From the NCBI GenBank assembly GCA_965208675.1, contig OZ242351.1, forward strand, positions 2,752,001 through 2,816,000: DNA of 64,000 nt, written 5' to 3'. Each line of letters begins with the position of its first letter. The first letter of the stretch is position 1. Source of the stretch: Candidatus Poribacteria bacterium (GTDB lineage: Bacteria; Poribacteria; WGA-4E; PCPOR2b). Under the pieces are notes generated by a model. That model was not told the origin of the DNA and ran no database searches. It saw only the letters and a list, made by a program, of their open reading frames with translations. Of this stretch, positions 1 through 64,000 are shown piece after piece. The translations under genes and the position numbers were made by a program.

Positions 1-1146
1 AAACAGGCAGAAGCCGCCAACGCGATAGCGCAATCTCAACAACTTAACAATTCTTTGGAACAACTCCGGAAGCAGCAATTATCCCTGATGTTGAACACAG
101 ACAAAGCCCCCGTCCTATCAAACCTCGGTTGGCAATATTTAAATGAGAAGAATTACGAAGCGGCTGTTCGGGAGTACAAAAAAGCACTCTGGCACAGCCC
201 AAATCTCGCGGAAGCACACAACGGAATCGGTTATGCATATACGATGCAAGGCCAACTTGAGAAAGCAATCCAAGCTCAACAGATGGCGATCCGATTGAAA
301 CCTCAGATGGCTGAAGCATACGCGGGCATGGGACTCATTCGGCTAAAGCGTGCAGAAGTTTCTCAAAGCGAAGGAGATTATGAATTAGCCCTTTCGGCGT
401 ATCGCAAGGCAACAGAATTGAAGCCGGAATTCCCGGAAGCCCTCCTGAACCTTGGCAATATTGCCAATAAACTTTCTCGTCTTGAGGAAGCTGAAAAGGC
501 TTATATAACATTGTTAACACTTCGGTCGAATCACGCGCATACCCAACTTGGCGAAATTCCGATAAGCCGGATTCATCTGAATCTGGGCAAAATTTATTTG
601 CGTCAAGAGAAATTCCCACAGGCAAATCGGCATTATCAGGAAGCACTGAAGCAAAATCCGGATCTCGCCGAAGCGTTTTATGACTTGGGATTCATAGCAT
701 TTAAAGATGGCCGGGCAGATGACGCCGTCGACAACTATAAGACTGCGCTAAAAATCCAACCCGATATGGCTGAAGCGCATTACTTCCTTGGAAAAATATA
801 CGTTGAACAGAATCAGTTTGAGCCGGCGGAGAAAGCATTTCAGAGGGTTATCGAGATTCAGCCCTCCTTCCACAGAGCCTATGAACGGTTAGCACACCTA
901 TACGGACAGACGGGCAGGTACACAAACAAGGCTGTGGCACTCGCCGAGAAAGCCGTAGAACTTCAACCCAATTCGGCGGCTTACCTCAATACCCTGTCAT
1001 GGTTGTATTACATCAACAAAGATTATGTGCAGGCGGAAAGCGCCATAAAAAAAGCACTCGTGTTGCAACCCGATAATCGGCTCTACCAACGAGGACTCAA
1101 AGCCGTTCAACAAGCCACGGGCGTTGATGGATCGGCGAGGAATTGA
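1..1146 (+). CDS. TPR-repeat protein, 5' end outside the window
   Basis: Frame 1 is open from base 1 (KQAEAANAIAQ...). Many TPR motifs (AEAHNGIG, AEAYAGMG, AEAFYDLG, AEAHYFLG). Stop overlaps the next start. Confidence 0.9.
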   Translation, partial: KQAEAANAIAQSQQLNNSLEQLRKQQLSLMLNTDKAPVLSNLGWQYLNEKNYEAAVREYKKALWHSPNLAEAHNGIGYAYTMQGQLEKAIQAQQMAIRLKPQMAEAYAGMGLIRLKRAEVSQSEGDYELALSAYRKATELKPEFPEALLNLGNIANKLSRLEEAEKAYITLLTLRSNHAHTQLGEIPISRIHLNLGKIYLRQEKFPQANRHYQEALKQNPDLAEAFYDLGFIAFKDGRADDAVDNYKTALKIQPDMAEAHYFLGKIYVEQNQFEPAEKAFQRVIEIQPSFHRAYERLAHLYGQTGRYTNKAVALAEKAVELQPNSAAYLNTLSWLYYINKDYVQAESAIKKALVLQPDNRLYQRGLKAVQQATGVDGSARN

Positions 1147-2921
1147 GTGAGGGAATGGGGAAAGCGAAGGGGACTCGGAAGTTAATCCGTTCAGGATTCA
1201 TATTCCCCGCATTCGGTTTTCTAGTCTTCTGGCTTTCTGGCTTGCCGGTGAACGCCCAATTCCACTTCACCGAAGTCCCCGCTCAAGTTACGGCTGCGGC
1301 ATCCGTGTTCCGCGGGACCGGCATCCACTTTCAGCACTCAGACGGCCGCAGCGGTGAGCGGTATTTTGTTGAGACGCTTGGCTCCGGCGCCGCGTGGTTT
1401 GATTATGACGAAGATGGAGATTTGGACATCTATTTCGTCAACGGCGCGGATTTGCCGAAGATGCGCTCGGATGTTCCGCCGACTAACGCACTTTACCGCA
1501 ATAACGGCGACGGCACCTTCACCGATGTGACATCTGATGCTGGCGTGGGCGATACGGGATATGGTTTTGGTTGCTGCGTAGGCGATTACGATAACGACGG
1601 TTACTCAGACCTTTATGTCACGAATTTCGGCCCAAATCTTCTGTATCACAATAACGGCGACGGCACCTTCACCGACATGACGCATGAAGCAGGTGTTGGA
1701 GATGAGCGGTGGGGAGCTTCCGCTGCTTTCGCCGATTATGACAACGATGGCGACATAGATTTATTTGTCGCCAACTATGTGACGTATCAATTAGAGAATA
1801 ATCAGGATTGCTATGAGAGAGGCATCCGCGCCTATTGTCCGCCGGCAGATTTCGCGGGGGCGCTGGATGTGCTTTATCGAAACGACGGCAATGGCACGTT
1901 TACAGACATCACACAGAATGCGGGATTCATGAACTCAAACGGCAAGGGGCTGGGCGTCGTTTGGGGGGACTATGACAACGACGGCTATGCTGACCTTTCC
2001 GTGGCGAATGATACGACGCCTGACACACTTTATTGGAACAAGGGCGATGGCACTTTTATGGAGGTGGGGACTTTCGTTGGGGTTGCCTTTAGCGGCAGAG
2101 GCACTGCCTTAAGCGGGATGGGCATCAGTTTCGGCGATTATGACAACGACGGCTGGTTAGATCGGGTTGTGACGAACTTCCAGGATGAACCAAACACTCT
2201 CCATCACAACGACGGGATTGGGGAAAATACAGGGCTTCCCCCTGTTTTCGCCGATACGACTTTTTCAGCCGGCCTTGGAAGGCCAAGCCTTCCGTATCTC
2301 GCCTGGGGTGTGGATTTCGTAGATCTCGACAACGATGGGCATCTGGACATCTTCGCGGCGAATGGGCATGTACACGACAAGGCCGAAGAAATTAACAGAG
2401 ATGTCAATCAGAGCAGTACGTACGCCCAGCGAAACCAGGTCTTCAGAAATCGAGGCGATGGCGGTTTCTATGAGATTTCCGAGGGCATCGGCACCGGATT
2501 GCACATAAAGAAAGTAAGCCGCGGCGCCGCATTCGGCGATTATGACAACGATGGCGACGTTGACATCTTGATTACCAATTCCAATCAGGCGCCGGACCTC
2601 ATTCGGAACGACAGCGTAAATTCAAACCACTGGCTGATGCTGGAGACCATCGGCACGCAGAGTAATCGGGACGGGATTGGTGCCCGTGTGAAAGTGACCG
2701 CAGGAGGATTCTCACAAATCCGGGAAGTAAAAAGCGGCTCCAGTTACCTTTGTCAGAGCGATATGCGGTTACATTTTGGACTTGGCGAGGCATCAGAAGC
2801 CGATTCGGTGGAGATTCGATGGCCCAGCGGGTTGGTGGAGCGTTTTGAAGGCGTCAAAGCCAATCAGTTTGTGAAGGTGATAGAGGGGGAAGGACAGCTC
2901 CTGTCACAACCGTCTGAATGA
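1143..2921 (+). CDS. CRTAC1/ASPIC-UnbV family FG-GAP repeat protein
   Basis: Signal-like N-terminus, repeated DYDNDGxxD Ca-binding motifs, C-terminal NRDGIGARV...SGSSYLCQS...LHFGLG...IRWPSG ASPIC/UnbV domain. Confidence 0.92.
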   Translation: MSEGMGKAKGTRKLIRSGFIFPAFGFLVFWLSGLPVNAQFHFTEVPAQVTAAASVFRGTGIHFQHSDGRSGERYFVETLGSGAAWFDYDEDGDLDIYFVNGADLPKMRSDVPPTNALYRNNGDGTFTDVTSDAGVGDTGYGFGCCVGDYDNDGYSDLYVTNFGPNLLYHNNGDGTFTDMTHEAGVGDERWGASAAFADYDNDGDIDLFVANYVTYQLENNQDCYERGIRAYCPPADFAGALDVLYRNDGNGTFTDITQNAGFMNSNGKGLGVVWGDYDNDGYADLSVANDTTPDTLYWNKGDGTFMEVGTFVGVAFSGRGTALSGMGISFGDYDNDGWLDRVVTNFQDEPNTLHHNDGIGENTGLPPVFADTTFSAGLGRPSLPYLAWGVDFVDLDNDGHLDIFAANGHVHDKAEEINRDVNQSSTYAQRNQVFRNRGDGGFYEISEGIGTGLHIKKVSRGAAFGDYDNDGDVDILITNSNQAPDLIRNDSVNSNHWLMLETIGTQSNRDGIGARVKVTAGGFSQIREVKSGSSYLCQSDMRLHFGLGEASEADSVEIRWPSGLVERFEGVKANQFVKVIEGEGQLLSQPSE

Positions 2922-3225
2922 ACTTTGGAAAATCCGCTTTACCCGGTGCGGCCCCATCTTCGAAACGCACTGGCGCAACAGATACGGGCACTCGGTTTCG
3001 GGAAATGGTGCCAGTACATTCACGATTTTGAAGAACACATCGCCTCCATGGAATATCTTCCCGACGCTCTTCACAGATAACGCTCCTAAGAGCCGGTCGA
3101 CATCGTACATGAAGCGGTCATCCGTGAATATCTGGAAAAAGTGACAAAACAAAAAAGGGCGAATCAATTGAACCATGTTCGTCTGATGAAGTCTAGCGGA
3201 GCGAAGTCAGAATTAGTCTAATGCA

Positions 3226-4710
3226 TCAGTATATTACCCTTTCCTCCCTAAATAATTCGCCCATCATTATATTACCCTTCCCATCATAAATTCGCCACTC
3301 CCCATCCACTTTTCGCATTTTAAGAACGAATCCAGTGTTCCTGGGGCTATCCGACGTTGGCGCTTCTAATCGGAAATGAAATTCATCGCCGACATATTCA
3401 CTACTCACAATCTCTATCTGACTATAACCCTCCCGCATCTTCGACTGTCCTTCCGGAGTTTGAATTGCATCCAGTCCCTTCAGTATAGACTGAATCACAG
3501 ATTCTCTCGTCTTTTCTACTAACGCTTCTGGCACCCCTTCTGGAAAATTATCTTCAATTGCATTTAAGGTTTCATTTACAAATTCTTCTGGAAACTCCCC
3601 TCCGAGGAAACGTAAACTAGTTTCAATATGATCTCTGTAAGCTCCTGTCACAAAGGGGAGAGTTTCCTCTAAATCCACATTCTTAAGTGCTTCCACATAA
3701 GCGTTCATCACCTCTTCGGCGGATAAGATTGTGCCTTCTGATGCAACGGATGAATCGGTTTCGCCTGATTCGGAATCCTGATTAGATGCCCCGTCCGTTG
3801 CTAGTTGCGACGCCTGCGTTTCCGATTGTTCGTCGGCACCTTCTAGATGATCGAAGAAGTCCTCAATTTGCAGCATCTCTTCTGCGGAGATTTGCGGCTT
3901 ATTTTCGGGTAAAGGTGCGCTGACCGCGCCTTTACGAGCGGTGTCCGTTTGAGCGACCGAGGTTTCAGACTCAGTTGGCGTCGAAGCTACAATCTCAACC
4001 GATGGAGACGAATCTTCTTTCGACGATATGAACTGGCGCGTTCCGATGAAGGCGAGTACAATGATGGCTACCGCCCCGGCGGTGATTTTGGGTACTGTTC
4101 CAACTTTCATGACCGTTAATCCTCCTGAGTAGATTTGTTTGAGTGTGGGCATCGGAGAAACAAACACACCAGTAAGCAGATGACCCAATCGTTTGGCGAG
4201 TTTCTGCTTGGCGCGCGAGAGCCGAAACGAAATCGCCTTGTATGACAACCCATGCGTCCGAATCAGTTCGTCGTAGCCTGCGCCTTCAAGATAGTACGAG
4301 CGAGCGATTTCCCTATCTTTTTGCGGCAACGTTTCAATCGCGCGGCGAATCAGTTCCCTCTGTTCGCGGCGTATCAACTGTTCGTCGGGTGCGTCCGGGG
4401 TTAGGAGTGTGTGTGCGCTCGCTTCATCAATGGAAACAGTATTGACACGCTGTTTTCGCAACCAATCTCGTGCACTGTTTCGGGCAATCTCTGCCAGCCA
4501 GTATTTGAATTTTTCCCGATCCTCATACTGCACCAAGCCACGGTAGGCGTTGAGAAAGGTGTCTTGCACAATCTCTTCGGCATCGTTCGGATTGTTTACA
4601 AATCCGATTACAACCGCATAAACAAAGGCGTAATGCACCCGCATTAACTCCGTGAATGCACCTTCGTCCCCCGCTTGAACGCGGTAAATCAGATCTTTAG
4701 TGTTAGCCAC
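3226..4710 (-). CDS. ECF sigma factor fused to TM helix, acidic linker and NTF2/DUF4878-like domain (family 1, copy A)
   Basis: sigma2 (DAEEIVQDTFL, FKYWL..IARN) and sigma4 (RLSRAKQKL), hydrophobic AGAVAIIVLAFIG, C-terminal SAEEVMNAY...SSEYVGDEFHF...KMRKVDGEWRIY. GTG start with AAGGAGG. Confidence 0.9.
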   Translation of the reverse strand: MANTKDLIYRVQAGDEGAFTELMRVHYAFVYAVVIGFVNNPNDAEEIVQDTFLNAYRGLVQYEDREKFKYWLAEIARNSARDWLRKQRVNTVSIDEASAHTLLTPDAPDEQLIRREQRELIRRAIETLPQKDREIARSYYLEGAGYDELIRTHGLSYKAISFRLSRAKQKLAKRLGHLLTGVFVSPMPTLKQIYSGGLTVMKVGTVPKITAGAVAIIVLAFIGTRQFISSKEDSSPSVEIVASTPTESETSVAQTDTARKGAVSAPLPENKPQISAEEMLQIEDFFDHLEGADEQSETQASQLATDGASNQDSESGETDSSVASEGTILSAEEVMNAYVEALKNVDLEETLPFVTGAYRDHIETSLRFLGGEFPEEFVNETLNAIEDNFPEGVPEALVEKTRESVIQSILKGLDAIQTPEGQSKMREGYSQIEIVSSEYVGDEFHFRLEAPTSDSPRNTGFVLKMRKVDGEWRIYDGKGNIMMGELFREERVIY

Positions 4711-4745
4711 TGTTCTTCATTCCTCCTTATACCCCTTAATCAAAC

Positions 4746-4771
4746 ATAACGACGTTCTGCGATTTTTTCTA
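4746..4771 (-). promoter_or_regulatory. Putative ECF promoter of copy A (TAGAAAAA...CGTTAT)
   Basis: 26-nt motif aligns without gaps upstream of all five family-1 sigma genes. Confidence 0.6.
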
Positions 4772-4790
4772 GCACTTTTTTTGAAGATGT

Positions 4791-4889
4791 AACTGTCTGA
4801 ATCAGGATTTACCGGATTAAAGGATTCCCAGGATATCAGATTAGTCGCGGGTTGAAAATAAAAAAGGCGAATGGGTTGTACCATTCGCC
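4791..4889. repeat. Junction repeat R1 (four GGAT boxes plus minus-strand terminator)
   Basis: aactgtctgaatcaggatttaccggattaaaggattcccaggat...gaaaataaaaaaggcgaatgggttgtaccattcgcc. 91/99 identical to R4 by manual count. Confidence 0.95.
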
Positions 4890-4927
4890 ACGTGAAGTCT
4901 TTGGGAATAGAGTTGGGAGTTTGTTGA

Positions 4928-6397
4928 TTATTCCCTTGCATAAATTATCCACACTCCATCAACATTCCGCATCTTAACGAGGCGCATTATGCTTTCTGGT
5001 GGCTTTGGAAACCCTGGAGGAAGCTCTCCCAATCCCGGTAGTTTTGGCATCGGCACGCTCAATCGGAAGTGAAATTCATCACCGACATATTCGCTCCTCA
5101 CAATCTCCATCTCCCCATACATTTCCTGTGCCATTTGCCGTATCTTCGCCTGCACTTTTGAATTCTGGTTAATCTCCAACATCATTTGCTGCAGACTATC
5201 CATCTGTTTTTCTGACATCGCTTCTTTTTCTTTCGACATCTCGTCGGAAATACGATCTGCTACGTCTTCTGAAAACCCATCACTGAAGATGTGCAAAGTA
5301 GTTTCAATGTGATTTCTGGCGGTCCCATCTACGTACGGGAGCAATGCCTCAAAGTCAAAAGTCCTATATGCATCGAGATAAGTATCCATCAACTCTTCGG
5401 CGGCAAAACTAGCGCTTTCGGCTTCAAAAGATGAATCAGTGACATTGCCTTTTTGAAAATCTTGATTGGTTGTCTCGTGCGTTGCTAGTTGTGAGATAGC
5501 GGCCTCCGATTGCGCGTCTGACTCATCAAGGTGAGCGAAAAAGTTTTCGATTTGCTGCATCTCCTCTGCAGAGATTTGCGGTTTGTCTTCAGGCACAGAC
5601 GCGACGACTGCGCTTTTACGAGCGGCGTCCGTTTGAGCGACCGAGGTTTCAGGCTCAGTTGGCGTTGAAGCAACAATCTCTTCCGATGGCGACGAATCTT
5701 CTTTCGACGATAGGAACTGGCGCGTTCCGATGAAGGCGAGTACAATGATGGCTACGGCCCCGGCGGTGATTTTGGGTACTGTTCCAACTTTCATGACCGT
5801 TAATCCTCCTGAATAGATTTGTTTGAGTGTGGTTATCGGAGAAACGAATACACCAGAAAGCAGATGACCCAACCGCTTGGCGAGTTTCTGTTTGGCGCGT
5901 GAGAGTCGAAACGAAATTGCCTTGTATGACAACCCGTGCGTCCGAATCAGTTCGTCGTAGCTTGCGCCTTCAAGATAGTACGAACGCGCGATGTCCCTAT
6001 CTTTTTGCGGCAAGGTTTCCATCGCGCGGCGAATCAGTTCTCTCTGTTCGCGGCGTATCAACTCTTCGTCAGGTGAATCCGCGGTTTGAAGCGTACCTTC
6101 GCTCACCTCGTTGATGGATACGGCGTCGATTCGTTGTTGTTCTCGCAACCAGTTTAAGGCTCGATTTCGCGCAATTTTTGCGAGCCAGCCTTTGAATCTT
6201 TTCGTATCCTCAAGTTGTGGCAAACCGCGGTAAGCGTTAAGGAAGATTTCTTGGACAACTTCCTCGGCGTCGTTGGGATTGTTTACGATTCCGATTACAA
6301 TCGCATAAACGAAGGCATAATACGCCTGCATTAACTCAGTGAACGCACCTTCGTCCCATGTTTGGGCGCGAGAAATGAGGGCGTTGTCGTTATCCAC
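4928..6397 (-). CDS. ECF sigma-TM-NTF2-like fusion (family 1, copy B)
   Basis: Paralog of copy A with the same sigma, TM and C-terminal motifs. GTG start with GGAGG. Confidence 0.9.
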   Translation of the reverse strand: MDNDNALISRAQTWDEGAFTELMQAYYAFVYAIVIGIVNNPNDAEEVVQEIFLNAYRGLPQLEDTKRFKGWLAKIARNRALNWLREQQRIDAVSINEVSEGTLQTADSPDEELIRREQRELIRRAMETLPQKDRDIARSYYLEGASYDELIRTHGLSYKAISFRLSRAKQKLAKRLGHLLSGVFVSPITTLKQIYSGGLTVMKVGTVPKITAGAVAIIVLAFIGTRQFLSSKEDSSPSEEIVASTPTEPETSVAQTDAARKSAVVASVPEDKPQISAEEMQQIENFFAHLDESDAQSEAAISQLATHETTNQDFQKGNVTDSSFEAESASFAAEELMDTYLDAYRTFDFEALLPYVDGTARNHIETTLHIFSDGFSEDVADRISDEMSKEKEAMSEKQMDSLQQMMLEINQNSKVQAKIRQMAQEMYGEMEIVRSEYVGDEFHFRLSVPMPKLPGLGELPPGFPKPPESIMRLVKMRNVDGVWIIYARE

Positions 6398-6426
6398 AGT
6401 TTTTCGTTCCTCCGTTGCATTATATT

Positions 6427-6452
6427 AAGACACTGTTCTGCGATTTTTTCTA
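6427..6452 (-). promoter_or_regulatory. Putative ECF promoter of copy B (TAGAAAAA...TGTCTT)
   Basis: Same 26-nt motif as at 4746. Confidence 0.6.
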
Positions 6453-6469
6453 GCACTTTTTTGTGATGT

Positions 6470-6569
6470 AACTGTCTGACTCAGGATTTACCGGATTAAA
6501 GGATTCTCAGGATATCAGATTTTTCGCGGGCAGAAAATAAAAAAAGGCGAATGGGTTGAACCATTCGCC
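6470..6569. repeat. Junction repeat R2
   Basis: Near-identical to R1. Hairpin GGCGAATGG-N6-CCATTCGCC followed by a T run on the minus strand. Confidence 0.95.
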
Positions 6570-6618
6570 TTGTGAAATCTTGGGGAATACGGTTGTGGGT
6601 TTGTTAAGAGTTCCGCTT

Positions 6619-9360
6619 TTAATACAAATAATTAACTTCGTAAATTTGCCATGCACCGTTCTCTTTTCGCATCTTAACAGACGTACCCGGCATCTCTAGG
6701 TGCTCGGGCATCTCCGGCAGCTCTATCCCCTGTAATTCGGGCATCTCCGATATGTCCGGTATCTCTATTTTCGGCATGGCTATTTTCAATTGGAAGTGGA
6801 ATTCATCGTCGACATATTTACTGGTCACAATCTCAACCTGACTGAACATTGATCGCACCATCGGATTCTGCATCGTATCGTTTAACATCTGAATCATACC
6901 GTCCGCCATTTCTTCTGATAACCCAATGTCATTATAATATATATCAACAAGCTCATCCGGAAGCTCACCGTTAAACATGCCTATAAGACCCGTTACCACT
7001 GGTCGGGCAGTGCCTGTCACATACGGCAGCATCGTCTCAAGTTCAAGCTTTCTATACGCCTCTATATAGGCATTCATCAACTCTTCGGCGGATGCATTCG
7101 CGTCGGTTGTGCTGGACTCGGTTTCAGATTCAGACGGTAGTTGGGAGGTGTCCACTTCCGGTTCTTCGATTTGACCGAGGGAGTCCTTGCCAACGATGAC
7201 GGTGGCGCGCTTGTTTCGAGGGAATACACTCGCCGCCAGGTGCTGCATGTCTGCATCGGTAACGCGCTGGATGGCATCACGCAATTCGTTGCCATCCAGT
7301 TTCAGTTGATACCGACGACCGGTGCTGAAAGCTAAACCGTAAAGGTTTTGCGCCCACATGGCATCCGGCACCTCAACTGTGCCCAACATTGCCATTGAGT
7401 TAAGCGTTCGCTGTTTGTCCTCCGGTGTAAGTTTTGTCGCCAACGCCGTGTTTAGGCGTTCGTCGAGTTGAATCAGTGCAATATGGTCGTCTGTGTCAGA
7501 TTGTAGGTCGGTTTGGAGCACAAGTGTGGTATCATCCTCCAGCGGTGTGAAGTACACACGCGGTGTTTTACCCGGCTGAAAGACGAACTGTGCGCTTGCC
7601 CACAAACGCGAGACAACTATCAGGAACGGCGCGTACTCCTTACTCCCGGGTCGGGGTGCAGCATATCCAATCGCTGCGACGCCGGTCGTATCGTCGTTCA
7701 CAGGTTCTGCAGTAAGCAACCGCAGCCCGCCGGTCAATGCTATAGACTTGCGCGGTTTAATAGGGGGCGACACGCTGGGCGAAATGTGACCGAAGTTTTG
7801 GTGAATCAACTGCCGCGCTTCGGCAACGTCAAACCCGCCTGCGATGGCAAGAATGGCGTTGTTCGGTTTGTAGTAATTCTGCCAAAATTGCTGGAGCTCG
7901 TCGAGCGTCATAGTCTCGATGTGCTCGGGCGCGACGCCGACGCGTCCGCCTTCGAGAATCGTGTGCAAGTGAGCTCGAACACTGTTTAAACCGACCAGCG
8001 ACGGGACGCCACTATACATGTTCCTCAACTCCGCCATCACGCGAGGCACCTCACGATTCAGATCGGCTTGGGTAATGCGTAGGTCATTCATGCGGGTAGC
8101 CGCGTCCTTCAATTCGGACGCGAATTGTTTTGCTTCGACGACCCCGGCAAAAACGGTGTAGTCAAATCCCGTGTGCGAGTTCCAGCCTGCAACATAGCGT
8201 GCCTGAAGCTGTATGGCGCCGCGCGCTGGGGAGTCGCCGGCTGCAGCGGTATAATACAGGTGTTCAAGCAGGTGTGCTCTGCCGGACTTTCCGATCGGGT
8301 CGTGGTCTCCGCCCAAATTGAACAGCACTACAACCGCCACTTGGCTTGACGTGGGAACAGGGCGTAGAATGACTGTCAGCCCATTTTCCAGTTTGTACGG
8401 CGCCCGTATCTCGGTCTTTGAAATTTTAACCTCGGCGACGGAGTTGATCGGACTCGGTTGCTCGGGCGAATTACCGACAATCCCCGTGCCGTGTTCACCA
8501 AGAACCGTTGGCGGTTTGGCCCCCTCGGCCACGAGTTCCACCGGAATCTCTGCAAACATTGTCATCTGGATTTCGCTGGGAAGCGGTGAACTGGCCAGAT
8601 CGCCGGGCGTAGCAACTGGTCGGAGAAATTGATTGAAAAGCATAAAGGTAAGTACTATCCCGACGGTCGCTGAACCGATGAATGGAAGCAACGGCTTCGT
8701 TGAAATCGGTTGCACTTTGGTTGACTTAATGGCTTCGACGATTCGGAACGTAAAGCCTGACTGTAATTTTTTCTCTGCAAATGTGGTGTCTATCATCGAA
8801 ATCAACTCCTCCTTCAGTTTGGTTCTGGCTCGCATCAACCGTTGGTTCACGGTGTTGACAGAAGTCCCCAAAAACCGCGCAATCTCCTTGCTACTCAGAC
8901 CGCCAAGATAGTAGAGCGTCAACGTCTGTCGATAGATTTCCGGCAATTGATCAATCGCCTCACGGATGGATTCGGCTGCGGCTTCGCTTCGATAGGCATC
9001 AATTGACGGTGTGTCCAAGAGCGCCGTGTCTTGGTCCTCGATGTAGTCTCCATCTGGACGGCGTAATCGGGATGTGAGAAAATTTGTGCACGAATTAACC
9101 GTAATTGAGAACAGCCACGCTAAGAAGTTATCCCGTCGCTTGAGGGTAGGAAGTTTCTGATAGGCTTTAATAAAGACTTCTTGGGTGATGTCCTCAGCAT
9201 CGTGGAAGTTTCTAAGCTTTGTGTAAGCTAGGGCATAGACGCTCGACTTGTATTTATCAACGAGCAAGCCAAACGCCGCCGATTCTCCATTAAGGCATTT
9301 TCCGATGATGTATCCATCTTCTGTGTACACGGTTCTATTCCTCTCACCAAATGGCTTCAT
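6619..9360 (-). CDS. ECF sigma factor (family 2) fused to TM helix, M16 zinc peptidase and the same NTF2-like domain
   Basis: sigma2 DAEDITQEVFIKAY, sigma4 EIARFLGTSVNTVNQRLMRAR, TM, M16 motifs LENGL, HLLEH (HxxEH), YYKPNNAIL. C-terminal SAEELMNAY...YVDDEFHF...KMRKENGAWQIYE. Confidence 0.9.
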   Translation of the reverse strand: MKPFGERNRTVYTEDGYIIGKCLNGESAAFGLLVDKYKSSVYALAYTKLRNFHDAEDITQEVFIKAYQKLPTLKRRDNFLAWLFSITVNSCTNFLTSRLRRPDGDYIEDQDTALLDTPSIDAYRSEAAAESIREAIDQLPEIYRQTLTLYYLGGLSSKEIARFLGTSVNTVNQRLMRARTKLKEELISMIDTTFAEKKLQSGFTFRIVEAIKSTKVQPISTKPLLPFIGSATVGIVLTFMLFNQFLRPVATPGDLASSPLPSEIQMTMFAEIPVELVAEGAKPPTVLGEHGTGIVGNSPEQPSPINSVAEVKISKTEIRAPYKLENGLTVILRPVPTSSQVAVVVLFNLGGDHDPIGKSGRAHLLEHLYYTAAAGDSPARGAIQLQARYVAGWNSHTGFDYTVFAGVVEAKQFASELKDAATRMNDLRITQADLNREVPRVMAELRNMYSGVPSLVGLNSVRAHLHTILEGGRVGVAPEHIETMTLDELQQFWQNYYKPNNAILAIAGGFDVAEARQLIHQNFGHISPSVSPPIKPRKSIALTGGLRLLTAEPVNDDTTGVAAIGYAAPRPGSKEYAPFLIVVSRLWASAQFVFQPGKTPRVYFTPLEDDTTLVLQTDLQSDTDDHIALIQLDERLNTALATKLTPEDKQRTLNSMAMLGTVEVPDAMWAQNLYGLAFSTGRRYQLKLDGNELRDAIQRVTDADMQHLAASVFPRNKRATVIVGKDSLGQIEEPEVDTSQLPSESETESSTTDANASAEELMNAYIEAYRKLELETMLPYVTGTARPVVTGLIGMFNGELPDELVDIYYNDIGLSEEMADGMIQMLNDTMQNPMVRSMFSQVEIVTSKYVDDEFHFQLKIAMPKIEIPDISEMPELQGIELPEMPEHLEMPGTSVKMRKENGAWQIYEVNYLY

Positions 9361-9365
9361 TTAGT

Positions 9366-9394
9366 ATGACAATGCAAAAGACCGAAATATTACA
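9366..9394 (-). promoter_or_regulatory. Putative family-2 ECF promoter TGTAAT-N17-TGTCAT, 5 nt before the ATG (likely leaderless)
   Basis: Conserved at 15798-15826 in the same position relative to the paralogous ATG. No SD present. Confidence 0.6.
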
Positions 9395-9452
9395 CGGGCA
9401 GACAATTTTTCGGTTGAAAGAGAGGATAAGTGACAGGGTGTATCTGTTACCG

Positions 9453-9551
9453 AACTGTCTGACTCAGGATTTACCGGATTAAAGGATTCTCAGGATAACA
9501 AATTTTTCGCGGGTTGAAAATAAAAAAGGCGAATGGGTTGAACCATCCGCC
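9453..9551. repeat. Junction repeat R3
   Basis: Near-identical to R1/R2, with one mismatch in the terminator stem. Confidence 0.95.
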
Positions 9552-9597
9552 TTGCGAAGTCTTGTGGGATTGAGTTGCCGGTTGCTTTAACGTCTGA

Positions 9598-10986
9598 CTA
9601 TTCATAAATTCGCCATGCCCCGTCCTCCTTTCGCATCTTAACAACGTTTTCTACGCTCTCCGGCAACTCTGGCATCTCGTCCAGTAGTTCCGCCCGTAGT
9701 TCTTCCGGCGTATCCCGCATCAGCGGTTCTATCAGTGCTCCAAATTGTGGTAAAGTTGTTCTCACTCGAAAATGGAATTCATCGCCAACATATTCGCTGC
9801 TTACAACCTCGGACCCGCCAAGCACCGGGCCGAACGTCAACTCAATCATCTGCTTGAGCTCTGGATTTTCCTCCATAAAATCTTTCATGTCCGGCAAAAC
9901 ACTTTCCAGCTCTTCTTTAGCAGCCCCTGTCAATAACGGGAGCATTGCCTAAAAGTCTAAATTCTTGGATGCCTCGATATAGGCGTTCATTACCTCTTCA
10001 GCGGATTGTTCCGTGTCTTCAACAACCGCATCGGTACTGATTGAGACATGCTGATCGAAGTCTTGCTGATGTGCGGCTTCTGCGTGTTGTGTTTTGTCCG
10101 ATTGTGCGTCCGCTTCATCGAGTTGAGCGAAGAAGTTTTCAATTTGCTGCATCTCCTCTGCAGAGATTTGTGGTTTGTCTTCAGGCACAGGCGCGACGAC
10201 TGCGCTTTTACGAGCGGCGTCCGTTTGAGCGGCGGAGGTTTCAGCCTCAGTTGGCGTTGAAGCAACAATCTCTACCGTTGGAGTCGAATCTTCTTTCGAC
10301 GAAATGAACTGGCGTGTCCCGATGAAGGCGAGTGCGATGATGGCAACTGCCCCGGCGGTGATTTTGGGAACGGTTCCAACTTTCATGACCGTTAATCCTC
10401 CTGAGTAGATTTGTTTGAGTGTCAACGCGGGAAAGGCGAATACACCAGTGAGTAGATGGCTCAACCGCTTGGCGAGTTTCTGCTTGGCACGCGAAAGCCG
10501 AAACGAAATCGCCTTGTATGACAACCCATGCGTCCGAATCAGTTCGTCGTAGCTGGCGCCTTCAAGAAAGTAGGAGTGAGCGATGTCCCTATCTTTTTGC
10601 GGCAGCGATTCCATGGCACGTCGAATTAGTTCTCTCTGCTCGTCGCGAATCAAGCTTTCGTCAGCAGACTCTGACAACTGAACTGCCCGCTCATCCACTT
10701 CATCAATAGATACGGTGTCCAACCGCTGTTCGCGTAACCAGTTTAAGGCTCGATTTCGCGCAATTTTTGCCAGCCAACTCTTGAGTTTGGTCTGCTCCTC
10801 ATACTGCGCTAAGGCGCAGTAGGCGTTGAGAAAGGTGTCTTGCACAATCTCTTCGGCGTCGTTGGGATTGTTCACGATTCCGATTACAACCGCATAAACG
10901 AAGGCATAATGCGCCCGCATCAATTCAGTGAATGCACCTTCGTCTCCCGCTTGGGCGCGAGAAATGAGCGTATCGTCGTTCCTCAC
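9598..10986 (-). pseudogene. ECF sigma-TM-NTF2-like fusion (family 1, copy C) with a single in-frame TAG at 9949-9951
   Basis: ORFs 9949-10986 and 9598-9945 are in the same frame and read NLDF*AMLP, where paralogs have xDFEA. Confidence 0.85.
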
Positions 10987-11017
10987 CGTAATTCATTCCC
11001 TTCCATCTACGCTATAC

Positions 11018-11043
11018 AGAACACAGCTTTTGAGATTTTTCTA
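11018..11043 (-). promoter_or_regulatory. Putative ECF promoter of copy C (TAGAAAAA...TGTTCT)
   Basis: Same 26-nt motif as at 4746. Confidence 0.55.
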
Positions 11044-11060
11044 GCACTTTTTGGGTATTT

Positions 11061-11159
11061 AACTGTCTGAATCAGGATTTACCGGATTAAGGGATTCTCA
11101 GGATAACAAAATACACGCGGGTTGAAAATAAAAAAGGCGAATGGGTTGAACCATTCGCC
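11061..11159. repeat. Junction repeat R4
   Basis: Near-identical to R1. Confidence 0.95.
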
Positions 11160-11189
11160 TGGTGAAGTGTTGAGGAATTCGGTTGCGGG

Positions 11190-13073
11190 TCATCGAGAGA
11201 CATCCCATAAAAGCACTGTTCCGTCGTAACTTCCACTCCCCAGCGTGCTCCCATCCGGGTTGAATGCCAGGGTACTAATGTACGACGTATGCCCCTTCAA
11301 GCTTCGTCGCTGCGTCTCCGTCTTGGCATCCCACAGAAGGATGATTGCGTCGGCATCCCCACTCGCAAGCGTTCGTCCATTCGGGCTAAACTCTACCGCG
11401 GTAACATCTGCCGAGTGACCGTTTAGCGTTCTACGGTGCGTCCCCGTGGCAGCATTCCAAAGCTGGACGGAATGGTCGCCGCTCCCACTGGCTATCTTGT
11501 TTCCGTCTGAGCTAAAGGCGACGCTCGTGATGTCCGCGGTATGACCCTTTAGTGTTCGGCGGTGCGCGCCCGTGGCGACATCCCAAAGTCGGATGGTTGC
11601 GTCGGTGCACCCGCTTGCCAACGTCGCGCCGTCTGGGCTGAACGCAAGCGTCGAGCGAGCCGGCCTGTAAACGCGAGGAACGGTGTCCGACGCCTCCCAG
11701 TGCAGGTTATGCAGTTGCGCACCCGTCTCGGCATTCCACAGGCGGATAGTTGTTTCGCCGTTCCAACTTGCTACCGCTGAGCCATCCGGGCTGAACGCTA
11801 TGCTGTGGTCTACGCCGTCATCGTTTCGTAATGTCCGCAGATATGCACCTGTCTTTACATTCCAAAGGCAGACGGAATGATGCCCATTTCCACCTGCTAA
11901 CGTTAGCCCATCCGGGCTAAATGCTATGCTATGGGCCTCTGATAAATACCGGTCCAGTGACCGCTTGTGCTCGCCTGTCACAGCATCCCATAAACGAATG
12001 GGATTCAACCGGCTCGCACTTGCCAACGCCGCACCGTTCGGGTTGAACGCTATGCTAATGACGGGTTTTATATGTCCATCCAGCGTCCCTAAGTGCGTAT
12101 CCGTCACCGGATTCCACAGGCGAATTGTCCCGTCGTCACTCCCGCTTACCAACGTTGCACTATCCGGGCTGAAGACGACATGAGTGACCCAACCCGTATG
12201 TCCTTCTAGCTCCCGCAGCCGTGTTCCTGCCGCGACATTCCACAATCCGATGGTCGTGCCAGGCCCACCACTTGCCAAGATACTGCCATCCGGGCTGAAC
12301 GCGACGCTCGAGACCATAGGTATGCGTTCTTCCAGTTGCCAAAGGTGTACTCCGGTCTTAGCGTTCCAAAGTCGGATGCTATCGCCCCAACCGCCGCTTG
12401 CCAGTACGCTGCCATCTGGGCTGAACGCGACCGCGGTGGCATACTCCGTGTGACCTTCCAGAGTTCGTACAGGTACGCCTGTCTCCACATCCCACAGACG
12501 AATAGTCTTGTCATAACTTGCGCCTGCCAACGTCGAGAAATCCGGGCTGAACGCGGCGGTACCAACGGAATATGTATCTCCCTGCGGAGTACGCAGTTCC
12601 AGTGACCGCGTATGTGTTTTAGTCTCGACATCCCACAGATGAACGGTCGTCTGCGACACACCTGCTAGTGTGCTGCCATCCGGGCTGAAAACCACGTTCA
12701 AGGTGCCCTCTGATTTTGCCTCCAGTGTATGTAGGTGTAAACCCGTCACGGCATCCCACAGACGAACGGTATTGTCCGAACTTCCACTCGCTAGCATGCT
12801 GCCATCCGGGCTGAACACTACGCTCGCCACAATTCCCGAATGTCCGGTGAGCAGAGCTATCTCTTGATGGGTCGTTGTATCGTAGAGCCAGATACCGATT
12901 CCGCTGCCGACTGCAAGCCGAGCGCCATCGGGGGAATACTGTATTTGACCTATCGCCCCCTTTCCGATCCGCGCTACAACCCCTTCAGGCAAACCCCACT
13001 GCGAGGCATCTTGCGAAAAGGCGTTGCACAAGGTCAAGGAGAACAGTATATGCAAGGATAAAACTGTTTTCAT
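11190..13073 (-). CDS. Secreted WD40-repeat protein (about 14 blades)
   Basis: Signal peptide, WGLPEGVVARIGKG start, repeated GH...FSPDG.LASG..D..IRLW(D/N). SD AAAGGAG. Confidence 0.95.
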   Translation of the reverse strand: MKTVLSLHILFSLTLCNAFSQDASQWGLPEGVVARIGKGAIGQIQYSPDGARLAVGSGIGIWLYDTTTHQEIALLTGHSGIVASVVFSPDGSMLASGSSDNTVRLWDAVTGLHLHTLEAKSEGTLNVVFSPDGSTLAGVSQTTVHLWDVETKTHTRSLELRTPQGDTYSVGTAAFSPDFSTLAGASYDKTIRLWDVETGVPVRTLEGHTEYATAVAFSPDGSVLASGGWGDSIRLWNAKTGVHLWQLEERIPMVSSVAFSPDGSILASGGPGTTIGLWNVAAGTRLRELEGHTGWVTHVVFSPDSATLVSGSDDGTIRLWNPVTDTHLGTLDGHIKPVISIAFNPNGAALASASRLNPIRLWDAVTGEHKRSLDRYLSEAHSIAFSPDGLTLAGGNGHHSVCLWNVKTGAYLRTLRNDDGVDHSIAFSPDGSAVASWNGETTIRLWNAETGAQLHNLHWEASDTVPRVYRPARSTLAFSPDGATLASGCTDATIRLWDVATGAHRRTLKGHTADITSVAFSSDGNKIASGSGDHSVQLWNAATGTHRRTLNGHSADVTAVEFSPNGRTLASGDADAIILLWDAKTETQRRSLKGHTSYISTLAFNPDGSTLGSGSYDGTVLLWDVSR

Positions 13074-13313
13074 TTGAAGACTCCTTTACAACTAAAATCA
13101 TTGCAATCAACGTTACAGAAAAAACCAATCGCAACATTTCGTCAATTCTACTACGAGTAGAACATGCTATTGGTGGGGTCAATCGTTTTCTTACCGCAAA
13201 AGAATTGTTGCGAACATGGAAGATGGATTCAACAATCAAGTCATAGAGGCATGTTACGGCTTACACAATTTTCGACTGCACTTCAGACCATGGTTCTACA
13301 AGCCCGCTAACAA

Positions 13314-15449
13314 TTACTGATAATCAATGTCATAAATTCGCCATTCATCAGCCTCTTTTCGCATCTTATAAGTCATATCCGGAATTTCCAGGTGGTCGGG
13401 CATCTCCGACAGTTCCATCCCCTCCGGCATTTCTATCCCTTGTAGTTCGGGCATTTCCGATACGTCCGGCATCTCTATTTTCGGTATCGGTATTCTCAAT
13501 TTGAAATGAAATTCATTGCCGACAAATTCACTGCTTACAACCGTTAACTGACTGTATATTGAGCGCAAGCCTGCTTGCACCATGGGATTGTTCATAGAAT
13601 CCTCCATCATCTGAACCGTGCCGTCCGGCATGGAATCTATAAGCTCTTCTGGAAACTCACCGCTAAACACGTCCATGGTACTTTTTACCTCTTCTAGGGC
13701 GGTGCCTGACAAATACGGGAGCATCGTATCAAGGTCAAGATTTTTATGTGCCTCTACAAAGGCGTTCATCACCTCTTCGGCGGATACGCCTGCGCTATCA
13801 ACGCTTAATCGTGCATCCGATTCTTCAGAAGAGAGCAGAGAAGCGCCGCCAACGATGACGGTGTCGCGTTTCTCTGGCGAGAATACATTCGCTGCCAGGT
13901 GCTGCATATCTACATCGGTTACACGCTGGATGGCATCGCGCAGATCCCCGCCATTTAGTTTCAGTTGATACCGGCGGCCAATGCTGAACGCTAATCCGTA
14001 CGGATTTTGCGCCCACATGGCATCCGGTACATCAACTGTGCCCATCATTGCCATTGAGTTTATCGTTAGCTGTTTGTCCGCCGGCGTGAGTTTCGGCGTC
14101 AATGCCGTGTTTAGGCGTTGGTCGAGTTGATCGAGCGCTGACTCAATGTCCGCCTCAATTTGCACGTCGGTCTGGAGCACAAGCGTGGTGCCATCGTCCA
14201 ATGGTGTAAAGTACACAGGCGGTGTTTTGCCCGGCTGAAATGCAGCCTGCGCGCCTGCCCACAAACGTGAGACAACTATCAGGAACGGCGCGTATTCCTT
14301 GCTCCCGGGTCGGGGTGCAGCATATCCAATCGCTGCGACGCCGGTCGTAACGTCGTTCACAGGTTCCGCGGTGATGAAGCGAATTGCCCCGGTCTTCGCT
14401 GCAGGCTTGGGCGGCTTTGCAGGCGGAGGCATACCGGACGGAATCAGGCTGAAGTTTTGGTCAATCAAATGCCGCGCTTCGGCAACGTCAAACCCGCCTG
14501 CGATGACAAGAACGGCGTTGTTCGGCTTGTAGTAATCCTGCCATAACTGCTGCAGTTCACCGAGAGTCATTGTCTCAATGTGCTCGGGCGCACCGCCGAC
14601 CCGTCCGCTTTCGGGGATGGGGTGCACCTGAGCTCGCACACGGTTTATGCCGACCAGCGACGGCACGCCGCTGTACATGTTACTCAATTCTGTCATCACG
14701 CGAGGCACCTCGCGGATTAGATCAGCTAAGGTGATTTGCAAATCGTTCATGCGCGCAGCCGCATCCTTCAACTCCAACGCGAATTGCCCTGCTTCGACGA
14801 CACCTGCAAAAACAGTGTAGTCGAACCCTGTTTGCGCGTTCCAGCCTGCAACATAGCGTTCTTGAAGCTTCATGGCGTCGCGCGCTGGGGTGTCACCGGC
14901 TGCAGCGGTGCAATACAGGTGTTCAAGCAGGTGTGCTCTGCCGGACTTTCCGATCGGGTCGTGGTCTCCGCCCAAATTGAACAGCACTACAACCGCCACT
15001 TGGCTTGACGTGGGAACAGGACGTAGAATGACTGTCAGCCCATTGTCCAGTTTGTACGGGGTTGGTATCTCAGAATTCGAAATTGTAGCGGCGGCGTTCA
15101 TCGAACTCGGTTGACCGGGCGAATTGCCGACAACCCCCGTTCCGGGCTCACCGGCAACCGTCGGCGGTTTGGAGGCATCAGCAACGAGTTCAACCGGAAT
15201 CTCTCCAATCATTGTCATCTGGATATCGCTGGGGTACGGTGAACTGGCCAGATCGCCGCGCGCAGCGGCTGGACGGAGCAATTGACTGAAAAACATAAAG
15301 GTAAGCACAATCCCGACTGCTGCTGAACCGATGAACGCAGGCAACGGCTTTGTTGAAATTGGTTGCACTTTGGTTGACTTAATAGCTTCCACGATTCGGA
15401 ACGTAAAGCCTGACTGTAATTTTCTCTCTGTAAATGTGGTGTCTATCAT
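13314..15449 (-). CDS. TM-anchored M16 peptidase plus NTF2-like domain (family 2 module without a functional sigma)
   Basis: Paralog of residues 189-913 of 6619-9360. ATG at 15449 follows AAGGAGGAG. HLLEH motif intact. Confidence 0.8.
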   Translation of the reverse strand: MIDTTFTERKLQSGFTFRIVEAIKSTKVQPISTKPLPAFIGSAAVGIVLTFMFFSQLLRPAAARGDLASSPYPSDIQMTMIGEIPVELVADASKPPTVAGEPGTGVVGNSPGQPSSMNAAATISNSEIPTPYKLDNGLTVILRPVPTSSQVAVVVLFNLGGDHDPIGKSGRAHLLEHLYCTAAAGDTPARDAMKLQERYVAGWNAQTGFDYTVFAGVVEAGQFALELKDAAARMNDLQITLADLIREVPRVMTELSNMYSGVPSLVGINRVRAQVHPIPESGRVGGAPEHIETMTLGELQQLWQDYYKPNNAVLVIAGGFDVAEARHLIDQNFSLIPSGMPPPAKPPKPAAKTGAIRFITAEPVNDVTTGVAAIGYAAPRPGSKEYAPFLIVVSRLWAGAQAAFQPGKTPPVYFTPLDDGTTLVLQTDVQIEADIESALDQLDQRLNTALTPKLTPADKQLTINSMAMMGTVDVPDAMWAQNPYGLAFSIGRRYQLKLNGGDLRDAIQRVTDVDMQHLAANVFSPEKRDTVIVGGASLLSSEESDARLSVDSAGVSAEEVMNAFVEAHKNLDLDTMLPYLSGTALEEVKSTMDVFSGEFPEELIDSMPDGTVQMMEDSMNNPMVQAGLRSIYSQLTVVSSEFVGNEFHFKLRIPIPKIEMPDVSEMPELQGIEMPEGMELSEMPDHLEIPDMTYKMRKEADEWRIYDIDYQ

Positions 15450-15792
15450 TGCAATTGACTCCTCCTTCAGTTTGGTTCTGGCTCGCATCAGCCAGTCGTT
15501 GACGGTATTGACGGAACGCTCAAACACTGCGCAATCTCTTTAGTAAATAGCCCCCTAGTATTTAACCCTTTGCTACGGGTAGAGAGATTCTGATACACTT
15601 AAAAAACATTACGTGCGCGGCATCCTCATCATTAATTAAGTTACTCAGCTTTGCGTAAGCGAGAGCGTAGACGCTCGACTTGTATTTATCAAAGAGCAAG
15701 GCAAATGCCGCCGATTCTCTATTAAGGCATTTTCCGATGATGTATCCATCTTCCGTGTACACGCTGCTGCTCCTCTCACTGAACGACTTCAT
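15450..15792 (-). pseudogene. Decayed family-2 ECF sigma domain
   Basis: MKSFSERSSSVYTEDGYIIGKCLN matches the 9360 N-terminus. About 220 nt shorter than the intact copy and frameshifted before SVNTVN. Confidence 0.85.
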
Positions 15793-15797
15793 TTTGT

Positions 15798-15826
15798 AAG
15801 ACAATGCAAAAGACTGAAAAATTACA
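15798..15826 (-). promoter_or_regulatory. Putative family-2 ECF promoter TGTAAT-N17-TGTCTT
   Basis: Paralog of 9366-9394, again 5 nt before the ATG. Confidence 0.55.
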
Positions 15827-15884
15827 AGGGTGGACAATTTCTGGGCGGAAAGAGAGGATAATTATTGAGGTGAATCTGTTGCCA

Positions 15885-15983
15885 AACTGTCTGAATCCGT
15901 ATTTACTGGAATAAAGGATTCTTAGGATAACAGATTTGTCGCGGGTTGGAAATAAAAAAGGCGAATGGGTTGAACCATTCGCC
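15885..15983. repeat. Junction repeat R5
   Basis: Slightly diverged copy with an intact terminator hairpin. Confidence 0.9.
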
Positions 15984-16058
15984 TGGTGTATCGGGGCAAG
16001 GAAACTCCTCATACCAATGTCTACAGTACTCATCCGACAGTTAATCGGTACTATGGAA

Positions 16059-16940
16059 TTATTCAGGGGAAGCCGAGTCGAAAGTGAAGCGCGTCTTCTG
16101 TGTATTTAGGGTCCCCTGGCGTTCGAGAAACTCGGCTAAAGGTTTAATATCTTCAATTGCGGTTTCTAAATTTTCAATCTCCTTGGCATGTTTTTCAGGG
16201 GAATGGTCTTTTAGCATCTGCTTTTTTAATTCGAGAAACCGAATAATCTCTGGAATCGTGCCTTCTTTCTCACGAGAAAGACGAAAAAAGAGTTCCTCCC
16301 ATTCTTTTGTGAGAGGGTGTCCATGAAACGCGAGCGCGCTGAATGAGACAAGTTCCGCCCTTGCAGCTTTCGGGTCCGTCTGGAGCAGTTCATGAAATGC
16401 ATGCAAATGCTCTTGCCCGACCTTGGTGTCCAAGATCGCCCCTGTTTTTGACGGCTCCTTCTGTTCATCCTGTTCCCGCGTTTCAAGAGTTGGCTCTGAA
16501 CGTTCCCACATTTTTTTCAACTCATCGTAGTGTTCCAGCATTTTGCGGTGGTGTTGTATCTGTCTGGCAAACTCCCGGGCATTGATGTGTGTCAACATTC
16601 GGATTTCCAATTCGGACACCCGTTTGAGATCCGAAAGATGTTCAGTACCTTCTCGGCTAAGGCGAAAGTAGAGGGGCACCCATTCTTCAGCGAGTGCGTG
16701 TCCGCCAAACATTTTTTTTGCAACGTTTTGGAGTTCTGAGCGGGCTGCTGCAGGGTCGGTGGGCAGGCGTTTCTTAAATGTGTCGAGGTGCTCTGTCCAA
16801 AGTGTGCAGTCTATACGATACGGTTGAGAACGTGCAGGCCTCAGGTGTGGGGGTTCTGTGGGTTCACCTGAATGACCAAAAGAAAGAGATCCAATGCTGC
16901 AAAAAGTTAAGTAAAGCAAGCAAGTGATTATATACCTCAT
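16059..16940 (-). CDS. Secreted hypothetical protein with two helical repeats, paralog of 55027-55959
   Basis: Signal peptide, SD AAGGAG. Repeats AARSEL..FGGHALAEEW..FRLSREG and AARAEL..FHGHPLTKEW..FRLSREK. Confidence 0.75.
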   Translation of the reverse strand: MRYIITCLLYLTFCSIGSLSFGHSGEPTEPPHLRPARSQPYRIDCTLWTEHLDTFKKRLPTDPAAARSELQNVAKKMFGGHALAEEWVPLYFRLSREGTEHLSDLKRVSELEIRMLTHINAREFARQIQHHRKMLEHYDELKKMWERSEPTLETREQDEQKEPSKTGAILDTKVGQEHLHAFHELLQTDPKAARAELVSFSALAFHGHPLTKEWEELFFRLSREKEGTIPEIIRFLELKKQMLKDHSPEKHAKEIENLETAIEDIKPLAEFLERQGTLNTQKTRFTFDSASPE

Positions 16941-17047
16941 GATTCACTCCTTTTGAGGAAGGTGTTTTGCTCTCAGTATAACGGTGACGAAAGTAGTGTA
17001 GGTACGATAGGTTTGAACTTTCTGATACTGTCGGATAGAGTTGCGAG

Positions 17048-17551
17048 CTAGTCTAATGTTTCACTGTCATAAATTCGCCACACGCCATTCTCTTTTCGCA
17101 TCTTGATAATCTAATTCGAGGCGGTCACTTTTGAGATTGCCATTCCTGATATCTCCGGCATCTCGGGCGGCGGTCCGCCCATTTTGAAGTGGAATTCATC
17201 CCCAACATATTTGCTACTCACAACTCCTAACCGACTAAAATACTCAAGTACAGTTTGTTCAACCATCTGACGCATCTCAGCCGGCATTTCCGGTACAATT
17301 TCCGGATCCATGAGCGGGAAGCCCATTACCGCAGCCTTTTCAAACTCCTCTTTGGCAGTCCCTGTCATTAGCGAACCCATCGCCTCAAAGTCCATATTCT
17401 TAAACGCCTTCACGAAAGTATTCATCACATCTTCAGCAGATTGAGACGTGCTCCCTGACGGCATTTCCACATCTTTTTTCTCCGATACACTCAATGAACA
17501 GCCGTTAACAAACAAAGGCAAACAGACAAGGCTCACAATCAAAAATCGCAT
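17048..17551 (-). pseudogene. Lipoprotein made of the NTF2-like domain alone, with an in-frame TAG at 17111-17113
   Basis: MRFLIV...VNGC lipobox after AAAGGAG, SAEDVMNTF...SSKYVGDEFHF. After the TAG the frame continues IIKMRKENGVWRIYD. Confidence 0.8.
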
Positions 17552-17768
17552 TTTCTCTCCTTTGTGGTAGTAGCGATTGGTAGACAAACCGTGTATGGCA
17601 TTAGCGACAGGTTGCTTATCGCGGGAAGCTAGGAATGATTTGAGCATGCATCCACGTACATGTAATGACATTGACTACAACAAATTTTTGACCGCCACTC
17701 AGAAAAATGAAGTTGTCGTGAGGAGGCAAGAGTTCAGCCACAAGCCGATTATTCACCATCGGCTGCGT

Positions 17769-19271
17769 TCAATCGGATACTGATTCGCGCGAGTCCAATA
17801 TCTCACTCTCATAAACCCGCCACGCGCCATTCCCTTTCCGCATCTTGAAAAGTGTATTTGGCACAATGACGTCTGAGATTTCTATCCATGTAATCTCCGA
17901 CTTATCCGGCGCTGGTCCTCCCAATACAAAGTGAAATTCATCGCCGACATATTCGTTACGCACCACATCTAGCTGACTGAGAGATTTCAGCCACACGTTT
18001 CGCATCTTCCGCTCAAATGCCCCACTTCTTATCTCTTGTTCAATACTCCGCATCTGCTGTTCAGCCATCTGACGCATCTCAACCGGCAAATCCGACAAAT
18101 CTTTTAGCCTATCTAGCAGTTTAGCTAGTTCAGCCGGGTCTAGGATTGGGAAGTTGCCTGTCGCCGCCATGGCCCACTCTCCTTTGATGCGTCCTGTGGA
18201 TAGAGAGTGTACCGCTTCAAAGTCAAGATTCTGAAACCCTTTCACATAAGCGTTCATCACTTCTTCTGCGGATAAGTCCGTGTCTTCTGCTACAACAGGT
18301 GAATCGGTGTCGCCTAATTCGGAATCCTGATTAGATGCTTCATCTGTTGCTAGTTGTGGCGAATCTGCCTCCGATTGTGCGTCTGCACCCTCAAGTTGAG
18401 CGAAGAAGTCCTCAATCTGCCCCATCTCCTCCGCTGAAATTTGCGGCTTACCCTCACGCGAGGGTGCGGCGAACGTACCTTTACGCGTGGCGTCCGTTTG
18501 TGAGGCTAGGTTTGCAGACTCAGTTGATGTTACAATCTCGACCGTAGGGGAGTTATCCTCTTTCGACGATATGAACTGGCGTGTCCCGATGAAAGCGAGT
18601 ACAATGATGGCTACCGCACCGGCAGTGATTTTGGCAACTGTTCCAACTTTCATGACCGTTAATCCTCCTGAATAGAAATTTTTGAGTGAGGTTATCGGAG
18701 AAACGAACACACCGCTGAGCAGATGCTCCAACCGTTTGGCAAGTTTCTGTTTGGCGCGCGAAAGTCGAACCGAAATCGCTTTGTAAGACAGTCCGTGCGT
18801 ACTCATTAGTTCGTCATAGTCCGCACCGTCAAGGTAATAAGAGTGAACAATCTCCCGCTCTTTTGGAGAAAGCGTTCCAAGTGCGCGTCGAATCAGCTCC
18901 CTCTGTTCACTGAGAATCAACTGTTCGTCTGGCAATTCTTGCGTCTTGACGGTGGATTTACCGATTTCATCAAACAGGCTTAATTCGTCTATAGGAACAG
19001 TATCAATCCGTTGTTTTCTCAGCCAACTTCGTGCGCGATTTCGAGCAATCTCTGCGAGCCAAGTTTTGAATTTTGACCTCTCCTCATACTGCGCCAAACC
19101 ACGGTAGACGTTGAGAAAGGTGTCCTGGACAATCTCTTCGGCGTCTTGGGGGTTGTTCACCATATCGATGACGATTGCATAAACGAAAGAGTGATATGCC
19201 CGTATCAGATCGACAAATGCACCTTCATCCCCAGCTCGCGCGCGACAAATGAGTGCGCTGTCATTATCCAC
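17769..19271 (-). CDS. ECF sigma-TM-NTF2-like fusion (family 1, copy D)
   Basis: Same domain motifs as copies A-C. GTG start. Confidence 0.9.
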   Translation of the reverse strand: MDNDSALICRARAGDEGAFVDLIRAYHSFVYAIVIDMVNNPQDAEEIVQDTFLNVYRGLAQYEERSKFKTWLAEIARNRARSWLRKQRIDTVPIDELSLFDEIGKSTVKTQELPDEQLILSEQRELIRRALGTLSPKEREIVHSYYLDGADYDELMSTHGLSYKAISVRLSRAKQKLAKRLEHLLSGVFVSPITSLKNFYSGGLTVMKVGTVAKITAGAVAIIVLAFIGTRQFISSKEDNSPTVEIVTSTESANLASQTDATRKGTFAAPSREGKPQISAEEMGQIEDFFAQLEGADAQSEADSPQLATDEASNQDSELGDTDSPVVAEDTDLSAEEVMNAYVKGFQNLDFEAVHSLSTGRIKGEWAMAATGNFPILDPAELAKLLDRLKDLSDLPVEMRQMAEQQMRSIEQEIRSGAFERKMRNVWLKSLSQLDVVRNEYVGDEFHFVLGGPAPDKSEITWIEISDVIVPNTLFKMRKGNGAWRVYESEILDSRESVSD

Positions 19272-19301
19272 TGTGCTTCGTTCCTCTCTTGTACCTTAAC
19301 C

Positions 19302-19327
19302 AAAACGCCGTTCTGCGATTTTTTCTA
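19302..19327 (-). promoter_or_regulatory. Putative ECF promoter of copy D (TAGAAAAA...CGTTTT)
   Basis: Same 26-nt motif as at 4746. Confidence 0.6.
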
Positions 19328-19346
19328 CTACTTTTTTGGGTATTTT

Positions 19347-19596
19347 CTGTCTGAATCAGGATTTACTGGAGTAAGGATTTACACAGCTGAACACCCAAAG
19401 GTTCGTAGTAGGACAATTTAATGCCCGTTTTTACTTAAAAATATGTCAGGTCAAGGGTGTGAAGGACATACCGGACGCGCAATAAATTACGCTACTACAA
19501 GCTGAACTGCCTATGTCCTAGGAATACAGGCTTTTCAGGATAAAAAAATTTTCACGGGTTGAAAATGAAACAGGCGAATGGGTAAAAATAATTGCC
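19347..19596. repeat. Junction repeat R6, split by a ~150-bp insertion, terminator degenerate
   Basis: ctgtctgaatcaggatttactgga [insert] ttcaggata...cacgggttgaaaatgaaacaggcgaatggg. Confidence 0.85.
19372..19520. mobile_element. Miniature element with paired GTAG-type REP-like inverted repeats
   Basis: gtagtaggacaatttaatgcccgt (19405-19428) versus the reverse complement of acgcgcaataaattacgctactac (19475-19498): 19/24 match. Absent from the other junction copies. Confidence 0.6.
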
Positions 19597-19629
19597 TAGC
19601 GAGGGGCTGGGGTGAGAGACGTTGGTTGT

Positions 19630-20439
19630 TTAACTTTTCATCCGATAGATGCGCCATTCCCCGTCTACTTTTCACATGCTAACGACTAGTCCAAAATTGC
19701 TGTATGCATCGGCCATCGGCACGGTCAATCGGAATTGGAATTCATCGCCGACATATTCACTACCCACGATTGTCGTCTGACGGAAAATTCGACGCCATTT
19801 CGCTAGGTTTTCCGGAGATCGAATTGAATCCATTGCTTTGTAAGCCGACTCAACTGCCTCGTCTATTTCAGTTTCGGACATACCATCGTCGATTGAAGTC
19901 AGGTAGTCATTCAGCATTTTTTCCGGCATCACCCCACCGAGAACACTCAAAAGGTTTTCAATAGGTTTCCTGGCATTCTCAGTAGTGAATGGGAGAACCG
20001 TCTCCAAATCGAAATCCCTAAACGCATCCACGAACTTATTCATCACTTGTTCAGCGGGATGCTCTAGATTTGCACCCGAGTCTTCGGAGAAGTGTTCAGC
20101 GCTATCCTGTATTATCTCTGCGTTTAGTGATGATTTCGGTTCATCCAACTCTGGTTGTTCAGCCATGTCTTCGAGTTGGGCGAAAAAGTCCTCAATTTGC
20201 TGCAGCTCTGCGGCAGAGATTCGCAGCGTGTCTTCTGGCAAAGCGCTATCGATTTCGGCATTTCGCGCCGTACGCGTTTGAGCGGCCGAATCTGAAAACT
20301 CCTTTGGCGATGATATTACAATCTCAACCTCTCGATCCGAATCCTCTTCAGCCGAAATGAACCAGAGTGTTATAATCGTGCCGACTAAAATGAGGGCTAC
20401 TGCACCGGCTACGGTTTTGTGAAGCGTTCCAAATTTCAT
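19630..20439 (-). pseudogene. Sigma-less TM-linker-NTF2-like protein with an in-frame TGA at 19672-19674
   Basis: Starts MKFGTLHKTVAGAVAL, homologous to the internal MKVGTVPKITAGAVAI, with its own SD CAGGAG. Ends SM*KVDGEWRIY where copy A has KMRKVDGEWRIY. Confidence 0.8.
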
Positions 20440-20492
20440 AATTTCTCCTGTATAGCGTTTTCGCGTGTGGGTATCGGAAACAGGAACCGTTT

Positions 20493-21230
20493 CTAGCTTT
20501 CTCTAACATTGTGCCGGTCTTTACATTCATCGCGCGGAAAACGCTCCAGCAGCAGGTCAGCGGGTGTGTAATGCCATGCGGCGCAGTAGCGCGTTCGATT
20601 GCTGCGATTATCGTGGCTGCCGTGCAGCAGGTTTGCTGAGAATATCACAACCGAACCTGCCGGCACTTCGACATCAACCGCTTTCGATTCATCGATTTGA
20701 ACCCAACTGCCATACGTGTTGGGGTTTCTGTGATGTTTTGCGATAACTTTCGATTTATGGCTATTGGGAACCACCCGCAAGCAGCCGTTTTCCCGGTCCG
20801 CGTCTTGAAGGTAAATCGCGCAGCTTACAACCCGCCCCGTGTTCGTCCCGAAGTAGAAGTTATCCTGATGCCAGAAGACAGATGTTCCGCCGCCGGGGAG
20901 TTTTGGGAAGAACTTTGTCCCAAACACGTCAATGTCCGGTCCGATTAGCGGCGCAACGCGGTCAAGGATTTCCGGTTCTTTAGCCAGGGCAACGATGCGC
21001 GGCTCAAGAACGCAGACGCCTTGAATTTTGTGCAAAAAGCCCGGAATCTGCTGACCGTTTTTGTCAATTTCGAATGACCAGTGCGGCGTATCGACAGGGA
21101 CATGTGCGCTTCGCTTAACCAATTCATCGAAGACCGCTACATAATGGGCAAGTTTCTCGCGGGAAATAAGCCTTTCAAAAACGACGTACCCTTCTTCATG
21201 AAACCGGATTTCCGCTTTCTCGCTTAACAT
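20493..21230 (-). CDS. Phytanoyl-CoA dioxygenase (PhyH) family protein
   Basis: FHEEGY, WHQD, ENGCLRVVP.SH, LLHGS..N...TR. Confidence 0.92.
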   Translation of the reverse strand: MLSEKAEIRFHEEGYVVFERLISREKLAHYVAVFDELVKRSAHVPVDTPHWSFEIDKNGQQIPGFLHKIQGVCVLEPRIVALAKEPEILDRVAPLIGPDIDVFGTKFFPKLPGGGTSVFWHQDNFYFGTNTGRVVSCAIYLQDADRENGCLRVVPNSHKSKVIAKHHRNPNTYGSWVQIDESKAVDVEVPAGSVVIFSANLLHGSHDNRSNRTRYCAAWHYTPADLLLERFPRDECKDRHNVRES

Positions 21231-21292
21231 CGTAATGACTCATTTCTGCTGCATTTAGACCAAAATCTTATTCCGCCCGCGGCCCCATTCCG

Positions 21293-22090
21293 CTACAATC
21301 CCTTTAGCAATTCCACAAATCGCTTCCAGGCTTTTTCAACCGTTGCCTTTTCGGCATTACTCGCATCATCAGCCATCCCGTGTCTGAGGAATCCGTGGCC
21401 AACGCCGGAATAAATTACCGGTTCATAGCTCACGCCTGCTGCGTCAGCGGCGGCTTTGGTGCGTTCAATTGTGGCATTAACTCGATTATCGTTCTCGCCA
21501 TAAAATCCGTAGACAGGGCATTTAATATCACGGATGGCTTCGCCGCTTGGCGGAGGACCATAGAAGACAAACGCCCCGGCAATTGTGTCGTCGTTCGCCG
21601 CGAACCGAAATGTCTGTCCGCCGCCCCAGCAGAACCCACTCACAGCAACCTTGTCCGTTGTTGAGGGCAGGTCTCGAAGGTATTTCGCTGTCGCTTTCAA
21701 ATCGGCTGTAATTTGACCGGCGTCGAGATTCCGAATGGCTCTGCGAACATCGTCGCCGGACTCGAAACTCTCTGTGCCGCCGCCGTCCATACCTGAAAGC
21801 ATGTCGGGGCAGATGGCTACAAAACCTGCTTCAGCGAGTCTGTCGCCGACGAGCCTTACCCAATCGGTCAGTCCGAAAATCTCGTGGATGACAATCACCG
21901 AAGTCGCCTGCTCTTTAATCTCAGGAAAAACAATAAAGGCATTCACGCTCCGCCCTTTAGTCGACGGGATTTTCACCCATTCGCCGTGCCGCGGCGAATT
22001 TTCAAGCTGCTCCTTCGCACTCGCAGCCGCTGCATCGGATCCGAGTATCAAAGCGAGGCAAATTGTACATATGAAGTTCGGTACTTTCAT
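21293..22090 (-). CDS. Secreted dienelactone hydrolase family protein
   Basis: Signal peptide, HEIFGL, GFCWGG nucleophile, GEND, GHGF. Confidence 0.92.
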   Translation of the reverse strand: MKVPNFICTICLALILGSDAAAASAKEQLENSPRHGEWVKIPSTKGRSVNAFIVFPEIKEQATSVIVIHEIFGLTDWVRLVGDRLAEAGFVAICPDMLSGMDGGGTESFESGDDVRRAIRNLDAGQITADLKATAKYLRDLPSTTDKVAVSGFCWGGGQTFRFAANDDTIAGAFVFYGPPPSGEAIRDIKCPVYGFYGENDNRVNATIERTKAAADAAGVSYEPVIYSGVGHGFLRHGMADDASNAEKATVEKAWKRFVELLKGL

Positions 22091-22275
22091 AATTCTGTTC
22101 TCCCTACTGTGAATGGTTCGATTTACGTGCCGGCAGGCGGTTCAGACCGCGTGCGTTTTCGTTCGATTTTAGGGACTACCCGATTAAAGAATTTTTAGGA
22201 TAGCAGATTCTCCGATGAGGTGATACCCAAAGTGAAGAATTAGCTAGTTTAATACCCGTGCAGGAGGTTTTTCCT

Positions 22276-23949
22276 CTAAAAACGGTAAAACCACGTTGTA
22301 GCGAATTCGATTCCGCGTCCGGATTCAAGGGGTTTGAAAAAGTTCATTCTGGAAATAGGGCTGTCCTCCGAGAACTGTAAACCGATACCGACATCTGTCT
22401 TTGGATCAAAGCGGTACGGTTTATCAGATATACTCCAAACTTGCCCTTCATTAAGGGACAACACGATGAACCACTCATTCAGAAACCCCCAATGGTACAG
22501 ATTTGAGAGACGGTATAAATATTCTATATTGAGCAGGGCGCCGTGATCTCCTGAAAATGCGTAGAGTGGATATCCGTTCAAGAGACCAGGCCCCCCAATA
22601 AAGAATTGGCGTTGAATCGGCAGTTCATCCGTAGCAAAGCCCAACATCAGCCGCGTTTGGACAATGTTATTTCCTTTCCCTACTGCATATCGCAGGTGCA
22701 ACTGAAACCGCGTAAAATCAAAATCGGAATCAACGGCAGGACTGCTGTGCTCGACGAGAAGGGTATTGTGCCAACCGAGGTTTTTGTTTTTCCTAGTGTT
22801 CAGGTCGTACGTAAATTCGACACTCCGCAGCCGCCCGGGGTCTATCCGTGGATTTTCTCTCGCTTTTGGAACTGAATCCCAATTGTAAAGATGCCAATCC
22901 GTAGATTTACGCAGGCTTTCGTGTGATTCGGCGCGCATCGTGAATTTGAGCGAATGCGTGAACTCCCGCGGTTCCCATCGAATCGACATCTCAACCCCTT
23001 CTCTTAAATAGTAGTTATGTAGCTGAGTCAGCCCCAGAACGCTACACCAGACGTACCATCCATCCTCGTAGGACGGGAAAAGATCCGGAGAGACGACAGC
23101 GGTGGTGCGATGGATTTGAGCCGTGACGCCCAAATTCCAGATGTTGGGTTGCCCCTGGATAGCTTCTCCACCCACTCTGTAATTGAGATACTTATTTCCA
23201 AATCCGTAGCCAATCTCTCCAAATAATTTTGGCAGATGCGCTCTAGCCGAGCTAGGGATGTCCCACATCCAGAGCGGTCCCATCTGCCACCGTTTTCCCA
23301 GTTCGAGGCGAGTAGCCAGCAACCATCCGGTGACACGATTAAACCGAATGAGCGGAACTGGACCGAGATAATAGTTTGAAGAGAGCGCTTTTTCGGCGAC
23401 GGTAATTATCGCAACGAGCTTTGTGCCGTCATTCGTATACTCTAAGGTGACCCGACTAAAATAGGGTAAGAAATCCTTTAAGGTGTCAACTGCTTTGTTG
23501 AGGTCTTCAGGTCCGTATTCAAGGCCGCCTCGAATCTCCGCCTCGGAAACTTTCTGATTTCCTCGAATCCGAATTTCATGAATTGGGTGTCCCGCGGCAG
23601 TCCGAAACCGCGTCGTTGGTGGAGTTGGCGAACTCTGCCTATCCGGCTGCGTTACAACGATAATTGTTGCTACACGCCTCGAACCGTCATGCTTAATTTC
23701 CAAGATGGCCCTATTCAAATCGGGCAAAGGCAAGGTTGTAATCGCTTTTGTGATATCCTCAGGTGCGTTTTCAAGGGCGCTTCGAATTTGTGCTTCGCTG
23801 ATTTGCTGATTTCCTTGAATCCGGACTTCATGAATCGGTTCGCCTTCGGCAGTCCGAAACCGCGTGGAATCGTTTTGCGGATGTGCGCTCGCCGCAACAC
23901 CAATCTCTACCGTCAAAAATGAAATGACGAGGAGCATTACGCGGTTCAT
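22276..23949 (-). CDS. Omp85/BamA-TamA-like outer membrane protein with two POTRA-like repeats
   Basis: Signal peptide. Duplicated TRFRTA.G.PIHE.RI.GNQ..SEA.IR. FFIGGPGLLNGY (variant of the L6 RGY motif), DVGIGLQF, C-terminal F. Confidence 0.75.
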   Translation of the reverse strand: MNRVMLLVISFLTVEIGVAASAHPQNDSTRFRTAEGEPIHEVRIQGNQQISEAQIRSALENAPEDITKAITTLPLPDLNRAILEIKHDGSRRVATIIVVTQPDRQSSPTPPTTRFRTAAGHPIHEIRIRGNQKVSEAEIRGGLEYGPEDLNKAVDTLKDFLPYFSRVTLEYTNDGTKLVAIITVAEKALSSNYYLGPVPLIRFNRVTGWLLATRLELGKRWQMGPLWMWDIPSSARAHLPKLFGEIGYGFGNKYLNYRVGGEAIQGQPNIWNLGVTAQIHRTTAVVSPDLFPSYEDGWYVWCSVLGLTQLHNYYLREGVEMSIRWEPREFTHSLKFTMRAESHESLRKSTDWHLYNWDSVPKARENPRIDPGRLRSVEFTYDLNTRKNKNLGWHNTLLVEHSSPAVDSDFDFTRFQLHLRYAVGKGNNIVQTRLMLGFATDELPIQRQFFIGGPGLLNGYPLYAFSGDHGALLNIEYLYRLSNLYHWGFLNEWFIVLSLNEGQVWSISDKPYRFDPKTDVGIGLQFSEDSPISRMNFFKPLESGRGIEFATTWFYRF

Positions 23950-24060
23950 CTGGCACCTCCTTTAGGTACAATCCGTATGCTTCCCGTTGTGAAATCGGAA
24001 CTTCGGCCATATTCAACTACAAAATCCAGATAAATTTCTTGCCACTTTTATCGGGTGATA

Positions 24061-24159
24061 AACAGTCTGAATCAGGATTTACTGGATCAAAGGATTCTCA
24101 GAATAGCAGATTTTTAGCGGTATGAAAAGAAAAAAGGCGAATGGATTGAACCATTCGCC
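24061..24159. repeat. Junction repeat R7
   Basis: aacagtctgaatcaggatttactggatcaaaggattctca...aaaaaggcgaatggattgaaccattcgcc. Confidence 0.9.
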
Positions 24160-24194
24160 TTGTGTAGTTTTTGGACTAGGAATTCAGGTTAGTG

Positions 24195-24310
24195 ATGGTA
24201 CACCTCATCTTCAATTTCATGAATGTGCCATGTTCCACCGACGCTGGCACACCAAACGTTCTCCAGCGGAAGTGCAATTCATCGCCGACATGCACACTGC
24301 TCAAAATCCC
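24195..24310 (-). pseudogene. Remnant 3' end of another NTF2-like domain
   Basis: Translates LSSVHVGDELHFR and, in another frame, GGTWHIHE, matching SSEYVGDEFHFR and G.W.IYE. Lies just upstream of the R7 terminator like intact units. Confidence 0.7.
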
Positions 24311-24658
24311 GACCCAATAAGGCTCTGTAGATATTTCACCTAACTAGACGACCGAATTAACGAAACCGAGAAACCCAAGATGGCATTCGGCAAGGCACTC
24401 AGACCAAGAAAAGATTCGCCGATAGTGCTTGGTTATGTTTTTAAACTATCCATTAGAGTCTTTCATGACAAAGACAGGCATTATAGCATTTAAGTGACGG
24501 CTTTTGGCACGCGGGAAACAACCGGCATTGCACCCCAGTAGGTTAAACTATACGAATGAATCATGTTCATTGGTGAAACCCTGAACTAACGACCCAACAC
24601 AGATGATTCGTGGCGCTGTCCCGCGCTTAGCGTGTAGCGTAATGGATTGCTCAAACCA

Positions 24659-25042
24659 TCAGCCGTGATACGGTATTGTGAGATTCTGATTCAGTTGTTT
24701 TCGATTGTTCTCTGATTTCCAAGAGGGAGAAGGTGCCGACAAAGAATTAAAATTATTAGTTGCTGAATTCCTCTCGCTAACCTCAGCTTTGTACGATTTT
24801 ATTAGATTGACTGTTGCCCACACAAACAACGCGATCGCAACCACCACAAACACAAACATAACCGGTCTTAGTTTTTCACTCCATGGTGTCCGTTTTCCCC
24901 AAGCCGCCGCTGCCGCGGAAAAGAGAAGCAACCCCGTCATGAATAACGTCTCTGTAGTAACACCCGTAACCGTGATTTGAATTAGTATAATAATCAATCC
25001 TATTACGAGGGTAACCAAGGCAATTCGTTTTTTGCGATTCAT
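24659..25042 (-). CDS. Small membrane protein with three predicted TM helices
   Basis: MNRKKR followed by three hydrophobic stretches. Weak SD GGAAGG. Confidence 0.55.
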   Translation of the reverse strand: MNRKKRIALVTLVIGLIIILIQITVTGVTTETLFMTGLLLFSAAAAAWGKRTPWSEKLRPVMFVFVVVAIALFVWATVNLIKSYKAEVSERNSATNNFNSLSAPSPSWKSENNRKQLNQNLTIPYHG

Positions 25043-25762
25043 AAAAACCCTTCCATAAATGAGCATATAGTCATGGCACAATTATAACGGCAGTTTCCAT
25101 TGTTATGCCGTTTAGCAATCGGTGTTTTTTCTTAGCCTCTCGAATTTGCTGTGAGATGGAACATTCCTCCACTCGTTGAAACACCTCATAATGATCATGT
25201 TTAACGAACTCGTAACCTTTTTGCAAGTCACGCTGCAGACGCACGCGCATTCATCATTCGAATACAAGATGTCCTCGTTCTTCAAACATATCGGCGAGGT
25301 GAATCCCTATAGAAACTGAAAATTTGCCATCTTCAGTTGTGTGTATAGCCATGAATTTATCAATGTCGCTACCTTCAACTGACGCAAGAGTGCCTAATCA
25401 TAGGGCAATCCGGAGATTCTCCTTATGTATCTCAAGGGCATTTAGGTGAGTTTTACGTGTTTGCCTGAAAGATTCACAAGCATGATCGATTCTCCTTATC
25501 AAGTGTACGTGATGCTGCTAGACATTGGTTTCTTTTACAGAAAGCTGTGTCACTATGGCATTCGGCGAGTCAAACTGAGCAAAGAACCAGTTTGTCACAT
25601 CTTCGACCGTTTTACACAAGCGTAACAATTCCGCCTCAGTGTCGTAACAATACACGGATTTTTACGGACGTAATCTGTGGTGTAAGCAACGGAACTGGAG
25701 CAAGGTGTTCCTTGATGAGAACTCATGGGGCGGGTTGCGAGTTATTGTGAAACTTCTCTCTA

Positions 25763-27196
25763 CTATTCATAAATCTGCCATGTACCGTTCTCTTTTCGCA
25801 TCTTATGAAGAAAGTCGGGCATTTCCGGCATCTCAGGCATCTGAAATGTCTCGGGAATCTCTGAAATGTCCTGCCCAAACCTTCCTAGCATCTCTGACAT
25901 TTCCGGCAACTGGCTCCTTAATCGAAAGTGGAATTCCTCGCCGACAAACTCACTGCTCACAATCTCTGCTTGACTAAACATCTGTTTAAGGATTGGTTGC
26001 ATCATTCCTTGTATCATCTGAAGTGTCTCATCTGCCTCGTCTTCTGGCAAACCACTATCATAAAAAATTTCCTCAATCTCTTGTGGTAACCCTCCTAAAG
26101 GCAAACTACTTTCAAACTCTTCTTTGGCTGCACCTGTCAGAAATGAGAGCATCGCGCCAGCGTCAAAATTCCGGAACGCCTTCAGATAAGCGTTCATTAC
26201 ATCTTCAGCGGATTGAGTGGTGTCTTCTGGCGTCGCCCATGAGTCGGTGGCATCGCCCGCATCGGCGTTCTTATCTAAGGCTTCGTCCGTTACTTGTTGC
26301 GACGTATCCGTCGCCGAATGCGAGTCTGCCTCGTCAAGTTGAGCGAAGAAGTCCTCAATCTGCTGCATCTCTTCTGCGGAGATTCGCGGTTTATCTTCAC
26401 GCGGGGGTGCGGTGACTGCATTACTTCGTATGGCATCCGTTTGGATGGCCGGTTGCGCGGACTCTGTTGAAGTCACAATCTCAACCGACGAGGACGTATC
26501 CTCTTCTGACGAAATGAACTGGCGCGTCCCGATGTAGGCTAGTATGACGACGGCTACTACCCCCGCGGTGATTTTGGGTATTGTTCCAACTTTCATGACC
26601 GTTAATCCTCCTGAATAGATTTTTTTGAGTGTCGACGCGGGAATAGCGAACACCCCAGTGAGCAGATGACCCAACCGCTTGGAGAGTTTCTGTTTGGCAC
26701 GCGAAAGCCGTACCGAAACCGCTTTGTACGACAACCCATGCGTCCTCGTCAACTCGTCGTAGCTTGCGCCTTCAATATAGTACGACCGGGCAATCTCCCG
26801 CTCACCTGGCGAAAGCGTCTCTATCGCACGGCGAATGAGTTCGCTCTGTTCACGGTGTATCAACTCGTCGTCCGGTGCATCCGAGGGCGATAGTGTGTGC
26901 TCCCCCACCTCATTGATGGACACGGTATCAATCCGCTGTTCTCGCTGCCAGTTGAGCGCACGATTTCGCGCAATTTTTGCCAGCCAGTTTTTAAACTTTT
27001 TCGCATCCTCGAGGTCTGGCAGGCCGCGATAAGCGTTGAGAAAAGAATCTTGCACGACCTCTTCGGCGTCTTGGGGATTTTTCACGATTCCGATAACAAT
27101 CGCATAGACATAACCATAATGCACCCGCAATAGATCGACGAATGCACCTTCGTCCCCGGATTGTGCGCGAGCAATTGTGTCCTCGTTAATAATCAC
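25763..27196 (-). CDS. ECF sigma-TM-NTF2-like fusion (family 1, copy E)
   Basis: Same domain motifs as copies A-D. GTG start with GAGAGGA. Confidence 0.9.
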   Translation of the reverse strand: MIINEDTIARAQSGDEGAFVDLLRVHYGYVYAIVIGIVKNPQDAEEVVQDSFLNAYRGLPDLEDAKKFKNWLAKIARNRALNWQREQRIDTVSINEVGEHTLSPSDAPDDELIHREQSELIRRAIETLSPGEREIARSYYIEGASYDELTRTHGLSYKAVSVRLSRAKQKLSKRLGHLLTGVFAIPASTLKKIYSGGLTVMKVGTIPKITAGVVAVVILAYIGTRQFISSEEDTSSSVEIVTSTESAQPAIQTDAIRSNAVTAPPREDKPRISAEEMQQIEDFFAQLDEADSHSATDTSQQVTDEALDKNADAGDATDSWATPEDTTQSAEDVMNAYLKAFRNFDAGAMLSFLTGAAKEEFESSLPLGGLPQEIEEIFYDSGLPEDEADETLQMIQGMMQPILKQMFSQAEIVSSEFVGEEFHFRLRSQLPEMSEMLGRFGQDISEIPETFQMPEMPEMPDFLHKMRKENGTWQIYE

Positions 27197-27225
27197 TGTG
27201 AGTTGTTCCTCTCTTTAACCTAATA

Positions 27226-27251
27226 AAGACACGGTTTTACGACTTTTTCTA
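27226..27251 (-). promoter_or_regulatory. Putative ECF promoter of copy E (TAGAAAAA...TGTCTT)
   Basis: Same 26-nt motif. No junction repeat upstream, so this marks the array edge. Confidence 0.55.
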
Positions 27252-27444
27252 CTTCTTTTTTGCTTTCGTTCTCCTGTTGTTGCTATTTCCTTTCAAAACT
27301 GGGGGACGAACCATGCTGCGATTAGTGATTGCGGAACCAACTGACGCCGTGCTAAAATTGAAATTTGATTCCCTAATTCTTTCGCCGCTAGATGCCACCA
27401 TCGCGCATCATCCGACATAATACTCCGCTTGTCAGTTTGACACT

Positions 27445-28491
27445 ATGAACATTCGGCATAGCGTCACAAACCTTCAGCTTGTCCATCCATTCAAAATCTC
27501 AAGGCGGGATGCCGATCAATATCGACAGGTTATCTACGTCGAGATTGATGGCGGTATTGGCGAAGCTGCGCCGGCTCGGTTCTACGGCGAAACTGTCGCG
27601 ACGGTTCAGGGTGCTCTAGAAATTTTCGATTCGAATCTAGATGAGAATCTAGATGAGAATCTAGATGCCATTCAAGCCGTGATGGATAGGTTGGAATGTA
27701 CGCTACCAGGGAATTACGCGGCGAAGTGCGCAGTTGATATGGCGTTGCATGATCGGCTCGGCAAGCGGTTAGGCGTGCCGCTTTACCGGTTGTGGGGACT
27801 CAATCCCAATAAAACCCCGCGCACCGCATTCACAATTGGGTTGGACGAACCGGAGATTATGGGTCGTAAAGCGCGCGAGGCGCGAGATTACCCAATCCTA
27901 AAGGTTAAACTCGGCACGCCTCACGACCTCCAGATAATCCGCGCAATCCGCCGTACAACGGATAAACCGATTTATGTCGATGCAAACACATCGTGGACGC
28001 CCAAAGAGGCGGTACGTAAAATCGAAGACCTAGTCCCTTACAGGATTGAACTCATCGAGCAGCCAACGAGCGCTGACGATTTGGAGGGGCTAAGATATAT
28101 CAAAGAACACGTGGATGTCCCCATTATCGCCGATGAAAGTGTCAAACGCGCCGTGGATATCCCCCCGCTTCTGGGTTGTGTTGACGGAATAAACATTAAG
28201 TTGACCAAATGCGGCGGCCTCCTCGAAGCCGTGCGGATGATTCACGCCGCGCGCACCCACGGTCTACAGGTCATGATCGGCTGCATGATAGAAAGTTCGC
28301 TTGGCATCACGGCGGCTGCCCACCTCACGCCGTTTGTGGATTACGCCGATCTTGATGGGCATCTTCTCATTGTTAACGATCCGCATGTCGGCGTTACGCT
28401 TGAGGCGGGGAAAATCATCCTCCCCGATCGGCCCGGGATTGGCGTTGTCCCCCGTGAATGCCGCCGCACGCCGCCATCAGATACGCTTTGA
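27445..28491 (+). CDS. L-Ala-D/L-Glu dipeptide epimerase (enolase superfamily)
   Basis: KVK, DAN, EQP, ADE, NIKLTKCGG, GCMIES, DLDG motifs. Confidence 0.9.
   Translation: MNIRHSVTNLQLVHPFKISRRDADQYRQVIYVEIDGGIGEAAPARFYGETVATVQGALEIFDSNLDENLDENLDAIQAVMDRLECTLPGNYAAKCAVDMALHDRLGKRLGVPLYRLWGLNPNKTPRTAFTIGLDEPEIMGRKAREARDYPILKVKLGTPHDLQIIRAIRRTTDKPIYVDANTSWTPKEAVRKIEDLVPYRIELIEQPTSADDLEGLRYIKEHVDVPIIADESVKRAVDIPPLLGCVDGINIKLTKCGGLLEAVRMIHAARTHGLQVMIGCMIESSLGITAAAHLTPFVDYADLDGHLLIVNDPHVGVTLEAGKIILPDRPGIGVVPRECRRTPPSDTL
27633..27667 (+). repeat. 12-bp in-frame tandem repeat, about three copies (NLDE)
   Basis: gaatctagatga gaatctagatga gaatctagatg. Confidence 0.9.
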
Positions 28492-28520
28492 AGCCGTGCG
28501 AGATGGTTCGGCATCGCAAT

Positions 28521-29252
28521 TCAATCGAGTTCAACCGGCACGCCGTCCAGCAAACCATTTTCGTGCATATCCACCCATTCGTCCATGAAGATTTTGTTCC
28601 ATTGGTCGGTCAGCGGGTGCTCCAGCATATCACGATACACCGTCCACATGGTGACCAGCTCGTCGGCGCCGTCACGGAATGCCGCGTGCGCCGTCTCTAC
28701 TGAACGCACGAGCGCCGCCATTATAAATGGCCGCTCCTCCCATCCGCTGAACATCTGTACACACTCACGTATCAGTTGTGTCGGATTGCCGCCCACGGAT
28801 TTGACCGGATCGCAGAACGGCAAGACGTGGTCGACACCAGCCTGCGCGACAGCGGCGGCTTGGGTCAAGGAGAAGACAGTCGTACAAAACGTCTCAATCC
28901 CGTCCTTCTTGAGCGCGCTGAACGCCTTAAGCCCGTTTGCCGAGCATGGGATTTTCAGGATAATCTGACCCGACAGGTCGGTAAAAACCTTCCCAACCGA
29001 GAGCAGTTCCTCGACCGTATGACCATCGATTTCCACAACTACGGGTTTGTCCGTGATGTTGAGATATTCCTTAATCAGTGCAATTACCGAACCGTACGGC
29101 TTGGCGTACTGGTTCAGCACTACGGTGTTGGTCACAATTCCAGCTATTCCCAGCGGCATCCACGGTGCTAAATCGTCGGGGGTACCGGCGAGCCAAATGG
29201 TGGGGCCGCGGCCTTCAGAACGCGCTTTCGGCACAGGTCCGTTTGAAGTCAT
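28521..29252 (-). CDS. Divergent transaldolase/fructose-6-phosphate aldolase family protein
   Basis: GIVTNT, ILKIP (Schiff-base Lys), TTVFSLTQA..VAQAG, HPLTD. Confidence 0.8.
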   Translation of the reverse strand: MTSNGPVPKARSEGRGPTIWLAGTPDDLAPWMPLGIAGIVTNTVVLNQYAKPYGSVIALIKEYLNITDKPVVVEIDGHTVEELLSVGKVFTDLSGQIILKIPCSANGLKAFSALKKDGIETFCTTVFSLTQAAAVAQAGVDHVLPFCDPVKSVGGNPTQLIRECVQMFSGWEERPFIMAALVRSVETAHAAFRDGADELVTMWTVYRDMLEHPLTDQWNKIFMDEWVDMHENGLLDGVPVELD

Positions 29253-29566
29253 TACGATGTTCTCCTAGTTTTGGCAAATTCTTGGGTATGTATTTGGAAG
29301 TATAGTCGATTTTGTGAATCAGGTCAATTCGTTTCTCCGCTCGATCGCATCTGTGCGATTCACAACGCCAATGACAGTGAACCGGCTACCGACAACCGCA
29401 TTTTGCGCATTATCAAATCCAAAATTGGTAGCCCTGCGTTGCTGTCGTTGTGGTATAATATTTACATTTCTGAATTGATGTAAACATTGATAAAAGGCAA
29501 ATACTTCGCTGTCGGACCATGAATAAACAATAACTTTTGCAATAACCATTGACCAGGAGGGCTGAT

Positions 29567-30298
29567 ATGCCGAACAGAGGTTTATCCAATGAGGAGATAG
29601 AGCAGCTAAAGCGGTACGACTCGCCTACAGTGTGCAACGTCATCGAGCTATTCGATGTGCGTCCGAGAGACGCGGGGTATATGAACGAACATGTGAAGTG
29701 TTGCTTCCCGGAAATGCCGCCGATGGTAGGATACGCCTCTACGGCGATGCGGCGCTGTGCGAGCGCTCCAAGGACGAGCAGCGAGCAGGTGAGTTTAGAA
29801 GCGCAATTGGAGAGTTTCGAGGCGCTGCCGGGGCCGGCTGTGGTGGTGTACCAGGACCTCGATGAGCCGAAGGTAGCGGCGACGTTCGGCGATATCATGT
29901 GCAAGTCGCTCAAGACTTTCGGCGCTGTGGGAATCGTAACCAGCGGTACCGGGCGGGACCTTGATCAGGTACGGGCGCTGGACTTCCCCGCGTTTACCAA
30001 CGGCGCAATCTCTTCGCACGGTTACGGCTACACCGCTGCCATCGGGATACCCGTTCATGTGGGCGGCATCACCATACACCCAGGCGATCTTCTCTACGGG
30101 GACTGCAACGGCGTGACGACAATACCGAACGAAATTGCCAGTGAAGTGGTTGACTGTTGTGCCGAGTTCGCCGCCGCAGAAGCCGTCGTGCTCAACTATC
30201 TTGACCGTAGCGATGCGACGCCAAAAGGCCTAACGGAGGCTCAGAACGAATGCAAGCGAAGGCTGGCGGAACTAAGTGAGCGCGTACGGACGAAATGA
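29567..30298 (+). CDS. RraA/HMG-aldolase family protein
   Basis: DSPTVCNVIE, ATFGDIM, GRD, IHPGDLLYGDCNGV. ATG after AGGAGG. Confidence 0.88.
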   Translation: MPNRGLSNEEIEQLKRYDSPTVCNVIELFDVRPRDAGYMNEHVKCCFPEMPPMVGYASTAMRRCASAPRTSSEQVSLEAQLESFEALPGPAVVVYQDLDEPKVAATFGDIMCKSLKTFGAVGIVTSGTGRDLDQVRALDFPAFTNGAISSHGYGYTAAIGIPVHVGGITIHPGDLLYGDCNGVTTIPNEIASEVVDCCAEFAAAEAVVLNYLDRSDATPKGLTEAQNECKRRLAELSERVRTK

Positions 30299-30379
30299 AA
30301 TCGCCCTTGGGTGTATTTTTCGGGGTTACCGCAACTGAGTTGAAATGCGCCGACGGATTTGGGAAAGTCCTTACGTATT

Positions 30380-31039
30380 TTATACATCGTAACTGCTGAC
30401 AACAGCGAGTTTTAACGGCTCATCGCCAACGTTTCGATATGCGTGCGTTACGTGTCGGGGAATAAATGCGACGCTCCCCGCACCCAACGCCGCTTCTTCT
30501 TCGCCAATCTTGACAGACGCCTGCCCCGAAATTATGTAGTAGACTTTCTCTCGGTCGGAGTGAGCGTGTGCTTCGACGCCGCCTTGCAATCCGTAGGTCA
30601 CCTCTGCCACACCTAATTTGCTCGGAGGGACATCGTCGAACTGGTAGGTATGGAGATCCAGCAAGGTTAGCAGTTCCTCCCCCGCATTGTGGAACCCGTG
30701 CGGTATGCCCAACGCAATCAAGGCGACGCCTCCTGGTCCGAGCACCGATGTGTCCTCTCCAATCGTAACTGATGCTTGACCCGCGATAATGTAGTAGGCT
30801 TGTTCGTTGTCGTCGTGTACGTGCTTGTCATGGCTTCCACCGGTTGCATAGGTAAGTACAACGAACTGCATCCGGCTGGAACTGATATTTCCGAGGTTGT
30901 ATTCGCCGAATATTTTGTCTGGACCAATCAGCGCCCTGCCGAAGCGGTATTCCTTTGGGGCAAGATTCCCAAATCTTTTTTGCCAAAAGACCGTAATTGG
31001 AAGCAATGGGTCCTCTGGGGTCCGCATATATTTCTTCAT
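30380..31039 (-). CDS. Two-domain cupin protein
   Basis: HVHDDNEQAYYII.G...PHGFHN and HAHSDREKVYYIISG...THAYRN. Confidence 0.85.
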   Translation of the reverse strand: MKKYMRTPEDPLLPITVFWQKRFGNLAPKEYRFGRALIGPDKIFGEYNLGNISSSRMQFVVLTYATGGSHDKHVHDDNEQAYYIIAGQASVTIGEDTSVLGPGGVALIALGIPHGFHNAGEELLTLLDLHTYQFDDVPPSKLGVAEVTYGLQGGVEAHAHSDREKVYYIISGQASVKIGEEEAALGAGSVAFIPRHVTHAYRNVGDEPLKLAVVSSYDV

Positions 31040-31115
31040 GTGCGCTTTCCATCTCCTGAAATCAAAGACCGGCTAGGGTTACAACCGTTGAGATGTTTAA
31101 AATACAAATCATCCT

Positions 31116-31520
31116 TTATAGTTCGTAACTGCTAATTACCACGACGGTCAACGGTTCATCGCCTGCATTGGCAAATCCGTGCGGCATATTCAGCGGGATA
31201 TATACTACCCCACCCGGGCCGACGATGCCTTCTTCAACACCCACTGTAGCTTTCGCCTGACCGGACACGATGTAATAGGCTTGCTCCTTATCGGGATGGG
31301 TGTGTTCTTCCGTGTAACCGTCCGGCGTGTAGGTATCGACAGAAATTTCCAATCGTTTTGATACCATGTTGCCGAGATTAAACTTGCCGTGAATTACATC
31401 GGGGCCAAGAAACAGCCATGAAGCCAGTTGATCTTTGTGATCGTCCGGATGTAGCTCAGCGATCGAAATTTGTCCAGAGCGCATGTCGTGGTCTGGAGTA
31501 CGTATGTATTTTTGCATCAT
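31116..31520 (-). CDS. Single-domain cupin, paralog of the adjacent gene
   Basis: HTHPDKEQAYYIVSG...PHGFAN. Shares KY.RTP and GPD.I.G..NLGN with 30380-31039. Confidence 0.85.
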   Translation of the reverse strand: MMQKYIRTPDHDMRSGQISIAELHPDDHKDQLASWLFLGPDVIHGKFNLGNMVSKRLEISVDTYTPDGYTEEHTHPDKEQAYYIVSGQAKATVGVEEGIVGPGGVVYIPLNMPHGFANAGDEPLTVVVISSYEL

Positions 31521-31786
31521 TATTCTCCTTTACCACCTGTCACCCCGGTCACGCGGGCGACAAGTAGCGTTGCGTAGATTGTGAAAAGTGTGAGGTTGAG
31601 TTGTGCCGCAGCAAACCGTAAAATTATACCTAGATTCCAATTTAAATACAAGCGTTATGTCTAGACGGTCAATATCTTGACACTCACGGTGCTGCGTGTT
31701 ACTATTTTGTAGAATACTCTTCGATTGGCCCGCTTTGGAAGCAGCGTGTCTGGGATTGTTGGTGGGAAAATGGAGGAGGAGATAAA

Positions 31787-32293
31787 ATGACACGAATAAC
31801 GGCTTTGTTCATAATCGTGGTATGTTTGATAATCGACACCGGTTGCGCTAATCGATTATCAGACCGGGCGGACGTTGCGGCGGGCGAAGAGAGTAGACTA
31901 CTGCAAACCAACGAGGCTCACTCAGATAATGGTTCTGTTACAATTTACACCAATCCTGCTGCGCATCCGCATTCACGAATCAACAAAAAACGTGCAATTG
32001 ACAGCTTTCTTCGGTCAGACCCTGGCAGAACCAAACAACTTCAAGAGTTATATGAAGAATACAATAAAAGAGCAAGCAATCCGCCGACCGAAGACAAGCT
32101 CCGGAATTCGCTGTTAGCTATTCCCGAACTCAGTCATTCGGTGAATAGCGCCATCGCTGCCGCTAAAATAATACGCGGCCACCACAGGCGCCTTGATATA
32201 TCTATGGAAGATGCGATTTTCATGTACCTGACACAAGACTGTAATTGGGATGCGGAGAACGCACGGTCGATTCTAGAGCGAATCGAGTATTGA
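31787..32293 (+). CDS. Hypothetical lipoprotein
   Basis: Strong SD GGAGGAGGAG, hydrophobic N-terminus and DTGC lipobox-like motif. Confidence 0.6.
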   Translation: MTRITALFIIVVCLIIDTGCANRLSDRADVAAGEESRLLQTNEAHSDNGSVTIYTNPAAHPHSRINKKRAIDSFLRSDPGRTKQLQELYEEYNKRASNPPTEDKLRNSLLAIPELSHSVNSAIAAAKIIRGHHRRLDISMEDAIFMYLTQDCNWDAENARSILERIEY

Positions 32294-32556
32294 GCGCAAC
32301 ACTGCAGAATTGCTTTCAAGAGCATCAAGCGGGTTCAATGATTGCTTTCTATAGTTGTGATATTCCACGCTTACGACGCAATAACGACGCAACCACATGA
32401 TAACTCAGACGCTAGACTTATCATCCTACTTGTCACTCGATCATAAATCGTATCCAATGGTATAATTTCCGCCGACGGCGGCGCAGTTTGGTACGCCTTT
32501 GACATTACAACAATGAACATTTGTATGCCGAAACCTACCTGAAAGGAAATTGAGCT

Positions 32557-32907
32557 GTGAACGCCCCGACCACTGTTTATTGCATTACTGTGAAGTTGAC
32601 CCCGGAACCAGAAGGCGGTTATACAGTAACATGTGAGGAATTGCCTGAGTTGATAACGGACGGGAATTCGGTAGATGAGGCGTTAAATAACGTCATAGAC
32701 GCATTCATCGCAACACTCGAACTATATGAAGATTTAGGGCGTACATTGCCTGACAACATTATTCAAAAGTCCAAACAAGAACCTATAGTTCATCCGTTTC
32801 AGACACTGACACCAAAATTAAACGGGGCTGATGGCTCGCCTGTACCATACGTCTTTCAAGCCACTCTAAATCGTGAGCGCCATGACATATCGAGAAATGT
32901 CGCGTAA
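32557..32907 (+). CDS. hicB: HicB-like antitoxin
   Basis: EPEGGYTVTCEELPELITDGNSVDEAL.N..DA motif. Confidence 0.8.
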   Translation: MNAPTTVYCITVKLTPEPEGGYTVTCEELPELITDGNSVDEALNNVIDAFIATLELYEDLGRTLPDNIIQKSKQEPIVHPFQTLTPKLNGADGSPVPYVFQATLNRERHDISRNVA

Positions 32908-33094
32908 ACTCAAAAAACTCGGTTGTCGCGAAACGAAACACAGAACACGAGGCTCTCATCGAAAATGATTCAACCCCCTTACGGAAAGCGCGACAGTTAT
33001 TCCTGATCACGGAACTAACGATATGCCAATTGGAACACTTCGCGCAGGTATTAGGCAATTGGGGATAAATTGGACAGATTTCAAACGCACCTAG
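32882..33094 (+). pseudogene. hicA: HicA toxin with an in-frame TGA at 32966-32968
   Basis: Manual translation: MTYREMSRKLKKLGC...RGSHRK*FNP...VIPDHG..DMPIGTLRAGIRQLGI. Absent from the ORF track because of the stop. Confidence 0.85.
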
Positions 33095-33498
33095 TCCCTC
33101 CGCGAATCCAAACCTCCTAGCCCCTACGATTATTGGTTCGTCCTTAATTTTGAGCATCGCTAACAATCAAGGGTATCGGTATTCAGTCGCCATGCAATAC
33201 GACGAACCGAGTGAACGAATCATTCTAGGCAACGAATTGAACCCGCCGCGCTGCCGGGAAGGGCAATATCCCGAACAGAACGAAATCCTTGTGTTCCCAG
33301 CCGATGAAACAAACCCACCAGACGAACGCACTCCCCGAAAGCCGCCGTTCGCGTTGTTAAGACCTTCGTCCGATGAGTGACACCGCTTACAAAAAGGCGC
33401 CAGCGGTGCCATAGCTCACCACGCCATATTGAGGGTTTTGAAATTTCGTTCAAATTCGATTGTTACTTCTTCTTATTCTTATGGCAATGTGATTATTC

Positions 33499-34311
33499 TC
33501 ACGAATGACGGGTGTCGTGCGGATACACCAACGCATGCCGTTCGTGTAATTGAGCGAGGTGGCGCATACGCTGTGGACTCGCGGTATTGAGCATGAGTTC
33601 GGTGTACATGCCGCCAATCTTGAATCCGTGCGCGACGGGGCAGTGGCCGCGGACATATTCGTCAATACGCGCCATTTCGCTCTCGGTGGCTGCGTGCTTA
33701 TTCAAGTTCATTGTGAACATCCGCCGTTGGGTTGATCCGCCAAACGAAGCGTGGAGGATGTCGTGGTAAAAGACCACCAAATCTCCCGGATTCGTCGCCA
33801 ATGCGGCGGCACCAGGAATCTCGGATGGCGAAAATCCCCACAAATGCTGCGCATCTCTGGGATGGATTTCACCGGACCGCCATATGGAGTCGCGTCGGTG
33901 GCTGCCGGGAAGCACGCGAAGGCAGCCGGTGTCGCGTGTGAGCCGGTCTAGGTAGAAAACCATCTTGATCGCGAAGAGTTCAGGGTAGTTCCCGTCTGTG
34001 TGCCAATCCGTGTCGCCGCAATAATAGTTGCCGTCGCCCGAAGCATAGTTGAAGCCATCACCCAAAATGGCGGACGCGATACCCTCAATTCGGGCATCGT
34101 CGAGCAGCGTGCATAACCGTTCGCTGTGATCGATGGTCGGAACAATCATGGTCGGCTTCGATCCATCGTGCATCTTACCGCCGCCGCAGGTCTGCATAAC
34201 GTCCTCAAACTCATCGATAATCCAAGCGATCTCATCCGGACCAAAAAGTTCACGGAAAACCAGATAGCCGAAGGTGTGAAAGAAGTTGAGTTGATGTGTT
34301 GTGAGTTGCAT
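33499..34311 (-). CDS. PhyH-family dioxygenase
   Basis: Likely start MQLTTHQLNFFHTFGY. WHTD, GCLRVLPGSH, PGDLVVF...HASFGG...RRMF. Confidence 0.88.
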   Translation of the reverse strand: MQLTTHQLNFFHTFGYLVFRELFGPDEIAWIIDEFEDVMQTCGGGKMHDGSKPTMIVPTIDHSERLCTLLDDARIEGIASAILGDGFNYASGDGNYYCGDTDWHTDGNYPELFAIKMVFYLDRLTRDTGCLRVLPGSHRRDSIWRSGEIHPRDAQHLWGFSPSEIPGAAALATNPGDLVVFYHDILHASFGGSTQRRMFTMNLNKHAATESEMARIDEYVRGHCPVAHGFKIGGMYTELMLNTASPQRMRHLAQLHERHALVYPHDTRHS

Positions 34312-34630
34312 GGCAAAAACTCCGTGTATGTATTCAATACCCTTTAAAGTTTTGTCCTGTCCGAATCGAAACTGTGTTGCCGCGATGGTATGATTGAGTC
34401 GTCCTAAACTGTCATAATGATCCAATTCAGCGTGTGTGATTATATCACCTTTGTGGTGGATTTCCAAACCATACTTGACAGCGCTGATGAGGGATGCACG
34501 ACAAGTGCAATGTGATTTGGATGCGCGCTCTGACGAGGTAAAACAACTGTAGAAGTTTATGGTTGATGGAGATAGCATTCCTTTGGTAAAATTTCATGCA
34601 GTTTGAATGTCTATAAATTAAGAAAGCAAC

Positions 34631-36046
34631 ATGGCGAATAAATCTCTCAATCAACTCCTAACCGCGGTAACGGTCGTCATCGACTTCTGCCTCATCGGAA
34701 TTTCGATCCGCACCGCCTACTGGCTCAGGTTTGAGTCGGGCTGGTTGCAGGCAGTTGCCATCCACACGGGCGGAAATCCACCGCTCGCATTCTACTTTCA
34801 GCTCATCCCATTGAACGCGGCAATCTGGATATTGACACTTCGGGGATTAGGGCTTTATCGGGTCGAAAACGAGATTACGCTGGAAACTGGCCTAACGCTT
34901 CTGAAGGCTTCAGCCGTCGCGTTAATTTCCACACTTGGCGCCGTCTTTTTCTTCTATCACCACCACGAATTTTCTCGCTGGGTAATGCTTTTGGCGTGCG
35001 GGACGAGCGCGGTTTTTCTTTACTTGAATCGGCTCGCGGTGCAGCGGTTCAAGCAAACGCTGCAGCAGGCAGGTATTGGTGTAAGCCAAGTCGCCGTTGT
35101 CGGCTTTAACGCAACCACAAGGCAACTCATCCATTCTATCCGAGGAAAAGCCCGTAAAAGTTACCAATTACTCGGTGTTATAATCGGAAAGCAACTACCG
35201 CCTGAGCCAATTTCTCAGTATGTTCTTGGCGGCACAACCGAAGTGCGCAGCCTCGTCCAAAAGTATCAGATTAACGAACTGTTCATCACGTCACCGGCAA
35301 TTTCTCATGAAGAGATTTTACAGATTGTGCATGATTGCGAAGGGCTGCCCGTTCAGATTCGGGTTCTCCCGGACCTCTACGAAGTTATGATTGGGAAAAC
35401 GCATGTGGTGGATTTTGACGGGATTCCGGTTGTTCAGTTGAAAGAACTTCCACTACACGGCTGGTGCGGGCTGATTAAGCGGGGGTTGGACATCGCCTTA
35501 AGCACGTTTGCCTTGGTTATTTTGAGTCCGGTTATGGTTGCGATTGCGATTGCGGTGAAGTTAACATCTGCAGGTTCAGTCATTTTCCGCCAAGAACGGA
35601 TTAGCAGGGATGGGACAGCCTTTCGCATCTACAAATTCAGATCTATGCGCCAAGATGCGGAGGCGGGAATTGGACACACATGGGCTGCGCCGGACGATCC
35701 ACGGCAAACGCGGCTCGGGCGATTCTTGAGGCGTTGGGGTTTAGACGAACTTCCGCAACTTGTCAATGTAGTCAAGGGGGATATGAGTCTAGTGGGACCC
35801 CGGCCGGAGATGTCAGGGCTGATTGATGATTTTAGCAAATCTTTCCCTCACTACTTGGATCGGCATCGGGTGAAATGCGGTTTAACGGGTTGGGCGCAAG
35901 TCAATGGTCTGCGCGGAAACACCTCACTCGAAGAGCGGCTCCGTTACGATTTATTCTACATTGAAAACTGGTCGCTCGGCTTTGACATCAAAATCCTGCT
36001 CAAGACTTTGTGGGCGATCAAAAAGGGCGGTTCATTTCAGAAGTAA
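34631..36046 (+). CDS. Undecaprenyl-phosphate glycosylphosphotransferase (WcaJ/WbaP family)
   Basis: N-terminal TMs, KRGLD, YKFRSM, LDELPQL.NV.KGDMSLVGPRPE, GLTGWAQVNG, DLFYIENWS. Confidence 0.93.
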   Translation: MANKSLNQLLTAVTVVIDFCLIGISIRTAYWLRFESGWLQAVAIHTGGNPPLAFYFQLIPLNAAIWILTLRGLGLYRVENEITLETGLTLLKASAVALISTLGAVFFFYHHHEFSRWVMLLACGTSAVFLYLNRLAVQRFKQTLQQAGIGVSQVAVVGFNATTRQLIHSIRGKARKSYQLLGVIIGKQLPPEPISQYVLGGTTEVRSLVQKYQINELFITSPAISHEEILQIVHDCEGLPVQIRVLPDLYEVMIGKTHVVDFDGIPVVQLKELPLHGWCGLIKRGLDIALSTFALVILSPVMVAIAIAVKLTSAGSVIFRQERISRDGTAFRIYKFRSMRQDAEAGIGHTWAAPDDPRQTRLGRFLRRWGLDELPQLVNVVKGDMSLVGPRPEMSGLIDDFSKSFPHYLDRHRVKCGLTGWAQVNGLRGNTSLEERLRYDLFYIENWSLGFDIKILLKTLWAIKKGGSFQK

Positions 36047-36238
36047 GGGGGCCAGATTTGAAAGGATTTGGCAACCTGCCGAATTATAGCCATTTTGGAT
36101 TTTATTTACACAAGGGGTGATTGATAATCGAGGCTAGGAAGCCTCGCCCACAAACCGATGGTAAATGGCCGCAATGGCTATAAGGTGTAGATATGCTATT
36201 TCTTACCATGAGACTAGATTGAGGGGAAAGATTCTCCC

Positions 36239-37885
36239 ATGCGTACGCTCCTCTCCAAAAAATGGCTTCTTCTCAGTTTGATTGGCGCGCTCCTCGTCCT
36301 GCTAGTCGCGCTAGTATTATTGTATCGGTCGATTTCCCTCCGGGAGCCGGATCGGAGTCTGCTCACCCTGCTTCCTGACGCACCAATCTGTTATCTAAGT
36401 GTAAAAGATCTCGGCGGATTTGTTGAAACCTTTGGGCGCAGCGAGTTTGGAAAACAGACAATGAAGATGCCGCTCCTTACAGAAATCCAACGAGAATCGT
36501 GGTGGCGCCAAATTGTGTATCAGAAACAACACTGGGAGTATGAAATGGGCGGGGAGTTAAATCTAAAGGCACTTAAAGGCTACTTTGGAGAAGAAGCGAT
36601 TTTGAGCCTTTACCATCGCGGAGACGAAATTTCTTTCCTGTTGATTAGTATTGTTGGCGCGAAAGAGAAATTAGAGATTGCGGCACTCACAGCCACAGAT
36701 TTTGTCAACCCAAAATACAAGCGGAAAAAGGAGAATTACAGGGGAATTGATATCAACACAATTACCGGCTATCCGCGAGATTTCAGCTACGCCTTTATCG
36801 GCAAGATAGGTCTGTTGGGACTCGACAAATCATTAATTCAGGAGACAATTGATATGCATTCAGATGCGAGGCAGGATTTCATCAGCCTCGATCCTACCCG
36901 GGAATACATGCGCCAACGGTATGACTCGGACAGTAACACAATGTATATCAATGTTTCCAGATTTACTCAAGCCTTCGCGTTGAACGGCGGCCTCAAGTCA
37001 TTATTGGCACCTGTCAACGCGTGGAGCGTCGGTAATCGCTATGAAAATGGTGTTATTCACTCTCGACATCGGTTAACATGGGACGCAACTCCGAAAATCA
37101 TGCCGAATGATTCGCGTCCAATCAATCAAAGCCTATTATCCATACTCCCGGCAACCACGGCATTTCTTTGCGCAAGCAGAGACGAAGATTTTTTAGCGTT
37201 GGGGACGCCGATGGAAAACGCCCAATTCATCCAATTTCAAGGGAACCGTATTGAACTCTTTCGCCATTTAAACTCGCAGTTTGCGTTTTTGCTGCTTGAT
37301 GCCCAAGGCACAAACCCGATGGCAATACCGCCAGCACTGCTCATTCTCACCATCCGCGATGACTCTAATTTTAGAGCGGATTTTGCGGAGCTGCGGAACG
37401 CAAAGGTCTCCATTTTCGGTAAACCGCTCCAATTTCTAAAACCTCAAGATTATCACGGAACAGAGATTTACCCCGTCCAACTTCGTTTCGGGTTCTTGTT
37501 CTCCGTAACAGGCGGCTGTGCAATTGTCGATAATTATTGGATTATCAGTTCTACGCTCGATGGATTGAAAACCGCCATTGATACTTCTGAGGGACGAATC
37601 GCGGCGTTGCCTGAAACAGGATTCTCAACTTCAACTCATCAATCCGCTGAAAGTCAAATCTTTATTCAACCCAACCGATTCTTTCCTCAACTAAAACGCC
37701 TCACCTCAATACTCGGGTTGATTGCATCCACTTCCGGTCAAGGCGATGGTTCAGCGTTGATGACTCGCATTACAAATAATCTCTTCCCATTGGAAGCGCT
37801 TGGCGCAATCAACGCTGAGATAGATTTTGACAGCGGAGCTGTTGATGCACAAATTCGGATTGTATTGGAGCCTACGGAAGGTTGA
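36239..37885 (+). CDS. Membrane-anchored hypothetical protein (possibly DUF3352-like)
   Basis: Long ORF with an N-terminal TM and two LP.. repeats (LLPDA, ILPAT). Family assignment is tentative. Confidence 0.65.
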   Translation: MRTLLSKKWLLLSLIGALLVLLVALVLLYRSISLREPDRSLLTLLPDAPICYLSVKDLGGFVETFGRSEFGKQTMKMPLLTEIQRESWWRQIVYQKQHWEYEMGGELNLKALKGYFGEEAILSLYHRGDEISFLLISIVGAKEKLEIAALTATDFVNPKYKRKKENYRGIDINTITGYPRDFSYAFIGKIGLLGLDKSLIQETIDMHSDARQDFISLDPTREYMRQRYDSDSNTMYINVSRFTQAFALNGGLKSLLAPVNAWSVGNRYENGVIHSRHRLTWDATPKIMPNDSRPINQSLLSILPATTAFLCASRDEDFLALGTPMENAQFIQFQGNRIELFRHLNSQFAFLLLDAQGTNPMAIPPALLILTIRDDSNFRADFAELRNAKVSIFGKPLQFLKPQDYHGTEIYPVQLRFGFLFSVTGGCAIVDNYWIISSTLDGLKTAIDTSEGRIAALPETGFSTSTHQSAESQIFIQPNRFFPQLKRLTSILGLIASTSGQGDGSALMTRITNNLFPLEALGAINAEIDFDSGAVDAQIRIVLEPTEG

Positions 37886-37999
37886 ACGCGGGGGGCGAAA
37901 ATTAAATTCGCCGCGCCACAAACATTTCAGTTGACAAGGGTAAGTCGGTTGGGTTATGATTTTGTGGTGAGCAGATATAAAACATTGGGTGATTGTCGA

Positions 38000-38464
38000 A
38001 TGAAAAAGTATAATTTTCAGATTAGGTTCTTTTTGGTCGTGGTTCTAGGCAGCACGGTTCTCGGCGGGTGCGATAGTTCTCCATCGGGCGGAAGTGGATC
38101 GTTGGATCTTCTCCAAGGTGAACCTGCGATTCTAGAGGCTGTCCTCGCGGTAGATCTCATTGACGATCGGCCGGTAGGAATCACCGATACCTTTTTCGGG
38201 TCAAGCGACCGCATCTACTTATGGATGTATTGGGCGGCCGTAGAAGGGCGGCATACCGCTGAAGTCAGCTGGTATTCACCAGCACAAGACGTGGACGATC
38301 CACCATTTCGAGATGACGCTGAATCCTTTACCTCATCAACCGGCGATCAGATTACATGGTTTTTTATCGACCGTCCCTCTGGCGGATTTACCGACGGCGA
38401 ATGGTCAGTTGACATCTTTTTAGACGGACTGTTCGAGCGGAGCATTTTTTTCGCCGTGGAGTGA
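38000..38464 (+). CDS. Hypothetical lipoprotein with an Ig-like domain
   Basis: MKKY...VLGGC lipobox, W..P and G.W.V.I..DG beta-sandwich pattern. Confidence 0.7.
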   Translation: MKKYNFQIRFFLVVVLGSTVLGGCDSSPSGGSGSLDLLQGEPAILEAVLAVDLIDDRPVGITDTFFGSSDRIYLWMYWAAVEGRHTAEVSWYSPAQDVDDPPFRDDAESFTSSTGDQITWFFIDRPSGGFTDGEWSVDIFLDGLFERSIFFAVE

Positions 38465-38527
38465 TGCAGTACATAGTTCCTGTTGTGCTTCGTCGCCTTC
38501 CCATCCACGTTTCCCGCAATTTTACCT

Positions 38528-39424
38528 TTACACCAAATCCTTTCCAACAATCATGCGGTACACGTCCAGATATTTTTCGCTGGTTTTCTCGACTACTTCT
38601 TCCGGCAGTTCAGGGACAGGCGGCTGTTTATTCCATCCAATCTCATTGAGATAGTCGCGCACGTACTGTTTATCGAAGCTGCGCTGCGACCTGCCCGGTT
38701 CATATTCGTCTTTTGGCCAAAACCGAGATGAATCCGGAGTAAAGACTTCGTCAATGAGGATAAGTTTCTCGCCGAGCAGACCAAACTCGAATTTCGTGTC
38801 ACAAAGTATCAGCCCGACTTCTTCTGCCCGCTCGCTTGCCGCTTCAAACAACGCAACGCTTGTCTGCATTACGCGCTCCGCCAAGTCCTTTCCAATGATA
38901 CCTTCCATCTGAGCAATTGAAATGTTCTCGTCGTGCTCCCCGTATTCAGCCTTTGTGGCGGGTGTAAAGATTAGTTCGGACAAGCGGTCAGATTCCTGCA
39001 ACCCTTCCGGAAGCCTTGCCCCGCACACAGTCCCATCTTTTTTGTATTCCGCCCAGGCAGAACCGGCGATATATCCGCGTACCACGCATTCGACATCTAT
39101 CCGATTCGCTTTATGGACAAGCATGGAACGGCCTTCGACAGAGTCAGCATTGTGCCGAACATTATCTGGGTACGCTGCCACATCCGTCGTAATAAGATGA
39201 TTTTCGACAATGGAACTTGTGAAATCAAACCAGAATTCGGAAAGCGCGGTTAAGACGCGTCCCTTGTATGGGATGCCGTTAGGCAGTACGTAATCAAACG
39301 CCGATATCCGGTCGGTAGAGATAATTAACAGCCGATCGTCCAGATCGTAGAGATCGCGAACCTTGCCCCTATGAAGCAGCTTTAGGTCTGCGAGATTTGT
39401 TTCTGCAACAACATTTTTAGACAT
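38528..39424 (-). CDS. purC: SAICAR synthase
   Basis: GKVRDLY, TDRISAFD, ECVVRGY, FTPATK, DTKFEFG, TPDSSRFW, DKQYVRD. Confidence 0.97.
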   Translation of the reverse strand: MSKNVVAETNLADLKLLHRGKVRDLYDLDDRLLIISTDRISAFDYVLPNGIPYKGRVLTALSEFWFDFTSSIVENHLITTDVAAYPDNVRHNADSVEGRSMLVHKANRIDVECVVRGYIAGSAWAEYKKDGTVCGARLPEGLQESDRLSELIFTPATKAEYGEHDENISIAQMEGIIGKDLAERVMQTSVALFEAASERAEEVGLILCDTKFEFGLLGEKLILIDEVFTPDSSRFWPKDEYEPGRSQRSFDKQYVRDYLNEIGWNKQPPVPELPEEVVEKTSEKYLDVYRMIVGKDLV

Positions 39425-39521
39425 AAGCAACTCCCAAATTCTATCTGTGATGGGTAGCAGTTCCGTTCGTGGAGGAGGTTTGGGTCATTTGAGGGAATTT
39501 GACTAGGAGACTAGCAGGAGG

Positions 39522-40589
39522 TTAGTTAAGAATCTCATAGAAAAAATTCCGCCGTTTTGGGGTGAATCCGAAGTCGGAAATTGTCCGCTCGATTTCTTCG
39601 ATTGGCATGCAGTAAACCGTTCCCGCTTTACTCACAACATTCTCCTCTATCATGGTGCCGCCCATGTCATTCGCGCCGAATCTGAGGGACAACTGACCAA
39701 TTTTTGGCCCCTGAGTTACCCATGAAGACTGGAAGTTGTCAAAATTGTCAAGCATCAGGCGGGATATTGCTAATGTTTTAAGATACTCAAAACTTCCAGC
39801 GGGCGGCATGTGTTCGAGGCGGGTGTTATTGGGTTGTAGCGACCAACAAATGAAAGCGGTGAATCCGCCGGTCTCGTCTTGCAACTCGCGCAAACGGAGG
39901 AGATGTTCTACGCGCTCCGCATAACTTTCGGCATGTCCGTACATCATCGTGGCGCTTGATTTAAGCCCTACATAGTGCCCTTGCCGCATCACTTCCAACC
40001 ACTCGTCCGCAGTGCATTTTTTCGGACTAATCTCGTTTCTGGCATGGTCGGTCAAAATCTCTGCGCCCCCGCCCGGAATTGAATCCAATCCAGCATCGCG
40101 CAATCGAATTAACGTCTCTTTCAGCGTAAGCCTGTTAATCTTAGCAAACCAGTCAATTTCCGGCGGTGAGAAACCGTGAATGTGGATGTCATAATTTGCC
40201 TTAATCCACTGGAGGTAATCTTCGTACCAGTCGAGCTTCAGTTTGGGGTGTAATCCGCCTTGCATCAGGATGAGAACGCCGCCGAGATCGATTGTCTCTT
40301 GAATCTTACTGCCTAACTCTGCTTTGGACATCACATATGCGTCAGGATCGCTTTTATGGCGATAGAAACCGCAAAATTCGCAGTCGACATAGCACCAGTT
40401 AGTGTAGTTGATATTGCGATCTACAATATAGGTGATACGTCCCTCCGGGTGATTCCGCTGGCGGATGGTGTCGGCTGCACTGCCAATCGACAACAAATCG
40501 AAACTCTTAAAAAGCGTTAAACCGTCGTCAAAATCCAATCGTTCCGCGGCTAATGCTTTTTCCAATATCGGCTGAATGGTCTCATCCAT
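39522..40589 (-). CDS. mqnC: Cyclic dehypoxanthine futalosine synthase (radical SAM)
   Basis: TYIVDRNINYTN, CYVDCEFC, MQGGLHP, PGGGAEIL, QSSWVTQG, EENVV..AG. Confidence 0.88.
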   Translation of the reverse strand: MDETIQPILEKALAAERLDFDDGLTLFKSFDLLSIGSAADTIRQRNHPEGRITYIVDRNINYTNWCYVDCEFCGFYRHKSDPDAYVMSKAELGSKIQETIDLGGVLILMQGGLHPKLKLDWYEDYLQWIKANYDIHIHGFSPPEIDWFAKINRLTLKETLIRLRDAGLDSIPGGGAEILTDHARNEISPKKCTADEWLEVMRQGHYVGLKSSATMMYGHAESYAERVEHLLRLRELQDETGGFTAFICWSLQPNNTRLEHMPPAGSFEYLKTLAISRLMLDNFDNFQSSWVTQGPKIGQLSLRFGANDMGGTMIEENVVSKAGTVYCMPIEEIERTISDFGFTPKRRNFFYEILN

Positions 40590-40791
40590 AAGGATTACTG
40601 GTTCCTTCGTTGCATTGATAGCATTTTGCATCCATAGGAATTTCACGGGCATTGATTAATGATTCGAAACCGCTTCGCTGCCAACCTGTGTTTCCAGCTT
40701 AGTATTGTATCACTTCTATCAAGCCTCGTCAACCCAAGTTATCAACGTAGTGATCCATTCGTGCTTCAACGACTGGAACATCCCATTTCTC

Positions 40792-41388
40792 TCAGAATTC
40801 CAGTAGACGTTCAATTGACAAGGCAGCCGTGTTTTGGGGGTCAACCTGAATGGCGGCTTCCACTGCCCCTTTCGCAAGCTCCTTCTCTCCCAGATAGAAA
40901 TAACATGCGCCTCTCAGCGCGTGTAAGTCTGCGATCGACTGATAATCGTGTCGAAAGAGAGTGGCGTGATCGGCTTTCAGCGCATTATCTATGGCGAGCA
41001 GCGCGGTTTGAAAGTCCGTGGGGTTTTCGCGCCGGAGAAAAAGCGTGTTTGCTAACCCGATCCACGCATCGGCATTTGACACGTCTAGACGTATAGCTTC
41101 CTCGAAAGCATCCTGTGCCTTTGCGACAATCTGAGGATTCACTGAAGAAGTCCGTGATGCGCTCAGGTGGCTCCAGCCCAAGCCGTTGCGCGCATCCGGC
41201 AGGGTCTCATCCAGATTGACTGCACGCTCAAAACTCAAAAGTGCAGCGGAAAAATCGCCGTCATTGTAGGCAGTCCAGCCGGCAACCTGGTTTTTTCGGG
41301 CTGCCTCCGTATCAATTTCCTGATCGTTAGAACAGCCCAACAGTACAACAAGTGAAAAACACAGGCTAACAGCGATGAAACGGTTCAT
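40792..41388 (-). CDS. TPR lipoprotein
   Basis: LLGC lipobox, DARNGLGW and DAWIGLA TPR-like motifs. Confidence 0.8.
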   Translation of the reverse strand: MNRFIAVSLCFSLVVLLGCSNDQEIDTEAARKNQVAGWTAYNDGDFSAALLSFERAVNLDETLPDARNGLGWSHLSASRTSSVNPQIVAKAQDAFEEAIRLDVSNADAWIGLANTLFLRRENPTDFQTALLAIDNALKADHATLFRHDYQSIADLHALRGACYFYLGEKELAKGAVEAAIQVDPQNTAALSIERLLEF

Positions 41389-41462
41389 TCGATGCAGACT
41401 CCTTTAGGACGCTTCTGCACTACCTCAATAACAAACCCTTATGTTTCCCGACAGTAGAGTTT

Positions 41463-42056
41463 TCAAGCAATCGCACGTTGATAAGAGAAATCGAGTAGAA
41501 GCCTAATCTCTTTGACTTGTGCGGCTCTTAGGAACTCCACCACGTTCTCATCGGACGTGCCCGCTGCATCCTGGCACCAATCGACAAACTGAAACGCGTC
41601 CCAGTCCGTCTTCTGCTGTATGGCTGACGCATAATCCGCGAGTCCAGACGCGTGGTTGGATCGCTCTTCTATCAACGCTAGCACCTGTTCTCGAAGCGCC
41701 GGAAAAATGGCGTGCGCGCCTGCACGGCGGAACCAGTATTTGGCGTTGCTATAGTCAGGCTCGCGGCGATGCATGATACCGTGCCAATAGCTGCCGGTTT
41801 GACCCTCGATTTTCTGAGAGATTTTGTGCGATACGTCCAAGGCATCGTTCCAAAGCAGCAACCCACTCTTCACTGAAGCGCCGAAAGTATCATCTTTAAC
41901 CGCTTGGCCGTCAAAGAGTATATCTACGGAGACTCCCTGAATTCGATTCGTTAGATCACTATTCCAATCGTTCTGTGGCACAAGCGGCGGGAGCGGACGA
42001 CGCGCGTCGAGCTCTTGGACAATCGCTGCAATTGTCGATGAATACTCTGAACCCAT
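41463..42056 (-). CDS. Conserved hypothetical protein
   Basis: SH..SQ...YWHGIMHRREPDYSNAKYWFRR motif. SD AAGGAG. Confidence 0.8.
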   Translation of the reverse strand: MGSEYSSTIAAIVQELDARRPLPPLVPQNDWNSDLTNRIQGVSVDILFDGQAVKDDTFGASVKSGLLLWNDALDVSHKISQKIEGQTGSYWHGIMHRREPDYSNAKYWFRRAGAHAIFPALREQVLALIEERSNHASGLADYASAIQQKTDWDAFQFVDWCQDAAGTSDENVVEFLRAAQVKEIRLLLDFSYQRAIA

Positions 42057-42384
42057 TGTGTTCTCCTTCAGTTATTCGAGCGTGGCATTTGTGTAAGACT
42101 TGAGATTTAGCTAAATTATAACCCGCGGCAACTAGCAGAGCAAGTCAAAGTCGTACAAGCCGCAAATGTTCGGGGTGGCTGTGAACCTCCCAATATTCAT
42201 AGACCGCCGTTTGTGCGGGCGCAGTATAAACCGCCCTCCATGCAAATCCGTCAAATTTGGTGCGGCGGCGACTGGGAAGGTTATATTTTGAGATTAATGC
42301 GTCACCTTAAAACACGCCAATTCGATCCGGAATCGTCTAAAATAATTTTGTATCGTTCATATCTGTAACGAGTTCTATCCTAAC

Positions 42385-43059
42385 ATGCGTGAGAAATTAC
42401 TTCAACTGTATGATAGTTTATATGCCGAATACGGTCCGCAGAATTGGTGGCCCGCTGAGACTCCATTCGAGGTGATAATTGGAGCGATTCTTGTACAATC
42501 GACCGCATGGAAGAATGTCGATCACGCAATTAAAAATCTAAAAACCGCCGAGCTGTTAACGCCCGAACGGTTGTGCGAATGCCCCCAAGACACGCTGGAA
42601 GCGCTCATCCGTCCATCTGGCTACTACCGTGTCAAGACGAAGAAGATTCAGGCGTTCATGGAGCATCTACGAATTAATTACCGGAATAGTTTAGACGCAT
42701 TATTGGCAATGGACCAGCCACCGCTTCGGGAAGAACTGCTTTCGATTTATGGAATTGGGGAAGAGACAGCGGACTCCATTCTGCTTTATGCAGCTCGCAA
42801 GCCCATCTTTGTGGTCGATGCATATACATACCGCTTACTCACACGGCTTGGCTGGACGGACGGAAAATACGACTACGGTAAATTTCAAAAAATCTTCATG
42901 GACGCTTTACCAAAGGATACCGACCTGTTTAACGAGTATCACGCCCTGATTGTACGTCATGGTAAAGCAACATGCGCCAAAACTCCGAAATGCTCAGTGT
43001 GTGCGCTGTCTCAGCAGTGCCCTTACCCCATCTCTTGTCAAAACAAGCTAACACGATAA
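42385..43059 (+). CDS. Endonuclease III-like HhH-GPD protein with FeS motif
   Basis: WWPAETPFEV..GAILVQ, GIGEETADSILLYA, VVDAY, C-x5-C-x2-C-x5-C. Confidence 0.92.
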   Translation: MREKLLQLYDSLYAEYGPQNWWPAETPFEVIIGAILVQSTAWKNVDHAIKNLKTAELLTPERLCECPQDTLEALIRPSGYYRVKTKKIQAFMEHLRINYRNSLDALLAMDQPPLREELLSIYGIGEETADSILLYAARKPIFVVDAYTYRLLTRLGWTDGKYDYGKFQKIFMDALPKDTDLFNEYHALIVRHGKATCAKTPKCSVCALSQQCPYPISCQNKLTR

Positions 43060-43372
43060 CGGGCATTTCCATACAGCCAAAGCCCCAGAGCGGGATCAAG
43101 CGACCGAATAGGGAGCGCGATAGAAGTTCCAATGATTGTAACCACTCAATCGCTCAAGTATGGGTTTGGCGCTTAATTTTCAAACAAGCTCTAAGCGTTC
43201 ATCAGTCGCGGGTTTATCCATGACTTTTCACCCCGCTTGTGCTATAATGATCGCAGCGAATTCAGTGGAGACAACGGACGAACTCTCAAGATTAAATAAT
43301 CTGAAATAGTTAGTTCCATAGTACCTATCAATTTTGCACGCTTGACGTCCCAGCATTCAGAGGTTGTGATAC

Positions 43373-44494
43373 ATGGCATACGCCTATACCCCAGGTCTCA
43401 AAGTTACAACAGGTTCGAAGATTCGGAAAGAGCGCAGGTTGCCGCTTAAAGGAGACGTGCTTGTCCAGAGGGGCGATGCGGTGCGTTCGGAAGACGTCGT
43501 TGCAAGAACGAACCGGCCGGGGAACGTCCAACTAGTAAACGTTGCAAATCTCCTGAGTATTCCGCCCGAAGACGTCAAAGATTATATGCATAAAACAGAG
43601 GGAGAAGCTGTTGCAAAAGACGAAACACTCGCAATGACAAAGGGAATATTCGGGCTGTTTAGGTCACTGGCGCGTTCTCCGATTGATGGAACAATCGAGA
43701 CCATCTCTAAGGTTACCGGGCAAGTGATTTTGCGTGAACCGCCGTTGCCCGTTGAAATGAAGGCATTCATCAATGGAACGGTTGTAGAGGTTTTTCCCGA
43801 TAAAGGCGTCGTTGTAGAAGCATATGGGACGTACGTTCAGGGAATTTTCGGCGTTGGAGGTGAAGCCGTCGGTACCATGAACGTAGTTGTTGATTCGCCC
43901 AATGCGCCACTGACGCCGGACGCCATTCAGACTACACATCGCGGCAAAATCCTCGTAGGCGGCTCCATCGTTGGGTATGACGCGCTTCAGGAAGCCATAC
44001 GGTGCGGCGTAAAAGGAGTTGTCGCGGGTGGAATAAACGACACCGATCTCCGGAAGTTCTTGGGTTACGAACTCGGCGTCGCAATCACGGGTACAGAAGC
44101 ACTTGGGATTACGCTTATCATTACTGAAGGTTTTGGCAAAATTAGTATGGCAGGGCGTACATATAATTTGCTCAAAGATCAGGAAGGGATGCAAGCCTCA
44201 ATTAACGGTGCCACGCAAATTCGAGCCGGGGTCGTGCGCCCCGAAATTGTCATACCATTTGAAAATCGTGAACAATCCCCCCAAACCGCGCATGAAAGCG
44301 GCGTGCTTGAAGTCGATACTCCTATCCGCATTATCCGTGAACCCTATTTCGGGCAACTTGGACGTGTCACCGCCTTGCCGGTCGACCTTCAACAGCTTGA
44401 AACTGAAGCAAATGTGCGGGTACTGGAAGTTGAGCTAGATGACGGCGCACGCATCACACTGCCGCGCGCAAATGTGGAGATTATTGAGGCGTAA
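43373..44494 (+). CDS. Conserved hypothetical protein with barrel-sandwich hybrid-like motifs
   Basis: MAYAYTPGL, SPIDGTI, QGIFGVGGE, TQIRAGVVRPE, PRANVE. Confidence 0.8.
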   Translation: MAYAYTPGLKVTTGSKIRKERRLPLKGDVLVQRGDAVRSEDVVARTNRPGNVQLVNVANLLSIPPEDVKDYMHKTEGEAVAKDETLAMTKGIFGLFRSLARSPIDGTIETISKVTGQVILREPPLPVEMKAFINGTVVEVFPDKGVVVEAYGTYVQGIFGVGGEAVGTMNVVVDSPNAPLTPDAIQTTHRGKILVGGSIVGYDALQEAIRCGVKGVVAGGINDTDLRKFLGYELGVAITGTEALGITLIITEGFGKISMAGRTYNLLKDQEGMQASINGATQIRAGVVRPEIVIPFENREQSPQTAHESGVLEVDTPIRIIREPYFGQLGRVTALPVDLQQLETEANVRVLEVELDDGARITLPRANVEIIEA

Positions 44495-44588
44495 AGGACG
44501 GCGCTAAGCATTTCCAAAAATGAGAATGTTGTCGGGCGTTTCCAAGTAGACGCTTGAACCACACAATGCATTTCACCGGTAAATCGTT

Positions 44589-45149
44589 ATGAATAACAAC
44601 CGCAAAGACAATTCGAATCGTGCATTAACCGTGACTGGGGTTCAAATTGACAGCGGTATGCCTAGGGACAAGGCGATACAGCGCGGTCGAGAACATGTGC
44701 AGACTTATCGGGCAGCATCGGCACACTTGAACCGGGCGATAGACGCACTGAACTCAAAAGATTACCCGCGGGCAATCGGGGAATTTCAACAAGCGCTCCA
44801 ACACAATCGAGAATCCGCGGAAGGACATTTCTACCTCGGTTTGACATATTTTATGGTTGGAAATTACGGCGAGGCAGCAGCTTCCTACAAGCGAGCAATC
44901 GTCTGCGAACCAAGCGATCCAATGATACACCTCAATTTAGGAATTGTTTATCAACTGCAAGAACAATATGACGAAGCCATCGGAGCCTACCAACGATCGA
45001 TTGCCCTCTCACCCAACAACGCTGAAGCGTATTCTCGGCTAGGTTCCGTTTACACAGCGCAAGGCAAGCGCCAAGAGGCTGTAGCAGCCTACAAGAACGC
45101 TGTCCGAATCAAGCTCCTTGCGGACACAAAAAGCCAAACCGATTCTTAA
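44589..45149 (+). CDS. TPR protein
   Basis: Four TPRs (HLNRA, HFYLG, HLNLG, YSRLG). Confidence 0.85.
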   Translation: MNNNRKDNSNRALTVTGVQIDSGMPRDKAIQRGREHVQTYRAASAHLNRAIDALNSKDYPRAIGEFQQALQHNRESAEGHFYLGLTYFMVGNYGEAAASYKRAIVCEPSDPMIHLNLGIVYQLQEQYDEAIGAYQRSIALSPNNAEAYSRLGSVYTAQGKRQEAVAAYKNAVRIKLLADTKSQTDS

Positions 45150-45375
45150 TTCTCGATGTGTTCGTCATTGCCCCGGAATTTTGCACCCGCCCCTCACCAA
45201 AAATTGAGCTCTAAAAGGCAGGACTGTAGAGCTTAAGCCATTCTCATTCTGCAACAGATATGTATCATTTCTGACACCCCTCCAGCAATCTACTTCCACG
45301 GCAAAGACATCTCAAACTACACGCGTGGTTTGACACCATATGCTTACGGATCCCAAATTCGGAGCATATTGATGA

Positions 45376-45391
45376 TGGCACATGAATTGCT
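45376..45391 (+). promoter_or_regulatory. Sigma54 -24/-12 promoter
   Basis: TGGCAC-ATGAA-TTGCT, a full match to TGGCAC-N5-TTGCW, upstream of the TolB-like gene. Confidence 0.7.
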
Positions 45392-45550
45392 ATAATCAGT
45401 AACCGAGTTTTATATTTATGGTGTTGGGTTTCGATTCGCTTTCAACACCGATGCGCTCGTCGATATTGTGACAAGCGGTTTAGATAAAATTGAATATTTG
45501 GATCATTTAGATATTAGGCTACTGATTAGCATTGAATAGCATGAGGAGGC

Positions 45551-47455
45551 TTGGAGATAGTGATAATACGGAACTGTCATCAACCAACGAATGTGTCCGA
45601 TTCAAATTGTTACCTGTTTGCAAGAATTGAGGTCGTCACATATGTTCTTCTTTTGTTGCTCTTGATGACTCTTATTGTTTTTTCCGCAAATGCCCAAAGG
45701 CAACAAGAACAAATTGTGTTTGTGTCTGAAGGTGAAGAGCTCGACCAAATACAACTCTCAACTGGTGCAGCCGGTCAAGTTAAAAAGCTTACAATACAAC
45801 AACAGAGTTTCCTAGCTGCCACACCATCATTATCGTTTGATGGTGAACGGGTCGCATACGTCTGGCAGATGGCTCGAGGTAGACAATGGCACTATGACAT
45901 TTATATCATGGATATACGATCTGGTGAACAACATCAAGTGACATTTGAACCGAGTGCAGATCTTCATCCGTCTTGGGCACCGGACGGAAGTAGGATTGTG
46001 TTTTCTTCAGATAAAGATGGAGATTTCGATCTCTACACCGTGGATAAGAATGGGGAAAATCGTACTCACATGACCAATAGCTGGGGAGACGATGTCCAGC
46101 CTGATTGGTCACCGGACGGGAGAAAAATCGCGTTTGCTTCTGATCAGGAGAGTTTAGTTCATCAAATTTACTGGCTGGATGTCAAAACACGACACCAACA
46201 GAAACTGACTCAAAGCAACTATCATAGCCGTTACCCGAGATGGTCGCCTGATGGGACTCGTGTAGCGTACCGTTCCGCGGTTGTTGACGTAGTAATCCCA
46301 CGCGGCAACTGGCAGATTTTTCAAGTCAGAGCTGATGGATCAGACTTGAAAAACCTCATTATGGATGGGGACTACAATAGTACCCCTGTCTTTTCACCTG
46401 ATGGGAAGCAGATTGCTTTTTCATCTGAAAGAGACGATAACTCGGACATCTATACCTTCGACAGGATTTCCCTGCAAACTGTCCGTCTGACTCGCAACCC
46501 ATCTATTGATACGGAACCAAGTTGGTCACCGGATGGTAAACATCTTGCTTTTAGTTCTAAAAGAACTGGCAATTATGATATCCACACGATGAATGCGGAT
46601 GGCGGCGAGATTGTCAATTTAACCCAGAGTGGAACTGCCGAATTGATGCCAGCTTGGTCTCCTAGAGGGGATATGATAAGTTTCGTGCGAGTTGTAGATG
46701 GAGTACAGGAGATTCATGTGATGGACGACAATGGGAACCGTCAAATGCGGTTGGATAATAGTCCATTTTTGAATACATCGCCGACATGGTCACCACAAGG
46801 GGAGACGATTGCCTTTGTGAATAAACCCAGGCAGGATGCAAAGGTATGGCGCATTTATACGATTGATGCGGATGGTCAGAATAAGCGGTTGATATTTGAG
46901 ACAATAGATGGCGTAATTAAAAACATCAGTTGGTCTTCGGATGGCAATAAAATGTTGTTTGTCTATTGGATCGAATTGAACCAGGACCAAGGGGTTCTCG
47001 AACTCCGTACACTTGATATGAACACACGGGAGGTCAACTCAATTGATATTGATCCGGATTTTATACCACTTGCGCTTAACAACGCTGTTTGGGCTCCCAA
47101 TGGTCGGACGATTGTCTTTTCAGCGATTCAAATTAATCCGCAGCGCACCCTCCGCTATGGCATATTCTTGGTGAATGCTGATGGTAATAGTATCCCAGAA
47201 CACATAAGGGATACCTTCAATCCTCAAGAGATTGCATATGGAAAGGGACGTATTTCTTGGTCGCCGGATGGACAACGTATCCTGTTTAGCCGCGGGACTG
47301 GAAACCTTTACGTAACTGGATTGAACGGGGGAGGCGCCAAACTATTTCTCAGAAATGCACATTCGCCGGATTGGAAAACGCCTCGTGTCTGGCAGAGCGT
47401 AACTCCAAAGAACAAGCTGCAATCGACTTGGGGAAGGGCAAAAAAACAAAGGTAG
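45551..47455 (+). CDS. TolB-like PD40 beta-propeller protein (start uncertain)
   Basis: About 12 P.WSPDG..I.F repeats, hydrophobic signal ending SANA, C-terminal VTPKNKLQSTWGRAK. Confidence 0.88.
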   Translation: MEIVIIRNCHQPTNVSDSNCYLFARIEVVTYVLLLLLLMTLIVFSANAQRQQEQIVFVSEGEELDQIQLSTGAAGQVKKLTIQQQSFLAATPSLSFDGERVAYVWQMARGRQWHYDIYIMDIRSGEQHQVTFEPSADLHPSWAPDGSRIVFSSDKDGDFDLYTVDKNGENRTHMTNSWGDDVQPDWSPDGRKIAFASDQESLVHQIYWLDVKTRHQQKLTQSNYHSRYPRWSPDGTRVAYRSAVVDVVIPRGNWQIFQVRADGSDLKNLIMDGDYNSTPVFSPDGKQIAFSSERDDNSDIYTFDRISLQTVRLTRNPSIDTEPSWSPDGKHLAFSSKRTGNYDIHTMNADGGEIVNLTQSGTAELMPAWSPRGDMISFVRVVDGVQEIHVMDDNGNRQMRLDNSPFLNTSPTWSPQGETIAFVNKPRQDAKVWRIYTIDADGQNKRLIFETIDGVIKNISWSSDGNKMLFVYWIELNQDQGVLELRTLDMNTREVNSIDIDPDFIPLALNNAVWAPNGRTIVFSAIQINPQRTLRYGIFLVNADGNSIPEHIRDTFNPQEIAYGKGRISWSPDGQRILFSRGTGNLYVTGLNGGGAKLFLRNAHSPDWKTPRVWQSVTPKNKLQSTWGRAKKQR

Positions 47456-47545
47456 GTACGTCCCTATTTCAGATTTTACTCGCCAATAGTTACGATCTCA
47501 TTTCTTTTACGAATGAAGCACACATGAAATCTGCGTGGTCTCGGT

Positions 47546-48166
47546 CTACTCCTCCTGCCCAACTTCGTCCAGTGAATCTAATTCTAATTTGTCCTCAAGA
47601 TCGGTTCTGATTTCGTCCAGCAGGGGACCAACAACTGCCGCGTTTAGCGCAGCATCTGGATTCTTCTCGTTATTGTCGTTTGTCAAGACATTTTCCAAAC
47701 CGTAGTCGTCAATTCCAATCGCATATTCCGGAAATAGGTTTGTCACAGGATCTTCAGTCGCTGTTATGTCATGTAAGATTTGATATGCCTGGGAATCGGC
47801 TGGCTCACTTGCCGTGGGTTGGGCAGAATTACCAAAATCCCTTCGCAAGAAATCCATCATCGGTGTTTCACCCATGTCCATACCCATACCTGTATTGCGC
47901 CGCGGCAATGTCCGTTTAATTTGCAGCGAGCGCCGGTTCTTCGCGTCGTTCGCGTCTAAAAATTCACCTTGTTTACCTATCACAATGATTCGTTGTATTT
48001 CCGACGAATCCGGCCCGAATATCCAACCCACCATCCATTGAATTGAAGCAGCGATAGAACTGAGTACCGGATGCAAGTTGCCGATTGCATCAATCTGGAG
48101 CAATCCCAACGCTAGCAACATACCCAGAGCGATTATACTGATTAATTTTAGGTTTAACCGCTTCAT
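47546..48166 (-). CDS. Hypothetical membrane-anchored protein
   Basis: MKRLNLK after AAGGAGG, N-terminal hydrophobic helix, acidic C-terminus. Confidence 0.65.
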   Translation of the reverse strand: MKRLNLKLISIIALGMLLALGLLQIDAIGNLHPVLSSIAASIQWMVGWIFGPDSSEIQRIIVIGKQGEFLDANDAKNRRSLQIKRTLPRRNTGMGMDMGETPMMDFLRRDFGNSAQPTASEPADSQAYQILHDITATEDPVTNLFPEYAIGIDDYGLENVLTNDNNEKNPDAALNAAVVGPLLDEIRTDLEDKLELDSLDEVGQEE

Positions 48167-48270
48167 ATCATGTACCTCCTTACAACACGGAAACCAAAAC
48201 ATTCCAACTCTTCGGGAAAGACTTAAGCGCCAGTTTGGAACGTTTTACCATTACCTCCAAAGACACGCAC

Positions 48271-49968
48271 TCAGAGAAGCGTAGGCTTTGAATTTTGAGG
48301 CATGCGAATTTCCTCGACAAGTTCCTGAACCTCGCTCGGCGGCGCAGGCGTCGCGAAAGAGACGATACCCGCAACCAAGAAATTCAGCACCATGCCGAGC
48401 GCTCCGATCCCCTCGGGCGAAATGCCCAACCACCAGTGTTCCGCAGTGTTGTGTTCAGGTTGAATGAACTTAAAGTAAATTATGTATGTTGCGGTAAAGG
48501 TGATGCCAACAATCATTCCGCTGACAGCACCGTATTTGTTCATACGCTTTGAGAATATCCCCATGGTGATAGCTGGGAAGAATGACGCCGCAGCCAACCC
48601 AAATGCGAAAGCAACCACCTGTGCGACGAAACCCGGCGGATTCATACCGAAGAACCCGGCAATACACACCGCGACTCCTGCGGCAATGCGCGCCGCAATC
48701 AACTCCCCTTTCTCGCTGATGGTTGGAATGAGTTCTTTTCTCAATAGGTCGTGCGCGATTGCTGTAGAGATTACGAGTAACAGCCCTGCCGCTGTCGAGA
48801 GTGCAGCCGCCAGTCCGCCCGCTGCAACAAGGCCGACAATCCAGTTCGGTAGCTTGGCAATTTCGGGATTCGCAAGCACCATGATGTCTCGGTCAATTGT
48901 AAGTTCGTTTGCGACATCCGATTTTGGGCCGCGGTATTGAATGATTCCGTCGCCGTCCTTGTCAACGAATTGGATTAGTCCAGTCTTTTCCCATTTTTTA
49001 AACCAGTCCGGCGTGTCTTCATAGTTTGTATCGGACATCGTAGTAAGCAGATTAGTTCGGGCAAATGCTGCTACAGCAGGAGCGGTCGTATAAAGTACCG
49101 CAATGAACAACAACGCCCATCCAGCCGAGCTGCGTGCGGCGGCAACGCGCGGCACCGTATAAAAACGTACGATAACATGCGGCAAGCCCGCGGTGCCAAT
49201 CATTAGTGCGGCGGTGATAAAGAAGACATCAATTTTAGCCTTTCGTCCATCAGTATATGTGTCGAAGCCAAGTTCACGGCTCAATCCATTCAGTTTGTCC
49301 AGTAGGTATTCACCGGAACCGTCTGCCAGTGTCCCGCCGAATCCGAATTGAGGGACAATATTTCCTGTCATCAGAAGGGAAATAAAAATCGCCGGTACGA
49401 GGTAAGCGAAAATCAACACACAGTATTGCGCGACCTGCGTGTAGGTAATACCCTTCATGCCGCCCATCACTGCGTAAAAGAAGACGATTCCCATGCCCAC
49501 AAGCACGCCCACGTTGACATCGACGTTCAGAAACCGTGAAAAGACAATGCCGACGCCGCGCATCTGTCCCGCGACATATGTAAACGACACGAATATCGCA
49601 CAGATAATGGCAACAAATCGCGCAGTTTGCGAGTAATAACGATCGCCAACAAAGTCCGGAACGGTGAACTTGCCAAACTTCCGCAAATAGGGCGCCAAGA
49701 GCAGCGCGAGCAAGACATACCCGCCAGTCCATCCCATCAGGTAAACTGCGCCGTCACGTCCCATGAACGAGATTAGCCCGGCCATTGAAATGAACGATGC
49801 GGCGCTCATCCAATCCGCCGCGGTTGCCATACCGTTAAGGACCGGCCGCACATTGCTGCCTGCGACGTAAAATTCGCCGGTCGAACTCGCTTTCGACCAG
49901 ATCGCCACACCGATGTAGAGCGCAAACGAAAGACCGACCATCACAAACGTCCAAGCCTGCACGTTCAT
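48271..49968 (-). CDS. Sodium:solute symporter, ActP-like
   Basis: GMATAADWMSAASFISMAG, GGMKGITYTQVAQY, GTAGLPHVIVRFYTVP, about 13 TMs. Confidence 0.92.
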   Translation of the reverse strand: MNVQAWTFVMVGLSFALYIGVAIWSKASSTGEFYVAGSNVRPVLNGMATAADWMSAASFISMAGLISFMGRDGAVYLMGWTGGYVLLALLLAPYLRKFGKFTVPDFVGDRYYSQTARFVAIICAIFVSFTYVAGQMRGVGIVFSRFLNVDVNVGVLVGMGIVFFYAVMGGMKGITYTQVAQYCVLIFAYLVPAIFISLLMTGNIVPQFGFGGTLADGSGEYLLDKLNGLSRELGFDTYTDGRKAKIDVFFITAALMIGTAGLPHVIVRFYTVPRVAAARSSAGWALLFIAVLYTTAPAVAAFARTNLLTTMSDTNYEDTPDWFKKWEKTGLIQFVDKDGDGIIQYRGPKSDVANELTIDRDIMVLANPEIAKLPNWIVGLVAAGGLAAALSTAAGLLLVISTAIAHDLLRKELIPTISEKGELIAARIAAGVAVCIAGFFGMNPPGFVAQVVAFAFGLAAASFFPAITMGIFSKRMNKYGAVSGMIVGITFTATYIIYFKFIQPEHNTAEHWWLGISPEGIGALGMVLNFLVAGIVSFATPAPPSEVQELVEEIRMPQNSKPTLL

Positions 49969-49970
49969 AC

Positions 49971-50240
49971 TTACTCCCGATTGCTTTCGTCCACACCGTG
50001 CTTTTTATCGAGGCGATTCATCAGATAAACATAGATGAAAATCAATACCACAAATACATAAATTGACCCCTGTTGAGCCACCCAAAATCCGAGGCGAAAA
50101 CCACCTATCTTGATTCTATCCAGAAAGTCTACAAATAGTATCGAGCAGCCGAAGGACACAATGAACCACGTAGAAAGCAATATACTCAAGTATTGTAGGT
50201 TTTTCCGCCAATATGAACGTCTCTTGTCATGGATCGCCAT
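49971..50240 (-). CDS. DUF4212-type small symporter subunit
   Basis: YWRKNL...GFW.AQQGSI..F motif, directly upstream of the symporter. Confidence 0.88.
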   Translation of the reverse strand: MAIHDKRRSYWRKNLQYLSILLSTWFIVSFGCSILFVDFLDRIKIGGFRLGFWVAQQGSIYVFVVLIFIYVYLMNRLDKKHGVDESNRE

Positions 50241-50349
50241 GGCATTCCTTTATGATATTCGATATGCAGCGACCTGAAGGAGATAAAAAGAAATAACACA
50301 CATTGTATCACGTCATGGACAGGTTATCAACCGTGAAAAAATTGTGTAA

Positions 50350-50535
50350 CAGGGGAAACGCACCTGATTATTCAGAATAGAGTTTCTAAAATAGTAGTCA
50401 AATAAGTGTTGTCCCATGCGGCTTTGAGAGGAAATAGGGGGATTAGACAGGGGGGTTGCACCTTTGGAAGATTTTACACAAGCATGTCCTGAATTCCTCT
50501 CATGTCAAACCCAAAATTAAGATGCGTTTCCCCTG
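50350..50535. mobile_element. MITE-like element with CAGGG terminal inverted repeats
   Basis: caggggaaacgca (50350-50362) and tgcgtttcccctg (50523-50535) form a perfect 13-bp IR. No ORF, no clear target duplication. Confidence 0.65.
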
Positions 50536-50618
50536 CCGCTGATTTTAAGGAGGATTGACATCTTTTGAGAAGCGTGTTATGCTATGAATAACCTGCCTTG
50601 CAAGCACGGAGGTGTGAA

Positions 50619-52229
50619 ATGAAAGACGAGGATAAGACGCAAGCACAACCAAAAAGTGAATCACTACGCGTACGTCAGAATTCGGCGGTGTTTGAACGCG
50701 AACGCGTTCAGTTCAATCGGTTTGTGGAGGCAGACCCATATTTCAATTCCTCCGACATGCTTGCTTCAACGGATGGCGATACAGAGAAGATTCGCCACTG
50801 CAATGAAGCACTTTGCAAGAAACTGGGTTACGTTGAAGCGGAGATTGTCGGCCACCCTATTTCGAAGATTTATCATCCTGTCTGCCTCGAAGATGCAAAG
50901 GCGGGGTTCACCAGCCTTGTAAGTGACGGTGAAATACATGATGTGGAGCTAGTATTGCGGAAGAAAGATGGAGGTTCGGTGGATGTGAACTTGAGTGCCT
51001 CAACCATCCGTGATACAAGCGGAGGGTTACTTTATTGCCGGTACATATGGCGCGACATCACGCGGCATAAGGAGACTGAACGGAAACTTCGAGCGAGCGA
51101 AGCGCTCTTTCACCAGTTAGCGAACAGTATCCGCGAAGGTTTTTGGCTGATGTCGCTTGACGGGGGTGAGGTCTTGTACATAAGTCCCGGATACGAATCG
51201 ATGTGGGGAAGATCTCGCTCGGAACTATACGCAGACCCGATGTCGTGGACGAAGCACATTCATCCGGATGACCTAGAGGACATTTTGGCCACTTTCGAAA
51301 AACAGAAACACGGCGAGTGTGTAGAGTACGAGGGCCGTATCGTCAAACCCGATGGCGAAATCCGCTGGCTTCATGCGCGCGCCTTCCCAGTCAACGATGA
51401 GAACGGAAATCCCTACGTCGTTGCGGGCTTGACCCTGGATATCACCGAACGCAAGCGTGCCGAGCAACAGTTAATTCAAGCGAGCAAGATGGCTTCATTA
51501 GGAAGTCTGACGGCGGGCGTGGCGCACGAGATTAACAACCCGAACAATTTTATCTTGCTAAACGGAGAATCTCTTCAGAAATCTTGGGCAAGCGTAAAAC
51601 CGTTTCTGGATAAATATTGCGAAGAGCACGGGGATTTCATGTGCGCCGGCATGCCCTATTCGCAATTGCGAGGCGGTATCAACGAAATGGCGACCAGAAT
51701 CATTAACGGCGCGAATCGAATTAAAAAGATTGTAAAAGCGCTCGGCAATTTCGCACCTCAGGGTGACCTGGACCTAAGCCAACCGGTCAATTGTAATAAG
51801 GTGATTGACTCCGCAGTCCTAATTTTGGGGAATCTGATAAAAAAATCTACGAAAAACTTCTCGACTCAATTTGAGGACAATCTGCCTGATGTTCTCGGCA
51901 ACGCGCAACAGTTCGAACAGGTATGTATTAACTTAATCTCGAACGCTTGCCAAGCCCTGACCGACCATACAAAAAGCATCGTAGTTTCAACCCGCAAGCT
52001 TTCAAAGCAGGTGTTGATAGAAGTTCGTGATGAGGGTGAAGGGATTCCCTGCGAAAGTCTGCAGTCCATCACAGACGCCTTTTTCACCACCAAGCGAGAT
52101 GCCGGCGGCGTCGGACTAGGGCTTTCCATTTCTTACAATATCGTGGAGAATCATGGCGGGGAATTAACCCTCGCCTCCGAACTTGGAAAGGGAACGACAG
52201 CGTCAGTCAAGCTGCCCGCCGCCCCCTAA
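50619..52229 (+). CDS. Cytoplasmic PAS-PAS histidine kinase (NtrB-like)
   Basis: Two PAS/PAC domains (RDIT, LDITERK), AHEINNP H-box, NL..NA, D.G.GI, FFTTK, GLGL. Confidence 0.93.
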   Translation: MKDEDKTQAQPKSESLRVRQNSAVFERERVQFNRFVEADPYFNSSDMLASTDGDTEKIRHCNEALCKKLGYVEAEIVGHPISKIYHPVCLEDAKAGFTSLVSDGEIHDVELVLRKKDGGSVDVNLSASTIRDTSGGLLYCRYIWRDITRHKETERKLRASEALFHQLANSIREGFWLMSLDGGEVLYISPGYESMWGRSRSELYADPMSWTKHIHPDDLEDILATFEKQKHGECVEYEGRIVKPDGEIRWLHARAFPVNDENGNPYVVAGLTLDITERKRAEQQLIQASKMASLGSLTAGVAHEINNPNNFILLNGESLQKSWASVKPFLDKYCEEHGDFMCAGMPYSQLRGGINEMATRIINGANRIKKIVKALGNFAPQGDLDLSQPVNCNKVIDSAVLILGNLIKKSTKNFSTQFEDNLPDVLGNAQQFEQVCINLISNACQALTDHTKSIVVSTRKLSKQVLIEVRDEGEGIPCESLQSITDAFFTTKRDAGGVGLGLSISYNIVENHGGELTLASELGKGTTASVKLPAAP

Positions 52230-52239
52230 AACTAACCGT

Positions 52240-53685
52240 ATGAATCCAATTCAGTTTCCTACCCATCCCATTCTACTGGTTGACGATGAAGCAGATTTCT
52301 TAGTCAGTGCAGATTATGCTCTCAAGTTAGCGGGCATTAATAATATCGTCCAATGCGGTGACAGCAGCGAAGTAATTCCGACGCTGTCGAAAAGAGACTT
52401 TTCGGTTGTCGTGCTGGACTTGCTGATGCCCGGCTTATCCGGTCTGGACATACTACCGTTGATTCTTGCGGACTTTCCAGAACTTCCCGTAGCGGTTTTC
52501 ACCGCAGTAAACAATGTGGAAACGGCGGTTGATTGTTTGAAAACTGGGGTGTACGACTACGTCCTGAAACCGATCGATAGCGCCAGGCTTGTGGCAACGG
52601 TTAGACATGGGGTAGAACTCAGCGAACTGCGGTGCCAATGTCGTCTGCTTAAGGAGCGTGTGCTGACGGACGCCTTGGAACATCCTGAAGCGTTCTCTGA
52701 CATTATTACTCAAGACAGCGGCATGCACGCCATTTTTCAATATGCCGAGGCAATCGCCCAAACCGACCTGCCAGTATTGATTACGGGCGAAACCGGTGTT
52801 GGCAAGGAACTGATTGCAGCGGCAATCCACAAGTTGAGCGGACGAGAGGGTGACTTCGTTTCAGTCAATATAGCGGGCCTCGACGACCACCTATTCTCGG
52901 ACACGCTTTTCGGCCACATAAAAGGGGCGTACACTGGGGCGGATAAGCCTCGCAAGGGATTGATTGAACAAGCGTCAAACGGCACGCTCTTCCTAGATGA
53001 AATCGGAGACCTGCACCTGGAGTCGCAGGTCAAACTGCTGCGTCTTCTGCAGGAAAGAACTTACTACCCGCTTGGCGACGATTTCCCGCGAACAAATAAC
53101 GCAAGAATAGTTGTTGCTACGAATCGAGATATACAATTCCTGAGAGAGTCCGAAACTTTTCGCAACGACCTCTACTTCCGCTTGCAAACTCATCATATTC
53201 ACCTGCCGCCGCTTCGTGACAGAGCGGGCGATATCCCGCTACTAGTTGCCCATTTCCTCAAAATCGCGGCTGAAAAACTAGGAAAGCAAATTCCCACGGC
53301 TTCACCAGAGGTCTTTACTTTGCTTAAAACGTATAATTTCCAGGGGAACGTCCGCGAACTTGAAGGCATGGTACTAGACGCTGTCAGTCGACACAAAGAG
53401 GGCGTACTCGACACACATACTTTCCGACAAGCGATTAACGAGCAGTCAACAGTTTCCGGAGAGGACATGACGCTGCAAGCAAGCGGGTTTGCGCATGTAT
53501 TGTCGGCGTTCCCCGCACTTCCGGATTTGAAGGAAACTTTGAAAGAAGCGGAACAACTGATAATTTCTGAAGCCCTTAAGCGCGCCGACAGCAACCAGAC
53601 CGTTGCCGCAAGACTCTTGGGCATATCGAAAAATGCGCTGCACAAGCGTTTAAGCCGCGCACGAACATCATCGGACGATGCGTAA
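52240..53685 (+). CDS. Sigma54-dependent response regulator (NtrC family)
   Basis: LLVDDE, LDLLMP, GETGVGKE, GAYTGA variant loop, LFLDEIG, GNVREL, Fis HTH AARLLGIS. Confidence 0.95.
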   Translation: MNPIQFPTHPILLVDDEADFLVSADYALKLAGINNIVQCGDSSEVIPTLSKRDFSVVVLDLLMPGLSGLDILPLILADFPELPVAVFTAVNNVETAVDCLKTGVYDYVLKPIDSARLVATVRHGVELSELRCQCRLLKERVLTDALEHPEAFSDIITQDSGMHAIFQYAEAIAQTDLPVLITGETGVGKELIAAAIHKLSGREGDFVSVNIAGLDDHLFSDTLFGHIKGAYTGADKPRKGLIEQASNGTLFLDEIGDLHLESQVKLLRLLQERTYYPLGDDFPRTNNARIVVATNRDIQFLRESETFRNDLYFRLQTHHIHLPPLRDRAGDIPLLVAHFLKIAAEKLGKQIPTASPEVFTLLKTYNFQGNVRELEGMVLDAVSRHKEGVLDTHTFRQAINEQSTVSGEDMTLQASGFAHVLSAFPALPDLKETLKEAEQLIISEALKRADSNQTVAARLLGISKNALHKRLSRARTSSDDA

Positions 53686-53784
53686 AACGGCGTTGGCTTT
53701 TCCCACCCGCCCTCTCTAATCTGTATCAACCTGTCCTTCCACCCGCGATCACGCCTTCTAAAGGCGACGCCTTTTCGGCGTTTT

Positions 53785-53803
53785 TGTAGCCATTGTGGCT
53801 ACA
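53785..53803. promoter_or_regulatory. Palindrome, candidate enhancer (UAS) for the adjacent activator
   Basis: TGTAGCCA-TTG-TGGCTACA, with a further GTAGCCA half-site near 53867, about 220 bp upstream of a sigma54 promoter. Confidence 0.5.
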
Positions 53804-54022
53804 ACCCCCAAAACCCTAGTCTAGCAAGGCCTTACGTGCTTCTTAACCCCAATTTTCCCGAATCGCGTAGCCAAATTGTCGTTCCGCTCTTCATTTCTCG
53901 TCAGGACGATGGCGCGCCAGGGCGCGCCAGTCTGAAAAACATTTAAATGCCCGTATCCCTTGATACATCAGGGTTTCCGAGTCAAAACCGAGTTCAAATT
54001 CAAGCGGGATTGATTTTAGACT

Positions 54023-54038
54023 TGGCATAGAAATTGCG
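54023..54038 (+). promoter_or_regulatory. Sigma54 -24/-12 promoter
   Basis: TGGCAT-AGAAA-TTGCG immediately downstream of the NtrC-family gene. Confidence 0.65.
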
Positions 54039-54070
54039 CATTACGAGCCCAATCAGTAGAGCCTCCATGA

Positions 54071-54226
54071 TCTAGAAATACTCCAAAGAAAGGAGAGGCG
54101 GAAAAATTTCTAAACTGGATTTTCGGTATCGCATATCGGTTCATTGTAGATATGCGCCGGATAAAGCAAAAACATATTGAGTGTACCTCACTCTCTCGCA
54201 ATTTCCCATTAGGCTCATTAGGCTAA
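54071..54226 (+). pseudogene. Possible remnant of an ECF sigma2 domain
   Basis: Start-less frame reads EKFLNWIFGIAYRFIVDMRR, resembling EKFKYWLAEIARN..RDWLR of the array sigmas. Confidence 0.4.
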
Positions 54227-54441
54227 TGAACTTGAGGTCACAGCAGGTATTGAGTATTCGGGCAGTTCAGCAACATGCAGAGAATTGTGATTTAGAGGAC
54301 AAGTTCCTCACCTTGTAGCGTAATTCCGGCGAATTTCACTTCACAGTTTTTTTTGAATAACCGCAGGAATTTTGGCACGCTAACAAGCTTTTTTTTACCA
54401 GAAGGCAATTGCTTCTCCAAAACAGAAAGGAATAGTTTATC

Positions 54442-54663
54442 ATGACGAGAAAAGCGTTAACTCTAGGAATCGCTTTCATTTTAGTGATAGGCATGTTGTC
54501 TATTTCACTAATTACGAATTTTACCCAAGATGCAGACGCTCACCCTGCAAATTGCGTCACGATCATAATTTGCAAGAAAGATTCCGATGGCAATTTATAT
54601 GATTGTATACAGGCCACTATATGCGTACATTATCCAAACCACCCTAATTCAACTTCATCTTAG
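54442..54663 (+). CDS. Small secreted Cys-rich peptide
   Basis: SD AAAGGA, signal ending DADA, 40-aa mature part starting HP with four Cys. Confidence 0.65.
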   Translation: MTRKALTLGIAFILVIGMLSISLITNFTQDADAHPANCVTIIICKKDSDGNLYDCIQATICVHYPNHPNSTSS

Positions 54664-55026
54664 AGGTCTCAGTAGTAGAAGATTGTTTGATAAAGTAGGT
54701 GACTTAGCCATTTTTGGGTGATTCGAAGGTCAAAGTCATTGGGTTTTCTAAGGTAATTACCCTAAAAAATTGATGGTACTCCCTTTTTTTTTGACCGATC
54801 AAACGTATGATGGTCTCTATCAGAAGCGGGATCCGTCTTCGAGAGCGGCAATTTAGGGATAAATGTCACGGAAACCTGATGATTTTGCCTCTCGAATAAC
54901 CCATAATGGTTTTTCACCCGCTTTTCAAATAAGTTCTAGGGAGTCGTCTTCTGTGGTTTCACTAAAAATAAGTGAAGATTAGGAAGCAGCGAGTTGGAGT
55001 GAAAAAAAAGTTATCACAAAAGTGAG

Positions 55027-55959
55027 GTGACAATGCGATTTGTAATTTATGGTATACTATGTTTAGCTTTGTTGAATTTCAGATCCGTTTTTCCAATTGA
55101 GTCTCATGGGCATGGAAAAGCACATGAATTGGAAAATGTATTGCCTATGCCGGAGAATCACACAGAATCGCACGATACTCCTGAAATTACGCAAGCGTTT
55201 AATCAAGTTACTACGAAAAAAATGTTCACTGCATTTAGGTCACCGCTTGAGAAGATTGCTCCAGAGGCAACACGCACCGAAATTTCGGCTATTGCTAAAA
55301 CTTTGTTCGGAATACATCCGCTAGCTGACGAGTGGGTATCGCGCTGTTACCGCTTGAGGCGTGATGGAAAAGGATCGTTTTCGGAACTGAAACGTTTTGC
55401 TGAATTGCAAATTCAAATGCTGTCAGACCTTGACACCACAAAACATGCCGAAGAGATTGAAGCGTATCAAGTTGCTCTGAAAGAGTTAGACCAAGTCGTC
55501 AAAATTTACAAACAGGCAAAAACAGTAAGCCTCCCGCTACGTACTTCTGAAGAGCTAGCTGGAGAAGCCTACGGTTGGGATTCGAAAGCATTAGAGCATC
55601 TTGTTAAGTTTGAGTCACTTCTTAAGGAAACAAACCTAGTAACTGCACGCGCCGAACTCTTGGAAATTGCCAAAATCCGGTTCGGAACTCATGCCCTTGC
55701 TGACGAGTGGATACCCCTTTATTTTCGCCTGAGTCATGAGGGAAAGGGGCTGATTTCAGATGTGACACGTATTTCTGAGTTGGAAATTCGAATGTTCACT
55801 GCTATTTCTGCCGAGAAGCATACTGAACCGATACAACAGCATCGAAAAGCAATGGCACAATACGGCGAAGTTGCCAAAACACTCAAAGCACAAGGTAAAA
55901 ATCTTGAAACTGTTGAAGTGGATTTCAAATCTCCCCTTGACCTTATAGGAGTATACTGA
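55027..55959 (+). CDS. Secreted hypothetical protein with two helical repeats, paralog of 16059-16940
   Basis: FGIHPLADEW..RL.R.G and ARAEL..FGTHALADEW..FRLS.EG...RISELEIRM. His-rich N-terminus. Confidence 0.75.
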   Translation: MTMRFVIYGILCLALLNFRSVFPIESHGHGKAHELENVLPMPENHTESHDTPEITQAFNQVTTKKMFTAFRSPLEKIAPEATRTEISAIAKTLFGIHPLADEWVSRCYRLRRDGKGSFSELKRFAELQIQMLSDLDTTKHAEEIEAYQVALKELDQVVKIYKQAKTVSLPLRTSEELAGEAYGWDSKALEHLVKFESLLKETNLVTARAELLEIAKIRFGTHALADEWIPLYFRLSHEGKGLISDVTRISELEIRMFTAISAEKHTEPIQQHRKAMAQYGEVAKTLKAQGKNLETVEVDFKSPLDLIGVY

Positions 55960-56693
55960 TGAACATATGGTTATTGTTAGGAACGCCAAAAAAAATTATT
56001 TGTGGTCTTCTCATTCTAACCATCCTAATATGTACAGGAATTTTTTTCTACACCCAGTGGGATTTGAAACGTTTTAAAGAATCACTTAAGGAACAACCCG
56101 AAGTTTCACCGGTGACCGTCTCCCCGAGAGAAAAACTAACAGTCACGCAGGTTGAGGAAGCAGTATTGCCTGCTGAAACAGTGATACCAAAACTCTTAAT
56201 ACAGCGACCCGATGAATTTGAAATTGAAACAGAACCACCATCGCTGGAGACGTTTGATTCTGTCGTGAACAAACCCGTTCATTCTGAAGTAGAACCTTTG
56301 AACGAAGAAACTACCATTTTGCAACCAGAGGAACTTGAGGAAGAGGAAGCTACATGGGAAGGCCAGTTTCAACAAGACATAGACGGTGGGAGCGGTTTCG
56401 CAAGTCTTATTTCCATCCTGGAGTCTGATAACGTTGATATGTCTGGTGACTCAGAAGACCTTGCTACAGTCGTTCAAATGCTCAAGCGTTCGGCAGAGGG
56501 ACCAATGACCGCTGACGATTTAATTTTCATGACAAAGGCGTGGTTAAGAATTCAGCCTGATACACGGCATGTACAATCAGAGATAAATGAGACTCGCGAT
56601 TCGCTTAGGAATATACTCGAAAATCTCCAGGATGACAAGAAGAAGTCTTTGCGAAGTGGCGAAGAGACAAAGTATATGATTGATATATATTAG
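55959..56693 (+). CDS. Membrane-anchored acidic hypothetical protein
   Basis: N-terminal TM then QWDLKRF.ESL and a Glu/Pro-rich stalk. Start overlaps the previous stop. Confidence 0.7.
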   Translation: MNIWLLLGTPKKIICGLLILTILICTGIFFYTQWDLKRFKESLKEQPEVSPVTVSPREKLTVTQVEEAVLPAETVIPKLLIQRPDEFEIETEPPSLETFDSVVNKPVHSEVEPLNEETTILQPEELEEEEATWEGQFQQDIDGGSGFASLISILESDNVDMSGDSEDLATVVQMLKRSAEGPMTADDLIFMTKAWLRIQPDTRHVQSEINETRDSLRNILENLQDDKKKSLRSGEETKYMIDIY

Positions 56694-56900
56694 GTTCAGT
56701 TGGCATTTCAACGGAGCCAAATAAATAAGCGTGGAGACAAACCTTCAGAAATCCAAAATAACGGGCAGCCAACTTCTCGAACCGCGAGAAGATACGACGA
56801 TACCATTTTAGCTTGTTGGTGAAACATTCAACCAGATGTCTCTCTTTGTATGTATAAATGCGGTTCTTATGTTCTTTGAGCACCACAATTACGTCGAGGC
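56691..56900 (-). mobile_element. IS5-family transposase 3' remnant with element end
   Basis: YKERHLVECFTNKLKWYRRIFSRFEKLA..YFGFL is the C-terminal DDE motif. End sequence taggttcagttggcatt resembles taggttctgttgacatt at 58395. Confidence 0.8.
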
Positions 56901-57030
56901 GGAATCGCCGCCATGACTCCATTTGTCTGAGGTATAATAGTGCTTAGGGTAATTGCGAAAGTTTTCGCTAATTTCTTCTGAAGTGAAAGAATCTACATGG
57001 CTAACTCTTTAGTCTGAAAGGAGCAAAAAA

Positions 57031-57804
57031 ATGTCGTTCATAAGGAAACGTAGCAGGTATGTTCTTGGAGCCTCGTTGATTTCTGTTACGTTGTTTTTCG
57101 TATTCATAACGTACTACGTTGCCTATAAACCACAACCCGAATCCCAAATCGTCTATGTCCTTCCTGAGCGTGACCCGTCACGTGTAGACAACTTTACCGG
57201 TGATTCGCCATCCACAGTTGCCCACGTTTCTCCTCGCGCTCCACAATCCACAAATAGCACAACACAAAAGGCACCGGCAGTGTACTCTAACAACAACGAC
57301 ACCGAAGACACCGAAACCCTCGAAGATGGTAGCTATGAAGAAACAACTTTCTTGCCGCAAGCCACTAACGCGAACAGCGGTCGAAGTATGGCGCCCGAAC
57401 AGTTTCAAGCACTTCAAGAACGTGACAAGCGCTTGGTCGCATGGAAACGCGATTTCACAGAATACTTGGCGAAAGATCGAGCGTATACTGACGCCGACGT
57501 TGCCCGAGGGGTTTTGGCTATACGCACTATGAAAGCATTCACAGGATCGGTCTTGGGTACTCTATCACCCGAGAAACGCCAGACACTTCGTGACGCTATT
57601 GATGAAAACCTCTCCGATAACCTCTCAGTTGAAGAAGTGCAAGAGTTTTGGGAAGAAGTGCCAGGCAACCCGACAGAATCGCCCAATCAGCTTCTGTCCA
57701 ATCTCCGGGAATTACTACGCCCTGATGAAAAATCCAAAAAGGAATGGTATGAACTGAAACGTGAATCTGATCGGCTTCTAGCCGATTTAAATTCCCAACT
57801 ATGA
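57031..57804 (+). CDS. Membrane-anchored hypothetical protein
   Basis: SD AAAGGAG, N-terminal TM, low-complexity stalk, helical C-terminus. Confidence 0.7.
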   Translation: MSFIRKRSRYVLGASLISVTLFFVFITYYVAYKPQPESQIVYVLPERDPSRVDNFTGDSPSTVAHVSPRAPQSTNSTTQKAPAVYSNNNDTEDTETLEDGSYEETTFLPQATNANSGRSMAPEQFQALQERDKRLVAWKRDFTEYLAKDRAYTDADVARGVLAIRTMKAFTGSVLGTLSPEKRQTLRDAIDENLSDNLSVEEVQEFWEEVPGNPTESPNQLLSNLRELLRPDEKSKKEWYELKRESDRLLADLNSQL

Positions 57805-57819
57805 AAGGAGTATACCACC

Positions 57820-58260
57820 ATGAGAAAACAGTTAGTATCCGTCACAAGTTTGATTGTTTTATGTTTGCATATTTTCACGTTCTACTGTCACAGCCACGAC
57901 GATAACAACTGCCAGTCTTATCGTGATGCGTACGAGGCGGCAAAGAAAGCACGTGAAGAGGCGTGGAAAGATAAGGAAGCAGCTGGCAGAACAGTTTTTT
58001 GGTCCGGGCTCGGGGGGGCTGGTGGCGGTGCCTTTTCAGGAGGGCCAATTGGCATGGCTATTGGTGTGGGCATTTCCCTTGCCGCAACGTACCCAGGATA
58101 CATGCGTGCTATGGAAAAATACACAGACGCGGTAATCGCTTTAAGGGCAGCTACAGATGCATTGCAAGACTGTCTTGATAATCTTGGGCAAGATAATAAT
58201 AGTAATATTCAAGATGGGGGAAACGACGAAGCAAGAAGAGATGAAGAATCAAGCAGTTGA
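57820..58260 (+). CDS. Secreted glycine-zipper protein with a Cys-bracketed helical hairpin
   Basis: SD AAAGGAG, signal peptide, C...GLGGAGGGAFSGGPIGMAIGVG...C. Confidence 0.7.
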   Translation: MRKQLVSVTSLIVLCLHIFTFYCHSHDDNNCQSYRDAYEAAKKAREEAWKDKEAAGRTVFWSGLGGAGGGAFSGGPIGMAIGVGISLAATYPGYMRAMEKYTDAVIALRAATDALQDCLDNLGQDNNSNIQDGGNDEARRDEESSS

Positions 58261-58280
58261 TAACCAAGGCAAAATAGATT

Positions 58281-58388
58281 AGGGTCTGTTTGAAAAGTAG
58301 GTGGAAACCCGATTGTTGGGACATGTGAGTGTTAAAACCACTGGATTTCCAAGGCGTTTACCCCAAATTAGACTTTTCAAACAGTCTC
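58281..58388. mobile_element. MITE-like element
   Basis: 13-bp perfect IR ctgtttgaaaagt (58286-58298) and acttttcaaacag (58372-58384). Confidence 0.6.
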
Positions 58389-58460
58389 AGAATCTAGGTT
58401 CTGTTGACATTACATTGAAGAAGAGAAGAGGAAATCAGTATTCTCAAAACCACCCACCCA

Positions 58461-60143
58461 ATGAAACGCTTCTCTCTCATTTTGGTATTATGCTTGTTTG
58501 CGATTGCTTCAGTACCGCGACTCTTTTCTTTAGGTGCCCACTGGTCAAGTGATGAAGCACTGTGGTTACGTCGCAGTACGGATTTCATGTTGGCCGTTAA
58601 GGAGCGCAATTTCTCAAAAACCCTCGTATCTTACCACCCCGGCGTCATGACGATGTGGATTGCCGGACTCCGCACGTTTTTTTTTGAACCAAAGGTAAAT
58701 GTTCGAAACCTTGCATTTGGCCGGTGGTTTATCGGCGTAGTGGTGTTGATAGGGCTTGTTGCCGCGTTTTTCTTGCTGTATCGACTGTTCGGGCTTTGGG
58801 TTTCAGTCATCAGTTTCACGTTTTTAGTCTGCTCTCCGCTGTTTTTAGCTCAATCTCGCCGCGTCCACACCGATGCGTTAGCAGCGGTTTTCTGCTTGTT
58901 GGCGGTATTAGCTTTCCTACTGTATTGCCAAACTCCGAAGAAACAGCGCTATCTGATTGGTTCCGGGGTTGCCTTTGGGTTGGCGTGCCTTGCCAAAAGC
59001 TATTCGCTCATCCTGCTATTGTGGGTGCCGCTCTGTTTAGGGTTATTCCGGAATGAATCGGTGATTTGGCGACAGTTCCTTTTTAACTCTCTTGGAGTGG
59101 CGATTTGTTTTCTGAGTTGCGCGTTGCTAACTGCATTTGTGCTGTGGCCCGTTTTCTGGACGTTCCCCTTTTTTATCTTTGGGTTGTGTCTGTTAGGTAT
59201 TATCGCCTTTACGCATCGGTGGTCGCAAAAAGAGACACATCAGCTACTCCTGCCGTATTTATCGTCATTTCTGGTGTTAGGTGTGGTTTGCGTCTGTGTG
59301 ATGCGGACGGTTTGGCTTGTCTTAGATAGAGTTGGCTGGGCGGTGACCACACCGCATGAGGTAGAACATTTCTTTTTAGGGCAGGTGGTCCATGATCCCG
59401 GCTGGTTCTTCTACCCGTTAGTGCTTTGTATAAAGAGTACACCGTTAACGCCTTCCCTTGCACTCGGCGGGTGTCTCTTTCTTTGGTGGCGGCGGGGGCA
59501 GGAAGAATGCGCACGGCAGTTTCGGATAGCGCTCGGATTGATGGCTGTTGTTTTACTGTTTACTGTCTGTCTCTCGCTGACGAGTAAAAAGTTCAGTCGG
59601 TATCTGTTACCTGCGTTCCCGATTTTGGAGATACTCGCAGCAGTTGGGTTTGTTGCGTTCCTCAAGTGGAGCTATTCCTACATCAACACCCGCTTCAGCA
59701 CCGAAGCAACCCTTCCTAAAGTTTTCTTTTGCGTCGTTGCAATCCTCTGCTTCTTTATGATTCAGGTGATTCCGGTATTACGGCTGCATCCCTACTACGG
59801 CACGTACTACAATCTCTGCTTCAAGTTGACCGATATAACAAAAATCATCACGGTAGGAGAAGCGTCGGGTTTGGATATTGCCGCAAAATATCTCAATCAG
59901 AAGCCGAACGCCCACAAAATTAACGTTCAAGTATCACCGTTGGCAACAGAATTTGTGCGTCGGTATTTTATAGGAAACGCGTATCGGGCAGACAGAGAAA
60001 CGAGGCTGAAACCGGCGTATGAGGTAGTCTATATTCGCGACTTACAAATTGGGCGTGTGCCACAATCAGGGACGTTGCATGGAACGTTGGAGTGTATAAT
60101 AACACTCAACGGGATTGACCATGTTTGGATTTATCGGGTATAA
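58461..60143 (+). CDS. ArnT/PMT-like GT-C membrane glycosyltransferase
   Basis: SSDE loop, YHPG, SR..HTD, GLA.LAK, RYLLPAFP, many TMs. Confidence 0.85.
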   Translation: MKRFSLILVLCLFAIASVPRLFSLGAHWSSDEALWLRRSTDFMLAVKERNFSKTLVSYHPGVMTMWIAGLRTFFFEPKVNVRNLAFGRWFIGVVVLIGLVAAFFLLYRLFGLWVSVISFTFLVCSPLFLAQSRRVHTDALAAVFCLLAVLAFLLYCQTPKKQRYLIGSGVAFGLACLAKSYSLILLLWVPLCLGLFRNESVIWRQFLFNSLGVAICFLSCALLTAFVLWPVFWTFPFFIFGLCLLGIIAFTHRWSQKETHQLLLPYLSSFLVLGVVCVCVMRTVWLVLDRVGWAVTTPHEVEHFFLGQVVHDPGWFFYPLVLCIKSTPLTPSLALGGCLFLWWRRGQEECARQFRIALGLMAVVLLFTVCLSLTSKKFSRYLLPAFPILEILAAVGFVAFLKWSYSYINTRFSTEATLPKVFFCVVAILCFFMIQVIPVLRLHPYYGTYYNLCFKLTDITKIITVGEASGLDIAAKYLNQKPNAHKINVQVSPLATEFVRRYFIGNAYRADRETRLKPAYEVVYIRDLQIGRVPQSGTLHGTLECIITLNGIDHVWIYRV

Positions 60144-60419
60144 AGAGGTCCGTGCAGGGGAACTGAATCCCGTTTCGATTCCGCGTTCCATAGTTCTGCT
60201 CTCGGAGCATTAATACTCAAAAATTAGCTCGCCGAAATTGCTATGATGATTTTGTGTAAAGATACCTGAGACTAACTGATTTGAAATCAACGCAGTGCAT
60301 CGGGTAACTACAAGTGAAAACAGCTCTGAAAATTTCGACTCGACTGTTGCATACGCTTCAGCGAATTCGCAATTCTTAAACCGATTAACCATCGGATTCA
60401 AGGTATGATGGGGATAATT

Positions 60420-60655
60420 AGGGCGTCGGATACACCGATTCTTCAAACCGCCGAGAATCTGAGAAAACTACTGTTGGAAATGCGACACAGACGACCACCC
60501 AAGTCATCGTCATTCAGTTTCTATGCAATATGAGCAAGGCGTCGTCTTTGGCAAACGGGCGTTTTCGCGTGCAGGGAAAGAGGTGTTCATGAAGATTGAC
60601 GCCGATTTGCAAGACGGTCCTAACGAAATTCGAGACATGATAGCGAAATTGAGGA
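60420..60655 (+). pseudogene. Degenerate partial duplicate of the GT2 gene at 61480
   Basis: aagtcatcgtcattcagttt...caatatgagcaaggcg and KIDADLQDGPNEI match 61760-61910. Frameshifted. Confidence 0.75.
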
Positions 60656-60796
60656 GAAATACCGTGTTGTTCCCTTGCATAGAAAGAAAAAGAAGGTAAT
60701 TGCACAGTCCCCCAAAATGTTGAAGTAGCGTATCCGCAGCGTTAGCTATCAGACTTGCAATTCGCTGATGGATCTAGTGGAAAATTGGAGGCGGAG

Positions 60797-61249
60797 ATGC
60801 GGAATGAAACAATGGGAGCAGTAAAACATCACATTGGAATTGCTGTAGTATTGTTCGTAAGTCTTTTTGTGAGTTCGCCTTTCCTCATAATTGAGAGCAA
60901 CCAGACTCGTGCGCATGAAGACTTATTGCAACGTGGCCGGACAAATCAAGCGAGAGGAAATCCGACTTTTGACCGGAATCGTGATTTCTATCGTGTAATC
61001 GTTGAAAATAACCTTTTTCGTCCATTGGGCTGGAGGCCACCCAAACGTGAACCTGAGTACGCACTGGTTGCAACTTGGATTGAATCTGGCGGTGAAACTG
61101 CCAAAGCTCTTCTGGTAGAACGCCGATCTAAAAAAACCTATTACGCGGCTATAGGCGAAAGGGTAGGGAATGCAACAATTGAAAACATCGAATCCAAACG
61201 GGTCGACCTGAAAATTTCGGGCAAGAGAGTCACCCTTAATCTCCCTTGA
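60797..61249 (+). CDS. Membrane-anchored hypothetical protein resembling the T2SS GspC N-terminal region
   Basis: TM, IVENNLFRPLG, L.AT...A....Y..IGE.VG.ATIE.IE...V.L. Assignment is tentative. Confidence 0.6.
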   Translation: MRNETMGAVKHHIGIAVVLFVSLFVSSPFLIIESNQTRAHEDLLQRGRTNQARGNPTFDRNRDFYRVIVENNLFRPLGWRPPKREPEYALVATWIESGGETAKALLVERRSKKTYYAAIGERVGNATIENIESKRVDLKISGKRVTLNLP

Positions 61250-61479
61250 GAGCATTTCATTGATTTGAGAAGATTCACTGATTAAGCGATGGTCTAGGCG
61301 ATCCAATCATGGCGCCGAGACGTCCCGAAGTAATCCGGTATAGATAAACTGAAATCTAGGGTAAACACCGGTAAAATCGTAGGGAAGTGGTCTCAGTTCG
61401 CGAGAAGAATGTCGTAATGATACACCAGAAAGTCGCCAGCAGCTTATTTCATTTCGTAAGTTGCAGTAATGACAACGAT

Positions 61480-62517
61480 ATGAAAACACCAAATCAAATC
61501 TCCATTATCACACCCGTATTCAACGAATCTGTAACCCTTAAAATCCTCTATCATCAGTTTCGAGATGTGATGCGGGAAAATGGGGCGCCGTATGAAATAA
61601 TTTTCGTGGACGATGGCAGCACAGATGGTTCTTTTGACATCATGGAGGAGATTTATAACTACCATCTAGAAGGGGCGTCAAGGGTGTCGGATACCGCATG
61701 CCCTTCAAGTCCAGAATATGAGGAACCTCTCGTTAGAGATTCGACAAAGATGCCATCTGAAGTCATCGTCATCCAGTTTCGGCGCAATATGGGCAAGGCG
61801 ACCGCTTTGGCAGCGGGGTTTACGCGTGCAAGGGGAGATGTTGTCATCACGATTGATGCCGATCTGCAAGACGACCCGAGCGAAATTCCAACCTTGTTGG
61901 CGAAAATCGAGGATGGTTACGATGTCGTATCCGGTTGGAAAATCAACCGACGGGATTCGTGGTCCAAAGTGCTGCTCTCACGAATCTTCAATCGGGTGGT
62001 CTGTTGGTGTACACATCTGAACCTCCACGACGTCAACTGTGGGTTCAAAGCCTATAGACGCCAAGTGATTGAGGAACTCTTGGTTTACGGCGATCGACAT
62101 CGTTATTTGCCGATTTTAGCTCACCAAAACGGCTTTCGGGTCGCGGAAGTGCCGGTGAAGCATCATCCACGGCATTATGGCAAATCGAAATACGGCCTTG
62201 GACGTATTCCCCGCGGCTTTATGGATTTGTTGACCATTCTTTTTCTCAATCGATACTTGAAACGGCCTCTCCACTTCTTTGGGGTACTGGGGTTCCTATG
62301 CCTATTCACCGGCACAGGTATAAATACTTACCTTGCGATACTATGGTTGATTCAAAAGGGCATCGGATTTCGTCCCCTGCTTATGCTGGGTATTCTGTTA
62401 ATGATCGTGGGGTTGCAATTTTTCTCCATCGGCTTTTTGGGTGAGATGTTCACCAACGCCTTTGAGCGTTTAGATCGCCGCTACCCTATCAAAAGAGTGT
62501 TAGAAGGACAAAAATAG
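61480..62517 (+). CDS. Polyprenol-phosphate glycosyltransferase, GT2 (ArnC/GtrB-like)
   Basis: PVFNE, VDDGSTD, RNMGKA.AL.AG, IDADLQDDP, D.NCGFK, two C-terminal TMs. Extra ~27-aa insert. Confidence 0.92.
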   Translation: MKTPNQISIITPVFNESVTLKILYHQFRDVMRENGAPYEIIFVDDGSTDGSFDIMEEIYNYHLEGASRVSDTACPSSPEYEEPLVRDSTKMPSEVIVIQFRRNMGKATALAAGFTRARGDVVITIDADLQDDPSEIPTLLAKIEDGYDVVSGWKINRRDSWSKVLLSRIFNRVVCWCTHLNLHDVNCGFKAYRRQVIEELLVYGDRHRYLPILAHQNGFRVAEVPVKHHPRHYGKSKYGLGRIPRGFMDLLTILFLNRYLKRPLHFFGVLGFLCLFTGTGINTYLAILWLIQKGIGFRPLLMLGILLMIVGLQFFSIGFLGEMFTNAFERLDRRYPIKRVLEGQK

Positions 62518-62526
62518 GGTGAAAAT

Positions 62527-63501
62527 GTGATATCCATCATTATTCCGACCTACAATCGAAAAGATGAGCTAGAAGACTTACTCCCCTCGCTCAGACAGCA
62601 GGAGTGTTCTTGTTCCTTTGAAATTATCGTTGTCGATGATGGCTCAACGGATGGGACATGCGAACTACTAAAAAACCTAGCCGAAGACTGGAAAGGGAGG
62701 TTGCGGTTTCTTAAGCAAAATCGTGCTGGTCCGGGAGCTGCGAGGAATTTGGGAATAAAACACGCTCACGGCGATATCTTAGTCTTTGTCGATTCAGATT
62801 GCATTGCGCCTTTCGGCTGGCTGGACAATCTGACCTCGGTTTTCGACAAACCGCAAGTTGGAGCGGTTGGCGGCTCTGAGTTGGCACCAATTGATGATTG
62901 TTTACTTCGAAGGTGCCAGAGTTACGTAATGACTGCTTTCCTCACCACCGGCGGGCTGCGAGGGAAAAAGGGAAAGAAACTTGGCGTCTATTATCCGCGT
63001 GGTTTTAATATGGCTGTCAGAAAGTGCGCCGTCGACGCCGTCGGAGGAGTTCCCAATCGATTCCATGGGGAAGATATTCTCCTAAGTTTAAAGGTGAAGC
63101 AGATAGGTTACACCCTCGAATATGTACCGGATGCAGCAATTTATCATCACAGGCGTGCAACGGTGAGCCAATATTTTAGGCAACTGTACCGGATGGGAAA
63201 GGCGAGAGTCGAAATGATCCATCTGCACAAATCCTTATTGGAACCCGTATACACGTTGCCGGCAATTGCGTTACTGCTTGCCATTCTACTAGTCTGTGGA
63301 GCGATATTCTCTGAAACGCTTTTTAAGGTTGTTGGGGGAGGTATGATAATAACGACACTGTTTCTTACTGCTGTCGGCATTGATAGTGCAACCCGTCTGA
63401 AAACCGTGAAGGCTTTTGCGATTGTGCCCTTTCTGTTTATGATACAACAGACAGCATATGGGTTAGGAACAATCGTCGCTGCATTTAGGAGACAAGCATG
63501 A
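62527..63501 (+). CDS. GT2 glycosyltransferase
   Basis: SIIIPTYNR, VDDGSTD, GPGAARNLG, FVDSD, GED, C-terminal TMs. Confidence 0.92.
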   Translation: MISIIIPTYNRKDELEDLLPSLRQQECSCSFEIIVVDDGSTDGTCELLKNLAEDWKGRLRFLKQNRAGPGAARNLGIKHAHGDILVFVDSDCIAPFGWLDNLTSVFDKPQVGAVGGSELAPIDDCLLRRCQSYVMTAFLTTGGLRGKKGKKLGVYYPRGFNMAVRKCAVDAVGGVPNRFHGEDILLSLKVKQIGYTLEYVPDAAIYHHRRATVSQYFRQLYRMGKARVEMIHLHKSLLEPVYTLPAIALLLAILLVCGAIFSETLFKVVGGGMIITTLFLTAVGIDSATRLKTVKAFAIVPFLFMIQQTAYGLGTIVAAFRRQA

Positions 63502-64000
63502 AGGACTACTCTTTACCAGCGGGAAATTTGAAAACCACTAATCGGTTGGAGGGCGGAACTCGCCTTGGGGGCAATTTCGACAGAGAGTTGAACGATGATA
63601 ATCCGCTTGTGAGCATTATTACGATTTGCCTTAATTCAGAGAAAACCCTTGCGCAAACCATCCAATCGGTAATTAACCAGACCTACAATCCCATTGAATA
63701 TCTTATTATCGATGGCGGCTCAACGGATAGCACCTTGGATATCATAAGAAAATACGATGACCAAATTGATTATTGGCTGAGTGAACCTGACGATGGGACC
63801 TCCCATGCGATAAACAAGGGACTACAGTTGAGCCGCGGCGAGCTGATTGGCATTTTGTGTGCCGATGACTTCTATGAACAAGATGCGGTGCAAACTATAA
63901 TCGGAAATTATTCAGCCGATACACCGAAAATCTATCACGGCAATATGACGCGAATTGATGTCCAAACAGGGGAGAAAACATTCATCGTAAAGCCGCCCGA
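63498..64000 (+). CDS. GT2 glycosyltransferase, 3' end outside the window
   Basis: Manual translation: PLVSIITICLNSEKTL..TIQSVINQTY..IEYLIIDGGSTD...SEPD.G...AINKG. ATGA overlap with the previous gene. Confidence 0.88.
   Translation, partial: MKDYSLPAGNLKTTNRLEGGTRLGGNFDRELNDDNPLVSIITICLNSEKTLAQTIQSVINQTYNPIEYLIIDGGSTDSTLDIIRKYDDQIDYWLSEPDDGTSHAINKGLQLSRGELIGILCADDFYEQDAVQTIIGNYSADTPKIYHGNMTRIDVQTGEKTFIVKPP

Follow-up and report, generated by a model that had tools for sequence, protein, structure and literature searches.

A conserved candidate internal translation start at the sigma/extension junction of fused ECF sigma factor genes in Candidatus Poribacteria

Genes that join an ECF sigma factor in one frame to a C-terminal extension carry, in a sponge-symbiont genome of Candidatus Poribacteria, an SD sequence and an in-frame start codon directly behind sigma region 4. 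This site is enriched at the boundary between the two parts, is conserved at synonymous positions, resembles the start of a gene and is used as one by natural derivatives that have no sigma domain. Internal initiation at the junction is the best reading of these observations and is considered fairly probable, and most sigma-sensor fusion genes of this genome would then probably make a sigma-less protein beside the full fusion. That the junction start fires in intact fusions, and what the short form would do there, we infer from sequence comparisons.

Architecture of the fused ECF genes

The window analyzed comprises 64,000 nucleotides of contig OZ242351.1 and contains fused ECF genes of two families (Table 1). 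Single ORFs of 345–913 aa carry an ECF sigma factor, a predicted TM helix and an extracytoplasmic part. In the product of gene 3226-4710, a linker of 28 residues leads from sigma regions 2 and 4 (residues 22–171) to Met201, behind which lie a predicted TM helix and a putative NTF2-like ectodomain. Pfam identifies Sigma70_r2 (residues 22–88, E 1.7e-15) and Sigma70_r4_2 (residues 119–171, E 1.1e-6) in this protein and reports no other sigma region, in keeping with ECF (group 4) factors, which have these two regions but neither region 1.1 nor region 3. The hydrophobic stretch read as the predicted TM helix starts 5–8 residues past the junction Met, and just 8 residues separate the two in family 1. 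The AF2 model of the family-1 short form has a mean pLDDT of 63.5; it places the predicted TM helix at residues 11–31 with low pLDDT, and residues 128–285, mostly above 70, form helices and then four strands. An NTF2-like fold is an alpha+beta cone in which helices pack against a curved sheet. Pfam searches gave no domain match for the family-1 C-terminal module, and no anti-sigma family, zinc-finger or FecR-type domain in the family-1 extension. The top Foldseek matches of the C-terminal domain are mostly NTF2/SnoaL/KSI-like, with a best E of 5.4e-3 and none reaching 0.001.

In the product of gene 6619-9360 (family 2), the ECF sigma factor and the junction Met are followed by ~38 cytosolic residues, a predicted TM helix, a pair of M16 peptidase domains and, at the C-terminus, a putative NTF2-like module. 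Its Pfam matches are Sigma70_r2, Sigma70_r4_2 and Sigma70_ECF in the sigma part, together with Peptidase_M16 (E 1.9e-5) and Peptidase_M16_C (E 4.2e-11). The defining zinc motif of peptidase M16 (pitrilysin) is HxxEH, and a motif of this type, HLLEH, is visible in the family-2 translation.

Terminator-like hairpins followed by T-runs point to separate transcription units for the individual family-1 genes, and the upstream start codon is GTG in all eight family-1 copies of the genome. A sigma-70 consensus scan of the minus strand found no promoter-like site in the sigma-coding parts of genes 3226-4710 and 4928-6397; over the whole region it returned 4 sites with 3.5 expected, and the consensus may not be the promoter type of this phylum. 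Among sequencing runs, positions 3226-6400 matched five DNA runs of two studies, all in contig form, and no RNA run. ECF-type promoters pair a GGAAC-type -35 with a CGT-type -10. A conserved GGAAC past the junction ATG was considered as such a -35 and rejected, as there is no CGT-type -10 at 16–17 nt and a transcript from there would be without the ATG.

Table 1. Features of the fused ECF genes and their derivatives in the window
Position	Strand	Feature	Length	Remarks
3226..4710	-	Family-1 fusion ORF	494 aa	GTG start; predicted short form 3226-4110, 294 aa
4097..4128	-	32-mer at sigma/TM junction of gene 3226-4710		AGGAGG 4121-4126, 10-nt spacer, in-frame ATG 4108-4110
4866..4889	-	Terminator-like hairpin and T-run		Between genes 4928-6397 and 3226-4710
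4928..6397	-	Family-1 fusion ORF	489 aa	Junction ATG 5794; 32-mer 5781-5812
6544..6571		Second terminator-like hairpin and T-run
6619..9360	-	Family-2 fusion ORF	913 aa	Junction Met189, ATG 8796; AAGGAGGAG at 8806-8814
9949..10986	-	Family-1 fusion ORF, without C-terminal domain	345 aa	Junction ATG 10386; 32-mer 10373-10404
13314..15449	-	Sigma-less family-2 module	711 aa	Starts at junction ATG 15449; SD AAGGAGGAG at 15459-15467
15450..15792	-	Decayed sigma remnant upstream of 15449		End of region 4 in frame to ~15527
17111..17671	-	Stand-alone ORF, NTF2-like C-terminal module only	186 aa	Module of the family
17769..19271	-	Family-1 fusion ORF	500 aa	Junction ATG 18653; 32-mer 18640-18671
19672..20439	-	Sigma-less family-1 paralog	255 aa	Starts at homologous Met (MKFGT), own SD
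25763..27196	-	Family-1 fusion ORF	477 aa	Junction ATG 26596; 32-mer 26583-26614

The junction site in the window

The window contains five copies of the 32-mer TCAGGAGGATTAACGGTCATGAAAGTTGGAAC, all on the minus strand and free of mismatches, one in each of the family-1 fusions. At up to 3 mismatches there is no further copy in the window, where 100 shuffles gave an expectation of 0, or in the whole genome of 4,892,038 bases. Every copy places AGGAGG 10 nt upstream of an ATG that shares the frame of its ORF. The codon alignment of the five genes contains an identical stretch of ten codons (SGGLTVMKVG); elsewhere in it, identical runs reach 3 codons at most. An identical run of at least 10 codons was obtained in 0 of 5000 permutations over all 342 columns and in 22 of 5000 over the 162 columns in which the residue is invariant. 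The perfect identity of the five copies is probably due in part to within-genome homogenisation or concerted evolution, since the spacer differs at synonymous sites in sister genomes. The family-2 genes have AAGGAGGAG-N9-ATG at the same boundary, at 8796 and 15449. The initial annotation had reported the identity of the five 32-mers down to their synonymous positions, the AGGAGG 10 nt before each in-frame ATG and the separate family-2 motif, and each of these descriptions was confirmed.

Frameshifting within the 32-mer was considered and rejected. Relatives have CTTACG in the spacer, so the +1-frame TAA inside the 32-mer is not conserved, and ATG AAA G is not a slippery heptamer.

Sigma-less derivatives

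Two genes of the window begin at the junction Met without a functional sigma part, as the initial annotation had correctly stated. Gene 19672-20439 has no sigma part at all and is preceded by ACAGGAGAAATT; its product is ~14 C-terminal residues shorter than its orthologs. In the family-2 copy 13314-15527 the sigma part has decayed, with its first 75 residues in another frame (15568-15792) and ~90 intervening residues deleted, yet the SD, the ATG and the 711-residue ORF are intact. This copy is decayed in the sister species too, where the remnants are shared and SD, spacer and ATG are identical. Between the two species the 711-codon module has a dN/dS of 0.37 at a dS of 0.12, and the upstream sigma remnant retains only 21–64 identical bases per 100 aligned columns; the module is judged to be under purifying selection since the decay of its sigma part.

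Similar derivatives are found elsewhere. The copy of one relative has lost the sigma part wholly and has kept the end of the linker, the SD, the ATG and an ORF of 278 aa. The start lies at MK[VFI]GT in 27 of 31 aligned sigma-less database homologs, and six sigma-less family-2 clusters begin with MIDT. The junction site can evidently work as a start, because sigma-less genes that begin exactly there exist and are maintained.

Enrichment of the site behind sigma region 4

The 16S rRNA of this genome ends in CACCTCCTTTCT at its 3' end, and GGAGG is found 5–10 nt upstream of crude gene starts. In-frame internal ATGs with GGAGG at 5–10 nt are rare genome-wide (87 of 17,166, or 0.5%, equal to the figure out of frame), and 14 of these 87 sit at the end of an ECF sigma domain. 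Sigma region 4 was detected 45 times in the genome, in 29 fused ORFs and 16 unfused ECF genes. An in-frame start (26 ATG, 1 GTG) with a strong SD, defined by a duplex of -9.7 kcal/mol or stronger, lies 0–28 codons past region 4 in 27 of the 29 fused ORFs, the ATG of family 1 coming at 28 codons; the same combination is found in 87 of 3000 random 90-codon windows of long ORFs (2.9%). The earlier statement that every fusion has the site was consequently too strong, as two of the 29 are without it and both stay fused ORFs. No fused ECF examples for comparison were found in the control genomes of the Pfam genome search.

These sites have the makings of an internal start, namely an in-frame start codon and an SD at working distance that matches the anti-SD of the 16S rRNA, with a GGAGG-to-ATG spacing of 10–11 nt, which is among the longest values found for gene starts. 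The junction SD equals or exceeds the best N-terminal candidate SD in strength in 18 of 27 fusions. The residues through which the SD is encoded differ from family to family (SGG, TGG, KEE, RKEM, KKEM, SEEM, KGGF, ERRK, KRRI, LGGT, REEF). Synonymous recoding equals the observed SD strength in 0.1–39% of trials per gene and in <2% for four families. The Gly-Gly and Lys-Glu-Glu families have modest per-gene p-values (0.05–0.39) because those residues favour SD-like DNA. Conservation beyond the requirements of the protein is thus modest per gene in the recoding test and is found in the homolog comparisons described below.

Conservation and alternative explanations

Junctions were read in relatives spanning several taxonomic families, 38 for family 1, 30 for family-2-like genes and 39 for a distant taxonomic family; counts across paralogs and relatives are not independent. 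On the family-1 tree (45 distinct sequences, several genera) the third position of the first SD Gly codon is A (GGA) in 40 of 43 sequences, with 3 changes, compared with a median of 8 changes over the 61 four-fold columns of the alignment and a share of 26% for GGA among Gly codons of family-1 ORFs. The third position of the second Gly codon changes 11 times (A 20, T 14, G 8, C 2). The junction Ser codon is TCA in 32 cases and TCG in 10, and never TCY. A GGA codon at +3 past the ATG is more constrained still (A in 43 of 44, 1 change), which may be put down, loosely, to a start-region effect. In the family-2-like set, the Glu codons 4–6 codons before the ATG of 29 junctions are GAG 39 times and GAA 0 times, against a Glu background of 447 GAG in 1093 (41%), and the Glu codons 2–3 codons before the ATG are GAA 10 and GAG 2. 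Similarly, Lys at -5 is AAG 15 times and AAA once, and Lys at -7/-8 is AAA 15 times and AAG 0 times. Synonymous variation of the SGG and KEE codons in homologs had been named in advance as a test of the proposed start, and the results do not refute it: SD-forming positions are held and their neighbours vary freely.

Pausing of ribosomes by SD-like sequences has been proposed in the literature, and the presence of the motif at the domain boundary in every family would suit a role in stalling elongation there, for sigma folding or membrane targeting, with the Met kept for protein reasons. Such a pause leaves unexplained the conserved in-frame ATG 5–11 nt downstream, which is found in 37 of 38 family-1 junctions and in 29 of 30 family-2-like junctions, and the one clear substitution of the family-1 start codon (1 of 38) is GTG. 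Furthermore, SD and start codon are lost together in the distant family, where a strong SD accompanies 17 of 25 ATG/GTG codons and 3 of 14 other codons (Fisher p = 0.008, kinship ignored). Local RNA structure is weak at the junction: in 26 of 27 fusions the 50-nt window at the ATG has a less stable fold than the mean of the ORF, and its G+C is mostly lower. The same ATG is where sigma-less genes begin. Membrane targeting does not account for the motif in general, because the extensions behind the site in families H and I have no TM helix. A pause is consequently regarded as quite improbable.

A further possibility, also raised by the initial annotation, is that the SD and ATG are left over from an anti-sigma or sensor gene that was fused to the sigma gene by stop loss, and have no present function. 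The unfused ECF genes of this genome do place the SD and start of the downstream gene just past region 4, and the site is gone from some fused paralogs without loss of the ORF. In relatives, the site is weakened or lost in about 4 of 38 family-1 junctions, all in ORFs that stay fused; in the distant family an ATG/GTG is absent from 14 of 39 junctions and comes with a weak SD in 8 of the other 25, and all are still fused. The junction site is evidently dispensable, because it has been lost in some paralogs and relatives whose ORFs remain fused. The fusion is old, however, because all family-1 and family-2-like copies examined (>200 and >360 matches, with up to 17 fused family-1 copies per relative) are fused across several taxonomic families, yet the synonymous positions that form the SD have been preserved next to others that have reached saturation. 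A site without a function would be expected to erode at its synonymous positions, in the way of the sigma remnant upstream of 15449, and sigma-less genes that start from the same Met are maintained. A mere remnant is thus very improbable, since the SD-forming positions are held in homologs while their neighbours vary. Natural split sigma/sensor pairs were also considered and rejected, as the in-ORF stops of family-2-like relatives lie upstream of the true start and not at the junction.

It is extremely improbable that the site is a start in sigma-less copies only and is kept passively in fused ones by gene conversion or recurrent recent origin: the identical 32-mer of the five window copies, set against the differing spacer of sister genomes, does suggest homogenisation, and families 1 and 2 have sigma-less paralogs within the same cluster, but families A–F, H and I have the site and no sigma-less paralog that could donate it was found for them in the genome, fused copies outnumber sigma-less ones (8 to 1 in family 1; 1 to 1 in family 2 here), and the spacer varies at synonymous sites among relatives while SD positions hold, which argues for selection on the site and not for whole-tract copying.

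Proposed mechanism

If internal initiation is the correct reading, the SD and in-frame ATG behind region 4 would be a second translation start under selection. Two proteins would then arise from a single mRNA: initiation at the weaker upstream start would yield the complete fusion, and initiation at the junction ATG would yield the extension without sigma. Ribosomes coming from the upstream start may occlude the junction site. In family 1 the short form would consist of a TM helix and a putative NTF2-like ectodomain; in family 2 its TM helix would follow a short cytosolic segment and precede an M16 peptidase and a putative NTF2-like module. The preferred view is that the short form would make up the bulk of the "working" protein, be it a membrane protein or an ectodomain, and would also pair or compete with the sigma-tagged copy and thereby set the threshold for proteolytic release of sigma from the membrane. 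The earlier proposal of two products from each locus stands in part: synonymous sites of the SD are held and sigma-less genes start at the junction, while the site is not in every fusion and the two products themselves are predicted.

The initial annotation had also suggested that the free sensor acts as an anti-sigma factor. This role is implausible for family 1, because only 8 residues precede the TM helix, and for family 2 there is a weak structural hint. The family-2-like short form may rebind freed sigma via its cytosolic N-terminus of ~38 residues. A complex prediction for sigma (residues 1–188) and residues 189–230 scored 0.32, compared with 0.01 for the best control, and lends this weak support, with a partner pLDDT of at least 38 and at least 0% of contacts common to the runs. 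In the calibration of this score, the mark was reached by 58 of 80 solved complexes and 2 of 110 mismatched pairs, and just 7 of those 80 complexes scored 0.60 or lower.

Comparison with known systems

In-frame internal starts that give shortened isoforms are known for CheA-S, IF2 beta, ClpB-79 and the ArcB C-terminal fragment. The poribacterial genes resemble these in having an SD and an in-frame start within a longer ORF and in a (predicted) short form without the N-terminal functional domain. In contrast to these cases, the site described here is predicted from sequence, is repeated at one domain boundary in about eleven diverged families within a single genome as well as across an order, and divides a transcription factor from a membrane or sensor part. 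Two-gene ECF sigma/anti-sigma operons likewise have the SD and start of the second protein directly behind region 4, as in the 16 unfused genes of this genome. Unlike these operons, the fusions have no stop codon and keep their parts in frame, and the fused second part is without the ZAS-type anti-sigma domain seen downstream of unfused genes.

RsgI9 of Clostridium thermocellum (S1C-NTF2, PDB 7sjy) is a membrane-bound sigma regulator with an extracytoplasmic NTF2-like module, and is the second-ranked fold match of the family-1 C-terminal domain, albeit a weak one (E 7.6e-3, TM 0.17–0.18). RsgI differs in being a protein separate from its sigma factor and in belonging to a sigma-I system, not an ECF system.

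IutY-type hybrids also combine an ECF sigma and a membrane-spanning C-terminal extension with an extracytoplasmic part in one polypeptide. According to the portions of the articles available, IutY of Pseudomonas putida (ECF243) is an ECF sigma joined to such an extension, and its sigma domain is set free through regulated proteolysis by Prc and RseP, and predicted ECF48/52/53 fusions, e.g., SCO4117, are sigma/anti-sigma hybrid ECF factors (PMC8999054, PMC5411451). Those portions do not mention an internal start or sigma-less isoform of IutY-type hybrids (PMC8999054, PMC5411451), and the IutY paper (PMC5411451) contains none of the words "start codon", "internal" and "translat"; its N-terminal HA tags were unable to detect a sigma-less form. 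In contrast to these hybrids, family 1 has no room for an anti-sigma domain, and the ectodomains found here are M16 peptidase and putative NTF2-like modules.

Implications

No published description of such internal starts was found, and the ECF group supplement of PMC7826278 may list these poribacterial fusions. The current treatment of fused ECF sigma factors is that of one-component systems: the same polypeptide senses and, once cleaved, transcribes. If internal initiation occurs as proposed, fused ECF genes would also supply a sigma-less partner, and stoichiometry, threshold and shut-off would need remodelling. The annotation of these genes would change as well, since gene callers do not see the short product. 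The same question arises for studied hybrids such as IutY, where N-terminal tags would miss a short form. More generally, synonymous-site conservation can expose internal starts in uncultivated organisms. It is a doubtful but far-reaching proposal that fused ECF systems in Candidatus Poribacteria, and perhaps hybrids elsewhere, e.g., IutY, are normally built as "one gene, two proteins". The ectoprotein that does the work (binder or peptidase) would be the sigma-less isoform, present in abundance, and a smaller share of the protein, tagged with sigma, would be the sentinel that reports the state of this pool to RNA polymerase by proteolytic release. Classical sigma/anti-sigma pairs would give way to dozens of these self-reporting genes in each genome.

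Organization of the sigma fusions

Family 1 (ECF sigma, transmembrane (TM) helix and NTF2-like ectodomain) comprises five paralogous ORFs spanning approximately 3.2–27.2 kb of the window, which also contains two ORFs of family 2 (ECF sigma, TM helix, M16 peptidase and NTF2-like module). The N-termini of the family-1 proteins and of the family-2 protein with an intact sigma consist of ECF-type sigma regions 2 and 4, and family 2 possesses an M16 peptidase pair (both Pfam). In family 1, region 4 ends near residue 171 and a 28-residue linker leads to Met201. Eight residues separate Met201 from a hydrophobic helix, and a low-complexity spacer connects this helix to a C-terminal domain. This domain is confidently predicted (pLDDT mostly >70 over residues 128–285 of the short form, the putative sigma-less product starting at Met201). 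Its fold matches are weak and mostly NTF2-like (best E 5.4e-3); one of them is to the NTF2 module of RsgI9, an anti-sigma factor. The same module forms the C-terminal ~130 residues of both M16 proteins (AEELMNAY...EIVTSKYVDDEFHF...KMRKENGAWQIY), and its occurrence in both families indicates that it was shuffled between them. The conserved block ~45–80 nt upstream of every family-1 GTG start is probably a shared promoter.

Coordinates of the sigma fusions and neighboring features (window positions; G000 is the whole genome)
Feature	Position	Strand	Remark
Family-1 ORF	3226-4710	minus	32-mer at 4097-4128
Family-1 ORF	4928-6397	minus	
Family-1 ORF	9949-10986	minus	345 aa; ends early, after ...KNLDF, without NTF2-like domain
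Family-1 ORF	17769-19271	minus	
Family-1 ORF	25763-27196	minus	
Family-2 ORF, larger than family 1	6619-9360	minus	junction ATG 8796
Family-2 ORF, larger than family 1	13314-15527	minus	sigma decayed; junction ATG 15449
Sigma-less family-1 paralog (gene 20439)	19672-20439		lacks ~14 C-terminal residues present in its orthologs
NTF2-like module only	17111-17671		also ends early
WD40-type repeat protein	11190-13073		627 aa; signal-like N-terminus; within the sigma-fusion cluster
Conserved upstream block AAAAAGTGCTAGAAAAAATCGCAGAAC...	4711-4790, 6398-6470, 10987-11060, 19272-19340, 27197-27270	minus	
Terminator-like hairpins	4866-4889, 6544-6571		immediately precede the conserved block
Families I and H sigma fusions	G000:C1:3224950-3227450 and 512930-513630		no hydrophobic helix past junction Met
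Family F, five tandem sigma fusions	G000:C1:4147300-4161200		~950 aa

The junction site

The initial annotation described a 32-mer as identical in the five family-1 genes and as placing AGGAGG 10 nt upstream of an ATG in frame. Both statements hold: there are exactly five copies, all on the minus strand, and no further copy at ≤3 mismatches in the window or the 4.89-Mb genome. The corresponding family-2 junctions (AAGGAGGAG-N9-ATG) were recovered, gene 20439 indeed has no sigma, and the sigma part that precedes 15449 is decayed. In a codon alignment the ten codons SGGLTVMKVG are invariant in all five copies and other identical runs are ≤3 codons; permutation matched this in 0/5000 trials over all columns and 22/5000 over residue-invariant columns only. 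Because the spacer differs synonymously in sister genomes (TTAACC, CTTACA, CTTACG) with RGGAGG and ATG unchanged, the perfect five-way identity probably reflects selection on the site together with presumed homogenization among the clustered paralogs.

Genome-wide census

The 16S rRNA ends in CACCTCCTTTCT, indicating a canonical anti-Shine-Dalgarno (anti-SD) sequence, and GGAGG is most frequent 5–10 nt upstream of crude gene starts. At that distance from internal in-frame ATGs it is rare (87/17,166) and no commoner than out of frame; SD-like motifs are reported to be generally depleted inside genes. Fourteen of these 87 sites lie where an ECF sigma domain ends. Among 45 sigma region-4 matches in the genome, 16 belong to ordinary short sigma genes and 29 to fused ORFs, 27 of which contain an in-frame start (26 ATG, 1 GTG) 0–28 codons past region 4. 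The SD duplexes at these starts range from -9.7 to -15.8 kcal/mol, and -9.7 kcal/mol was attained in 87 of 3000 random 90-codon windows of long ORFs. Roughly eleven families encode the SD with differing residues. The earlier wording, a site at the sigma/TM boundary of every fusion, goes too far, as two of the 29 fusions lack it. Since the extensions of families H and I lack a TM helix, the feature marks the sigma/extension boundary. One exception is a paralog in a five-gene tandem cluster (SEEM to SEDL, Met retained), while the other is an unrelated fusion without the Met. In the family F tandem, AGTGAGGAGATG-N6-ATG is retained by four genes; the remaining gene has no SD left but still encodes Met-Met. 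Family I has the strongest junction SD of all (-15.8 kcal/mol), and that of family H reaches -12.2 kcal/mol.

A 50-nt stretch centered on the junction start folds more weakly than the ORF average in 26/27 fusions (mostly lower G+C), and the junction SD equals or exceeds the best N-terminal candidate in 18/27. All eight family-1 genes have GTG as the N-terminal start and ATG at the junction.

Conservation in relatives

The same arrangement would be expected as a relic if the genes of a sigma/anti-sigma operon had fused, so enrichment alone cannot separate a relic from a selected site; conservation can. Family 1 was found in 24 of 41 related genomes labelled Candidatus Poribacteria (up to 17 copies per genome), with all 202 matches in open frames and no stop at the 38 junctions read. 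GGAGG is completed by position 3 of the first Gly codon; on a tree of 45 distinct family-1 sequences this base is A in 40/43 and has changed 3 times. Position 3 of the next Gly codon, irrelevant to GGAGG, has changed 11 times (A 20, T 14, G 8, C 2). The median over 61 four-fold columns is 8 changes, and GGA makes up 26% of Gly codons in family-1 genes. The Ser ahead of the two Gly is encoded by TCA or TCG alone. Three codons past the junction ATG, the Gly codon of MKVG (4099–4101 and its equivalents in the other four copies) is GGA in 43/44 sequences with one change on the tree. It is under the tightest constraint of all aligned four-fold sites, ahead of the SD Gly, and it falls inside the footprint of an initiating ribosome.

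Family-2-like genes occur in 35/41 genomes, with ATG and SD at 29/30 junctions. Glu codons of the SD core are GAG in 39 cases and GAA in none (background 41% GAG), those just downstream are GAA in 10 and GAG in 2, and Lys codons show the same pattern. The free synonymous variation of SD codons that the initial annotation had named as a test is thus contradicted in homologs, and the retention of SD-forming positions in both groups argues against the relic, which explains less of the evidence. An elongation pause at an SD-like sequence also explains less.

The site is less universal in a more distant taxonomic family of the same order (G025, G028, G031, G034, G037), where family-2-like fusions of ~1000 aa have expanded greatly, to 26–37 per genome. 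Its 39 junctions carry ATG (24), GTG (1) or other codons (14). A strong SD accompanies 17/25 start-capable codons versus 3/14 others, so SD and start codon are retained or lost as a pair. Tallies over kin, here as in the other groups, are not independent, and parsimony counts give the fairer measure.

Sigma-less derivatives

In one relative the sigma part is wholly lost and the last linker codons, SD, ATG and a 278-aa ORF are retained. Among aligned sigma-less database homologs, 27/31 start with MK[VFI]GT (one lineage is orthologous to gene 20439), and six sigma-less family-2 clusters start with MIDT. The decayed-sigma family-2 copy has a sister-species ortholog that shares the decayed remnant and matches it exactly over SD, spacer and ATG. 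Identity over the 711-codon module is 90.7% (dN/dS 0.37, dS 0.12), and the upstream remnant has only 21–64 identical bases per 100 aligned columns. Because repeated natural losses of sigma keep SD and ATG as the start, the junction ATG is, on this comparative evidence, a working start once sigma is lost. Passive maintenance by gene conversion from sigma-less copies explains less of the evidence, as it cannot account for the site in families A–F, H and I, for which this genome contains no sigma-less paralog.

Proposed function

In-frame internal translation starts are well known as such. Sigma/anti-sigma hybrids have also been described, including IutY (ECF243), whose release depends on Prc and RseP; a similar mode of action is predicted for ECF48/52/53 (PMC8999054, PMC7826278). 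The IutY mutagenesis study used N-terminal tags, and a word search of its text returned no "start codon", "internal" or "translat" (PMC5411451). The listings of full-text searches showed no account of an internal start within fused sigma genes, and no paper on ECF sigma factors of Poribacteria.

The junction is probably an internal initiation site, from which each gene would give a sigma-less extension protein beside the full sigma fusion. The initial annotation named anti-sigma, decoy and oligomer partner as possible roles of the free TM-sensor. A classical anti-sigma role is implausible in family 1, where the cytosolic part ahead of the TM helix is just 8 residues long. The family-2-like short form opens with a conserved ~38-residue cytosolic segment, and a predicted complex of this segment with the sigma domain is weakly supported (score 0.32 versus 0.01 for the best control; partner pLDDT at least 38, at least 0% of contacts common to runs). 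In calibration, the mark was given to 58/80 solved complexes and 2/110 mismatches, with scores ≤0.60 in only 7 of those 80. The short form is more likely to serve as a partner, a decoy or the bulk working form of the ectoprotein than as a classical anti-sigma factor in family 1.
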